Positions 1-42,461 of a DNA stretch of 42,461 bases are shown one piece after another. The stretch is taken from the IMG/VR virus record IMGVR_UViG_3300036798_000335, positions 1 to 42,461 of that record; one strand, 5' to 3'. The DNA is from a virus. Its lineage: Duplodnaviria; Caudoviricetes. The translations under genes and the position numbers were made by a program. Every line of letters starts with the position of its first letter. Position 1 is the stretch's first letter. The notes under the pieces were generated by a model. The model was not told the DNA's origin. It did no database searches and saw nothing but the letters and a program-made list of their open reading frames with translations.

Positions 1-25
1 ACAGCGTGGCCGCCGAGCTGTGCGC
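1..25 (+). repeat. Terminal direct repeat (circular assembly overlap), left copy
   Basis: ACAGCGTGGCCGCCGAGCTGTGCGC at 1-25 is identical to 42435-42459, and the amidase frame continues across the join. Confidence 0.92.
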
Positions 26-542
26 CTTCGCGGAGTGGACCCCGGCCACCTGGCAGGCCCACCCCACCATGCTCAGCAACACCGCCCAATGGATTGCGGA
101 GGAGGCGAGAGCGTTTGACATACCCATCGTCAGACTCAGTGCCGCCCAGGCCCAGGATGGCCACACCAAGGGTGTGTGCCAGCACGTCGACTTGGGGGTG
201 GCCGGAGGAGGACACTGGGACTGCGGCCCCTCCTTCCCGATGGATCAGGTCATCGCCATGGCGCAGGGCGGTGGACCTTCCCCCTCGACCCCGGAAACAG
301 GAGACGAAATGATCGCATCAACCTCGACCGGGAACGGTTACTGGACGGCAACCTACGACGGGGCCGTGAGTGCCTTCGGGGACGCCAAGTACCAGGGCAA
401 CGTCTGGCAACAGCTGGGCCCCGGCACCAGCATCGTGGGCATCGCCGGCAAGAACAACGACGGCTACTGGTTGCTGGGATCGGACGGGGGCGTCTTCGCC
501 TTCGGCTCGGCCGGCTACCACGGTCGACCGGATCGGGTGTAA
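1..542 (+). CDS. Endolysin, C-terminal part (amidase_2-type domain end plus GYW/SDGGVFAFG repeats); starts at 42194
   Basis: In frame with ATG 42194. Contains ELC, H..lG...gH.DCG amidase motifs and C-terminal repeats GYWTATYDGAVSAFGDAKYQG and GYWLLGSDGGVFAFGSAGYHG. Confidence 0.85.
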   Translation, partial: SVAAELCAFAEWTPATWQAHPTMLSNTAQWIAEEARAFDIPIVRLSAAQAQDGHTKGVCQHVDLGVAGGGHWDCGPSFPMDQVIAMAQGGGPSPSTPETGDEMIASTSTGNGYWTATYDGAVSAFGDAKYQGNVWQQLGPGTSIVGIAGKNNDGYWLLGSDGGVFAFGSAGYHGRPDRV

Positions 543-880
543 TGCGCCCGGGATCGTTCAACCTGGCCCTGTACCGGGGCGATTCCTACCAGTGGGACTT
601 CACCCTGTGGCAGGACGCGGCCAACACGATCCCCGTTGACCTCACGGCGGTGGAAGCCGAGGCTCAGATCCGAGACCAGCCGGGCGGGCAGCAGATCATG
701 AACCTGACCTGCACCATCGCCAGCAACGTCATCAGCATGGTGCTGGCTGCCACCGACTGGCCCAAGTTCACTCTGATCAAAGGGGTGTGGGATCTGCAGC
801 TGACCTATTCCGACGGGACCGTCTTCACCCTGGTGGCCGGGGCGGTGCGCGTCACCCGGGACGTGACCGACTCATCATGA
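542..880 (+). CDS. Small beta-sandwich protein (BppU-N/LtfC-like fibre-associated)
   Basis: TAATG coupling to the lysin. Pattern NLALYRGDS..., [23 protein letters not shown]. Directly precedes the collagen gene. Confidence 0.6.
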
Positions 881-1653
881 CCACCGCCCCCGAGATCATT
901 TACACGGTGCTGCCCGACGAGACGGTGGTGGTGATCGACAGCCAACCGGTGACGATGGTCGACATCTCGGCCGTTGAATCACTGGTGACCTCGGTGGCCA
1001 TCACCGAGCCGCAGGGAATCAAAGGGCCTCCCGGTCCTGCCGGTGCGGCCGGGGCACCCGGACCGCAGGGCCCAGCGGGAGCGGCCGGCGCTCCAGGCGC
1101 TACCGGGCCGGCGGGAGCAGCCGGGCCTCCCGGTGCTGACTCGACCGTACCGGGTCCCGTGGGTCCAGCCGGCGCCACCGGACCGCAGGGCGCCACCGGT
1201 CCTGCTGGTCCACAGGGCGCTGCTTCCACCGTTCCTGGACCTCAGGGTCCAGCCGGTCCTACCGGGCCCCAGGGCGCCGCCTCGACCGTCCCCGGGCCAG
1301 CCGGGCCTACCGGGCCTGCGGGGGCGCAGGGAGCCACAGGAGCCCAGGGAGCTACCGGAGCGCAGGGCCCTCAGGGGGTACCGGGGGCTACCGGGGCCGC
1401 TGGTGCGACCGGGCCGGCGGGAGCGGCCGGAGCCACCGGACCACAGGGTCCCGTCGGACCGCCTCAACTCGGGCCCCCGGTCTGGGCTCGAGGATCACTA
1501 CCCCCCCGCGGGGTGCCGGAGACGGGGACCTACGTCGACTCGAGTGGAGCGGTGTGGACTGGCACGGTCGACATCAGCCAGGCCTCGGTGGCTCTGCAGT
1601 TCACCCGCCAATCCGATGGCGACACGGTGGTTATGCAGTTCACCCGGCAATGA
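877..1653 (+). CDS. Collagen-like (Gly-X-Y) fibre protein
   Basis: ATGA overlap at 877-880. Long GPA/GPQ/GAT triplet run with repeated GA(A/D)STVPGP interruptions typical of phage collagen fibres. Confidence 0.85.
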
Positions 1654-1826
1654 ACCCGGCCCGACGCATCGCCCTGCTCATCGTCATCGGTGCCGCCGTG
1701 TTGGCCCTAGCGGTGATCGTTCTAGCCACCGCTCGTGGGACTCAGGAACACCTGCTGGCCGTCATCGGCCTGTTGGGTGGGGTAGCCATCGTCATTGTCT
1801 CCCTGCCGGTAGCCAAGGGGGATTGA
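1650..1826 (+). CDS. Small two-TM membrane protein, possible holin
   Basis: ATGA overlap. Two hydrophobic segments ([20 protein letters not shown]; [18 protein letters not shown]). Lies at the end of the late operon near the lysin. Confidence 0.55.
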
Positions 1827-1961
1827 TTCCACCCAGGCCTGGCCCAGCACCAGGCCGTGGTTGAGATGACAGAGCCACACCCGGGTCGGGTCCTCGCACA
1901 AGGCCACGACGGTGGGCCCCCGTGGCCCGTGCATCCGGTCACCGACCTTGATCTCGGTCAT
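1722..1961 (-). CDS. Hypothetical protein
   Basis: ATG at 1961 coupled (ATGA) to the upstream gene. The 3' end overlaps the convergent membrane gene. Confidence 0.4.
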   Translation of the reverse strand: MTEIKVGDRMHGPRGPTVVALCEDPTRVWLCHLNHGLVLGQAWVESIPLGYRQGDNDDGYPTQQADDGQQVFLSPTSGG

Positions 1962-1990
1962 GGCCGCGTCTCCAAACTGTCGTTGGGGGA
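1958..1990. repeat. 33-bp direct repeat, copy 1 (copy 2 at 2506-2538)
   Basis: TCATGGCCGCGTCTCCAAACTGTCGTT(G/A)GGGGA with one mismatch. Spans a gene end and the next start codon. Confidence 0.9.
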
Positions 1991-2164
1991 CGGTTGATAA
2001 GTACCCATGTTGACCTCGCCTAGAGGCAGCAGGCACACAGTCGAATCAGCGAAGCACTCCACACAGATGGCGTTATCGGGGAATGCTGGTGAGGGTTCGT
2101 GGTCGTCCAGCAGGTGCCCGCACGCTTCGCAGATATGTGACCTCAAGTCGGCGTTAGGGGTCAT
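1958..2164 (-). CDS. Small Cys/His-rich hypothetical protein (MTPNAD...NDSLETRP)
   Basis: GGAGG RBS, CxxCxH and CxxC motifs, shared terminal motifs. Confidence 0.6.
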   Translation of the reverse strand: MTPNADLRSHICEACGHLLDDHEPSPAFPDNAICVECFADSTVCLLPLGEVNMGTYQPSPNDSLETRP

Positions 2165-2282
2165 CTGTCCTCCAGTTGAAGTAGGCCCGGCCCCCGACCT
2201 CGATGTACTCGATGAATCGGTGGAACCAACGGGTGATCGGACTGTCGGCGGGGATCACCCGGTCGTCTCCCCACCAGATCAT
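2154..2282 (-). CDS. Small hypothetical protein
   Basis: ATG at 2282 overlaps the stop of 2279..2509 and fills the operon gap. Confidence 0.45.
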   Translation of the reverse strand: MIWWGDDRVIPADSPITRWFHRFIEYIEVGGRAYFNWRTDDP

Positions 2283-2509
2283 GACGCGGGGGGAAGCCGG
2301 CGCATGACCCCTCCGGGCTGATAGTCCCCGCTGGCCATCTTCAGACACAGCTTGCAGTCCACCGGGTCATCGGTCCAGGAGCCATGCAGCGACTTCTCGC
2401 ACAGCGAGTAGTCGTCACCCTCGTAAGCGTTGCGGGCGTAGTGAACCCGGGGCTCTCGGCCGTAGCGTCGAGCCGAGGACCCACCGCGCAGATGGGATGG
2501 CTGCTTCAT
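2279..2509 (-). CDS. Hypothetical protein (VH..SLC..VDCKLC, probable Zn-binding)
   Basis: ATGA coupling, His/Cys ligand pattern. Confidence 0.55.
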   Translation of the reverse strand: MKQPSHLRGGSSARRYGREPRVHYARNAYEGDDYSLCEKSLHGSWTDDPVDCKLCLKMASGDYQPGGVMRRLPPAS

Positions 2510-2538
2510 GGCCGCGTCTCCAAACTGTCGTTAGGGGA
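2506..2538. repeat. 33-bp direct repeat, copy 2
   Basis: Matches 1958-1990 at 32 of 33 positions. Confidence 0.9.
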
Positions 2539-2721
2539 TAGGCGTTCCACCTCGGCTTGGAGCCGTTTGATTTCCTCGTCCTTCTCAACCCAAACGTGTC
2601 GGAAGTAGTCCATACATGCCACCAAAGCATCCTCGAAGGACTTGTGGATGTGGTCGAACAGGTCCTGGTAGGACGCGTCAGCGACTCGATAACGTCCCCC
2701 AGAATCGGCGTTCGGTGTCAT
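2506..2721 (-). CDS. Hypothetical coiled-coil protein (MTPNADS...NDSLETRP)
   Basis: ATGA-coupled operon member with a KDEEIKRLQAEVERL heptad. Confidence 0.6.
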   Translation of the reverse strand: MTPNADSGGRYRVADASYQDLFDHIHKSFEDALVACMDYFRHVWVEKDEEIKRLQAEVERLSPNDSLETRP

Positions 2722-2903
2722 GGCTCAGACCTGTCGTCATAGACAGCACGCCGTAGACGTTCGTTCTGTCTTTCCAGGGCTTCGACGCGGCGGATCAGCT
2801 TTGCCAACCGCTCCTCAAAGCCGTCCACCAGCGCCGCAGTCCGCAGCGCAATCGCTTGTGTCTGGTCGAGAGCCTGTCCCACAGAGTCGGCGTTCTGGGT
2901 CAT
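2718..2903 (-). CDS. Hypothetical coiled-coil protein (MTQNADS...)
   Basis: ATGA-coupled with a heptad pattern. Confidence 0.6.
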   Translation of the reverse strand: MTQNADSVGQALDQTQAIALRTAALVDGFEERLAKLIRRVEALERQNERLRRAVYDDRSEP

Positions 2904-3241
2904 GACTCGGCCAGCTCGTGAAGGTGGAAGGTGGTGTCGTGCACGGCTACGTAGTTCTCGGGTGGGGGCAGCAGCATGGCCATGGTGATGTCCTCGGGCA
3001 GGAGCTTGTAGCGGGCGTCAGCGATCTCGTCCCAGCGGGGGTACCGACTCAGCTCGCCCCGATGGTCGACGAAGGAGATGGACATATGCCAGCCGTGGGG
3101 CTCGTGGCTGACGATGGTGGTCAACAGCCCGTCGTTGACCCGACGCCGGAACACCTTGCCCTCGATCCCGTCGATGTTCAGAGGACGGTCGGGGGTCCAC
3201 GAGCTACGTTGTCTGGTCAGGGGCTGACCGGGCCGGCTCAC
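2900..3241 (-). CDS. Conserved phage hypothetical protein (WHMSIS...RYPRWDEI...YVAVH..TFHL)
   Basis: Motif resembles a widespread phage DUF family. ATGA coupling on both sides. Confidence 0.65.
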   Translation of the reverse strand: MSRPGQPLTRQRSSWTPDRPLNIDGIEGKVFRRRVNDGLLTTIVSHEPHGWHMSISFVDHRGELSRYPRWDEIADARYKLLPEDITMAMLLPPPENYVAVHDTTFHLHELAES

Positions 3242-3393
3242 GGTTTGCCCAGCTCGAGCCAGACCACATGACGGGCAGCCAGGTGGAGTCGTTCATTGTT
3301 GACCGGTGAGGGCCAGCGGGTGTAGTCCTGCTGGGCCAGGTACAGCTGGTGCTTGGCCATGCGGTATCTCCACCACCAAGCGATTGATTTCAT
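3238..3393 (-). CDS. Hypothetical protein
   Basis: AAAGGAG RBS before ATG 3393. Coupled to the next gene. Confidence 0.5.
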   Translation of the reverse strand: MKSIAWWWRYRMAKHQLYLAQQDYTRWPSPVNNERLHLAARHVVWLELGKP

Positions 3394-3395
3394 GT

Positions 3396-3596
3396 TCAGG
3401 CTCCTTTCTTCTCTTCGATCCAGCCGTGGGCCTCGAGGAACTCCCGAACGGCCCGGTTCACCACGTAGTTGATGGTCAGGTGCCACTCGTCCGCGGCCTC
3501 GCTCAGAGCGGCGTGCAGCTCGAGGGGCATCCGGGCCGTGGTGGTGACAGTGGTGCGCCTCTTCGGGGACCCCCGCTTCCGGGTCACCTCACCCAT
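3396..3596 (-). CDS. Ribbon-helix-helix (Arc-like) DNA-binding protein
   Basis: TTTARMPLELHAALSEAADEWHLTINYVVNRAVREFL fits the RHH pattern. GGAGG upstream. Confidence 0.7.
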   Translation of the reverse strand: MGEVTRKRGSPKRRTTVTTTARMPLELHAALSEAADEWHLTINYVVNRAVREFLEAHGWIEEKKGA

Positions 3597-3946
3597 CTCT
3601 TGATCCTCCCGTTCAGGACTGGACGCTTCTGGATCCGGACCATGTGACCCGGGCAGCGTCGGGGCATGAGCGGCACGTTGGTGGTGCAGAGCCGCCGGGG
3701 CGCCGGCACCATCAGCCTCAGCTCCCCGCAGCTCGAGCAGTGGTACCACTCGTGCCCGGTGACCTGGCCGTCCATGGTCCAGCGGGAGACCAGGGCCACC
3801 AACTGCTCGTCACCGACCCCGCTGAAGAGGGCATCTTTGAAGGTATCGGCCGGGCCCCTATCTGCTGTGAAGTACAGCAATCTCCTCTCGGCCAGGGCCT
3901 CGATGATCTCTAAAAGACTGACTTCAACTTCTGTGGGGATTTCCAT
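3584..3946 (-). CDS. Hypothetical protein with Cys-rich Zn-ribbon
   Basis: AGGAGG RBS; CSSCG...C...C motif. Confidence 0.65.
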   Translation of the reverse strand: MEIPTEVEVSLLEIIEALAERRLLYFTADRGPADTFKDALFSGVGDEQLVALVSRWTMDGQVTGHEWYHCSSCGELRLMVPAPRRLCTTNVPLMPRRCPGHMVRIQKRPVLNGRIKRWVR

Positions 3947-3968
3947 CTATCACCTCCTGGTCTCGGAC

Positions 3969-4051
3969 CAGGTCCGCACATCCGCATCCAGATGCGGACC
4001 TGACCCCAGGTCCGCAATCTCTATGTCACTTGGGGATGCGTATCTGGCGGA
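3969..4051. repeat. Cluster of (CAGG)TCCGCA repeats, candidate replication origin/iterons
   Basis: TCCGCA at 3973, 3981 and 4011, inverted at 3993. Intergenic, just downstream of the primase-helicase. Confidence 0.5.
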
Positions 4052-4089
4052 TCTGCCCCCCCCGAGTACGACGGAGATGGGCATATCGT

Positions 4090-6192
4090 TCACTTTTGGG
4101 CGAATGGGTGGCGGAAGACCACCCAGCCGTACCTCACATCGCCAGTTTTGAACTCGATCTGGTGGGCTTGGATGTTTTCCTTGGCCCTTGCCCGGTCGAT
4201 GGTTCCCTTGGTAAAACCCAGTTCCTTGAGCGATGACATGAACTCATTCGAGAGCATCTCTTTTCCCGGCGGGAGCATGTCGCGCATGGCCTGGCAGCAC
4301 GTCCCGAGCAGGGTGTCGGGCTGGACCTGCTCGGCGTTGAGCAGCTCGTCGGCGTTCATGTCGACCTCGTCGCCCCACTCCACGTAGGCGCACGGCAGGT
4401 CATCGTGTTTCAACAATCGAAACGACAGGGCCTTGGGCCGAGCGGCGGTGTTCACCTTCACCGGGGCCAACACCCGGATGGCCTCGTTGTCGGGGTGGTA
4501 GCCGATGGTGTGCACGGCGCGGGCCACCCCGGCGATCCCGATGGACCCGTTGCCCTGGTACATGGCCTTACCGGTGCGCTCCTTGCGTAGGTGGCGAAGC
4601 AGGAACACCGTGGTCTTGGTGGCCTGGGCCATCTCCACCAGGGGACGCAGAGCCCGGCGCACCGAGGCGTCCTTGTGGGAGTCCACCTCGCCCCCGAGGT
4701 AGGCAGCCAGGACGTCAATGATCACCATGGAGGCCCTGGTCTCCTCTACCTTCTTCCACAGGGGGGCCACGTCGAGGGGGATGATGAGCGGACTGGTCTC
4801 GTCGGTCTCCTCGCTGATGACCGCGTCGACGTGGATGACCCGACTCAGGTCGGCCTGAGCGGCCTGCAGGCGCCACACGGTGGTGTCGTCCAGGTCATCC
4901 TCGGCCGAGAGGAACAGGACGTAGCTGGAGTCCACTCCGGGCGTTCCGTCGGGCATGTCCCGACCGGTGGTAAGTCGGGCGGCCAGGTCCAGGCTCACCG
5001 TCGACTTGCCGGTGGCCGGGTCCCCCTCGAGGACCACCAACTTGCCCCGGGGCAACCACCCGTGCCACAGCCATTCGGGGTAGGTCCCGTTGACCTCCGA
5101 CACCAGCCGGGTCACTAGACGACTGGTTCCCACCGGCTTGAAGTTGATCTTGTCGATCCTCAGCTTCTTATTGTCACCGGCTTCCTTGAAGCCTCGCTCG
5201 AGGAGGTCGGCACGAGCCGCCTTGAAGTTGCCGTAGTGGTACAGCCAGGTGTAGAGCCCGAAGGAGTCCATGGGCTTGCGCAGCGGGATCCCGGTGGCAG
5301 CGTTGACCGTGTCCGACCACACCGCGCAGTGCCCGTCGTCGCCATACACGGTGGCCGACACCTCGTTGGTGGCCATGGGGTGACGCCAGTGGCTGTCCTT
5401 GGTGCGGGGGTCCTGACGCACGAACACCCAGGACAAGGACTTGAGCACTTCGGTGGCCGGCACCGCCTCGTTGAACCGGCTGCCGGCCAGGTGGCGAGCC
5501 GAGGTGTAGCGCTGTTCCACCTCTTCCGCGGTGGGCAGTGGCTCGAGGTGGTCTTCGATTTCCTCGGCGCCGTAGTCCCGGTTCCAACTGGCCCGGTAGG
5601 TGACCGGCACCCCCCGGTCCAGCTTCCAGTTCAGCGTCCCGGGCAGGCGCATCACCCGGTCGATGTTGGACACGTTGTCGACGTGGATGCCCATATCGGA
5701 GGCGAGGCGCTCCCAGGTGAGCTGCCACTGGGTCAGCAGGGGGATGGCCTCGGCGGCTGACAACGGCTCCTTCAGTCGCCACCAGGGCTGCATCCCGTAG
5801 CCGGATTGCACCACCGCCGAGGGTTGGAGCGGGAACCGTTTGACCAGGTCGACGGCCTGAGTGTGATTGGTAGGTAGGCCAGGCAGACGGTGGGCGGGAC
5901 CGGCGATATCGATGTCCAGCCAGAAGGCCGGGATGGTCTCGCAACTGTTGATCCCGCCCCGTTGGCCGTCCTCGAGCCGGTCGGCTCGAGTGGCCACCCC
6001 GAACCACACGTCACCCTTCTCGCCCAGGCTCTCGATGGTGGGCCCCAGCGCCTTGAGGTTGTCGACCGGCGCCCACTCCACATGGCGCCGGCCGTTGCCC
6101 TTCTCGACGCTGAACAGGTTGACCCAGCCCTCCTCGATCCGCCCGTAGAGCATCTGCAGCCACTCCAGGCTGTGATCGGCATTGACGGGCAC
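4090..6192 (-). CDS. Bifunctional primase (RepB/AEP-like) - RecA/AAA_25-type helicase
   Basis: N-terminal WLDID, SGYGMQPWW and RVMRLPGTLNWK primase motifs. C-terminal Walker A GDPATGKST, LSAEDD and Walker B MVIID. Confidence 0.85.
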   Translation of the reverse strand: MPVNADHSLEWLQMLYGRIEEGWVNLFSVEKGNGRRHVEWAPVDNLKALGPTIESLGEKGDVWFGVATRADRLEDGQRGGINSCETIPAFWLDIDIAGPAHRLPGLPTNHTQAVDLVKRFPLQPSAVVQSGYGMQPWWRLKEPLSAAEAIPLLTQWQLTWERLASDMGIHVDNVSNIDRVMRLPGTLNWKLDRGVPVTYRASWNRDYGAEEIEDHLEPLPTAEEVEQRYTSARHLAGSRFNEAVPATEVLKSLSWVFVRQDPRTKDSHWRHPMATNEVSATVYGDDGHCAVWSDTVNAATGIPLRKPMDSFGLYTWLYHYGNFKAARADLLERGFKEAGDNKKLRIDKINFKPVGTSRLVTRLVSEVNGTYPEWLWHGWLPRGKLVVLEGDPATGKSTVSLDLAARLTTGRDMPDGTPGVDSSYVLFLSAEDDLDDTTVWRLQAAQADLSRVIHVDAVISEETDETSPLIIPLDVAPLWKKVEETRASMVIIDVLAAYLGGEVDSHKDASVRRALRPLVEMAQATKTTVFLLRHLRKERTGKAMYQGNGSIGIAGVARAVHTIGYHPDNEAIRVLAPVKVNTAARPKALSFRLLKHDDLPCAYVEWGDEVDMNADELLNAEQVQPDTLLGTCCQAMRDMLPPGKEMLSNEFMSSLKELGFTKGTIDRARAKENIQAHQIEFKTGDVRYGWVVFRHPFAQK

Positions 6193-6194
6193 GG

Positions 6195-6641
6195 TCAGCT
6201 CTCAAACAGATCGGCTTCGGCCGCGCCAGTGGGTGCAGTCGGAGCAGTGGAAGCCGAGGGGAAGACGTCGCTCTCACCGCGCCCACTGGAATCGTGGATG
6301 ATCCGGTAGATCTTCGTCGGGTTGCCGTAGGCCGAGGGCCGCAGCTCGGTCAACTCGATGTCGAGAGTGTCGCCCTTCTCCGGTTGGTACATCATCATCT
6401 GGCCCTTCAGGTTCTTCGAGCCGGCGATGATCTCAGCGATGGGGTACTGGGCCTGCACCCCGCCCAGGCGGACGGCCACCCCGGTCAGCTTGTACTTGAG
6501 GGCCACCCCGTTGCGACTGGTGAACTTCGAGACGTCGTCGACCTTGCCCTTGGCCCGGTCCCCGATCTTCTCGAACTTGATGGTGGGTGGGTAGTTATCC
6601 TCGTCGGCTTCGCGCAGCTCGGGGTCGTTGTAGATACTCAT
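6195..6641 (-). CDS. Probable ssDNA-binding protein (OB-fold)
   Basis: Lies between the exonuclease and primase. IKFEKIGD..G beta pattern and an acidic/aromatic C-terminal tail (EADLFES). Confidence 0.55.
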   Translation of the reverse strand: MSIYNDPELREADEDNYPPTIKFEKIGDRAKGKVDDVSKFTSRNGVALKYKLTGVAVRLGGVQAQYPIAEIIAGSKNLKGQMMMYQPEKGDTLDIELTELRPSAYGNPTKIYRIIHDSSGRGESDVFPSASTAPTAPTGAAEADLFES

Positions 6642-7828
6642 TGGGCTTCTCCTTCGACAGTGGATCCAGGGAACAGGTGCAGCAGCTGGCCCATGGCCGG
6701 CGGCGGCGGGGGGAACGGGATCTCCCAGTGCTTCTCGACCTCGTTGAGCACGGCCTCGATGGCAGCGATGTCGGCCGCGCTGTGGGTATCGGACCGCTTG
6801 AGCGTGGCCACCCCGGCGGGCCAGGTGGCAGTCAGCTCGGCGCGGGCCCGCTCGTGGCGACCGATCACGTTGACCCGGTTCTGCAGCCACACCCGGTGAG
6901 GGTGATCATCGCTAACCTTCGGAGGTGGTGGCAGCGACTCGGCCAACGCCACCTCGAGCGGGGTGGGCTTGAACGGCTGGGACACCTTGCGGTTGCGCCA
7001 GTCCCTGACCCACATGCTCTTCTTGAAGGCCTCCCACCCGGCCTCCAGGTCGACCACATGCACCTCGAGCTGGGCACCGCCGGCGTCGAGCCAGAAGATC
7101 AATCCCCGCTGCTGATCCACCGCCGGCATCGGGAACCGCTCGTCCTGACTACCGTTGGCTGCCACCCCCTGGCGGTAGATGGCGTCGGCCCGGGAGTAGA
7201 TGGCCATCTGCACTGCGATCTGTTGCCAGTCGAGGTGACCCCCAGTCTTCAGGTCAGCAATGGCAGCCACGGGCCAGTCAGGGGAGTCCACCAGGACCAG
7301 CCGGTCGAACATCCCGGCCACCCGCCATTGATCGAGGACCACGATCAGCTCGACGGCCTCGGGAATCAATGCGATGCCAGCGGCCTCGAGGCCGGCCACG
7401 TAGGCCTGGATGTCGCGCTCGGTCTCCCGGGTCAGGTTCAGCTTGTGGGGTGGCTGCCCCCGATCAATCAAAGCAGTGATGGAATGCAGAGAGCTGCCGA
7501 TGTCACGTCGGTCGTTGGCCCCGCCCACCGCGGAACACTCCTCCACCAACTTCTTGCAGGTCTCCTTACTGCGGTCGTCGTAGTACCAGGGGTTCCCGCC
7601 GGTCTCGGCCATCAGCGCTTCCCACTGGGCCCGCAGCCCGGGGCGGGTCATCACTCCCTGCACCGTCATGCTGGCCTTCCAGGGCGCGATGCCCCAGGCC
7701 GAGCCGAGGGTGCCGGCGATGGTGGTGGCCCGGGAGTAACCGACCGGCTTCTTGCCGTCGGGGGGCACGATCATGTACCGCCCGTAGCTGTCCCGGCGGA
7801 CTACATCATCGGGGGCAACGTCGGTCAC
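6638..7828 (-). CDS. PD-(D/E)XK exonuclease (Cas4/RecB-like, actinophage type)
   Basis: RDSYGRY, YSRATT, GSSLH, AGMFDRL, IADLKTG and QMAIYS motifs. Confidence 0.85.
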   Translation of the reverse strand: MTDVAPDDVVRRDSYGRYMIVPPDGKKPVGYSRATTIAGTLGSAWGIAPWKASMTVQGVMTRPGLRAQWEALMAETGGNPWYYDDRSKETCKKLVEECSAVGGANDRRDIGSSLHSITALIDRGQPPHKLNLTRETERDIQAYVAGLEAAGIALIPEAVELIVVLDQWRVAGMFDRLVLVDSPDWPVAAIADLKTGGHLDWQQIAVQMAIYSRADAIYRQGVAANGSQDERFPMPAVDQQRGLIFWLDAGGAQLEVHVVDLEAGWEAFKKSMWVRDWRNRKVSQPFKPTPLEVALAESLPPPPKVSDDHPHRVWLQNRVNVIGRHERARAELTATWPAGVATLKRSDTHSAADIAAIEAVLNEVEKHWEIPFPPPPPAMGQLLHLFPGSTVEGEAQ

Positions 7829-7956
7829 CGTTCGCCCTCGTAGCCGATCTCGTCCCTGTAGCACTCGCACTCGTCGCAGACGCCCTGCTCGTCACGCTCT
7901 CGTTGCGACATGACCCGGCCGCAGCTGGGACACCGTTCGAAGATCTCGGCGGTCAC
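7825..7956 (-). CDS. Small Zn-finger protein (43 aa; not in the ORF track)
   Basis: MTAEIFERCPSCGR...GVCDECEC with GTGA overlaps at both ends. Confidence 0.6.
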   Translation of the reverse strand: MTAEIFERCPSCGRVMSQRERDEQGVCDECECYRDEIGYEGER

Positions 7957-8141
7957 AACTGGACCCCAAAGGCTTCCACCACCGCTGCGAGGTCCCGGGG
8001 GTCATCACTGAAGAAGGCGATCTGCATCGGGTACGTCGGCTGGGGATACCTCGGGTTCACCTCTTCATAGGTGAACGCGGGAAGGATAAGTAGCTTGGCT
8101 TCTTCGGACGTGCGCGGCTTAACCGTGCGGGATACACGCAT
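7953..8141 (-). CDS. Hypothetical protein
   Basis: GAGGAG RBS; coupled to the downstream gene. Confidence 0.6.
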   Translation of the reverse strand: MRVSRTVKPRTSEEAKLLILPAFTYEEVNPRYPQPTYPMQIAFFSDDPRDLAAVVEAFGVQL

Positions 8142-8185
8142 GGACTGACTCCTCAGATCTGGGAGCCGACCGCCTGTAGGTGCGG

Positions 8186-8282
8186 TCCCGACGACAGGGC
8201 TGCGGGAAGGAGAATCACCACAAAACCCAAACCGCCTCGAGGGTGAACCGGGTGATTCATCTCGAGTGCCCCGTCGTCAGGA
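8186..8282 (-). ncRNA. Candidate trans-acting antisense sRNA (three-way junction with anti-RBS loop)
   Basis: 15-bp closing stem (8186-8200 with 8268-8282) has two G-U pairs only on the minus strand. Two inner hairpins. Loop UUGUGGUGAUUCUCCUU is complementary to the early-gene RBS motif. Confidence 0.65.
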
Positions 8283-8295
8283 CGGCGGCAACCTA

Positions 8296-8643
8296 TCAGC
8301 TGTCAGCTGGATGCACTAATCGTGCGTACAGGGGAGCGAAGATCTTGAGCGGCAGGGTGACATACCACTCACCCGCGTCACCTCGCCTGAACCTCTTGTG
8401 CACAACGACGAAGAACGGGACCCCCTTCCTGGCTGCCTGCTTGGTTGTCTGGTCGACCCATCCCGCCAGGTCAGTGGCGTGCACCGTCTTCACCTGCACG
8501 CACAGGTCTTCGATGCCGTCGATGTCCCCGGTGTCCTGGTTGCCCTGCAGGGCAGCGCGGTGGCAGCCCGGGAACCAGGTCTTGAGGAAGGTGACGACCG
8601 CCGTCTCCCCCTCGGTGCCGATCTGCTTGGGCCGGCGCTTCAC
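8296..8643 (-). CDS. Holliday junction resolvase (Hjc-like PD-(D/E)XK)
   Basis: KQIGTEGETAVV, GNQDTGDI, CVQVK and VVVHKR...WYV motifs. Confidence 0.8.
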   Translation of the reverse strand: MKRRPKQIGTEGETAVVTFLKTWFPGCHRAALQGNQDTGDIDGIEDLCVQVKTVHATDLAGWVDQTTKQAARKGVPFFVVVHKRFRRGDAGEWYVTLPLKIFAPLYARLVHPADS

Positions 8644-8945
8644 TGCGCCACGCGGCGTCGAGGCAGAGGGGCTTCCAGGTGGATGGTCGCGTCCCGGGAC
8701 CGACGCCGAGCTGCCGCCGTCCGGGGGAGAGTGGTGGGCCTGGTCTCCTGGGCCTCGAGCCACTCCTGGACAGCTGAACGCCGGTAACGAACCTGGCGAG
8801 AGCTGATGGTGACGAACGGGGGCCCCGTGGCCGACCGCCGGCTACGCCACTCCCGCAGGGTGGTCACGGGCACTTGGAGCCACTCACTGACTTCCTGCGT
8901 CGTGAGTAGAGCACCCAAAACCTCTGGTTTCTTACTGCGAGACAC
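8640..8945 (-). CDS. Excisionase / AlpA-MerR-like HTH_17 protein
   Basis: LLTTQEVSEWLQVPVTTLREWR...GPPF...VRYRRSAVQEWL. Divergent from the integrase. AGGAGG RBS. Confidence 0.8.
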   Translation of the reverse strand: MSRSKKPEVLGALLTTQEVSEWLQVPVTTLREWRSRRSATGPPFVTISSRQVRYRRSAVQEWLEAQETRPTTLPRTAAARRRSRDATIHLEAPLPRRRVAQ

Positions 8946-8982
8946 TCTCACCCCTCCTAGCTGTCTCGCGCCGTGGTAGGCC

Positions 8983-9011
8983 ACGCTACGCTTCGCATCT
9001 GGGCCTGTAAA
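8983..9011 (-). promoter_or_regulatory. Sigma70/SigA-like promoter for the xis-replication operon
   Basis: Minus strand TTTACA-N17-TAGCGT upstream of xis. Confidence 0.5.
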
Positions 9012-9131
9012 GGGGGAAGGGGCCTTGCTTTTTTGGGGGGCATCAGAACCTCACCACCTCACGCTTAGTGGACCCCAGTCCCAGCTGGTACGGTGTTCAT
9101 TTGTGTTCAGTAATAAGGAGGAATCACCAAG

Positions 9132-10304
9132 ATGGAAACATCAGCCCTGCTCCCAGGGGTAACGCAGGTCGACGAGACCACCTACCGGGCCAGACCCTAC
9201 GGATCCAGAGGCGAGCGTCTGTGTCGGACGTTCCGGACGGCCGAAGAGGCCAACCAGTTCACCCTTTTGACAAGGGGGCTTGTCTCTCTGGGGCTGGCGG
9301 CTGAGGCCAACCCGGTGAGAGCCCGGCTGGACGCGACCTGGCAGGAGTGGCGTGCGAGCCGGGACAAACTCAACCTCTCGTCGGCTCGCTACCGCAGCTA
9401 TGACAACACCTATAACGCTTGGATCGAGCCCACCTTTAGCCGCTGCCGGTTGGACCAGATTGATGCACAAATGGTCGACGACTGGATTGACGCAATGAAT
9501 GGCAGTCACCTCGAGGCCAGTTCGGTTCGGAATAACGTCCAGGTATTCCGTCAGTTCCTGACGTGGGCGGTCGGGCGAAAGAAGTTCAATCCGGCCGAGC
9601 TGGTCGCCATCAAAAGCCTCGAGCTGCCCGAGGTGATCGAGTCCCCGTACATCCCACTGACGGTGGAGGAGGTGGAGGCCTGGACCGCGGCCATGCGGCC
9701 CCCCGAAGCCATCGCCATCGTGCTCGGTCGCTTCACCGGGATGCGCCCCTCGGAGGTCCGAGGCCTGTGCGTGGAGCGCACCGACTTCCTACGCCGGCAG
9801 CTCCACGTCCACTGGCAGCATGACCACAATCCGACGTTGGGCCACCACCTCCGCCCGGTCAAGGTCAAGACCAAGGCGGGTACTCGCACCTTGCCCATTC
9901 AGGAGTCCCTCCTGGAGGCTCTCAGCGCCCATCTGAGCCGCTTCCCGGGTCAGTACCGCAAGACCATCCACGTCGACCGTAGAGACCGTCAGACGGCGCA
10001 GAACGTCCGCTTCATCATGGGCCCGATCACCGGGTCAACCTTCGGCTTTCGAGCGGCTGCGGTAGCCGAGCGCATCGGCCTCAACGCCCTGCGGGCTAAG
10101 CGGGTAACTCTGCACGATCTACGCCACCACTTCGCCACCGAGGCCTTGGCCCACCACGCCTCCATCCCCGAGGTGGCCGAGGCGTTGGGCGACACCATCG
10201 AGACCGTGGCCAACACCTACGCCCACGCCAAAGCCCGCCCTGGTGAGCCCTGGCAGGACCGGGTAGCCCGGGAGCAGGGTGAGGCGCGGGTAAATCATGG
10301 GTAA
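9132..10304 (+). CDS. int: Tyrosine integrase
   Basis: TGMRPSEVRGL (Arg), HDLRH (HxxR), LGD...NTYAH (Tyr) and a SAM-like middle domain. AAGGAGG RBS. Confidence 0.92.
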   Translation: METSALLPGVTQVDETTYRARPYGSRGERLCRTFRTAEEANQFTLLTRGLVSLGLAAEANPVRARLDATWQEWRASRDKLNLSSARYRSYDNTYNAWIEPTFSRCRLDQIDAQMVDDWIDAMNGSHLEASSVRNNVQVFRQFLTWAVGRKKFNPAELVAIKSLELPEVIESPYIPLTVEEVEAWTAAMRPPEAIAIVLGRFTGMRPSEVRGLCVERTDFLRRQLHVHWQHDHNPTLGHHLRPVKVKTKAGTRTLPIQESLLEALSAHLSRFPGQYRKTIHVDRRDRQTAQNVRFIMGPITGSTFGFRAAAVAERIGLNALRAKRVTLHDLRHHFATEALAHHASIPEVAEALGDTIETVANTYAHAKARPGEPWQDRVAREQGEARVNHG

Positions 10305-10505
10305 AAAGGTGTTCACTAGTGGCCATACTCCCTGGTCACAGCGTTATGCCAAAAGTTCACCGAGAACTTTTGTATCCCGCTGGGGGCAAGCCTCCTACCA
10401 GGGGAAACGTGGACTGACCAGCACGTATGTTCGTCTACGTCGAAGGTGGACGCCGTGGATCTAAGGGGGTCGAAGGGTGAGACGTGGGTAAATCCATGGG
10501 TAAAT
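10288..10505. other. Candidate attP region
   Basis: Paired GGGTAAA arm-type repeats (10288-10305, 10485-10505) flank the inverted repeat AAAAGTTC-N5-GAACTTTT (10351-10371) and the tRNA-3'-like ATCCCGCTGGGGGCA (10374-10388). Lies just downstream of int. Confidence 0.6.
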
Positions 10506-10605
10506 GGGCGATGAGCTGGGCCACCCGCCGGATGACGGATTCGTCGGGCGGGTCGAGGCCTTCGATCAGCCTCCCGCCCCAGTAGCGAACCTCGTCAGCG
10601 GTCAC
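10435..10605 (-). CDS. Hypothetical protein
   Basis: GGAGG upstream of GTG 10605. The 3' part overlaps the attP arm repeats. Confidence 0.35.
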   Translation of the reverse strand: MTADEVRYWGGRLIEGLDPPDESVIRRVAQLIAHLPMDLPTSHPSTPLDPRRPPST

Positions 10606-10774
10606 GGACTCGGTCCTCCACGATGGCGTCCTCCCACTGGTAGCCCAGGGCCCAGCCCTCGCACAGCTCATCACCGCAGTCGCAGGGCTGCGCGTACCGG
10701 CCCCACTGGTGCAGGATGGCCACCGTCACCCTCGAGCGGCGGGCGTAGGCAGCCTCGAACTCGTCAGCGGTCAT
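10595..10774 (-). CDS. Small Cys-containing hypothetical protein
   Basis: MTADEFEAAYA...PCDCGDELCEGW; GGAG RBS. Confidence 0.6.
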   Translation of the reverse strand: MTADEFEAAYARRSRVTVAILHQWGRYAQPCDCGDELCEGWALGYQWEDAIVEDRVRDR

Positions 10775-11348
10775 CCGGGTCTCCCGGTGGGGGCCACTCG
10801 TCCGCACCGGGCACCTCCTTGGTCAGAGAGGGGTGGTCGTCCCGGGCTCGAGCCTGTCGTCGGCGCCGTCGGTTGATCAGCAGCTGACCCACCCCGGTAC
10901 CGAACGCCACCCCGCCCACGAAGGCCGGCAGGATGCCCCACCACCGGGTTAGGGCGACCACGGTGGCAGCCACGGCCCACAGCAGTCCGCCGGCCAGCAC
11001 CAGCCACCAGGGCAGCGCAGGATGGAAGAGGAAGGCGTTGTTGTACCGGGTGAGCAACCGTCGCTGCTCGGCCACCATGCGCTGGTGACCCAGGATGGCT
11101 TCGGCCTCGATGGCGTAGCGCTGCTGGTTCTGATCGAAGACCCCGCCGAACACCATGGTCTCGAAAATGATAGGCGTGTGCACACCGAACGCGAAGGAGT
11201 GGTCTAGGCCCAGCCACACGGTGGATACCCACACTCGTTTACCGACCTGGGTGGACCTGATCCGCTTGTAATGGTCGTTCTGCAGTAGAGCCCATTCCAT
11301 TATTTCGATGGGTTCACCCTGACGGTCGTAATAGAACCACTCAGTCAT
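10764..11348 (-). CDS. Conserved phage domain (VSTVWLGLDH...FETMVF) with C-terminal TM helices
   Basis: Recognisable phage motif plus two hydrophobic segments. Confidence 0.65.
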   Translation of the reverse strand: MTEWFYYDRQGEPIEIMEWALLQNDHYKRIRSTQVGKRVWVSTVWLGLDHSFAFGVHTPIIFETMVFGGVFDQNQQRYAIEAEAILGHQRMVAEQRRLLTRYNNAFLFHPALPWWLVLAGGLLWAVAATVVALTRWWGILPAFVGGVAFGTGVGQLLINRRRRRQARARDDHPSLTKEVPGADEWPPPGDPDDR

Positions 11349-11349
11349 T

Positions 11350-12204
11350 TCACTCAGGGATGGGGAACTCTTCGCGAACGGATCCCCCGTATTTCCACAT
11401 GACCTGAACCATGTCTTCTCCGGCCCGCCACAGGTTCCAGGTCTTGGCCACTAGAGCGGCCTCGCGCCAGTCGGGCATATGGCCAACCCGGCCGCTACGG
11501 CGCGAGTTGAGCAGTTGATTGCGAGCCGACAACCGAGGATCGCCGGCCTTCAGGCTCCCCGTTCGCATGCCATCCCAGAACTCTCTGGCGTCCCCGGCGT
11601 TGAGGAGCACGGTGCGGCGGTAGATGCAGGCCCCACAGGACGGGCGTAGAGGCACGACCTTCATGAAGCGCTGCACCCATACCACCGCCTCCCGGTAGGT
11701 GTCGGCATCGCCGGCATCGAACAGATCCAGCATCTGGGAGATGGTGATGCGGTCCCGGCTGCGGTCAAAGGTCACTTGGCGCTCGGGGTCGGCTTCGGTG
11801 CGGCGTAGACGTAGCTCCCAGCGTAGACAGCCGGCCAGGGCGGTGACGTTGATCTCCCCTCGCAGCTTGAGGGCGTCGGCCATCTGGCGGGTCAGGCCGG
11901 TGTCCATGATGTTCTGGGCCGCGGTGGGCAGGTGGCGCAGCACCACCAGGGGCAGCGTCTGTTCCGAGATCACGATGGCGGTCAGGCGGTGCTGGCCGTT
12001 GAGGAGGTGCCCGTCCTGGTCGAAGGTGATGGCGTCGTTGCTCAGTCGCCACTCGCCCCGGTTGATGATGCCGATCCAGTAGATGACCCGGTCCTCCCGC
12101 AGTCGGCGGTTGTGGAGTTGCGTGCCCAGGTACTTATCGGCTATGGCCGGGGTGACGTTCTCGATGCGAACACTGGGCTTGGGGGTGGGCTTGGTGGTGG
12201 TCAT
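11350..12204 (-). CDS. ParB/Srx-like N-terminal domain protein
   Basis: VTPAIADKYL..HNRRL...DAITFDQDGHLLNGQHRLTA motif. GAGGAGG RBS. Confidence 0.75.
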   Translation of the reverse strand: MTTTKPTPKPSVRIENVTPAIADKYLGTQLHNRRLREDRVIYWIGIINRGEWRLSNDAITFDQDGHLLNGQHRLTAIVISEQTLPLVVLRHLPTAAQNIMDTGLTRQMADALKLRGEINVTALAGCLRWELRLRRTEADPERQVTFDRSRDRITISQMLDLFDAGDADTYREAVVWVQRFMKVVPLRPSCGACIYRRTVLLNAGDAREFWDGMRTGSLKAGDPRLSARNQLLNSRRSGRVGHMPDWREAALVAKTWNLWRAGEDMVQVMWKYGGSVREEFPIPE

Positions 12205-12527
12205 GCCACTTCCTCCTCGAAACTGCCGATAGCGTGGGCTTTGGTCAGTCGTGACCGGATTCGTTCGTACATGGCGGCTCGCAGCTCATCCCGGGTGGGC
12301 GTCTCGTCCCGGGCCATGTGGTAGCCCTCGATGTAGACATAACGACGGGAGTTGACGCGACCCAGCCGATCAATGATGTCGTGTCGTTCCGACGTGCAGC
12401 GGGTGCACTGCAGGGACAGTCGCCAGCCGTACAGGGGTGTCCCCATGTCGTCGGGATAGAACTGGTCCCAGGCGTGGCCCAAGGTACGGCACATCTCCAT
12501 GTCAGCAGCTACGGCGCTCTTCGGCAT
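12201..12527 (-). CDS. Actinophage-type Zn-binding hypothetical protein
   Basis: CRTLGHAW...CTRC...R.Y.Y..GY. GGAGG RBS. Confidence 0.65.
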   Translation of the reverse strand: MPKSAVAADMEMCRTLGHAWDQFYPDDMGTPLYGWRLSLQCTRCTSERHDIIDRLGRVNSRRYVYIEGYHMARDETPTRDELRAAMYERIRSRLTKAHAIGSFEEEVA

Positions 12528-12699
12528 CCTCTCACCCTCCCCGTGGTCAAAAAACCGCCCCCCGCCTAGGAAAACAAGGGGCCTTCACTCCTATTCCTGT
12601 GCTAGCACCTCCATGGGAGATCGAAGTGCAACGCTGTGTGTCAGTGTGGCACGAAGAGTAGTACCACCGAGGAGGCACTGGGGGAATAGGAGAACCAGC

Positions 12700-12906
12700 G
12701 TGGCTGACGCACTTGTCAAGCGTCTAGTGGGACTCGACCATGAGGTAAGCGCCACCCAGGCCTACTTAACCGTGGTCACCAACGAACGGCGACGGATCAT
12801 GTCCATGCTCTACAGCGAGATGGGCTTCAGCAAGGCCCAGCTGGCCCGCGAGACTGGTAAGTCGGTGCAGCGCATCAGCCAGATCTTGAACGGTACCGCC
12901 CACTAG
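12700..12906 (+). CDS. HTH DNA-binding protein (repressor/Cro-like candidate)
   Basis: AGGAG RBS then GTG. GFSKAQLARETGKSVQRISQIL is an HTH. Divergent from the 12527 operon. Confidence 0.7.
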   Translation: MADALVKRLVGLDHEVSATQAYLTVVTNERRRIMSMLYSEMGFSKAQLARETGKSVQRISQILNGTAH

Positions 12907-12929
12907 AAAGGGGAGTCCATTTCCCAGAT

Positions 12930-13148
12930 GTAGGCGCCGGGTCACTGTCCCGGTAGTGACCCGGGTGAGCTGGATCCCCAGCCCGGCTCCCCGGGTCCGC
13001 CTACCAGGTCGAGCCTCGCCGCGCCGAGCGTCTTCAGTGGTCCAATCAGCCATGCGAGGAGCGGCGGGGCTCGTCAGATCGCTGGTCCCGGGTGGAGAGG
13101 TCCAGATGGCCTCGCTGCCTGCGCCGTAGCACCACCCGGGACCAGCGA
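12930..13148 (+). ncRNA. Candidate multi-domain structured RNA
   Basis: Four-way junction at 12930-13004. 12-bp stem 13011-13022/13061-13072 with a G-U on the + strand. Perfect 17-bp stem 13079-13095/13132-13148 enclosing two hairpins. Intergenic. Confidence 0.55.
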
Positions 13149-13194
13149 CAACCCCGTCAGACATTTGGTAAGACATTTTCAAATAGGGGGACGT

Positions 13195-13509
13195 ATGCAG
13201 GGTGCCAGCCGGATCGATGAGCTGACCTACCGGACGGTGTTCATGACCGCCATCGAGGAGGACCGCTGTGCCGAGGTGGCCCAGGCGTTCTGGGATCACC
13301 GGGGGGTGGCCCTGGCCGACGGGCGGCTCGAGGTGGAGGCCCCGCCGGCTCGCACCCTGCAGGGCTACCCGGTGTGCGACTGGTCGGACCAGGAGGTCCC
13401 GCCCGGCTCGATGGTGTCACCCATGCGGGCCCACTGTCCGGTCTGCGAGGTGCCCCGGTACGTCAAGATGGACGGGCGGTTCGGACGTCATCCGATCCGG
13501 GTGAGGTGA
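13195..13509 (+). CDS. Hypothetical protein with Cys/His Zn motif
   Basis: AGGGGG RBS; C...CPVC...GRFGRH. Confidence 0.6.
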   Translation: MQGASRIDELTYRTVFMTAIEEDRCAEVAQAFWDHRGVALADGRLEVEAPPARTLQGYPVCDWSDQEVPPGSMVSPMRAHCPVCEVPRYVKMDGRFGRHPIRVR

Positions 13510-13936
13510 TGGAGGATGGAACGACTGTGGTTCCGCTTTCGGATGTGGCTGGCGGATCTGATTCAGGGGAAGCGGTATGGCTGAGATCCTCCCCTCCCAG
13601 GGGCGTGGGAGGGTGGTAAGCGGGGAAGTCCAGGGGAAGACCAACCGTGGCAGGTTCGCCCCCCTGGGCCTCCCCGTCGAGCTGGACGTCCTGTTGGACT
13701 TGGCCCGCCCGCCGCTGCCGGCGTCGAGCTTCTCGGGGGGTGTGGTTGGTGACAGGCCGACCGCGGCCGCGCCGGTTGGGCAGCCACCGCACGATGGTGG
13801 ACCGCTTCCAGTACGGCGCTCGGGCGATGCGCCCGTCGGGCGGGGGGAGCGCCCGACGGGCCACCAGGTTGGTGACGGCATTGGGGTGGACGCCTAGTAG
13901 GTCGGCCACCTCTTGACGGGACAGGTAGTCAGGCAT
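13463..13936 (-). CDS. AlpA/MerR-like HTH protein
   Basis: YLSRQEVADLLGVHPNAV...LPPPDGRIARAPYWKRSTIVRW. AAGGA RBS. The C-terminal extension is uncertain. Confidence 0.7.
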   Translation of the reverse strand: MPDYLSRQEVADLLGVHPNAVTNLVARRALPPPDGRIARAPYWKRSTIVRWLPNRRGRGRPVTNHTPREARRRQRRAGQVQQDVQLDGEAQGGEPATVGLPLDFPAYHPPTPLGGEDLSHTASPESDPPATSESGTTVVPSSITSPGSDDVRTARPS

Positions 13937-14144
13937 GGTCGTCGTCCTTCTCTACTCGGATCAGATACCACCCCGAGGGCGTTGTGATCCCGAACATGGC
14001 GAGGTAGTTGCCCGCATCATCGACCAGCGCCTGTACTTGAAAAAAGCTCCCCTCAGCCTGGGCCCGCATCGCGAGCCCGATCAATGAGCCGACCAGGAGC
14101 GCGTGGTCGGCATCGAGGGGTAGCGCCGCGTCTCGATCAGGCAT
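13929..14144 (-). CDS. Hypothetical protein
   Basis: GGAG RBS before ATG 14144; overlaps its neighbours in operon fashion. Confidence 0.55.
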   Translation of the reverse strand: MPDRDAALPLDADHALLVGSLIGLAMRAQAEGSFFQVQALVDDAGNYLAMFGITTPSGWYLIRVEKDDDHA

Positions 14145-14349
14145 CGTCGGCTCCAGAACTGTCGTTCTGTACTGGTCGCACAATCAGCTTGTGACCCGTG
14201 CGGCGCCCGTAGGCGGTACGGGTGCGAAGCAACCACCCTTTGAACGCTGGGTCCGTTACGGGTCCACGTTCGGTGCAGTAGACCTCTCCAGTCTCAGCAT
14301 CGACAATCTCGACCCGCTCAGATTCGGCGTTCTGCGTGGGCTCAGCCAT
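14137..14349 (-). CDS. Hypothetical protein (..TQNAES...QNDSSG.. end-motif family)
   Basis: AAGGAG RBS. Shares end motifs with the 1958-2903 ORFs. Confidence 0.6.
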   Translation of the reverse strand: MAEPTQNAESERVEIVDAETGEVYCTERGPVTDPAFKGWLLRTRTAYGRRTGHKLIVRPVQNDSSGADDA

Positions 14350-14488
14350 TGACCGACTCCTTGCCGCGCCCCCGGTGAGCCAGGAAGATGACCAGCCAGA
14401 CCACCAGCCCCACCCCGACCAGGGGTAGAGCGGTGGCAGCCGGGATGCCGGTGTTGGCCCAGAGCAGGAACAGAATGATGATGTTCAT
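14342..14488 (-). CDS. Small membrane protein (48 aa; not in the ORF track)
   Basis: AAAGGAGAATCATCAC-ATG start motif; MNIIILFLLW...LPLVGVGLVVWLVIFLA. Confidence 0.65.
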   Translation of the reverse strand: MNIIILFLLWANTGIPAATALPLVGVGLVVWLVIFLAHRGRGKESVNG

Positions 14489-14673
14489 GTGATGATTCTC
14501 CTTTCGGTGGGCACCGTGTCGGTGCCGCGTTTCAAATGGTCGTGTCGATTGGTGTGAGCCGTGATCTTCCCGGTCACGTAGGGGCGGATGTAGATGACTC
14601 TCTCGGCCCGCCCGTCGCCGGGGCAGACGATCACGTCGCCCCGGCGCAGGTCCTTCCAGCGGACGTCTTCCAC
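14485..14673 (-). CDS. Small hypothetical protein (SH3/KOW-like pattern)
   Basis: DLRRGDVIV pattern; stop/start overlaps. Confidence 0.5.
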   Translation of the reverse strand: MEDVRWKDLRRGDVIVCPGDGRAERVIYIRPYVTGKITAHTNRHDHLKRGTDTVPTERRIIT

Positions 14674-14954
14674 TAGCGGGGGTGCTGGTCGATGTAGTCA
14701 GCCAGCCGCCTCAGCTGATCGGCCTGGCTCCCACGTCCTTCAGGTCCCGGCCCGATGATGAGATCCAGCAGGTCAGCGTGGATCACGCTGACGGGTGGGC
14801 CATCTAGGTCGCAGTTACGGGCGTGGTCGAATGAGTAGCTGTAGCAGTCGGACCAGTCGACTTCGATGGTCAGGTGGCCGCTCTCCTCACCGTTAATCCA
14901 GACCAGGGGCTGGAACAGTGAACTGATGCCGGTCTCGCGGCTCATCAGATCCAC
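14673..14954 (-). CDS. Hypothetical protein
   Basis: Operon-coupled ORF; start codon uncertain. Confidence 0.5.
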   Translation of the reverse strand: MDLMSRETGISSLFQPLVWINGEESGHLTIEVDWSDCYSYSFDHARNCDLDGPPVSVIHADLLDLIIGPGPEGRGSQADQLRRLADYIDQHPR

Positions 14955-15154
14955 CCATTCTGTTCTTCGAGGACGTCGACCAGCTCCAGGGCCAGGGCGG
15001 CCACCCGGTAGGGGCGGTCCTCGACGTCAGCGGCGTTGCGGATCTCCCCGCACAACCGCAGCACTTCAGCGGTCATGTCGAGGTGGCGCTGGACCGCTTC
15101 GCTCTCGCCATCGATGTAGGCCTGGCGGGCGGCGGATGAAACAGGTTGGTACAT
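14945..15154 (-). CDS. Hypothetical early protein
   Basis: AAAGGAGAAAACCACC-ATG start motif. Confidence 0.65.
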   Translation of the reverse strand: MYQPVSSAARQAYIDGESEAVQRHLDMTAEVLRLCGEIRNAADVEDRPYRVAALALELVDVLEEQNGWI

Positions 15155-15178
15155 GGTGGTTTTCTCCTTTGGTTGATT

Positions 15179-15235
15179 GGTGCTGAGTGCACCGGAAACC
15201 CCTTAGCAGCGTAAAGGGGAATCCGCTGATCTCAG
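15179..15235 (-). promoter_or_regulatory. Conserved intergenic hairpin H1
   Basis: CTGAG-ATCAG-CGGA-TT-CCCCTT..AAGGGG-TT-TCCG-GTGCA-CTCAG-CACC; nearly identical to H2. Confidence 0.75.
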
Positions 15236-15414
15236 TAGTGGCGTAGCTGCTCACCTCGTTGCAACCGGCGCAGCTCATAGCCTCGCAGCTTCCTACACTT
15301 CATCCACAGTCGGCGCTGCTCACCGTGGTCAGTGCAGTAGACGAATCCGTGATCGTCGATATGAGTGACCGGCTTATCGCAGGTCTCTTCCATGTCGCAG
15401 CGTAGGTCAGCCAC
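15232..15414 (-). CDS. Small Cys/His-rich hypothetical protein
   Basis: CDM..TC...HID..GFVYC..H. The stop codon lies in the base of H1. Confidence 0.55.
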   Translation of the reverse strand: MADLRCDMEETCDKPVTHIDDHGFVYCTDHGEQRRLWMKCRKLRGYELRRLQRGEQLRHY

Positions 15415-15982
15415 GCCACGCCACCCAAGCGATGGCCTGGCACTGGGCCGGGGCGATCCCGAAGTAATCGGCCACGCTGGTGTACACATCGACGATGTGC
15501 TCATAGGCGCCTTTGCGGTCCAGCACCTTCCGGGTGGTGTCATCGCCCTTGAATCCGAGGGCAGCGTCAATGGCGTGGCGGTCGATACAGACCGTGTCAG
15601 CCAAAGGGCTGACAATGCAAGCGTAGAATGAGCGGACCTTGGCTCCGCTGAGCACGTCGCCGGGATGCTCACCGGCCGCGATGCGCAGTGCCTTGCGTTT
15701 ATTGCTGAGCAGTACCGGCGCATCACCGGTCCGAAAGATCCGGTGCGCGTACTCCAGATTCAAACGCCAGGCCAACCGGGGGGACAGGGCGGCGATGACA
15801 CCAGCCGCACACTCGACGGTTACCGAGTACTGCTCAGCCATGCTCACGGCGGCGGAGTGAGCGGAAGCGTACCAGTAGGTACCTTCCTGCCAGGCCGAGT
15901 CATCAGCCGATTCCAGCAGGCTGATCAATCGGCCGACCATTTCGTCGCGGTCGAGTACGACCGTGACCTCTATGGCAGTCAT
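15407..15982 (-). CDS. Conserved phage protein with HhH-GPD/glycosylase-like pattern (DUF7178-like)
   Basis: WY..AH, AAGVIAALSP..W..N, KVRSFY, VCIDRHA and QAIAW motifs. Strong RBS motif. Confidence 0.65.
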   Translation of the reverse strand: MTAIEVTVVLDRDEMVGRLISLLESADDSAWQEGTYWYASAHSAAVSMAEQYSVTVECAAGVIAALSPRLAWRLNLEYAHRIFRTGDAPVLLSNKRKALRIAAGEHPGDVLSGAKVRSFYACIVSPLADTVCIDRHAIDAALGFKGDDTTRKVLDRKGAYEHIVDVYTSVADYFGIAPAQCQAIAWVAWRG

Positions 15983-16016
15983 GTGGTGATTCTCCTTGTG
16001 TGGTGATTGCTTAATG

Positions 16017-16073
16017 GGTGCTGAGTGCACCGGAAACCCCCTTAGCGAGTAAGGGGGAATCCGCTGACCTCAG
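16017..16073 (-). promoter_or_regulatory. Conserved intergenic hairpin H2
   Basis: Near-copy of H1 (about 57 bp). The stop of the ArdC-like gene lies in its base. Confidence 0.75.
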
Positions 16074-16987
16074 CTGTCTTCGTCAGTCTCAAACGTGGTC
16101 CCGACCACCCGGTCAACGGCTTTTTGCGCTTGGGCGGCGGCCTTGATGACCAGACCGGCGTCACCGCGGAGCACGTCCAACCAGTGGGCGATGTAGCCCG
16201 CACTGGACGGAATGACCGCGGCCTGATTGATGCCAGCCAGCCCGCAGAGCATGGCCGCACCCATTTCCGCGACCAGCTCCTCAAAGCTATAGACGGGGGA
16301 GCCGAACCCTCCGAACGTTCCCTCCGCGATCCCCTGTCGGGCGAGACGGGATGTGTGTCCGGTGGAGTGAGTGATTTCGTGATAGAGGGTTGAGTAGTAA
16401 TGCTCAGCGCTGACGAAGTCGTCACGCTGAGGCAAGCAGATGGCGTCGCGGGGCGGCGCGTAGTAAGCGCGGTCGCCACCGTGGCTGAGCGATGGGCCGG
16501 ACGTCAGGTAGTCATTGACCAGGTCAGCCGCGGCCGCGATGGCCTCCACTTCGGTCCGCTCAGCCGCCGGGGCGGGCAAGCGGGCATCGGTGGACCAGTC
16601 GCACTGGTCGACGTTGAACACATGGTAGAGACGCAGTAGCGGAATGGTGCGAACGGTTGGCTTACCGTTGACGATTTCGCCGTCTTTCTTCAGTAGCTTC
16701 CAAAAGACGATCTGAGCGGACTTCTCGCCCTTGCGGACCTGTCCGCCCCGTTCCTGGATCTGACGGTACGTCCCCCAATGGCTGGACGTGTAGCCGCGTG
16801 AAGCGCCTTCCAGCATGAGCAGGAAGACGTTCACGCCCCGGTACGGTCGCCCGGTTGATAGGGACATCGGCAGCCCGTAGCTGGATGCACTCCACGGTTG
16901 ATGCCACGGGACGGTGCCGGATTCGAGTGCTTCCAGAATCGACTTGGTGGTTTCGGCCGCGGCGTCGCGTACGGTCTTTGTAGGCAT
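16070..16987 (-). CDS. ardC: ArdC-family antirestriction protein (ssDNA-binding domain plus MPTase metallopeptidase domain)
   Basis: VPWHQPW, TGRPYRGVN, WGTYRQ..GGQVRKGEK, VFNVDQ, YYSTLYHEITHSTGH and YSFEELVAEMGA motifs. Confidence 0.9.
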   Translation of the reverse strand: MPTKTVRDAAAETTKSILEALESGTVPWHQPWSASSYGLPMSLSTGRPYRGVNVFLLMLEGASRGYTSSHWGTYRQIQERGGQVRKGEKSAQIVFWKLLKKDGEIVNGKPTVRTIPLLRLYHVFNVDQCDWSTDARLPAPAAERTEVEAIAAAADLVNDYLTSGPSLSHGGDRAYYAPPRDAICLPQRDDFVSAEHYYSTLYHEITHSTGHTSRLARQGIAEGTFGGFGSPVYSFEELVAEMGAAMLCGLAGINQAAVIPSSAGYIAHWLDVLRGDAGLVIKAAAQAQKAVDRVVGTTFETDEDS

Positions 16988-17005
16988 GGTGATTTCTCCT
17001 TTGGT

Positions 17006-17066
17006 CCTAGCTGAGAACTAGGCGGACAGGCTGAGACTGGTTCAGCCCTACCGTCTATCGCTCAGC
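17006..17066 (-). promoter_or_regulatory. Intergenic hairpin H3
   Basis: GCTGAG...CTCAGC closing stem with inner stems, and the alternative hairpin CCTAG..CTAGG before the RBS. Confidence 0.65.
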
Positions 17067-17298
17067 GACGGGTGATGTTCACTCCGTTGCACATGACCGC
17101 TTCGCCCACGTTCAACGCATCGAACATGGTCCGGAAGCGATCCATGGTGCCTTCACCCATAGCCAGCGCATCCCACTTGCAGAGCGCGGCCACGTAGGTC
17201 CACCAAGCGACGTCGGGATGAGCGGTCACCCGTTGCACCTTGCTAGGACGATCAAAGCGGTTAACCGTGATTTCGTAGCGGTTGGCGTGAATATCCAT
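17062..17298 (-). CDS. Hypothetical early protein (first gene of the early operon)
   Basis: AAAGGAGAATCACCACA-ATG start motif. Confidence 0.65.
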   Translation of the reverse strand: MDIHANRYEITVNRFDRPSKVQRVTAHPDVAWWTYVAALCKWDALAMGEGTMDRFRTMFDALNVGEAVMCNGVNITRR

Positions 17299-17322
17299 TG
17301 TGGTGATTCTCCTTTGATTGAT

Positions 17323-17387
17323 TGGTGCCCGATGGCACCACGAAAGACACCAGGTCGCGTACCTGGTGTCCAACGTGCTGATATCGG
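17323..17387 (-). promoter_or_regulatory. Conserved intergenic hairpin H4 (covariant of H1/H2)
   Basis: CCGAT-ATCAG-CACG-TTG-GACACCAGGT..ACCTGGTGTC-TTT-CGTG-GTGCC-ATCGG-GCACC. Confidence 0.75.
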
Positions 17388-17574
17388 AGAGAAAACAATC
17401 ACTTTGCTTTCTTTGCTTGGTTGGCTAGCTGTCTTTCATCTAGCACGATGGGCCGCTCGGATCGTCCGAGCCTGGGTCCACCTTGATCGCGGCATTCTCA
17501 GCCTTAGTCAGCCGGGCTATGTGTGGCGCTCGTAGCGACCTGCCTGACTGCGTTCATCCGTTGTTGCTGACCAC

Positions 17575-17603
17575 ACAATACGGTAGGGCTGACAGGTAAG
17601 CAA
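17575..17603 (-). promoter_or_regulatory. SigA-like early promoter
   Basis: Minus strand TTGCTT-N17-TATTGT pointing into the early operon. Confidence 0.55.
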
Positions 17604-17878
17604 GTCATCTAGCCAGATTTCTTTGAGAAACACACATATTGGCTGGTCACGACGTATGGTTAGCAGTGCTCACTAAGCCCCTAGTCGACCGAGCTGGGCC
17701 CACACTGCCCGCTACCTACCGGCTGGTTACCGACCAGTAACGGGTAGTTCGATCATCGAACCATCGTCCAGCGTGCGAGATCACGCGCCGCGGTCACCTC
17801 ACCCTGCTGACACCACTACCATACGGCATTCTTGAAGACTATTTCATGACATTTCTACCATCCACATCATACGTGGAG

Positions 17879-18167
17879 TGCGGATAACTGTAGTTATCGG
17901 TAATGCGATGCGTGAGGATGTCCGCAATGTCCGCAAGATCCGCAAATGTCCACTTGACCGGGGCATGTGCCGGGCGCCTCAGAGGAAATAAGTACTTAGC
18001 CAGGCGGGAAAATCGTCGCAACGGCCCGCCTGCGGAAGTTCGGGGAGAGCGAGTTGTGCCATTTTGTTCTCGATGCGGAGGTGGTTTGGGTCAAAATCGC
18101 CTCTACCAGGGAGTTTATAAAAGGGGTACCCAGGTCCGCACTCCCCAAGGGTATAGAGAGATGCGGA
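17879..18167. repeat. TCCGCA/TGCGGA repeat cluster upstream of the terminase
   Basis: Copies at 17879, 17921, 17930, 17939, 18031, 18074, 18135 and 18162. Confidence 0.6.
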
Positions 18168-18220
18168 ACTGGTCCCCCCTCTTGACAGGGTCTAGATAAA
18201 AAGGTGCAGTCACCCTCGAG

Positions 18221-20143
18221 GTGGCTGCCCCCATTACCCAGAAGCAGTGGAGCATCTACGAGCAGCGTCGGGCTCGAGGCTGGTCGGTGTCGGCCGCGGC
18301 TCGGGACGCTCGGATCAATCCCACTACCTGTTATCGCCGTGAAGGTCAAGCTCAGGGGCTGGCTCCCCTGGAGCGCAAGTGGATCGATCCCAGGATCAAG
18401 GCTGTTGACCCCATGGCTTATGACTCCTTGTCCAAGGAGGCCCGCCGGGCCCTGATCGACTTTGGCTACTTCCAGAAGCGCTACTTCGGCCGGGTCGCTA
18501 CCCCTTGGCAGGTGGAAGCCGCCACTCAGGTCTTGAAGCTGTTGGGGACCTCCGACAAGGAGTTCGTGGTGGTCAACGCTCCCCCCGGGGTGGGGAAGTC
18601 CACGCTCTTCACTTTGGACCTGTGCGCCTGGTTGACCTGTCGCAACCGCGACATCCGGGGTTTGATCGGATCCAAGACCCAGACCAGTGCCGTTCGCTAC
18701 GTGCAGAGATTGAAGCGCCACCTCGAGATGGCTCTGCCTTTGAAAGGTGAGGGGGTCGAGGTCGAGCTGGGCCTCGCGTTAGATGCTACGGCCACCTTGG
18801 CCGGCGACTATGGGGCGTTTAAACCGGCCTACAAGGATCAGTGGGCCGGCGAGGCCTTCGTGGTGGCCCAGGTCGGGGGTCAGATGGTGGCCGAGAAGGA
18901 GCCCACCTGGTCCGCCTACGGGATGGACTCTGGGTTCTTGGGCATGCGCTACGACATCATCATCTGGGACGACTTGGTCGACCAACGCGTCCTCAGAACG
19001 ATTGAAAGTCGCGAGAACCAGCAGCTGTGGTGGGACACCGTGGCCGAGAAGCGCCTCGAGCCCGCTGGGTTACTCGTTCTTCAGGGTCAGCGCATGGGCC
19101 CCGATGATCTGTATCGCTACGCCCTGGACAAGCGCCTCATCCCCGAGGGCGACGAGGAACCCGACGAGAAGGTGCGCAAGTACCACCACATCGTGTTCAA
19201 GGCCCACTACGACGACAAGTGCCAGAACCACCACGCCCGCCACGCCCCCTACTACCCCGAGGGGTGTTTGCTCGACCCGAGAAGGCTCCCTTGGTCGGAG
19301 CTGCGGGGCGAGATGGCCAACATGCTCAGTAACTTCGCCGTGGTCTACCAACAGGAGGACGTCGACCCTCACGCCGCCTTGATTGATATGGCCTGGATCA
19401 AAGGGGGCACCGACCCCCACACCTCCGAGGTCTACCCGGGGTGTTTGGAGCCCGACCTCGGCATCGCCCAGTTGCCCAAGGGGCTGAGCGGCGATCTGAT
19501 CTCCATCGCCACCGCTGACCCCAGCCCCACCAAGTTCTGGTCCATTCAATGGTGGGTGGTGCGGGTGGTGGACGGGGTGGCCTACCAGCGCTACCTCATG
19601 GATCACGTCCGCCAGAAGATGGACGCCCCCGGCTTCTTGGACTGGCAGGAGAAGACCCGTTCCTTCACCGGTTTGATGGAGGATTGGCAGCAGCGCAGTG
19701 TGAGCCTGGATCTACCCATCAAGTACTGGATCGTGGAAGCCAACGCCGCTCAGCGCTTCATGTTGCAGTACGACCACGTCACCCGCTGGACGGGGGCCTG
19801 GCGGGTCAGCCTCATCCCTCACCAGACCGCGGCCAACAAATCCGATCCCAACTATGGCATCGAGGTGCTCAAGTCCGCCTATCGCTATGGTCTGGTGCGG
19901 CTGCCCTACAAGGTCGGCCCTGGGTTCATGGCCTCGGCCAAGCTCATCGACGAGGTCACCCATTGGCCCATGGGGCGCTCCGATGACTGTGTGATGGCCC
20001 AGTGGTTCCTGGAGTGGCACCTGCCCCGTTTGATCCCGGTGGGTAAACCCCTGCCCCGCATGAACCGGCCCTCCTGGCTGCGCAACTCCAACACCTGGGG
20101 CTGGCGCCGGGACCAGAAGCGATTGGAGAACGCCCGTGGCTAG
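18221..20143 (+). CDS. terL: Terminase large subunit with N-terminal HTH
   Basis: Walker A NAPPGVGKST, Walker B IIIWDD, nuclease-domain ADPS and C-terminal DDCVMA motifs. Confidence 0.88.
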   Translation: MAAPITQKQWSIYEQRRARGWSVSAAARDARINPTTCYRREGQAQGLAPLERKWIDPRIKAVDPMAYDSLSKEARRALIDFGYFQKRYFGRVATPWQVEAATQVLKLLGTSDKEFVVVNAPPGVGKSTLFTLDLCAWLTCRNRDIRGLIGSKTQTSAVRYVQRLKRHLEMALPLKGEGVEVELGLALDATATLAGDYGAFKPAYKDQWAGEAFVVAQVGGQMVAEKEPTWSAYGMDSGFLGMRYDIIIWDDLVDQRVLRTIESRENQQLWWDTVAEKRLEPAGLLVLQGQRMGPDDLYRYALDKRLIPEGDEEPDEKVRKYHHIVFKAHYDDKCQNHHARHAPYYPEGCLLDPRRLPWSELRGEMANMLSNFAVVYQQEDVDPHAALIDMAWIKGGTDPHTSEVYPGCLEPDLGIAQLPKGLSGDLISIATADPSPTKFWSIQWWVVRVVDGVAYQRYLMDHVRQKMDAPGFLDWQEKTRSFTGLMEDWQQRSVSLDLPIKYWIVEANAAQRFMLQYDHVTRWTGAWRVSLIPHQTAANKSDPNYGIEVLKSAYRYGLVRLPYKVGPGFMASAKLIDEVTHWPMGRSDDCVMAQWFLEWHLPRLIPVGKPLPRMNRPSWLRNSNTWGWRRDQKRLENARG

Positions 20144-20339
20144 AGCCCCCCGCAAACCTCAGCTGCTGCCGGCGCTGTCTCTGCCCAAGCCCGGGCCCCA
20201 GGACGCCCAGGATCAGAACAGCTTCGCCTTGAGCGCGGTGATCAGTGGCGCCCAGGTCACCGACACCGCTATCAGCGCTCTGCTCTCCGATCAGCCCGGC
20301 CTGTTCGTCAACAATCTGCGCAGCGCCACCCACCGATGA
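20136..20339 (+). CDS. Hypothetical protein
   Basis: Overlaps the terL stop; GGAG RBS. Confidence 0.5.
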   Translation: MARAPRKPQLLPALSLPKPGPQDAQDQNSFALSAVISGAQVTDTAISALLSDQPGLFVNNLRSATHR

Positions 20340-20524
20340 TGATGCACATTCGCCAGGGTCGGGGTTATGGGGCCGTTATGCGACCAGTCGATGAAGGTCT
20401 CGTGGTGGAGTGCCAACTCTGCGACTGGTCGTCGTCGTCATCGCCCATCGAGAGAGAAACGGAAGACGAACTGTTCTACGAGTGGGCAGACCACCGTCGC
20501 CGTGACCATGGGTGTACGTCATGA
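20336..20524 (+). CDS. Small Zn-finger-like protein
   Basis: CQLCDW...H...H; ATGA coupling. Confidence 0.5.
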   Translation: MMMHIRQGRGYGAVMRPVDEGLVVECQLCDWSSSSSPIERETEDELFYEWADHRRRDHGCTS

Positions 20525-20601
20525 TCGTCTGGACCGTCATCGCCGTGGTCGAGCGCCAGGTGCTGGCTCGTGATCCCACTCAACCCCTGACTGGGGGTCC
20601 G

Positions 20602-20931
20602 ATGTCCATCTTCTCGGGCAAGACCACCGTCACCCGCACCGACATCGAGTGTGTCGGGGTGTTCGCCAACCAATCCGAGGCCATGCTGGCCAGCTCGCGT
20701 TGGGCTGAGCACAATCCCGGGGGCCGCATCAAGGTCAAGGTGGCCACCCTGGACCAGATGCCGGCCGCGCTGGTGCCGCCGCCTCCCCCCGAGTGCATCG
20801 ACTGCGGGATCCGCATCTCCACCGGGATCCGCTGCCCCGAACATGAGAGGGCCTGGTTCAAAGCTCTGCGGGAGGCCGATCCCGATCTGATGCTCGAGAT
20901 CGAAGAGGCCAAGGCCAAGGCCGTGTCATGA
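20602..20931 (+). CDS. Hypothetical protein with CxxC..C..H
   Basis: Coupled to the portal start. The true start may be upstream (20512/20521). Confidence 0.5.
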   Translation: MSIFSGKTTVTRTDIECVGVFANQSEAMLASSRWAEHNPGGRIKVKVATLDQMPAALVPPPPPECIDCGIRISTGIRCPEHERAWFKALREADPDLMLEIEEAKAKAVS

Positions 20932-22874
20932 CCGCCACCGTGGAGGAGATCGTCAGCTGGTACCGCCAGCGTAAGCAGGCCGCCGGCAAGCTCCACGCCC
21001 GCATGATCGAGATCCGCGACCTCTACAACGGCGACGTCCAGGTCCCGTTGCCCGAACTAGATAGAAATGAGCAGCCCGCGGTGGCCAACCTCATTTCCCA
21101 GGGCCTGGACCAGATGGCCATGCGGGTGGCCTCCACCCTGCCCTCCATCACCTACACCCCGACCAAGCCGGGTTCGACCAAATCCGAGGAGTACGCCCGG
21201 GTGCGCCGGCTGGCCAACTACAGCTGGTGGCAGCTCAACCGGTTCGACCGGGTGCAGCGCAAGCGGTGCCGGTGGCTGATCGGCTACGCCGCCGCCCCGG
21301 TGGTGATGCGACCCAACTTCAAGAAGGGCATCCCGGGCTGGCAGGTCTCCGATCCCATGAAGACCTTCCCGGCTTTGATGGATGACACCGACATCTGTCC
21401 CATGGACTGCATCATGAGCTACAAGCGCACCCTGAGCTGGCTCATCCATGTCTTTCCGGGGCCCATGCGCACCCTCGAGCTGGGCCCCGAGCCCAATCCC
21501 GATACCGAGATCGAGCTGCTCGAGTACGTCGATGGCGACGAGCATGTGCTCATCGCCCTGGGCCGGGCTCAAGAGGAGCTGAGCCTGCCTTGGGGTTCCC
21601 CCCGACCAGCCGGCAAGCCCTACGTGGAGCTGCAGCGCATGGTCAACCGTCTGGGCCGCTGCAGCGTTGTTTATCCCACCCGCCCTTCGTTGGAGCGGCC
21701 CACCTCGCAGTTCGATGGCATGCCCCCCCTGTACAAGACCCAGGCCCGGGGCATGGCCCTGTGGCTGATCGCCGCGGAGCGGGCCATCTTCCCCGACACC
21801 TGGTTCATCAGCCGACCCAACGAGACGGTGGACGTGCTCGAGGAGCCCGACGGCCGGGCCGGCATCGTGGGGCGGGTCAAGGGCGGCGACCTGCGCGAGG
21901 TCAACTCCAACCCGTCCCCCGGCACCTCCGACATCGTGCAGCTGCTGGAGCGCAATCAGCGGGTGGGAGCCGGGCTGTCGCCGGACTTCGGGGGCGAGAA
22001 CCCCACCAACGTGCGCACCGGCCGGGCCGGCGATCAGCTGCTCAGCGCCACCGTGGACTTCTGGGTCCAGGAGGCCCAGGAGACCCTGGCTCTGTCCTAC
22101 CAGGAGGAGAACAGCCTGGCCATTCAGATCATGCGCGAGTACTTCGGCAACGAGCGCAAGTTCTTCGTGGTCAACTTCAAGAAGGTCAAGGGCAACGCCG
22201 ACTACATCCCCCTGATCCACTTCGACTCCGACAACAACGTGGTGTCCTGGCCGGCGGTGGGTTCGGATGTCAACAGCCTGGCCATCGGCATGGGCCAACG
22301 CCTGGGGCTGGGGGAGATGTCCATCCGTACCGCCCAGGATATGGACCCCTACATCGACGACTCCGAGCGCGAGCACCGCCGGCTGACGGCCGAATCCATG
22401 GAGAAGGCCATGATGTCGGCCGTCGACCAGGCCGTGGCCTCCGGTCAGATCGGCCCCCTCGAGGTGGCCCGCATGGTGCAGCTGGTCCGCTCCGGCGAGA
22501 TGGAACTGTATGAAGCGTTCCAGAAGATCCACCAGGAGATTCAGGAACAGGCACAACAATCGCAACAGGCGCAGGGGCCTCAGGGCGCTCTACCTCCTGG
22601 TCCCGGTGGTCCCGGTGGCCCGGGGGGTCCGGGTGGCCCGGGGGGTCCGGGTGGCCCCATGGGTCCGGGCGGTCCGCCGGGTCCGGGCGGTGCTCCCGGC
22701 GGTGCTCCCGGCGGGCCTCCGGGGCTCATGAATCCCGGGGTCGCGGCCCAGCTCGGCCTGATGGGCGGCCAGGGTGGGCCCAACGTCCCCAGCCAGAGCC
22801 TGGCTGCGCCTTCTCCGGGGGTGCAGCACATGGCTCAGCTCTTCAGCGCGCTACGGCCCAGGCGGGTGCAGTAG
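20928..22874 (+). CDS. Probable portal (head-tail connector) protein
   Basis: Size and position after terL, mainly helical, Q/G/P-rich low-complexity C-terminus as in podovirus portals. Confidence 0.75.
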   Translation: MTATVEEIVSWYRQRKQAAGKLHARMIEIRDLYNGDVQVPLPELDRNEQPAVANLISQGLDQMAMRVASTLPSITYTPTKPGSTKSEEYARVRRLANYSWWQLNRFDRVQRKRCRWLIGYAAAPVVMRPNFKKGIPGWQVSDPMKTFPALMDDTDICPMDCIMSYKRTLSWLIHVFPGPMRTLELGPEPNPDTEIELLEYVDGDEHVLIALGRAQEELSLPWGSPRPAGKPYVELQRMVNRLGRCSVVYPTRPSLERPTSQFDGMPPLYKTQARGMALWLIAAERAIFPDTWFISRPNETVDVLEEPDGRAGIVGRVKGGDLREVNSNPSPGTSDIVQLLERNQRVGAGLSPDFGGENPTNVRTGRAGDQLLSATVDFWVQEAQETLALSYQEENSLAIQIMREYFGNERKFFVVNFKKVKGNADYIPLIHFDSDNNVVSWPAVGSDVNSLAIGMGQRLGLGEMSIRTAQDMDPYIDDSEREHRRLTAESMEKAMMSAVDQAVASGQIGPLEVARMVQLVRSGEMELYEAFQKIHQEIQEQAQQSQQAQGPQGALPPGPGGPGGPGGPGGPGGPGGPMGPGGPPGPGGAPGGAPGGPPGLMNPGVAAQLGLMGGQGGPNVPSQSLAAPSPGVQHMAQLFSALRPRRVQ

Positions 22875-23072
22875 ATGGGAGCGTCGATACGGATCATGGA
22901 CCCGATTACTTCTTCGACTCGGTGTGGGGTGCCGTTCCCGATGGTCATGGGCGACGGCTTCGTGGTCCGTTGCGAGCGGGATGTGGATCATGCCGGCGAG
23001 CACCGCGGCGCCATTATCGATCTGTCCGATCCGTTCGAGTGGCCTGACATCGTCCACTGGATGACTGACTGA
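22875..23072 (+). CDS. Small hypothetical protein (C..C..H..H)
   Basis: Abuts the portal stop and overlaps the next start. Confidence 0.5.
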   Translation: MGASIRIMDPITSSTRCGVPFPMVMGDGFVVRCERDVDHAGEHRGAIIDLSDPFEWPDIVHWMTD

Positions 23073-23557
23073 TGCCGCGCACTCGTCCGGCCGGGGGCAT
23101 GCGGGGCGGCACCCCGGGCACCGCATATCCCAACCGGACCGATCTGGCCAAGCAGCCTAATCTGCCGGCTCGAGTAGCCACCGGCCAGACCTACGGCAAA
23201 GCCCAGCAACAGCTGCAAGCGCAACGGACGGTGCCCATGGCCCCACCCCCTACGCTGGCTCCGCCGAGTGGACCACCGCCGGCCGCTCCGGGCGGGGCGC
23301 CACCGGCTCCTCCCCCTGGTCCCGGTATCCCGCCCGGGGCCTTCGGTGATCTCCACCGTCCCACCGAGCGGCCCATGGAGCCGGTCACGGCCGGCGCCGC
23401 CCTCGGGCCTGGGCCCGGCATGGAGGCGCTGGGGTTGACTGCGCCCACCAATCAGCCCACCACCCAGTTGTCCGGTCTGCTGGCTTCGATTGCGCAGAGC
23501 ACGGGCAACGCCAACCTGGGCGCACTGGCGGCTAAAGCCGCCGCCAACGGGCAGTAA
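23072..23557 (+). CDS. Pro-rich conserved virion-associated protein
   Basis: YPNRTDL, GQTYG and PTERPMEPVTAGAALGPGPG; operon coupling. Confidence 0.65.
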   Translation: MPRTRPAGGMRGGTPGTAYPNRTDLAKQPNLPARVATGQTYGKAQQQLQAQRTVPMAPPPTLAPPSGPPPAAPGGAPPAPPPGPGIPPGAFGDLHRPTERPMEPVTAGAALGPGPGMEALGLTAPTNQPTTQLSGLLASIAQSTGNANLGALAAKAAANGQ

Positions 23558-26500
23558 ATGGCCGGGCCTCAGGTCTCCGCTAGTCCGCTGCCGGTGCCCG
23601 AGGCGGCACCGGCTCCGGGCGGGCTGGATCTGATGCTGCGGGCCATGAGCGCGGCCACCCCCCAGCTCGACCCCGGGGTTACCACCGCCATCGCCCAGGG
23701 CTCACAGGCTCAGGGGGATCCGACCGCAGCGGTGAGCGCAGCCCAGGGGGTCATGGGCTACCAGAACGCAGCGTCCATGGTCGACCAGCTCAACAGCTAC
23801 GACCTGTCCGACCGGGTCGCCACTTACAACGCCATGCCTCGCTCCATCCAGCAGCAGCTCCAGGCGGCGGGGTTCAAGCCACCCAGCAAGGGCGGGGGCG
23901 GCATCGGCGGGTTCTTCAGCCGCGACATCCTCCACCCTCTGGCTTCGGTGATCACCAGCCCGCTTAAGTCTCAAGTGGGCAAGGACGTGCTGGGGGGGCT
24001 GGGGGCGGGACTGAGCTTCAGTCAGCACCTCGAGCGCATGAACATCCTGGCCGGCTCTCCGGTCAGTCCTATGGGGATCGCGCCGCCGCAGGCGTTGGCC
24101 AGCCGGCCTCAGGGTGAGGCCCCGGGCCAGCCTGACCTCAACCGGTGGCAGAGCGTTCTGCATCCGAGCGAATGGGCTCGAGCCTGGGACGAGACCTCCA
24201 ACGGGCAGACCTACATCCTGCCCCAGGTTCAGCGGGCGGTGCAGAAGCAGTACGGCGACGACACCTACCAGCTGGCCCTGAAACTGGCTTACGGAGCCGA
24301 CCCGACCACCCTGGTCAACGCTCTGCCCGCCGATCAGCAGGGGGCCATGCTCAATCGGCTCCAGACCGACCCCAAGCTGCAGCAGGCCACCGCCGCCCTC
24401 AACGCCGGCCACCTGTCCTTTGGCCACATGGTGATGACGCCCAACTTCATCATCCATCATCCCCGGCTCGGTAACGATATGTCGGGCTTGCTGGACGCGG
24501 CCTACGACTGGAACATGGATCCCACCGTGGCGGCGGGCAAGGCTGGCAAGGCCCTCAGCGTTATGAAGTACTTCGTGGGTGACTCCGAGGCGGTGCGGGA
24601 TCTGTACTACGGCGGAGCGCACTGGAAGGTGGCGCTGCGCAACGGGGTCACACCCATGCCCGCGGCTCAGCCCGCCAACCTGATCGATGCCGTGCGCTAC
24701 AGCGGCTCGCAGAACTTCCGCACCGCGGTGCAGGACATCGCCAGCCGCATCCGCAACCAGGGCACCGACGCCTCGGCTGGCCTGCTCGAGCGCTACCCCC
24801 AGCTCCAGCCGGTCATCGGTCACATGGTGCAGGAAGGCATGGACACCCCGACCAAGGTGCTCGACTTCTTCGCTGACGGCATGGGTGGCACCGCCTCCAT
24901 CATCAATGGCAAGGCAGCTCGCATCGGGGACCTCCAGGGTGGAGTGGTGCCCCATCTGCGCTACATCGGCCAGGAGCGGCTGGCTACCAAGCTGTCCAAG
25001 GCGATTGATTTTACCGCCGACGGACCCAATACCCTGCCCGTCGACCCTGAGGATGTCATCGACCACCCGGCCAATCCCCCGGGGCCGATCAAATCAATCG
25101 CGGTGGGCGCGGCCCGGTGGGGATTGGGCGGGAAGACCCAGAGTCTGCGCCGGCTGTCCACCCTGGTCTCCCAGACCAGCACCTTCGACCCCAACAACCC
25201 GGAAAATCTGGGCCGGCTGCGGGACATCGCCCTCTACGCTCTGCCCCGGGCCCAGGCCGACCAGGTGGTCAACGCCTTCGCCGCCACCTCCGACCTGGGT
25301 CTGAAGCGCCAGATCTTCGCCGGCCTCATGGAGAACATGGGCCACGCCGCCGGCATGGACGAAGACAGCGCCCTGTGGCAGCACTACATGAGCCGTTTCA
25401 CCATGGAGGGCGGCGACAACGTGGCTGCCCCCACCCGGCGGTTCGCTCCCAACGGCGAGGACACCTTCGACACCGGCCACACCAATCCCACCAACGTGGC
25501 CATCACCGAGAACCAGGCCACCGACGAGTGGGGCATCCCCGACTTCAAGGTCTTCCGTATGAACGCCAAGAAGTCAGCCATGATGCGGGCCACCGTCGGC
25601 GCTACCAATGCCGGCTGGATGGATAAGTACATGCGGCTGTGGCGGGGCATGACTCTGGCCCGGCCCGGCTTCGGGCTGCGGGTGGCCGGCGACGAAGCTT
25701 TCGCTTTCATCCTGCGGGAGGGCCCGCTGGCCTACGTGAAGGCCCGGCTGGCCTCGAGCCTGGCTGAACGGGCGGCGGGGACGTCCGAGGTCAGCCCAGC
25801 CGTTCAGCAGGCCCGTTCCATCTACAACCGGATGACCGAGGACATGCCTCAGGGCATCAGGAACAAGATCGTCAATCCCACCGACCTGGCCGCGGCCCAG
25901 CTCGGTCAATCGGCCCGGACGGCGCTCAAAAACGTGGATGGGGCCCTTTCGCAGGGTAAGTACATGGCCGGGGCCCGAAAACTCATCCAGAACGGGGTGC
26001 AGGACACCGAAGGCGGCTATGCCGACCATATCTGGGCCTCCACCCAGCCGTTCGACACCGATCTGGCCAAAGGGCGCCCGCAGCCGGTGATGTTGCAGTC
26101 GGGACGCAAGCTCAACGCCGAGTTCGTCCGCACCGGCAAGTACGTGCAGCTCGAGAAAGGCCACGACCAGTATCTGATGGCCCTGCACAACCAGTTGGAC
26201 GAGCTGGCTGCCAGTCGGTGGGCCAACACCTCGATGACCCACATCGATGCGCCCCCCGAGCAGCGCATCGCCCAGGTGTCCGACCACATCCAGGCCAACG
26301 AGAAGTTCTGGAAGCGATTCATCCGCTATCAGGGCACCCGGGACGGGAATCTGGTGGCCACGGGCGAAACCACCCGCCAGGCTGCGGCCGAGGACCACGC
26401 CCTGGCTGTCAATCAGCTGGTGGATGCCAGCGTGAAGACCCCCGCCGGGGATCACATCAAAGCCGCCTTTGGGGCGCCCGGAAAGCCGTTCGGGATCGGC

Positions 26501-28543
26501 GACGAGATGACCATGACCGAATACCTGCAGAAGTACGGGAAATCGCCCTCGGTGGAGAAGTTGGGCCAGATTCCCTTCAAAGATCGGCCCGATTACGCCA
26601 AGGGGCCCGAACAGGTGCTGGGTTTCGGCCGGGTGGGCAACTTCCTGCAGAACCTGACCGATAAGACCTTCGAGAAGATCGTCTCCCCCCAGCTCAACTG
26701 GATCAGCCGCCAGCCGATTTTCCTGCACAACTACACGGTGTCGCGCGAGGCCTGGGCCCGCCAGGCCAACATCTGGCGCCAGTCGGGCATGGCTGAGGAC
26801 AAGATCGAGGAGCTGACCCATCAGTACGCCATGCAGCGGGCCTTCAAGCTCACCGTTCCTTACATCCACAACCCTGAGCTGAAATCCCAGATGTCGGTGA
26901 TGACCCGCAATCTGGCTCCGTTCTGGTTCGCTCAGGAGCAGGCCTATAAGCGCTACGCCCGCACCCTGGCGGTGGCGCCCTGGGGCGTGCGCCAGGCCCA
27001 GCTCATCAACTCCGGGCTGGTCCACTCCGGTTTCATTCACACCGATCAGCAGACCGGAGCCGAGTACTTCGTGTACCCGCTCACCTCCATCGCCATGGAC
27101 GCGGTGACCCGGGTGCTGAGCGCTTTCGGTCAATCGGCCACTCTGCCCATCCAGGCCGGGCTCATCGGCCAGGTGGCCGGGCTCAGCCCCTCCTTCGAGC
27201 GGATGGGACTGCCCAACTTCGGGCCTTTCGTGGTCACCCCGCTCAACGGCCTGAAATCGATGGTGCCCCGCACCACCGCTCTGGTGAACACCATGGTGGG
27301 CCAACAAGCCGCCAATCAGGGCCTGCTCAAGCCCTTGTTGCCCGGCAACGTGGTGCGAGCCATGGACATCTTCGCTCCCGACGCCCTGGACGGCTCGCAG
27401 GCGGCATCGGCGCAGATGCAGGCCATTCAGGCCCTCGAGGCCACCGGGCACGGGATCGGGGCGCCGGCCACCAACAACCGGGGCACCTACAACGGGATCG
27501 GCGTCCCAGCTGGGCTGGCCGGTAAGGCCGGCGACTACTTCACCGACGCTCAGGGCAAGCAGTTTGTGATGCAGGGCGATGGCACCTGGCGGGACAACAG
27601 CGCCGCGGCCATGGACCAGTACCTCAAGCGGGTGGACAAGTGGACCCGGACCTTCATGCTCATGCGGGCCGTCTTCGGTCTGTCGGGCCCGTCGTCGCCT
27701 CAGGTGCAGTTCAATCCCAACAACCTCCACGAGGATCTGCAGCGCTACCTGAACACCAGCGGGATGACCGTCAGCCAGGCCCTGTCCGCTTTCGTCCAGC
27801 AGCATCCCGACGCCAGCCCGTACACGGTGTTCCAGACCAAGTCCGGCGACGGGATGCCGGCCCCGGCGGTGGCCCCGGCCATGGCCTGGATGGACTCCCA
27901 CCAGAGCTTCGTGAGTGCCCACCGCGACGCGGCCAGTTACTTCATCCCCATGCCCGACACCACCGGGAAGTTCGACCTGGCCGCGTACCAGGAGCAAATG
28001 GCCGAGGGCTTCCGCATCCGCAAGGACCCCCGCGAGTTCTACAACGACGTCACCTACGCCATGTCGGCCAGCACCTACTTCAACGCCCTGGATAACAAGA
28101 ACAAGATGCTGGCCAGCGCGGGTGGGTCGAATAAGACCGCCATCAGTCAGGCCTGGACCCAGTGGTCGCAGAACTACATGGCCACCAATCCGCTCTTTGC
28201 CGATCAGCTCACCTCATCCAAGGGGCCGTTGGTGAGAGCCCAGATCATGCAGGACGTGGGGGCCGCGCTCAACGACCCCAAGCTGCCCCACACCCCCCAG
28301 ACGGTGGACATCGCCACCCTCTACGACGGCTGGCACAACTGGCAGGCCATGATCACCACCGGCCCCAACTCGCCTGGGCTCAGCTCGACCATGAAGAGCA
28401 CCGTCGATCAGCAGTTCGCCATCTGGGCCGAGAGCTTCGTAGCCCAACATCCTGACGTCCAGCCGCTGTACGAGAAGGCCATCAAGCCCAATCTGGTGCC
28501 GGTGCTGGACGCCATGGCTAACGCAGGAGGGCAGGCCGCGTAA
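23558..28543 (+). CDS. Large internal virion/ejection protein (1661 aa)
   Basis: Very large helical protein between portal and capsid genes, without tape-measure periodicity. Confidence 0.65.
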   Translation: MAGPQVSASPLPVPEAAPAPGGLDLMLRAMSAATPQLDPGVTTAIAQGSQAQGDPTAAVSAAQGVMGYQNAASMVDQLNSYDLSDRVATYNAMPRSIQQQLQAAGFKPPSKGGGGIGGFFSRDILHPLASVITSPLKSQVGKDVLGGLGAGLSFSQHLERMNILAGSPVSPMGIAPPQALASRPQGEAPGQPDLNRWQSVLHPSEWARAWDETSNGQTYILPQVQRAVQKQYGDDTYQLALKLAYGADPTTLVNALPADQQGAMLNRLQTDPKLQQATAALNAGHLSFGHMVMTPNFIIHHPRLGNDMSGLLDAAYDWNMDPTVAAGKAGKALSVMKYFVGDSEAVRDLYYGGAHWKVALRNGVTPMPAAQPANLIDAVRYSGSQNFRTAVQDIASRIRNQGTDASAGLLERYPQLQPVIGHMVQEGMDTPTKVLDFFADGMGGTASIINGKAARIGDLQGGVVPHLRYIGQERLATKLSKAIDFTADGPNTLPVDPEDVIDHPANPPGPIKSIAVGAARWGLGGKTQSLRRLSTLVSQTSTFDPNNPENLGRLRDIALYALPRAQADQVVNAFAATSDLGLKRQIFAGLMENMGHAAGMDEDSALWQHYMSRFTMEGGDNVAAPTRRFAPNGEDTFDTGHTNPTNVAITENQATDEWGIPDFKVFRMNAKKSAMMRATVGATNAGWMDKYMRLWRGMTLARPGFGLRVAGDEAFAFILREGPLAYVKARLASSLAERAAGTSEVSPAVQQARSIYNRMTEDMPQGIRNKIVNPTDLAAAQLGQSARTALKNVDGALSQGKYMAGARKLIQNGVQDTEGGYADHIWASTQPFDTDLAKGRPQPVMLQSGRKLNAEFVRTGKYVQLEKGHDQYLMALHNQLDELAASRWANTSMTHIDAPPEQRIAQVSDHIQANEKFWKRFIRYQGTRDGNLVATGETTRQAAAEDHALAVNQLVDASVKTPAGDHIKAAFGAPGKPFGIGDEMTMTEYLQKYGKSPSVEKLGQIPFKDRPDYAKGPEQVLGFGRVGNFLQNLTDKTFEKIVSPQLNWISRQPIFLHNYTVSREAWARQANIWRQSGMAEDKIEELTHQYAMQRAFKLTVPYIHNPELKSQMSVMTRNLAPFWFAQEQAYKRYARTLAVAPWGVRQAQLINSGLVHSGFIHTDQQTGAEYFVYPLTSIAMDAVTRVLSAFGQSATLPIQAGLIGQVAGLSPSFERMGLPNFGPFVVTPLNGLKSMVPRTTALVNTMVGQQAANQGLLKPLLPGNVVRAMDIFAPDALDGSQAASAQMQAIQALEATGHGIGAPATNNRGTYNGIGVPAGLAGKAGDYFTDAQGKQFVMQGDGTWRDNSAAAMDQYLKRVDKWTRTFMLMRAVFGLSGPSSPQVQFNPNNLHEDLQRYLNTSGMTVSQALSAFVQQHPDASPYTVFQTKSGDGMPAPAVAPAMAWMDSHQSFVSAHRDAASYFIPMPDTTGKFDLAAYQEQMAEGFRIRKDPREFYNDVTYAMSASTYFNALDNKNKMLASAGGSNKTAISQAWTQWSQNYMATNPLFADQLTSSKGPLVRAQIMQDVGAALNDPKLPHTPQTVDIATLYDGWHNWQAMITTGPNSPGLSSTMKSTVDQQFAIWAESFVAQHPDVQPLYEKAIKPNLVPVLDAMANAGGQAA

Positions 28544-30327
28544 TGGCCGGAGCTACCGGAAACAACACCCCCACCCAGGTCCCCGCTTCTCCTCAGGGGC
28601 AGCTGACCCCGCCGGCTGGGTCGCCTATCAACTTCAGCGATCCCAACTCTTTGGGTCTGGGCGCCGTGGGGACTACCACCAGCGGCACCGTTTACGCGCC
28701 TGGCGTCACCTCCATGACGCCGTACTCCCTCGGCCAGCTCGAGTCCGAGGCCGGGCAGATCACCATCGGTCCTGACATGGCCGCTTTGCTCAACATTCCC
28801 CCGGGGCCTTATTCGATGGCCGACCTCCTGGCCGACTTCAACGCTCTGAGTCAGGACCAAAGGATCCAGCTCCAGAGCCAGCTGGCCGCGGGCGGCTTCT
28901 ACACCGACTCGGCCGGCCAGCCGATGCCCAATCCGCCCACCTTCGGGGCCCACGACAATCAATCGTTCAACGCCTTCGCCAACGCCCTCATGCAGACGGC
29001 CCAGCTCGGTCACACCGCTGACGGCAAGAACACCACCAACACCATCGACTCGGTCATTCAGACCGGCATCCGCTCTGGCCAGGGTCAGGTTGGCAAGGCG
29101 GCTGCGCTCAGTCCTTCGGTGGGGGGCGGCCAGACCTACCAGATCGATCTGACCAACCCGGCCGCGGTGCGGGAGTCGGCCACCGGTCTGGCTCAGACTC
29201 TTCTTGGTCGTAATCCCACTCAGGACGAGCTGAACAAGATCACCAGCTACGTCCAGGGTCAAGAGACCGCCTTCCAGGGGGCCAAGAACCGGCAGGCCGA
29301 GACGGCCCAGCAGGCGGTGTACCAGGCCAACTTGACCGCCAAGCAAGCCCAGAACGCCGCCCAGGTCACTCTGGGCCCGGCCCCCAACGGCCCCTTCAAG
29401 GACGTCGGTCAGTGGGCGGCGGCTTTCCTGCAGTACCTGGGCGGCGGGGGTACCAGTTTGGCCACTCCGTCCAACATCGCCATGATCATCGGCTGGGCCA
29501 AGGCCAGCGGGAACGGCATGGGTGGCAACAACCCACTCGGGGTCACGCTGGCCGAGCCGGGCAGCCAGCAAACCAAGGGTGGCACTCAACCGTCGACCCA
29601 GAGCTACAGCAATCCGGCCGACGGGATGCGGGCCGCGGCTCAGACACTCACCGGCAGCTTCCCTCTCCTCTTGCAGGCCCTGCAGGGCGGGGATGCGTCC
29701 AGTCAGCTTGGTCAGAAGGCGATTCAGGACGAGCTGAACAAGTGGAGTTCGGGTGGTTACCGCGACATCACCAGTCAGGTCGCTGGGGCCCAAACCCAGG
29801 CCAACGCCGCCGCTCAGCAGTATGGCAATCAGCCCGTTCCGGGCACCGCCCCTCCGTCGCCCTCCGCACCCACCATCCCTACCGGGGCAGTGGGTGGGAG
29901 CCAAGAGGCCAAGCTGGCCGGCGCCGCCAACCAGCAACAGCAGGCCGCAGGTCAGCAGGCCGCAGCCGCGGCAGGGCCACAGACCGCGGATCAGCTGGCC
30001 GCGAACAACCCGGCGGTGGCGGCCACCTTTGCCGCCGCTCAGCAGAACCCGGACGTGGCTGCCTATCTTCAGGCTGGCTACAACCAGGCTCACGGGATGG
30101 GAGCCACGGTGGACCCGGCGGCTACCAGCCTGGGTCAGCAGCCGGTTGCCCCCGGCAGTACCTACATCCCGGCTACCACCCTCACTCAGGTTCAACCGGA
30201 AACCCCCGAGCAGCACGCTTATGAGGTCTTCACTACGGGCGCCAACCGCATCGAGTACGGCGCCAACAACTACCTCAACCTGTTCAAGGGCCTGATGTCC
30301 CTTATCCAGCAAGGGGGCTTTAAGTAG
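28543..30327 (+). CDS. Internal virion protein with lysozyme-like domain
   Basis: Q/A-rich. WAAAFL..LG...NIAMIIGW..NNPLGVT..QSYSN..DGMRAAAQTL resembles an actinobacterial lysozyme-like domain. Confidence 0.55.
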   Translation: MAGATGNNTPTQVPASPQGQLTPPAGSPINFSDPNSLGLGAVGTTTSGTVYAPGVTSMTPYSLGQLESEAGQITIGPDMAALLNIPPGPYSMADLLADFNALSQDQRIQLQSQLAAGGFYTDSAGQPMPNPPTFGAHDNQSFNAFANALMQTAQLGHTADGKNTTNTIDSVIQTGIRSGQGQVGKAAALSPSVGGGQTYQIDLTNPAAVRESATGLAQTLLGRNPTQDELNKITSYVQGQETAFQGAKNRQAETAQQAVYQANLTAKQAQNAAQVTLGPAPNGPFKDVGQWAAAFLQYLGGGGTSLATPSNIAMIIGWAKASGNGMGGNNPLGVTLAEPGSQQTKGGTQPSTQSYSNPADGMRAAAQTLTGSFPLLLQALQGGDASSQLGQKAIQDELNKWSSGGYRDITSQVAGAQTQANAAAQQYGNQPVPGTAPPSPSAPTIPTGAVGGSQEAKLAGAANQQQQAAGQQAAAAAGPQTADQLAANNPAVAATFAAAQQNPDVAAYLQAGYNQAHGMGATVDPAATSLGQQPVAPGSTYIPATTLTQVQPETPEQHAYEVFTTGANRIEYGANNYLNLFKGLMSLIQQGGFK

Positions 30328-32247
30328 ATGCCGCGCCAGCAACCACTCGACGCTCAAACTCTGAGTCCGGCCATCCAGGCTGCGATAGCCAACGTCGACC
30401 CCAACGTGGTGAACGCCGTGATCAGCGTGGCCCAGAGTCTCGGCGTCGACCCCAACCTGGCCTTGGCCACGATGATGGTCGAATCGGGCGGCAACCCCCG
30501 AGCGGTGGGCGACGGCGGTACCAGCTTCGGTCTGTTCCAGCTCCACCAAGGTGGCGAGCTGGGCAGCCTCACGCCTCAGCAGGCCATGGATCCGGCCACC
30601 AACGCCCGAGTGTCCCTCTCGATATTTGCGAACGTCATGTCGGCCCATCCCAACATCAACCCCGGAACGCTGGCCGCATTGGCCCAGCGCCCGGCCGACG
30701 CCCAGGGGTATGCCAACAAGGTCAATCAGGTATTGGGTGGTCAAGGTGGTGTCGTACCCAGTACGGGCGGCGGGGTGCCCGATCCTGGCGTTCAGACTGC
30801 ACAGACCCAGGCCGGCGGTACTGGCCTGGTTTGGCCGTTCGGGACCGAAGCCTCATCCCAGTTCGAGCGAGTCGATCAGGGCTGGGATCTGCAGTCCACC
30901 GCGGGCGCTCCGGTGTATGCCATCGCAGCGGGGACCATCGGCAAGGCCAACGCCGATCCGGGCGGGTTCGGCAACGACTACCCCTTCGAGACTCTGGCCG
31001 CGGCCCCCCAGGGAGCGCCGTCGAACACCGTCTACTACGGGCACATCCACGTCATTCCCTCCCTGATCGGCCAGCAGGTCCAAGCTGGCCAGGTCATCGG
31101 CTACACCAATACCACCCAGGGCCAGAATGGGTCTGCGGCCCCGCCCGGTTGGCTCGAGATCGGCTTCGCTGAGCCGGGCACTGGGGCCCCGGTGCAGCGG
31201 GGTGCTGAGGGGTCCTCCACCGGGGCTGGGCAGGCCATGAAGAGCCTGCTGCTCGGGGCGTCGGTACCGGCTGGCACCGACGCTGCCACCGGAGGCCCCG
31301 CCCCCGGTGCCGGCAGTTCGACGGCCGGGGGTCCTCCGACCTGGAACGGTCAGCCCCTCACCATGGCCGACGTCCCCTCGGTGGACGCCTACATCCGGGC
31401 CAACTGGCCCTCCTTCGCCTGGCTGCTCACCATCCCCGAGGTCAAGCAGCAGCTCGAGCAGGGGGCGGTCAAGGGCTGGGACACCGACCGCACCATGGCC
31501 GGAATCGAGCAGACCCAGTGGTGGCAGACCACGTCGAACGCGTACCGCCAGTATGCGGCCGACAAGGCCCAGAACCCGGGCGACTACACCTTCACCACCC
31601 CCGGCTCCAAGGCCTCCCAGCAGTACGCCCACATCATTGACCTGGCCACCAAGGCCGGGGTGAACCTCACCCCCGCCCAGGCCCAGCAGCTCGCCACGAA
31701 CTCTTTGATGTACGGCTGGACCGACGAGCAGACCCAGGCCGCGGTGGGGGCCGCGGTCAATCCCAGTACCGGAGCCAACGCCCAATCGGTGATGCAACAG
31801 GTCAACGGGGCCGCGGGCGAGCAGTTCCAGAAGCTCAGCCCCCAGGTGGCAGCCTCCTGGGCTCAGAACATTGCCGGCGGCACCCAGACCCTGGACCAGC
31901 TCAAAGCCCAGATGGCCTCCGACGCGGCCAGCAAGTGGACCGGTTACGGCCCTCAGCTGCAGCAGGGCATGACCATGAACCAGTTGACCAACGGCCTGCG
32001 CCAGAACGCGGCGACGACCATGGAGGTCGACCCCACCACGGTTGATTTCGTCAACAACCCCATGTACTCCAAGGTGCTCGACTACGTGCCGGCTAACTCG
32101 CCCAACGGGGTGCACCGGGTGATGACCCAGTCAGAGATGGACGCCTACCTCAAGTCCCAATCGCAGTGGGACACCACGCAACAGGCCCGGGATCAGTCGG
32201 CCGCGTTGGCTACCACCCTGACCCAAGCCTTCGGGAAGATGGGATAG
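30328..32247 (+). CDS. Virion protein with SLT lytic transglycosylase and M23-like domains
   Basis: VESGGNPRAVGDGGTSFGLFQL (SLT). DQGWDL..GAPVYAIAAGTI..YYGHI..GQQVQAGQVIG (M23 fold). Confidence 0.8.
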   Translation: MPRQQPLDAQTLSPAIQAAIANVDPNVVNAVISVAQSLGVDPNLALATMMVESGGNPRAVGDGGTSFGLFQLHQGGELGSLTPQQAMDPATNARVSLSIFANVMSAHPNINPGTLAALAQRPADAQGYANKVNQVLGGQGGVVPSTGGGVPDPGVQTAQTQAGGTGLVWPFGTEASSQFERVDQGWDLQSTAGAPVYAIAAGTIGKANADPGGFGNDYPFETLAAAPQGAPSNTVYYGHIHVIPSLIGQQVQAGQVIGYTNTTQGQNGSAAPPGWLEIGFAEPGTGAPVQRGAEGSSTGAGQAMKSLLLGASVPAGTDAATGGPAPGAGSSTAGGPPTWNGQPLTMADVPSVDAYIRANWPSFAWLLTIPEVKQQLEQGAVKGWDTDRTMAGIEQTQWWQTTSNAYRQYAADKAQNPGDYTFTTPGSKASQQYAHIIDLATKAGVNLTPAQAQQLATNSLMYGWTDEQTQAAVGAAVNPSTGANAQSVMQQVNGAAGEQFQKLSPQVAASWAQNIAGGTQTLDQLKAQMASDAASKWTGYGPQLQQGMTMNQLTNGLRQNAATTMEVDPTTVDFVNNPMYSKVLDYVPANSPNGVHRVMTQSEMDAYLKSQSQWDTTQQARDQSAALATTLTQAFGKMG

Positions 32248-32250
32248 CCG

Positions 32251-33579
32251 ATGGCCACCAAAGCCGCCCCGAAGCCCAAGGCCGCTCCCAAGCCACCGCC
32301 CTTCAACGCCTACGCAGGACGGGAACAGCAGCTCTACGCCGAGCTGACCCAGATGATCGGGGCCTGGTCCAAGTCCACCGGGGTGCCGGCTCCCAGTGCG
32401 GCCCAGATCGCAGCGTGGGAGAAGCAGTACGGCGGCACTCTCCAGGGGCAGTTCAATACCGAGTCGGCCAACATCGGCTACTACGCGGGCCGGGACAAGG
32501 GGCTCCCCAGGACTACCCGGCCCGAAATCATCGCCGCGGCCCAGAGGGATCCCCGCTGGGCTGGGCTGGACGCCTTCGGCCGGGCCGAGCTGGAGCAGAT
32601 GTACAACCTCCAGCAGTCGGGCTACGCCGGAGAGATGGCCGGGCTCAACGCCCCCATGGTCCCGTTGGGCCGGCCTCCGGCCACCACCAGGGTTGGGGCC
32701 CCGGCCAACGGCATGACCTCGACCCAGGCCAACGCCTGGGCCATCCTGCAGACCACCTTGCAGCAGTACCAGTTCACCGCGGCCCAAGTCCAGGGGTTGG
32801 TGGCGTGGGCCAAGAACGAGATCATCAAGGGCAACGGCCCCGATCAGATCATGCTTGATCTCCAGCAGACCGCCCAGTTCAAGCAGCGCTTCCCGGCCAT
32901 CGGGATCCTGGCCGGCCAGGGGGTGGCCATCACCCCCTCCGAATACCTGTCGGCCGAAAAGTCCTACGCCGCGACTGAACATCAGTACGGCATCCCGGTC
33001 AACTTCGCCTCCTACGACGCTCTTATCGCCAACCAAGTGTCACCGTCGGAGTACCAGGCCCGCCTGCAGCAGGGTTACCAGGCTGTGGCCCAGGCCGACC
33101 CCACCGTGGTGAAGGCCTTCCAGGACTACTACGGAGTGACTCAGGGTCAGCTGGCTGCCTACTTCCTCGACCCCAAGTCTCAGGAGCCCACCCTCATCCA
33201 TAAGGCGGTGGCAGCCCAGATCGGCGGGGCGGCAGCCATGTCCGGGTTCCATGTGGCCGGCGGGCCCACCACCCCCGAGGGCATCACCGCCGACCAGGCC
33301 ATGCGTCTGGCTCAGATGAACGTGACCCAGGCTCAGGCCCAGGCCGGGTTCCAGAAGCTCGGCACCGAGGGCCAGCTCTACAACCCGCTGCCCGGCGCCG
33401 GCCACGTCGGCAACGCCCTCACCGCCGACCAGCTCCTCAATGCCCAGTTCGGCTCCGACGCCCAGACTCAGCTCGAGCTGCAGAATCAGGCTGCCTTCGC
33501 TACCGGCACCACCCGCCAGGGTGGGACGGCCGGTCAGACCCAGACCGGCTCCACCGGGCTCGGGCCTCTGCAGCGCTAG
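32251..33579 (+). CDS. Internal virion/ejection protein
   Basis: Helical, Q/A-rich; FKQRFPA, SEYLSAE and LAAYFLDP motifs; position in the cluster. Confidence 0.6.
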   Translation: MATKAAPKPKAAPKPPPFNAYAGREQQLYAELTQMIGAWSKSTGVPAPSAAQIAAWEKQYGGTLQGQFNTESANIGYYAGRDKGLPRTTRPEIIAAAQRDPRWAGLDAFGRAELEQMYNLQQSGYAGEMAGLNAPMVPLGRPPATTRVGAPANGMTSTQANAWAILQTTLQQYQFTAAQVQGLVAWAKNEIIKGNGPDQIMLDLQQTAQFKQRFPAIGILAGQGVAITPSEYLSAEKSYAATEHQYGIPVNFASYDALIANQVSPSEYQARLQQGYQAVAQADPTVVKAFQDYYGVTQGQLAAYFLDPKSQEPTLIHKAVAAQIGGAAAMSGFHVAGGPTTPEGITADQAMRLAQMNVTQAQAQAGFQKLGTEGQLYNPLPGAGHVGNALTADQLLNAQFGSDAQTQLELQNQAAFATGTTRQGGTAGQTQTGSTGLGPLQR

Positions 33580-33661
33580 ATCGTGCCGCGCCACTACACG
33601 GACCGCTGGGAAAGGGGGGCCCGTGGCGGTAGTGCTATCCGGTCGGGTCGGATCGCGGCCC

Positions 33662-33691
33662 TTGCCAGCCGGGCTGGACTGGGGTTACTCT
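33662..33691 (+). promoter_or_regulatory. SigA-like promoter for scaffold/capsid genes
   Basis: TTGCCA-N18-TACTCT in the intergenic gap. Confidence 0.45.
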
Positions 33692-33873
33692 GACCTTCAG
33701 ACGTGAGCCCCATGGGCCGTCTGGTGCCGGTCCTGCTCCCGAGCGACAGGACTGTGGGATACCTCAGCTCGTTGACGTGACTCCGTAGAAGCCCGGCTCC
33801 GGTTCATCACGCTTCATTCGCCTCCGGGCCCCCGCATCGCGTCCTCCGCGTGATGTCGTGAAAGGACCTGGAG

Positions 33874-34365
33874 TTGACCGACACTGATTCCGGCTTCGAC
33901 CCTGAGGATTACGAGGGTGTCGAAGAGAAGATGGCAACCCTGCCTCGACGAGAGGTTCGCCGTCTCGAGCGAGACCGCAAACAACTGGCTGACACCCGGG
34001 CCCAGCTGGACCAGGCCCAACGACAGCTGGCTTTCGCCCAGGCGGGCATCGACGTCAATGACCCCGCCGCGATCTATTTCCTCAAGGCGTACGAGGGTGA
34101 CCTCGAGCCCGAGGCCATCCGTACCGCCGCCGCCCTGGCCCGGCTTCTGCCCGGATCGGGGGGGGCGACCTCTGCCGAGCGAGCCGGCCACGAGATGTTG
34201 AGCCAGACCGCAGCCGGTGGCAGCCACCCTTCCGAGGAGGACGAAGTGGCCCGCCAGCTGAACGACGTATCGAAGATGAACTGGCGTAACGGAGACGAGG
34301 CGCAGCGGGAGATCATGCGGATCGTGGAGGCCAACCAGATCAAGTTGCGAGCCCCGAACCTTTGA
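33874..34365 (+). CDS. Capsid scaffolding protein
   Basis: Acidic N-terminus and coiled coil; immediately before the MCP; TTG start. Confidence 0.7.
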   Translation: MTDTDSGFDPEDYEGVEEKMATLPRREVRRLERDRKQLADTRAQLDQAQRQLAFAQAGIDVNDPAAIYFLKAYEGDLEPEAIRTAAALARLLPGSGGATSAERAGHEMLSQTAAGGSHPSEEDEVARQLNDVSKMNWRNGDEAQREIMRIVEANQIKLRAPNL

Positions 34366-34382
34366 CCTAACCGAGGTATCCC

Positions 34383-35369
34383 ATGGCCCTGACCGTTCAG
34401 GCGTCCACCGACTTCGCTCAGAAGGCTTACGAGCTGATGGCGTTCTACGCCCTCCGCCCGGAGCTGTACTTCGACGCGGTGGCCGATGTGCGCCCCACCA
34501 ATCAATCCCAGCCCGGCTCGTCGGTGCAGTTCACCATCACCGCCGATCTCGTGGAGGCCATCACGCCCCTGAGCGAGACGGTCGACGTGACCCCGCAGGT
34601 GCTGTCCGACTCCACCGTGCTGGTCACCCTGCTCGAGTACGGCAACGCCGTCACCACCACCGCCCTGGCTCGAGGGACATCCTTCGTCGACCTCGACCCG
34701 GTGGTGGCCAACATCGTCGGCTTCAACGCCGGCAAGACCGTCGACACCCTGGCCCGCAACGTGCTGACGGCCGGCACCAACGTGGCCTACGCCGTCGGTG
34801 ACGGCTCCAATGTGGCCACCAGCCGGATCACCGTCGGGGTGAAGAACACTCTGGTGGCCGCCGATGTCCGGTCCGCTCGGGCCGCTCTGGTGCGCAACAA
34901 CGTGCCCAACATCGGTGGGTACTACATGGGCTTCATCCACCCGGATTCGGCCTTCGACCTGCGCGGCCAGACTGGCACCGCCACCTGGAACGAGCCCCAC
35001 GCCTACTCCGCTCCTGACCAGATCTGGTCCGGGGAGATCGGGTCGTTCAGCGGGGTCCGTTTCATCGAGACCCCTCGAGGCCAGATCTTTGCTGACGCTG
35101 GTGGTAGCCCGCCGGGTACCGCCTCCAATGTCGACGTCTACGCCACGCTGTTCATGGGCCGACAGGCTCTGGCCAAGGCCTACAGCTACGTGGACGGCAA
35201 CGGCGAGCGCCCCCTGGTGGTCCCCGGGCCCGTGACCGACGCCCTGCGCCGGTTCGTGCCCATCGGCTGGTACCAGCTGGTCGGCTACGGCCTGTTCCGT
35301 CAGCTCTCGGTCCTGCGGATCGAGGGCGCTTCTACGCTCGGCCTGAACACGGTCGCCGGCTCGCACTGA
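34383..35369 (+). CDS. Major capsid protein (N4-gp56 family-like)
   Basis: AYELMAFYALRPELYFD, LLEYGN, FIHPD..DLR, GEIG..SGVRFIETP, GRQALAKA and D.LRRF.PIGWY motifs. Confidence 0.88.
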   Translation: MALTVQASTDFAQKAYELMAFYALRPELYFDAVADVRPTNQSQPGSSVQFTITADLVEAITPLSETVDVTPQVLSDSTVLVTLLEYGNAVTTTALARGTSFVDLDPVVANIVGFNAGKTVDTLARNVLTAGTNVAYAVGDGSNVATSRITVGVKNTLVAADVRSARAALVRNNVPNIGGYYMGFIHPDSAFDLRGQTGTATWNEPHAYSAPDQIWSGEIGSFSGVRFIETPRGQIFADAGGSPPGTASNVDVYATLFMGRQALAKAYSYVDGNGERPLVVPGPVTDALRRFVPIGWYQLVGYGLFRQLSVLRIEGASTLGLNTVAGSH

Positions 35370-36055
35370 TGGCCAAGACCGCGTCGAAGGAAACCGAGGT
35401 CGCTGCCAGCGGGGTGAGTATCTCCCCGCTGGTGGCCTACCAGGCCGGGACGATCAGTCTCGACGGAGGCCCAGCCGACACCGACGTGCTCTTCAGCGTG
35501 GCCATGCCCGAGGGTGGGGCCAACGAGACGACGGTGCACACCGACGACGCCGGCCACGCCGAGATGGAGATCGTCCCCAACAGCCTGGGCACGCTCAGTG
35601 TGGCCGTGACCCAGACCACCATCAATGTGATCGGCAGTGCCGAGATGGCCGTGGTGGGCAGCGTGGCCCCGCCACCGTTGGCGCTCGAGGGGCTCGACCC
35701 GGGCAGCTACGAGTGCGGCCCGCCTGAGAACTTCACCCTGCTCATCAACGGGACCGGCTTCGACATCAACACCCGGGCCAGCTTCGGCATCTTCTCCCAA
35801 GAGGAGGCCGACGAGGGCCTGGGCGAGGTGGGAGCCCCCAAGTGGGAGCTGGGTACTCGCTTCGTGTCGAGTACCCAGCTGGCCCTGCCCATCAGCGCCG
35901 GTCAGTTCCCGGGCCCTGACCCGGATATCCCGGTGTCGGTGGGCCAACCCGACGGCGACGTGGCCGGCCCGGTCAGCTTCGCCTTCACGCCCCCGGCTCC
36001 GCCCGATCCCGTGGGGCCCCAGCCAGAAACACAACAGGAGGAAACGGATGGCTAA
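35369..36055 (+). CDS. Acidic Ig/IPT-like capsid decoration candidate
   Basis: Coupled to the MCP. LDP...FTLLINGTGF...TRFVSSTQL is an IPT/TIG pattern. Confidence 0.6.
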   Translation: MAKTASKETEVAASGVSISPLVAYQAGTISLDGGPADTDVLFSVAMPEGGANETTVHTDDAGHAEMEIVPNSLGTLSVAVTQTTINVIGSAEMAVVGSVAPPPLALEGLDPGSYECGPPENFTLLINGTGFDINTRASFGIFSQEEADEGLGEVGAPKWELGTRFVSSTQLALPISAGQFPGPDPDIPVSVGQPDGDVAGPVSFAFTPPAPPDPVGPQPETQQEETDG

Positions 36056-36251
36056 TCGAGGATGGACCTCTGGTGGTGGCGGCGGCGAGCAGGTCAGCTC
36101 GACCGCCCGGACCAGCGGCGACGGGACCGACTGCAGCGAGGCCGACGCCTTCCTGGCCGGATCGTCTCTGGCCGGCCACGGCGTCGATGACAACGACATG
36201 GGGGCGCGCTCCGATCTGTTCGAGCCGCCGGGGCAGCTGTCGAGTAGCTGA
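36048..36251 (+). CDS. Small acidic hypothetical protein
   Basis: AGGAGG RBS before ATG 36048; TGATG coupling. Confidence 0.55.
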   Translation: MANRGWTSGGGGGEQVSSTARTSGDGTDCSEADAFLAGSSLAGHGVDDNDMGARSDLFEPPGQLSSS

Positions 36252-36499
36252 TGGCTGACCTGTCGGCTGCGGCCCGCAAGAAGATCCCGGCGTCCAAGTT
36301 CGGCATCCCGGGCAAGGCCGGCACGGCTGCGGCCAAGGCGAAGTCGGGGAACTACCCGATGCCTGACCGCAGCCATGCGGCCAACGCCAAGGCCCGAGCC
36401 AGCCAGGCCGTCAAGGCCGGGCGCATGTCGTCGGGTACCCAGGCGAAGATCAACGCCAAGGCCAACAAAGTCCTGGGCAAGAAGAAAGCGACCAAGTGA
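36251..36499 (+). CDS. Small basic protein (YPMPDRSHAANAKARA family)
   Basis: Lys/Ala-rich motif common in phage head regions. Confidence 0.7.
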   Translation: MADLSAAARKKIPASKFGIPGKAGTAAAKAKSGNYPMPDRSHAANAKARASQAVKAGRMSSGTQAKINAKANKVLGKKKATK

Positions 36500-36769
36500 A
36501 TGCCCAAGATCAACGATCCCGACCATGACACCGATGGGGGCCGGCGCGCTTCGATGTGCGCCTGCCCGGCGCCCACCACGTTGGCCGACCAGCTGGCCGG
36601 GAACCTGGGGGTCAACATGCCCACCGGTCCCGACGGCGCCCCGGTGGACATCCCGGTGCACTACCCGATAGGGGGCAACGCCGGCATCGACAACGACAAC
36701 GACTCCGACGACTTCGGCTGGGGTCCCTACCAGCAGTCAGGAGCCATCACCTCGTCCTCGGGGCCCTGA
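36500..36769 (+). CDS. Small acidic hypothetical protein
   Basis: Abutting/overlapping operon member. Confidence 0.55.
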   Translation: MPKINDPDHDTDGGRRASMCACPAPTTLADQLAGNLGVNMPTGPDGAPVDIPVHYPIGGNAGIDNDNDSDDFGWGPYQQSGAITSSSGP

Positions 36770-37128
36770 TGCCCACGTTCACGCCCCCGGCCACCGAGAT
36801 CACCGGGACCATCCCGGCCTGGGCGGTGAAGAAGACCGATCCGAAGTATCGGCTCATGGCCTACTTCCAGCCCTACCCCCGGGGCGTGAACGTCTACAAG
36901 ATGGCCGACGGCACCTACATGCGCGACGACCTGCAGGTGATCTGGCCCGCTACGCCCGAGGTGCCCAACGATTGCATCGCCTCGAGCTGGGGCTTCAGCG
37001 GGGCTCCCATCATCGTGGGGATCGACAACCCGGTGGTGCTCGTTTACTACTCCGCTCACTCCTATCCAATCGATCAGGCCGAGGCTGACGCGCTCACCGC
37101 GGCCGGTTACGGGGCCTACATCACATGA
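36769..37128 (+). CDS. Hypothetical structural protein
   Basis: TGATG start; MPTFTPP...EADALTAAGYGAYI. Confidence 0.65.
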   Translation: MPTFTPPATEITGTIPAWAVKKTDPKYRLMAYFQPYPRGVNVYKMADGTYMRDDLQVIWPATPEVPNDCIASSWGFSGAPIIVGIDNPVVLVYYSAHSYPIDQAEADALTAAGYGAYIT

Positions 37129-37466
37129 GCGACCACGATCCCGAATGCGATTGCTACCGGTGCAAGCTGCGCTCGGTCCAGTTCGGACCGGTCATCACTC
37201 CGTCCCCGCAGACTCTGATGGAGAGACGCTGGGACAAGGATATGCCGGCCTACGCCCGGCTGCGCCGTGACGGCCTGCAGCCCCGCGGCATCGATGGCTC
37301 GGCCCGGCTCGAGGCCACCGCCAGCTCCCAGATGGAAATCGAGCTGGGCCACCTCATCGCCCCCGAGCACTACCAACAGGTGATCGAGACCAACGAGGCG
37401 GTGCAGCAGACGGGGTGGGAGCCCAAGGACTCGGTGGACGACATGAAGGACAAGTACCTGCGGTGA
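37125..37466 (+). CDS. Hypothetical protein (C.C..CK...WDKDMPAY..LR..GLQP)
   Basis: ATGA coupling; actinophage-like motif. Confidence 0.65.
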   Translation: MSDHDPECDCYRCKLRSVQFGPVITPSPQTLMERRWDKDMPAYARLRRDGLQPRGIDGSARLEATASSQMEIELGHLIAPEHYQQVIETNEAVQQTGWEPKDSVDDMKDKYLR

Positions 37467-37473
37467 GCGTGGA

Positions 37474-38391
37474 ATGGGGGCACCGATGACCACTCTGGAC
37501 TACCTGGTCAACGAGGTCACCAGCCGGGCCCTGTCGGGCATGCGGGAGGAGATCTCTCCTCTCGGCGCTGACATGGACACCAACACTGACATCGTCTCCC
37601 TGCCCCCCGGGATCCCCCGCCGGTCCATGGAGGCGGGAGCCACTCTGCAGATCGGCTACGAGCTGATGCGGATCAACTCCACCCCCACTCCCGATCAGCT
37701 CCAGGTGGCCCGAGCCATTCTCAACTCGGTCATCGCCCCTCATAGCGCAGGCGACGACGTCATCGTCAACCCTCGCTTCCCGGCCGTGGACGTGGTGTCG
37801 GCCATCAATCAGGACATCGACGACCTGTCGGCTCCCACCAACGGCCTGTTCAACATGAGGACCACCGTCTTCATCTACAACCCGGCCATCATCGGCTACG
37901 ACTTCGGCATCCCCGCCAGTGAGATCCTCGAGGCCTGGGAGGTGCGAGCCGCCGACTACGGAGCCCAACGCTCCTGGCCTTTGATCGTGCCCAGCCAATG
38001 GAAGCTGGACCGGGGCGCCGATCCCAACGTCTTCCCCTCCGGGGTGTCGATGAAGATCTACGGCGGGGCCTTCCCGGGTCGACCCATCCGGGTCCAGTAC
38101 AAGGCGCCCTACGACACCCCTCTGATCGACCCCACCGACGACGTGGAGTTGACCACCGGCCTGCAACCCCAGGCCCACGACATCCCGGTGCTGGGGGCCA
38201 CCTACCGGCTCATGCAGTTCCGAGAGCTGAAGCGGTCTTTCACCGAGGCCCAGGGCGAACCCCGCCGGGCCGCAGAGGTTCCGGTGGGCTCGAGTCTCAC
38301 GGCCATGAAGGGCATTCAGGCCCACCGCACCGACCGCATCGCGGCGGAACGGGAGCGGCTCAACAAGACCTGGGCTCGAGCCCGCCGCTAG
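37474..38391 (+). CDS. Probable head-tail adaptor (tail tubular protein A-like)
   Basis: Size, position and helix-beta-helix layout. Confidence 0.55.
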   Translation: MGAPMTTLDYLVNEVTSRALSGMREEISPLGADMDTNTDIVSLPPGIPRRSMEAGATLQIGYELMRINSTPTPDQLQVARAILNSVIAPHSAGDDVIVNPRFPAVDVVSAINQDIDDLSAPTNGLFNMRTTVFIYNPAIIGYDFGIPASEILEAWEVRAADYGAQRSWPLIVPSQWKLDRGADPNVFPSGVSMKIYGGAFPGRPIRVQYKAPYDTPLIDPTDDVELTTGLQPQAHDIPVLGATYRLMQFRELKRSFTEAQGEPRRAAEVPVGSSLTAMKGIQAHRTDRIAAERERLNKTWARARR

Positions 38392-40292
38392 TGCCCATCG
38401 ACCTTCGCGACGCGCCCTACTACGGGCACGGGCCCTCCGAGGTCGCCTACTTCGGAGGCAGCTCGAGCACCACCGAGCTGGTGCCGTGGGTCTACCACTG
38501 TTCCATCGACGGCCGGCCCTACATGGTCGACTTCAGCCAGCCCTTCTACCGCCAGTACCGCCGCCAGCTGGCCCAGGTGATCAGAACCCAGGCCGACACT
38601 TCGACCGACCCGGGCGAGCAGACCATGGACCCCAACTCCATGTGGCGCCGCTCCTTCGAGGACTGGGGGATGGGCTTCGACCAGCGCTACCTGGACCGCC
38701 ACGACAGCCAGTCCAACCGGTACTGGCAATCCAAGGGCGTCGACACCCTGACCACCAAGTGGCAGCTGTCCCTGCTGCCCGACGTCAAGCTGATCAAAGC
38801 CAGCACCAACGGCAATCTGAAGCTGCGGGAGGCCAACGGCTTCCTGTACCTGGTGGACGGGCAGACCGTCTCCTACACCCCCATCGCCAACCCGGGCGCG
38901 GCCTGGACCCCGGTGACCGGTCTGCCGGCGGTGACCATCAGCTCGATGGCCACCGACGGCTACAACGTCTGGTTCGCCTGCGGGGCCAGCGGCATCTACC
39001 ACCATGTGGCCGGCAGCGCCGCAGCCGCCGATCAGTACGTGACCGGGGCCATCGGCACGGCCGCCGTGGTCAGCTACATGAACGCCCGGCTGATGGTGGC
39101 CGACGGCCCTCACATCTACAACATCATCGCCGCCGACGCGGCTCTGCCCGCACCGCTGTTCACCGCCGGCAATCCGGCCTTCGTGTTCACCACCTTCGCT
39201 GAAGGCAACGACGCCATCTACGTGGCCGGCAACCAGGGCGACCGCAGCTACATCTACGGCATGACCGTCACCTCGGACGGCCTGACCCTGGGCGCTCCCA
39301 TCGTGCAGGGTCAGGTCGACCCGGGCGAAGTGATCTACGCCATGTACGGCTACTTCGGGTTCCTGATGGTGGGCACCAACTTCGGGGCCCGGATGTGCTC
39401 CACCGACGCCTCCGGGGCCGTCAGCCTGGGCACGCTCATCCCCACCCCCAATCCGGTGCGGACCTTCATCGGCTGGAACCGGTTCGTGTACTTCGACTGG
39501 ACTGCCTACGACTCGGTCTCCACCGGGATCGGCCGCATGGACATCCAAAACCACGTCATACCCGGCCTGCTGCCCGCCGTGGCCTCCGATCTCATGGCCC
39601 CCGGCGGTGCCACCGTCACCTCGGTGTGGGCCTTCTCGCCCAACTACGTGGCCTTCACCGTGGCCGGGGTGGGCGCCTACCTCAACGATACCGCCCACCT
39701 GGTGCCGTCGGGCTCAGTCCAATCGGGCTACATCCTCTACGACCTCACCGATCCCAAGACCGCGGCCCAGCTCGACGTGGGCGGTCCCATCCACGCCGGC
39801 AGCTACTCGGCGGCGGTCTCGACCGACGGCGGCAGCTTCGTCGTCATCGGCACCCACGTTGCCGGCCATCCCGAGCCGGTCACCTTCGGGGTGGGGCCGC
39901 GCACCGGGCAGAGCTTCGAGGTGCTCTTCACCTTGAACCGGGACGCCACCAATCCCAACACCGGTCCGGTGGTGACCCGCTGGACATTGCGCTCCTACCC
40001 GGCCCCCCACCGACCTCTGACCTGGCAGCTGCCCCTCATCCTCAACGAGGTGGTGGCCAACGTCACCGACGGCGAGGACAGCTTCGACCCCCTGGTGGAA
40101 CTGGTGACTCTCGAGTCCATCGCCAACCTGGGCGAGATGGTGTCCTTCCAGGAGGGCCCCTACAGCTACCAGGTCTTCCTCACCGACGTCAGCTTCTACC
40201 CCGACTACCCCACTCGGGACCACCACTTCTTCAACGGCATCGCCCTGGTCACCCTGCAGGGCTTACCTCCGAGTGGAGGCGCGACCACATGA
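38391..40292 (+). CDS. Probable tail nozzle (beta-propeller, tail tubular protein B-like)
   Basis: TAGTG coupling at 38391; beta-rich repeats; position after the adaptor. Confidence 0.55.
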   Translation: MPIDLRDAPYYGHGPSEVAYFGGSSSTTELVPWVYHCSIDGRPYMVDFSQPFYRQYRRQLAQVIRTQADTSTDPGEQTMDPNSMWRRSFEDWGMGFDQRYLDRHDSQSNRYWQSKGVDTLTTKWQLSLLPDVKLIKASTNGNLKLREANGFLYLVDGQTVSYTPIANPGAAWTPVTGLPAVTISSMATDGYNVWFACGASGIYHHVAGSAAAADQYVTGAIGTAAVVSYMNARLMVADGPHIYNIIAADAALPAPLFTAGNPAFVFTTFAEGNDAIYVAGNQGDRSYIYGMTVTSDGLTLGAPIVQGQVDPGEVIYAMYGYFGFLMVGTNFGARMCSTDASGAVSLGTLIPTPNPVRTFIGWNRFVYFDWTAYDSVSTGIGRMDIQNHVIPGLLPAVASDLMAPGGATVTSVWAFSPNYVAFTVAGVGAYLNDTAHLVPSGSVQSGYILYDLTDPKTAAQLDVGGPIHAGSYSAAVSTDGGSFVVIGTHVAGHPEPVTFGVGPRTGQSFEVLFTLNRDATNPNTGPVVTRWTLRSYPAPHRPLTWQLPLILNEVVANVTDGEDSFDPLVELVTLESIANLGEMVSFQEGPYSYQVFLTDVSFYPDYPTRDHHFFNGIALVTLQGLPPSGGATT

Positions 40293-41497
40293 CATTGCAG
40301 CGCATGGATCACTCCGGGGGCGCGGTACAGAGCGCTCTGTCCAGCGGCCTGACCCCCACCTCCTCGGCCATCACTCTGACGGTATTCGGGGGTTGGCCCA
40401 CGGGAGCGGTGGGCCCATTCATGATCGTGGTCGACCCCGGTACGACCAGCGAGGAAAAGATCCTGTGCGCCACCCAGGCCTCAGGCAACATCGCGGTGGC
40501 GTCAGGCGGTCGGGGCCAAGACACCACGGTGGCCACCTCCCACAACGCCGGAGCCATCGTCGAGCACTGCCTGGGCGCCATCGAGGTCGACGACGACAAC
40601 GCCCACATCTACGACACCACCCGTGACGACCCCTCTCACGTCAAGTACGCCCGGACCGACGGCAGCCGCCACTTCACCGGAACGGTCACCCTTGATTCCG
40701 GTCTCATCGTCACCGGCTCAACCAATCTCAACGGCGGGGCCAGTGTGGGCGGGAATCTGACCACCAGCGGGATCTCCACCGCCCAGGCTTTCAATCCCAC
40801 CGGTTTGGTGGGAGCGGCCAACTCCAGCCGCTACGTGGGCGCTACGGCCGGTGGAGCCCCGACGGCGGGCCCGTTCGCGGTGGGGGACTTCGTCATCGAC
40901 CGACTGGGTCTGATCTGGATCTGTACCACCGCCGGCACACCGGGTACCTGGGCTCCGGTCGGTAGCGGGGCTGGGGCCCTCCCGCCTCCGGTCACCTCTG
41001 GGACCACGATTCAGAGTTTCACCGACGCGTCGGGCGAGGTGTGGGTGGCCAAGAACGGCGTCAACGGGGGAGCGTGGAAGAAGGCCCGGGATGTGCTGCA
41101 CGCTCGCTGGGCTCGTGCAGCCGCCATGACCCTCACCCCTACTGGTCAAACCGTTGTATGGGATACCGTCAACCGCGATCCTTACGGGCTCTACTCGGGC
41201 GGCGGGAACTTTACGGCACCGGTTGCCGGGGTCTATCAGATGACCAGCCAGATTGCAGCAGGTACGAACGCCATCAATGCGTACGTTCAGGTGACGCTTG
41301 CCTTGTCAGGCGTCAGCACCACTCAGATGACGGTCTATGCACCGGGGACGTCCGCCACATCGGTTCGGAGCGAGGACCGCTATTACTTTAACGCTGGCGA
41401 CACCTTCAGGGCCAGTGCTGCCACTTCCGCAAGTTACAGCCTGGTGGCGGCCGGGTACGCCACGTATGCGCTGTTCGACTATCTCGGTACCGGATAA
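40289..41497 (+). CDS. Tail fibre/receptor-binding protein with C1q-like tip
   Basis: ATGA start at 40289; GDFVID..WIC..AGTPGTW module; C-terminal VVWDT..NFTAPVAGVY. Confidence 0.75.
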   Translation: MTLQRMDHSGGAVQSALSSGLTPTSSAITLTVFGGWPTGAVGPFMIVVDPGTTSEEKILCATQASGNIAVASGGRGQDTTVATSHNAGAIVEHCLGAIEVDDDNAHIYDTTRDDPSHVKYARTDGSRHFTGTVTLDSGLIVTGSTNLNGGASVGGNLTTSGISTAQAFNPTGLVGAANSSRYVGATAGGAPTAGPFAVGDFVIDRLGLIWICTTAGTPGTWAPVGSGAGALPPPVTSGTTIQSFTDASGEVWVAKNGVNGGAWKKARDVLHARWARAAAMTLTPTGQTVVWDTVNRDPYGLYSGGGNFTAPVAGVYQMTSQIAAGTNAINAYVQVTLALSGVSTTQMTVYAPGTSATSVRSEDRYYFNAGDTFRASAATSASYSLVAAGYATYALFDYLGTG

Positions 41498-41508
41498 GGG
41501 AGACCACA

Positions 41509-41850
41509 ATGAGCTACCAATCCCAGGCCCAGCTCGAAGCCGACTACTGGTTCCAGCAGCGCAACCGGTCGGTGTGCATCCAGCAGGCCGACATTTACAA
41601 GGACGATGCCCGCCCCGACTTCGTGGCCCTGGCGAATGCGGTCATGCGCGACGACGCCGGGCCGGGCGCGACGTTCAATCGGTTGGCTGCGGGCGGGCCG
41701 GGCGTGGCAGACAAGGCCGACATCGGCAATGGTGAGATCGACTCGGCTTTGGTCACTGACGGCGACCTCCTATCGCTAACCCAGGCCAACTGGCCGGTGG
41801 TGGCCGGCCTGTACTTCGACTCGACCGGCGCCCCCATCCCAGGAGCCTGA
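41509..41850 (+). CDS. Hypothetical protein (possible fibre chaperone)
   Basis: GGGAG RBS; follows the fibre gene. Confidence 0.55.
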   Translation: MSYQSQAQLEADYWFQQRNRSVCIQQADIYKDDARPDFVALANAVMRDDAGPGATFNRLAAGGPGVADKADIGNGEIDSALVTDGDLLSLTQANWPVVAGLYFDSTGAPIPGA

Positions 41851-41852
41851 CC

Positions 41853-41945
41853 GTGTGGAAGCAATCCGAGATCGTCATCCTGCTGATCGAGGTGGGGATC
41901 ATCTCCGTCTACGCCCTGATCGCCATCATCGCCCGCCGACCCTGA
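41853..41945 (+). CDS. 30-aa single-TM protein (not in the ORF track)
   Basis: AGGAG RBS, then GTG-WKQSEIVILLIEVGIISVYALIAIIARRP. Confidence 0.5.
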   Translation: MWKQSEIVILLIEVGIISVYALIAIIARRP

Positions 41946-41954
41946 AGGAGCATC

Positions 41955-42194
41955 GTGACCCCCACCGAACCCGGGCCCGAGCCCGACGACGACGACACGG
42001 GCGAGTGGCCCGCACCGCAGCCCGATCCCGAAGAAGAGCCGAACGAAACCACCGAAGGTCTGCTGCCCACCCTGGAGCGCATCCAGACCATGGACCGGGA
42101 GGATCTGATTGATCTGCGGGACCGGGTGGTGTACTGGACCGGCCCGTTCGTCCTGCGCTTCCGCCAGCGGGTAGCGGAGCGATTGGCGTCGTAA
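41955..42194 (+). CDS. Hypothetical acidic protein
   Basis: AAGGAG RBS; TAATG coupling to the lysin. Confidence 0.55.
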   Translation: MTPTEPGPEPDDDDTGEWPAPQPDPEEEPNETTEGLLPTLERIQTMDREDLIDLRDRVVYWTGPFVLRFRQRVAERLAS

Positions 42195-42461
42195 TGGCGC
42201 TGACCCGGGTCAGCATCCCGTCACCGAACTACTCGTCGCGGGGTGGCACGGCGGTGAGGCTGATCGTCTGCCATACCGCCCAGGGGGCGACCAGCTACCA
42301 GTCGTTGGGCTCCTACTTCCAAAGCCCGGCGGCGGGGGTCTCCAGCCACACCGGCATCGACGACACCCCGGGGGTGGTGGGCGAGTACGTGCCCCGCTCG
42401 GGGTCCGCCTGGACCCAGGGCAACGCCAATCCCTACAGCGTGGCCGCCGAGCTGTGCGCTT
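42194..42461 (+). CDS. Endolysin N-terminal part (N-acetylmuramoyl-L-alanine amidase); continues at position 1
   Basis: MALTRVSIPSPNYSSRGG..VRLIVCHTAQG...VSSHTGID...AWTQGNAN amidase_2 motifs. Confidence 0.85.
   Translation, partial: MALTRVSIPSPNYSSRGGTAVRLIVCHTAQGATSYQSLGSYFQSPAAGVSSHTGIDDTPGVVGEYVPRSGSAWTQGNANPYSVAAELCA
42435..42459 (+). repeat. Terminal direct repeat, right copy
   Basis: Identical to 1-25. Confidence 0.92.

Follow-up and report, generated by a model that had tools for sequence, protein, structure and literature searches.

A candidate phage antisense RNA with a loop complementary to start tags of early genes and the integrase

Does the folded gap behind the RusA-like resolvase gene of this phage encode an RNA and, if it does, which messages would that RNA meet? 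The window, by which we mean the whole 42,461-base stretch of DNA analysed here, is a virus record that is 93% complete and has a G+C content of 65%. It encodes terminase, portal, capsid, endolysin, primase-polymerase, exonuclease, RusA, an excisionase-like HTH protein, a tyrosine integrase and ArdC. The host is likely actinobacterial, because the nearest cultivated capsid proteins are those of Streptomyces phages (40-43% identity). A DNA search of window positions 6000-12000 against cultivated phages gave no match, and a RusA scan of species genomes found no prophage relatives. An element-pattern scan of the same kind of genomes returned 88 loci, none of them with phage relatives or with a -10 box plus a long stem.

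Early genes are laid out leftward from about 17600, the integrase rightward from 9132, and the xis, RusA and replication genes leftward from 8984. The element itself lies between RusA on one side and a 62-aa gene on the other. The genes and sites that matter for its setting are the following.

8296..8646, minus strand: RusA-like resolvase gene, the neighbour upstream of the element (PHROG 244; alignment)
8640..8984, minus strand: excisionase-like HTH gene, with a promoter-like site in front of it at 8983-9011
9132-10304, plus strand: tyrosine integrase gene, with a start tag directly before it at 9115..9129
12700-12906, plus strand: small HTH_3 gene, a repressor candidate, opposite in direction to its neighbours and with an RBS that is only partly tag-like
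17575..17603, minus strand: promoter-like site TTGCTT-17-TATTGT before the early operon, present in the relative G002 too

The minus strand of positions 8186-8282 folds with a minimum free energy of -50.9 kcal/mol (z -4.85), a value that none of 200 shuffles equalled. The plus strand folds too (-43.4, z -3.92), but with broken pairs. A first-pass annotation of this DNA had described a three-way junction on the minus strand, and we recovered every part of it: a 15-bp closing stem, a hairpin at 8236-8266 and a GCGG/CCGC stem. The two G-U pairs of the closing stem, at stem pairs 4 and 11, are usable on the minus strand only, as had also been noted. Because such pairs can be read only on the strand that carries the antisense loop, that strand is favoured. 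The 26-nt loop is unpaired in the centroid structure, and its 14-nt seed has a mean unpaired probability of 0.62. The whole window gave two weak unrelated matches to Rfam 15 at E <= 1, none of them near 8186. The parts of the element are these.

8185..8283, minus strand: predicted small RNA of about 99 nt, its 5' end paired to its 3' end, with a predicted start at G8283 (fold; kept in 8 distinct phages; start taken from the spacing of the -10 box)
8268..8283, minus strand: closing stem, 5' arm (fold; stem conservation)
8185..8200, minus strand: closing stem, 3' arm (fold; stem conservation)
8236..8266, minus strand: side hairpin (fold); L016 has a different one and the other relatives have none
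8206..8231, minus strand: seed-bearing loop closed by GCGG/CCGC, with the seed, complementary to the start tag, at 8207-8223
8290..8298, minus strand: extended -10-like box TGn-TAGGTT, the predicted promoter of the element, directly after or overlapping the RusA stop

The loop at 8207-8223 had been said to match translation-start regions elsewhere in the genome, and a match search reproduced all of the sites.

17298..17314, minus strand: start tag of the first early gene (78 aa, no family), 17/17
16987..17001, minus strand: start tag of ardC (16070-16987; ArdcN + MPTase-PolyVal), with one bulge
15982..15997, minus strand: start tag of the DUF7178 gene (15407-15982), 16/16, with a second partial tag at 15999-16008
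15154..15169, minus strand: partial start tag of a 69-aa early gene
14488..14503, minus strand: start tag of a 48-aa hydrophobic early gene, 16 nt with one G-U (one C-to-T change)
9115..9129, plus strand: start tag of the tyrosine integrase, with one bulge; the corresponding site is matched by the loop in 8 of 8 phages

The 14-mer of the motif, allowing up to 2 mismatches, occurs 4 times in the window against 0.25 expected, and 0 of 100 shuffles reached 4. We then compared the loop with all candidate start windows, defined as every ATG or GTG that opens an ORF of at least 40 aa. By duplex energy alone the six sites rank 1, 2, 3, 5, 7 and 8 of 1323 start windows; with target accessibility included they rank 1, 2, 4, 5, 6 and 7 of 1322, and rank 3 in that ordering is the opposite strand of the element itself. 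The tag is asymmetric and always stands in mRNA sense at starts. Its single reversed copy, at 8207-8223, has no start, and the earlier remark that no start codon lies behind the sense motif at 8207 extends to the copy in every relative. AATCACC falls within 3 nt of a start at 4 of 7 sites in the window and at 8 of 12 sites in G002, and at none of these window and G002 sites does it mark a structural gene. A de novo count of 10-mers recovered the tag in G001 and G002, and did not place it among the top 10-mers for the window or for G004.

Two further features of the early region were seen. Just before each tagged early start on the minus strand there is a long interrupted hairpin (15169-15235, 16007-16073, 17005-17065 and 17315-17401), two of which are 84% identical; these hairpins look like processing sites or terminators. 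The untranslated leader of the early operon (window 17400-17575, minus strand; L199:4240-4440, minus strand) is kept between the window and G002, even though the first genes differ. This leader folds stably, has no Rfam match and is a candidate for a second structured RNA.

Relatives were found by RusA, ParB-like, primase and capsid searches, and the element is present in seven further distinct phages (G001, L016, G002, L025, L026, L028 and L029), which with the window makes eight. Some of these carry a second name: G001 is L001, with L027 as a near-copy, L016 is L024, and G002, a complete genome, is L023. In all eight the element adjoins RusA, and it is present at 7 of the 7 metagenome loci whose RusA identity is at least 51%. 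The outer 11 bp of the closing stem form standard pairs in 88 of 88 cells across the eight copies, with 3 of the 11 pairs altered on both sides and 2 altered on one side to G-U. The strand carrying the antisense loop is the better-folding one in 7 of 8 copies.

The inside of the stem is less constant, running from 65 to 97 nt. The three-way junction is not a defining trait and is confined to the window and L016; the other relatives form one long interrupted hairpin. Mean unpaired probability of the seed is 0.57-0.63 in four copies, 0.48 in one and 0.37 in three (G001, L028 and L029, where the seed is mostly paired), and the apex is open in all.

A covariance search with a model built from the eight copies (R1), run on 100 sources totalling 917 kb and including 72 of 73 distant RusA loci, scored above 29 bits only for the eight training copies and L027. 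Ten further records picked by capsid protein, 4 of them at least 90% complete, held no element match in a search that carried no positive control of its own. The exact 17-mer occurs in viral contigs at 5 single-copy loci, none with the element or with relatives of the 21 window proteins tested. The stem pattern matched three times in viral contigs, and two of these matches are real; the one in L021 was dropped, as it lies inside an unrelated ORF that we take to be WhiB-like from its cysteine pattern.

Relatives that keep the tag and lack the loop had been named as evidence that would count against pairing. Among the phage's own relatives we found none: G004 (capsid 79%), which has head genes but not the early module in common with the window, lacks both tag and element, as do L018, L019 and L020. 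G004 has a different repeated start motif with a small inverted repeat before its early genes (G004:C1:6465-6485 and 7395-7411; L297).

If the loop recognizes the tag by base pairing, the two should change together. AATCACC-type tags occur with GGUGA-type loops in the window, G002, L025 and L016, and AACCACC-type tags occur with GGUGGUU loops in G001, L026, L028 and L029. The co-variation proposed at the outset is therefore what the relatives show, the change of the tag from AATCACC to AACCACC being mirrored in the loop. Each of the 8 phages has a loop complementary to the sequence leading up to its integrase start; the longest Watson-Crick runs measure 9, 14, 13, 7, 9, 10, 11 and 10 nt, and the L016 loop reaches no more than 7 nt against its own integrase. 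The integrase was identified by similarity for 7 of the 8 genes, the L029 contig holding only 5 codons, and the integrases of the relatives are 25-45% identical in all pairs but one (69%). The summed run of own pairs is 83 against a permutation mean of 64.5, and a fraction of 0.005 of permutations reaches 83, a figure that overstates independence because, on the weakly supported RusA tree (53/69), a single change suffices to account for the tag switch. Within a class, a loop fits the integrase sites of the other phages as well as its own site or better.

The early regions are readable in 3 of the 8 genomes. Of the 1609 start windows of G002, the 12 that rank highest are without exception tagged starts; they belong to 10 genes, and most of the tagged genes there are not homologous to the early genes of the window. 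When duplex energy is the sole criterion, the tagged starts of G001 are not among the best 16 of 1396; they take ranks 1, 2, 3 and 7 of 1395 only after accessibility was added, the seed was shortened from 19 to 15 nt and the start region scanned was widened. In the window, G002 and L025 the duplex spans the Shine-Dalgarno (SD) sequence and the spacer up to the start codon. Three phages (G001, L028 and L029) have lost the anti-SD part from the loop and have the integrase site some 10-20 nt upstream of the SD; both points speak against a generic anti-SD match.

How would such an RNA be made? The first proposal was cleavage of the xis-replication transcript. All 8 copies, however, have a TAnnnT box, its middle variable, at a distance of 7-9 nt ahead of the stem, and none of the 8 has one at the opposite end; such a placement is expected at 0.3% of window positions by chance. 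The TA of the box is part of the RusA stop codon in three copies, the box comes directly after the stop in the window, and it is independent of the stop in the other four. The box in the window resembles the one before the integrase, at 9086-9094. In L016 (contig sequence, L016:6516-6640) the element, both flanks and the box are inverted relative to RusA, and the break points fall outside the stem, so that in this phage the RNA would not be cut from the RusA transcript. Since the box is found in all eight copies and is inverted together with the element in L016, a promoter of its own is more likely, on comparative grounds, than cutting from the xis-RusA transcript, and the latter is not supported as a general origin.

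The transcript would start near G8283, which pairs with C8185, and as no terminator is present at the 3' end (8185) that end would arise by trimming back to the stem. Neither a -35 box for the RNA nor a terminator conserved among the copies was found. A scan of window 7500-19000 for consensus promoters found 0, and the promoter calls therefore rest on comparison.

The same antisense RNA could instead be processed from the xis-RusA-replication transcript, appearing in lytic growth only and acting as a lysis-commitment or early-to-middle switch. This is the alternative that survives best, and we consider it unlikely. It draws on the antisense strand being the RusA-transcribed strand in 7 of 8 copies, on a stem that in the window can continue through imperfect pairs beyond 8186-8282, as might be the case for a nuclease substrate, and on the analogous hairpin of mycobacteriophage Adephagia, which sits at a late transcription start. 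Against it, read-through of the inverted L016 copy would yield the wrong strand, and the -10-like box keeps its distance in every copy. In the window's phage, its own promoter and processing could both be operating.

Our preferred reading, to which we give a probability of about 0.62, is that the element specifies a trans-acting antisense RNA of 70-100 nt, likely transcribed from a -10 promoter belonging to the element; with its loop directed at the start tags, this RNA would block translation of the integrase and the early genes as a group. Sequence comparison gives unusually good support for a real and conserved phage antisense RNA that is probably functional. The core of the first-pass annotation is supported, namely a structured RNA with a loop directed at a tag common to early genes and the integrase; a general origin in the xis transcript, kinship with C4 RNA and the three-way junction as a defining trait are not.

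We envisage the following course of events. Host RNA polymerase would start at about G8283. The paired ends would shield the RNA, and its 3' end would be trimmed to the stem, the window copy having no U-tract terminator. Pairing would begin at the exposed UGGU-type apex and extend across the SD and spacer or, in three relatives, 10-20 nt upstream of the SD instead, and the duplex would block ribosome entry. The absence of the RNA when the DNA enters the cell would permit a short burst of anti-defence genes and integrase; the RNA would then build up and end this early burst, and so act as a timer. In a lysogen it would silence leaky early messages and the integrase, so that the HTH repressor candidate at 12700-12906 would be backed by a second lock. 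We suggest this double role because the phage needs the integrase and the anti-defence genes immediately on entry, and they are undesirable late in lytic growth as well as in a stable lysogen.

The window tag recalls the start-associated sequences (SAS) of actinobacteriophages. In cluster K mycobacteriophages, as the available text of PMC3203893 describes them, these are asymmetric tags that mark non-structural genes at the RBS; one single copy is reversed and not linked to a start. The accessible parts of two papers from 2024-2025 call their function undefined (PMC11373665, PMC12699233), and cluster EF Microbacterium phages have start-associated sequences too, with a consensus of their own, according to the portion available of PMC7302621, where the role of such sequences is likewise called undefined. 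Like SAS and ESAS, the window tag is asymmetric, positioned at the RBS, found at non-structural genes and conserved beyond the SD, with one reversed copy. It differs in sequence from both the cluster K and the EF consensus as given in the accessible text of the reports (PMC3203893, PMC7302621). The window also belongs to a different phage group and has 6 sites with the integrase among them, whereas SAS phages have 11-19 sites.

Adephagia (JF704105) has 16 SAS copies in forward orientation and one reversed. A long hairpin that forms on the transcribed strand in the gap between genes 92 and 93 (L200:33650-33715) carries the reversed copy in its loop, and late transcription begins at this hairpin according to the available part of PMC11373665. 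A reversed copy in a hairpin loop is found in Adephagia, Peanam and LilPharaoh (L200, L201, L206). Across 7 aligned cluster K phages the hairpin stem is preserved through compensatory changes, and the loop is complementary in 3 of the 7; the other 4 have 17-20 tags without a complementary loop. AnnaSerena also has tags without such a loop, its reversed copies being at chance level only. No reversed SAS was found in the last 6.8 kb of TM4, and the end of the Kratio genome has one reversed copy with 3 mismatches. Extending the antisense-loop layout to all SAS thus held only in part, and we regard the analogy as partial.

Start tags can evidently persist for other reasons, because 4 of the 7 aligned cluster K phages keep them without the loop. 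The same observation keeps alive a second alternative, in which the tag is a protein-binding site, as a DNA operator or for an RNA-binding translational regulator, with the reversed copy serving as an extra operator or as an opposite-strand decoy. Protein binding is what the authors proposed for such tags in the accessible text of PMC3203893 and PMC11373665, and several HTH proteins are encoded in the window. We nevertheless hold this alternative to be quite unlikely here. The tag keeps one polarity, that of the mRNA, at every start; the reversed copy always sits within a co-varying stem-loop behind a -10-like box; and the G-U pairs and the box, which is missing from the opposite end throughout, favour the antisense strand.

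Could the RNA pair with the tags and yet raise or stabilize expression, by opening leaders or by protecting processed 5' ends? Pairing could change the handling of the long interrupted hairpins that precede the early genes, and three relatives have their integrase site upstream of the SD. The target sites are already open, however, with an opening cost of 2.7-7.0 kcal/mol at the six window sites, and in the window, G002 and L025 the duplex would cover the sequence that a ribosome binds, so activation seems very improbable. A chance match, or an inverted remnant of a lost gene's ribosome-binding site in a terminator-like hairpin, might be expected where hairpins are frequent after stop codons and AC-rich spacers are frequent in GC-rich phages, but this is largely refuted and scarcely tenable given the match count that no shuffle reached, the conservation in eight phages with compensatory changes, a loop that follows the tag switch and a sense motif with no start codon behind it in any of the copies.

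Known phage regulators offer several points of comparison for the preferred antisense RNA. C4 RNA of P1/P7 matures by the action of RNase P, the CI RNA of satellite phage P4 is an RNA-based control of immunity or of the lysis-lysogeny decision that works via transcription termination, and RegB of T4, a nuclease protein, shuts off early messages as a group through their SD. C4 (Rfam RF01695) had been put forward as the analogue of the element. According to the available text of PMC8198154 it is a structured RNA with trans activity on the phage that encodes it, and because ant is not fully repressed without it, lysogeny requires it; it also appears as an antisense RNA in a family listing (PMC2864571). 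The likeness lies in a phage-encoded structured RNA acting in trans on its own phage, which for the element is a prediction. Kinship is not borne out, as the element has no Rfam match. No antirepressor family was found among the 71 ORFs scanned in the window, and the element does not lie in a c4-icd-ant operon. C4 has one target operon, icd-ant, in which it is itself encoded, whereas the element has 4-10 predicted targets that are unrelated genes on both strands, joined by one start tag and including the integrase.

SviR, from the Vibrio cholerae satellite PLE, is a mobile-element sRNA with several targets that covers the RBS and lowers translation, as the accessible part of the preprint reports (bioRxiv 10.1101/2022.04.08.487710). 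It uses two seeds and acts across two genomes, and that part describes neither a common co-varying start tag nor an integrase target. The element would work like C4 and SviR and is a member of neither group. Sar of P22 and OOP of lambda are RNA-based controls of immunity or of the lysis-lysogeny choice in the available portion of PMC12197685, where each is cis-antisense to a single message, unlike the trans targets predicted here. A literature search, made largely without subscription papers or supplementary site lists, found no description of the element or of an antisense partner of start tags.

Most described phage antisense RNAs control one message. Here one RNA appears to address a set of swappable early genes and the integrase via a common tag, and the joint alteration of seed and tag across phages is the comparative signature of real pairing. 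Should this hold, prophage stability and the control of when anti-defence genes are expressed would gain an RNA-only layer. A wider reading, which we offer tentatively and regard as possible rather than likely, is that of a master switch made of one RNA. Unrelated early anti-defence genes and the integrase would be enrolled through a private start tag and silenced by a self-contained, invertible cassette of promoter plus hairpin. This would serve as a protein-free timer and as an RNA layer of prophage maintenance and superinfection immunity, with its specificity rewritten by matched changes in seed and tag. Actinobacteriophage SAS, which have been unexplained since 2011, would be accounted for by the same logic, at least in part, and the reversed SAS in the hairpin loop of Adephagia makes the question of an RNA that targets start tags addressable in a cultivable system.

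Some smaller observations concern the surroundings of the element. A short frame ending DWxxxGWL-stop follows it in 5 of 8 copies (L023:10440-10508, L025:3470-3543, L001:8340-8424, L028 and L029) and is missing from the window, L016 and L026. The early genes of G001 have promoter-like cassettes of their own, TTGACC/TTGCCT-17-TACATT (L001:1100-1190 and 2010-2080), in place of the hairpins of the window. GTGTTCA repeats lie on both sides of the integrase (window 9093-9109 and 10309-10315) and also before the L016 integrase, and are possibly arm-type sites. Elsewhere in the window, a 33-nt direct repeat (1958-1990 and 2506-2538, 97% identical) is found at the ends of two small genes.

What the first reader, a model, noticed from the sequence alone, without database searches (positions are those of the whole stretch)
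15179..17387. Four covarying, switchable hairpins punctuate the early operon
Seen: H1 (15179-15235), H2 (16017-16073), H3 (17006-17066) and H4 (17323-17387) each sit just upstream of an RBS. In H1-H3 the upstream gene's TGA lies inside the CTGAG base. H1, H2 and H4 keep the same internal loop (RTCAG/GTGCM) and U-rich inner loop while the stems change compensatorily (CTGAG/CTCAG vs CCGAT/ATCGG; CGGA/TCCG vs CACG/CGTG). In all four, the 3' arm can instead form a short hairpin with downstream bases (GGTGC..GCACC; CCTAG..CTAGG). Known: T7 early mRNA is cut at RNase III hairpins between genes. Inference: these are processing sites that leave a 5'-protective hairpin on each monocistronic mRNA. Alternatives are a new pseudoknot/ribozyme motif or cassette recombination sites.
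Basis: partly seen in the sequence, partly recalled or inferred. Interest (0 to 1): 0.75.

Follow-up and report, generated by a model that had tools for sequence, protein, structure and literature searches.

The report
Cut-and-recap hairpins between phage genes
Four conserved RNA hairpins separate the early genes of an uncultured soil phage; the host enzyme RNase III likely cuts each one at the spot where the freed end is predicted to refold into a small protective hairpin, which would turn one long message into separately stabilised pieces, much as phage T7 does.

Summary
The four hairpins are real (z -3.4 to -6.5) and have no Rfam match. Three close relatives give 9 more copies, and 12 of 19 pairs covary. 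Two unrelated phages carry structural analogues in which the long stem and the alternative 3' hairpin change together. Corrections: the U-rich loop is window-specific, H3 is a separately built analogue, and uncut RNA does not switch (alternative fold ≤1.4%). In 37 elements, the E. coli RNase III base-pair preferences peak exactly where the alternative hairpin starts. The G·G mismatch there also occurs in 18 of 26 pre-16S rRNA processing stems. Hammerhead-type ribozymes fill the same slot in one analogue phage and in Streptomyces phage Andris. Best reading: RNase III nicks the 3' arm, and the freed 5' end refolds into a cap. Against it: the pair at the cut is C-G in 20 of 24, which inhibits cleavage in vitro, and no RNA ends were available. 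It is a new variant of T7-type processing signals, and the scan has noted this kind on other phages before.

The parts
15179..15235 (-). H1: long hairpin 15183-15235; alternative 3' hairpin 15179-15193; predicted nick between 15194 and 15193
16017..16073 (-). H2: long hairpin 16021-16073; alternative hairpin 16017-16031; predicted nick between 16032 and 16031; 85% identical to H1
17006..17066 (-). H3: analogue of different sequence; long hairpin 17010-17066; alternative hairpin 17006-17022; its best RNase III register coincides with the alternative hairpin's first base
   Evidence: not hit by the covariance model
17323..17387 (-). H4: first element after the leader; long hairpin 17329-17387; alternative hairpin 17323-17340 (core 17324-17339); predicted nick between 17340 and 17339
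15164..15169 (-). RBS AAGGAG after H1 (others begin at 15997, 17001 and 17314 on the minus strand)
17062..17298 (-). 78-aa orphan gene between H4 and H3; stop in the base of H3
16070..16987 (-). ArdC-type anti-restriction protein (ArdcN + MPTase-PolyVal); stop in the base of H2
15407..15982 (-). DUF7178 protein after H2
15232..15414 (-). about 60-aa orphan gene, start uncertain; stop in the base of H1
14945..15154 (-). 69-aa orphan gene after H1
17575..17603 (-). likely early promoter, TTGCTT-17 nt-TATTGT, read by eye; the same hexamers with a diverged spacer stand in relative G003; the consensus scan does not call it
17515..17544 (-). 30-nt leader block identical in G003, function unknown

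Best explanation
The four hairpins lie between early genes on the coding strand and are likely host RNase III processing signals with a built-in recap: the enzyme would nick the 3' arm just 5' of GGUGC (15193, 16031, 17339; CCUAG at 17022 in H3), and the freed end is predicted to refold into the short hairpin with no unpaired 5' base. The base half of each stem carries the recognition pairs (C-G, G·G, A-U, C-G, then A-U and G-C further out). The loop-side half is a poor site (U·U pairs here, G-C/C-G pairs in relatives), which would favour a single nick. The upstream piece would keep the upper hairpin at its 3' end. The downstream piece would start with a blunt hairpin 4-19 nt before its RBS, which is likely to block 5'-end-dependent decay. 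The upstream stop codon sits in the base stem, so a terminating ribosome would help strip the two pieces apart and could set when cutting happens (inferred only). Shown: structure, covariation, register, energetics, gene context. Inferred: the enzyme, the cut, the stabilisation, the ribosome coupling.
For: Covariation: 92.5% of cells paired and 12 of 19 pairs changed on both sides in 12 copies, 0 of 500 shuffles. Three-way changes keep both folds (A-U-A 14, C-G-C 6, U-A-U 3, G-U-A 1 at position 3 of 24 elements; pairing at that position is by selection, the variety is not). 61 G·U against 12 isolated A·C point to the coding-strand RNA. With the pair counts of Altuvia 2018 (PMC6212723 Table S4), anchored on the short hairpin's first base in 37 elements, the proximal-box score is -0.26 at offset 0 and -0.88 to -1.91 at the 11 other offsets; structure-keeping shuffles give p = 0.0005 for all 37 and 0.0045 for the window's 4 (base half-site). 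Base half beats loop half in 12 of 12 close-family copies, while phage G002 carries the canonical box in its loop half at the same register (W-W' pair next to the cut in 10 of 11; p = 0.0005). Pair/purine mismatch/pair stands one base in from the hairpin start in 22 of 37, two bases in for 2 more, and 0-1 times at other offsets; G·G followed by U-A stands at the matching place in 18 of 26 pre-16S stems. After a nick the duplex gains only 0-5 kcal/mol at standard state over the separated, refolded pieces. Hammerhead cores stand in the same slot in G002 and in phage Andris (8 hits, 5 at or above the Rfam cut-off). T7 early RNA is cut by RNase III at single strands, leaving protective 3' hairpins (PMC8708148, PMC1540722). 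A hairpin at a cleaved 5' end protects against RNase J1 in B. subtilis cggR (PMC11780869).
Against: The pair next to the predicted cut is C-G in 20 of 24 elements. In vitro, G-C/C-G there suppresses cleavage by E. coli and Aquifex RNase III (PMC1540722, PMC3074117), and the rRNA stems have A-U there in 25 of 26; in vivo E. coli sites do have C-G there in 15 of about 85. Proximal position 2 is C-G in 6 of 24. A blind search picked the right register in only 12 of 43 elements, two of them with a mis-picked short hairpin (about 2 expected); in the window H1 and H3 ranked first, H2 second and H4 eighth of 22. Absolute scores are near zero and the paper's own 24-position threshold was not applied. 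13 of 37 elements lack the mismatch signature, among them H3 and four G001 elements that fit E. coli rules poorly. Copies within a genome are not independent, and I chose the early-operon elements by eye. The host is unknown, and the rRNA register was set by motif, not by a mapped cut. The close ArdC relative G005 manages without these elements.
Confidence: 0.68

Rival explanations
1. The same cut-and-recap logic, but another host or phage nuclease recognises the irregular stem.
For: C-G at the cut is unfavourable for characterised RNase III enzymes. Four G001 elements have an ACCAG/GAGCC-type loop and G-C-rich boxes.
Against: The register matches RNase III preferences in three phage groups, using either half-site, and resembles pre-16S stems. 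No RNase III domain is found in the window or five related records; no other nuclease was sought in a targeted way.
Confidence: 0.1
2. No cutting: RNase III binds without cleaving (a decoy), or a ribosome ending at the stop codon opens the base stem so the short hairpin forms briefly and tunes translation or read-through.
For: G-C/C-G at proximal position 4 uncouples binding from cleavage (PMC1540722). 29 of 34 upstream stops lie 4-13 nt before the predicted cut register. In some G001 elements the two folds are equal in energy.
Against: Neither fold covers the RBS (spacer 4-19 nt in the window). H4 and the first elements of relatives have no upstream gene yet keep both folds. A hairpin that starts exactly at the scissile bond has no purpose without a cut, and ribozymes fill the same slot elsewhere.
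Confidence: 0.1
3. The elements are mainly DNA recombination sites for gene cassettes (attC-like, or homology patches).
For: Gene content changes between hairpins: of 11 window early genes G003 shares only ArdC and the HTH gene, and L261/L264 share ArdC and DUF7178. After ArdC, G003 has another gene. H1 and H2 are 85% alike, while H2 is 53-54% like the hairpins after ArdC in relatives, which suggests conversion between copies.
Against: The integrase scores 29 bits on the integron-integrase model (cut-off 265). The attC core motif (recalled) is absent from H1-H3 and occurs once near H4. There is no invariant crossover core, and recombination does not explain the second fold or the register. Shuffling at these repeats is likely a by-product.
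Confidence: 0.06
4. A new self-cleaving ribozyme or pseudoknot, in which the base strand pairs into the loop of the short hairpin.
For: The loop of the short hairpin is the base-stem strand, so a pseudoknot can be drawn. Hammerheads do this job in other phages.
Against: Across 24 elements no single-stranded catalytic core is conserved and every stem position varies. There is no Rfam match and no complete hammerhead core in H1-H4. The pseudoknot would need a zero-length loop (inference).
Confidence: 0.03
5. Tail-less intrinsic terminators or pause hairpins that grade expression along the operon.
For: Strong hairpins directly after stop codons; tail-less terminators are known in actinobacteria (recalled).
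Against: The terminator scan finds none here. H4 precedes the first gene. The conserved mismatches weaken the stem. No internal promoters are seen in the window.
Confidence: 0.03

Closest known systems
RNase III processing signals of phage T7 early mRNA (R1.1 and its minimal form)
   Same: Intercistronic irregular hairpins of about two helical turns; predicted single-strand nick; 3' hairpin left on the upstream piece; proximal-box preferences (PMC8708148, PMC1540722, PMC3867540; passages read).
   Different: A second, covarying hairpin starts at the predicted cut; C-G and G·G stand next to the cut; the stop codon is built into the base stem; the phage is temperate and high-GC. Cleavage is not shown here. 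I did not fold T7's own sites to see whether they refold likewise.
Pre-16S rRNA processing stem (RNase III substrate; B. subtilis sites in PMC4838370, passages only, figure not seen)
   Same: G·G mismatch followed by an A-U/U-A pair in 18 of 26 stems from the phylum of a MAG titled Mycobacterium sp..
   Different: The rRNA stems have A-U next to the presumed cut (25 of 26) and are more fully paired; the phage elements have C-G and a 2x2 loop.
Clustered intergenic hammerhead ribozymes of phages and prophages (Perreault 2011, PMC3088659, passages)
   Same: They flank single genes, including an anti-restriction gene (ardA), and are proposed to cut long phage transcripts; here they fill the same slot in G002 and in phage Andris.
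   Different: Self-cleaving with a conserved catalytic core; H1-H4 have no such core.
Hairpin-stabilised processed 5' ends (B. subtilis cggR-gapA, PMC11780869, passages) and SP82 early-mRNA RNase III sites (only citations seen)
   Same: A hairpin at the cleaved 5' end keeps the downstream message from RNase J1.
   Different: At cggR the hairpin exists before the RNase Y cut; here it is hidden inside the substrate stem until release. For SP82 the review ties stability to the RBS.
Integron attC sites and T4-type promoter-stem-loop cassettes (both recalled, not searched)
   Same: Hairpin at the stop codon, variable top, gene content varies between repeats.
   Different: No integron integrase, no conserved attC core, no promoter within H1, H2 or H4.

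Membership tests
RNase III processing signal (T7 type) | Duplex of about 22 positions, at least 11 on one side of the cut | tested here: met
   Ladders: 11 or more positions below the predicted cut and 11-16 above, with mismatches.
RNase III processing signal (T7 type) | A-U/U-A at proximal position 2 and C-G at position 1 | tested here: met
   H1, H2, H4: A-U and C-G; H3: A-U and U-A. Over 24 elements 17 A-U/U-A and 20 C-G.
RNase III processing signal (T7 type) | A-U/U-A (not G-C/C-G) at proximal position 4, next to the scissile bond | tested here: not met
   C-G in H1, H2, H4 and in 20 of 24. It is an in vitro preference; 15 of about 85 in vivo E. coli sites have C-G there.
RNase III processing signal (T7 type) | Position-specific pair profile like in vivo RNase III sites | tested here: met
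   Peak at offset 0 in 37 elements, p = 0.0005 against structure-keeping shuffles; low absolute score; blind pick right in 12 of 43.
RNase III processing signal (T7 type) | Intercistronic position in a polycistronic early transcript | tested here: met
   Between co-oriented genes after a likely promoter; the transcript itself is inferred.
RNase III processing signal (T7 type) | rnc-dependent cleavage giving a 5'-phosphate end | not testable with these tools
   Needs end mapping or an in vitro assay.
Known self-cleaving ribozyme classes | Conserved catalytic core, Rfam match | tested here: not met
Integron attC cassette array | Integron integrase and conserved R-box cores | tested here: not met
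   29 bits against cut-off 265; core motif (recalled) absent in H1-H3.
Intrinsic terminator | GC hairpin followed by a U tract | tested here: not met
   no site at H1-H4.
Single-strand DNA promoter hairpin (Frpo type, recalled) | -35/-10 hexamers rebuilt in the stem | tested here: not met
   One search found no promoter-like site; none seen by eye in H1, H2, H4.

The most novel reading that the evidence does not exclude
A widespread, independently re-evolved phage 'cut-and-recap' module that mimics the host's pre-rRNA processing stem. The same five bases are first the RNase III recognition box and then the 5' cap stem. It is interchangeable with hammerhead ribozymes, is gated by the ribosome that ends at the stop codon in its base, and doubles as the junction at which anti-defence gene modules are shuffled.
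Probability: 0.27. Interest if true: 0.72.

Novelty: new variant of a known kind. Interest (0 to 1): 0.52.

Why it matters
RNase III cutting of phage early RNA is known from a few model phages, and what it is for remains unclear (T7 grows without the enzyme; PMC6938266). These elements give a concrete answer that can be tested to the base: the cut releases a pre-encoded cap, so each early or anti-defence gene block gets a message protected at both ends. They also offer natural substrates for defining actinobacterial RNase III rules (C-G and G·G next to the cut), and a compact insulator part for high-GC hosts. If cleavage fails, conserved double folding at an RNase III register would itself need a new explanation.

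Tried and rejected
Rfam: 0 hits at cut-off in the window and only weak hits (E ≥ 0.64) outside the hairpins. A first viral pattern scan gave 84 loci, none of which passed the structural descriptor. In the second scan 4 of 52 loci were G003, 3 gave real elements (L209, L223, L243), and the rest were not used. In the metagenome scan 4 of 9 loci were G003, 2 were new (L261, L264, probably one genome), and 3 were unrelated. The covariance model found only G004 as an independent hit (E = 1.7e-5), missed H3 and the G001/G002 elements, and gave 0 hits in 100 loci of distant terminase or ArdC relatives; so G001/G002 are analogues, not proven homologues. No cultured relative of the region was found; four cultured-phage early regions showed no clear copy by eye. 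Host: one GTDB hit at 46% terminase identity in a MAG titled Mycobacterium sp., not enough to name a host. No RNA holder listed. The source run holds the stretch unchanged, and two low-depth short contigs share only H1+RBS or only H3; this is a weak, non-independent hint. Six of 43 elements were dropped before the anchored test (four with a short hairpin weaker than -4 kcal/mol, two from G005). 3 of 30 rRNA loci lacked flanks and 1 of 27 lacked the motif. The leader block occurs only in G003, and its 3' part does not fold better than shuffles (z = -1.2). Ten paper searches listed no paper describing a refolding 5' cap inside a phage RNase III site; the library lacks most older subscription papers on T7, T3, SP82 and SPO1, so this is weak. 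R-scape was not available.

Full report
Context. The window is a 42-kb, about 65% GC phage record (G000, 93% complete) with an integrase at 9132, terminase at 18221, portal at 20928 and capsid at 34383. A leftward operon starts near 17600. Its order is: likely promoter and leader, H4, 78-aa gene, H3, ArdC-type anti-restriction gene, H2, DUF7178 and a 60-aa gene, H1, 69-aa gene and further small genes. The host is unknown; DUF7178 relatives are mostly in actinophages.

Observation. The four hairpins are as described and far more stable than shuffles. H1, H2 and H4 share one ladder: 5-bp base stem, 2x2 loop, CA/UG, G·G, 4-bp stem, UU/UU, variable top. In all four the 3' arm can refold with downstream bases into a short hairpin whose loop is the base-stem strand. 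The uncut RNA prefers the long fold by 3-6 kcal/mol. Rfam has no match.

Relatives. G003 (terminase 82%, ArdC 66%) has six such elements before mostly different genes. L261 and L264 add three, and G004 one (E = 1.7e-5 with a model built from 12 copies). In these 12 copies 12 of 19 pairs change on both sides and no shuffle of 500 reaches the observed values; related sequences can beat such shuffles, but slid controls drop to about 40% paired. The UU/UU loop is replaced by U-G/C-G pairs in relatives. Two unrelated phages, G001 (15 candidates) and G002 (12), show the same two-fold design with other sequences. There the base shared by both folds changes together with both partners. The model does not find these, so they count as analogues.

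RNase III test. I took the pair counts of 85 in vivo E. coli double-cleavage sites (PMC6212723, Table S4), symmetrised them and scored every register. Blind, the best register equalled the start of the short hairpin in 12 of 43 elements against about 2 expected; two of the 12 had a mis-picked short hairpin. Anchored on the short hairpin's first base in 37 elements, the score peaks at offset 0 for all elements together and in G001 and G002. In the close family the base half-site peaks there sharply, while the two-sided score is about as high at offset +5. Shuffles that keep the pairing pattern give p = 0.0005 (the floor of 2000 shuffles) overall and 0.0045 for the window. In the close family the loop-side half scores worse than its null (p = 0.0005), as expected if only one strand is to be cut; G002 instead has a canonical box in the loop-side half at the same register. 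These p-values overstate certainty because copies within a genome are related and I picked the elements.

Host-stem check. I tested it on 27 of 30 16S loci from the phylum of G006. 26 had the motif; 18 of these have G·G followed by U-A, all 26 have U-A at that second position, and 25 have A-U before the mismatch. The phage elements have C-G before the mismatch in 20 of 24. That is the main weakness, since G-C/C-G there suppresses cleavage in vitro (PMC1540722 discussion, PMC3074117 passages). The register in the rRNA stems was set by motif; PMC4838370 (passages) places RNase III cuts in the B. subtilis 16S stalk, but I did not see the exact base.

Functional equivalents. In G002 a hammerhead core stands in the same slot before an RBS (Rfam E = 1.6e-4, below cut-off); cleavage would leave a CGCGG/CCGCG hairpin at the new 5' end. 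A second core is at 16279 (pattern only). Streptomyces phage Andris, which shares DUF7178, has eight type II hammerhead hits in its early region, five at or above cut-off. Clustered phage hammerheads are known and were shown to cleave (PMC3088659). This shows that the slot is a processing slot in other phages; it does not show that H1-H4 are cut.

Mechanism. RNase III likely binds the base half-site and nicks the 3' arm 5' of GGUGC. The remaining 7-8 interrupted pairs are worth only 0-5 kcal/mol more than the refolded state at standard state, so at cellular concentration the pieces would part and the short hairpin would form with no free 5' base. The upstream piece keeps the upper hairpin, as for T7. 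A hairpin at a processed 5' end protects against RNase J1 in B. subtilis. 29 of 34 upstream stop codons lie 4-13 nt before the cut register, so a terminating ribosome would melt the base stem. The A-U and G-C pairs there are not just the TGA, since first elements with no upstream gene keep them.

Cassette shuffling. Gene content differs between hairpins in relatives, and paralogous hairpins are more alike than those at the same gene junction in relatives. This fits homologous exchange between repeats. An integron-type system is not supported.

Known and new. It works like T7-type RNase III signals. Membership is likely but not established: one in vitro preference is not met and cleavage is untested. 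The new feature is the hidden cap hairpin that starts at the scissile bond. Ten searches did not list it in print, but older papers are missing from the library and T7's own sites were not tested. Papers were seen as passages (PMC3867540, PMC3074117, PMC11780869, PMC4838370, PMC7509114, PMC6765202, PMC3088659, PMC8708148, PMC6938266, PMC10914365), passages plus discussion and legends (PMC1540722), or passages plus the first part of the supplement (PMC6212723). The scan has noted this kind of element on many other phages; no look-alike of this DNA was on record. Those notes are not independent support.

Verdict. A real, conserved RNA element; best read as an RNase III cut-and-recap signal (0.68). 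New variant of a known kind; interest 0.52.

Noticed in passing
window 17515-17603 (minus strand); L122 1550-1650: Likely early promoter (TTGCTT-17-TATTGT) followed by a 30-nt leader block identical in G003 and found in no other viral contig; could be a protein-binding or antitermination site.
   Followed up: partly
window 17042-17054 and 17580-17592: The 5' arm of H3 shares a 13-mer with the opposite strand of the promoter spacer, and its 3' arm resembles the 5' arm of G003-type hairpins; H3 looks rebuilt from borrowed pieces yet lands on the same register.
   Followed up: partly
L310 1627-6967 (Streptomyces phage Andris, OP751147.1): Eight type II hammerhead hits between early genes, five at or above the Rfam cut-off, not annotated in the stretch shown.
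   Followed up: partly
L269 5700-5775 and about 16270-16340 (G002): Two hammerhead cores directly before an RBS, in a genome whose other early genes use two-fold hairpins.
   Followed up: partly
L121 1100-1170 and 2010-2060 (G005): A close ArdC relative (69%) has promoter-like TTGACC/TTGCCT...TACATT elements between early genes instead, one inside a near-perfect hairpin.
   Followed up: no
L223 (G001 elements before RBS at 23304, 18764, 16527, 16063): A second type with an ACCAG/GAGCC-like 4x4 loop in which the two folds are equal in energy and RNase III rules fit poorly.
   Followed up: partly
L311 1100-7590 and 10790-10820 (Arthrobacter phage AWGoat): A repeated GGGGTCGG...CCGAYCCCC hairpin stands just before the RBS of many early genes, without the long overlapping stem.
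   Followed up: no
window 14370-14420 (minus strand): A further strong hairpin (-38 kcal/mol) inside the 48-aa gene, 29 nt before the next RBS; not of the H1-H4 type.
   Followed up: no
window 17860-17900; L122 1135-1170: A 35-nt block (CCGATAACTA...CACGTATGA) is conserved with G003 in the gap before the terminase gene; possibly a packaging or operator site.
   Followed up: no
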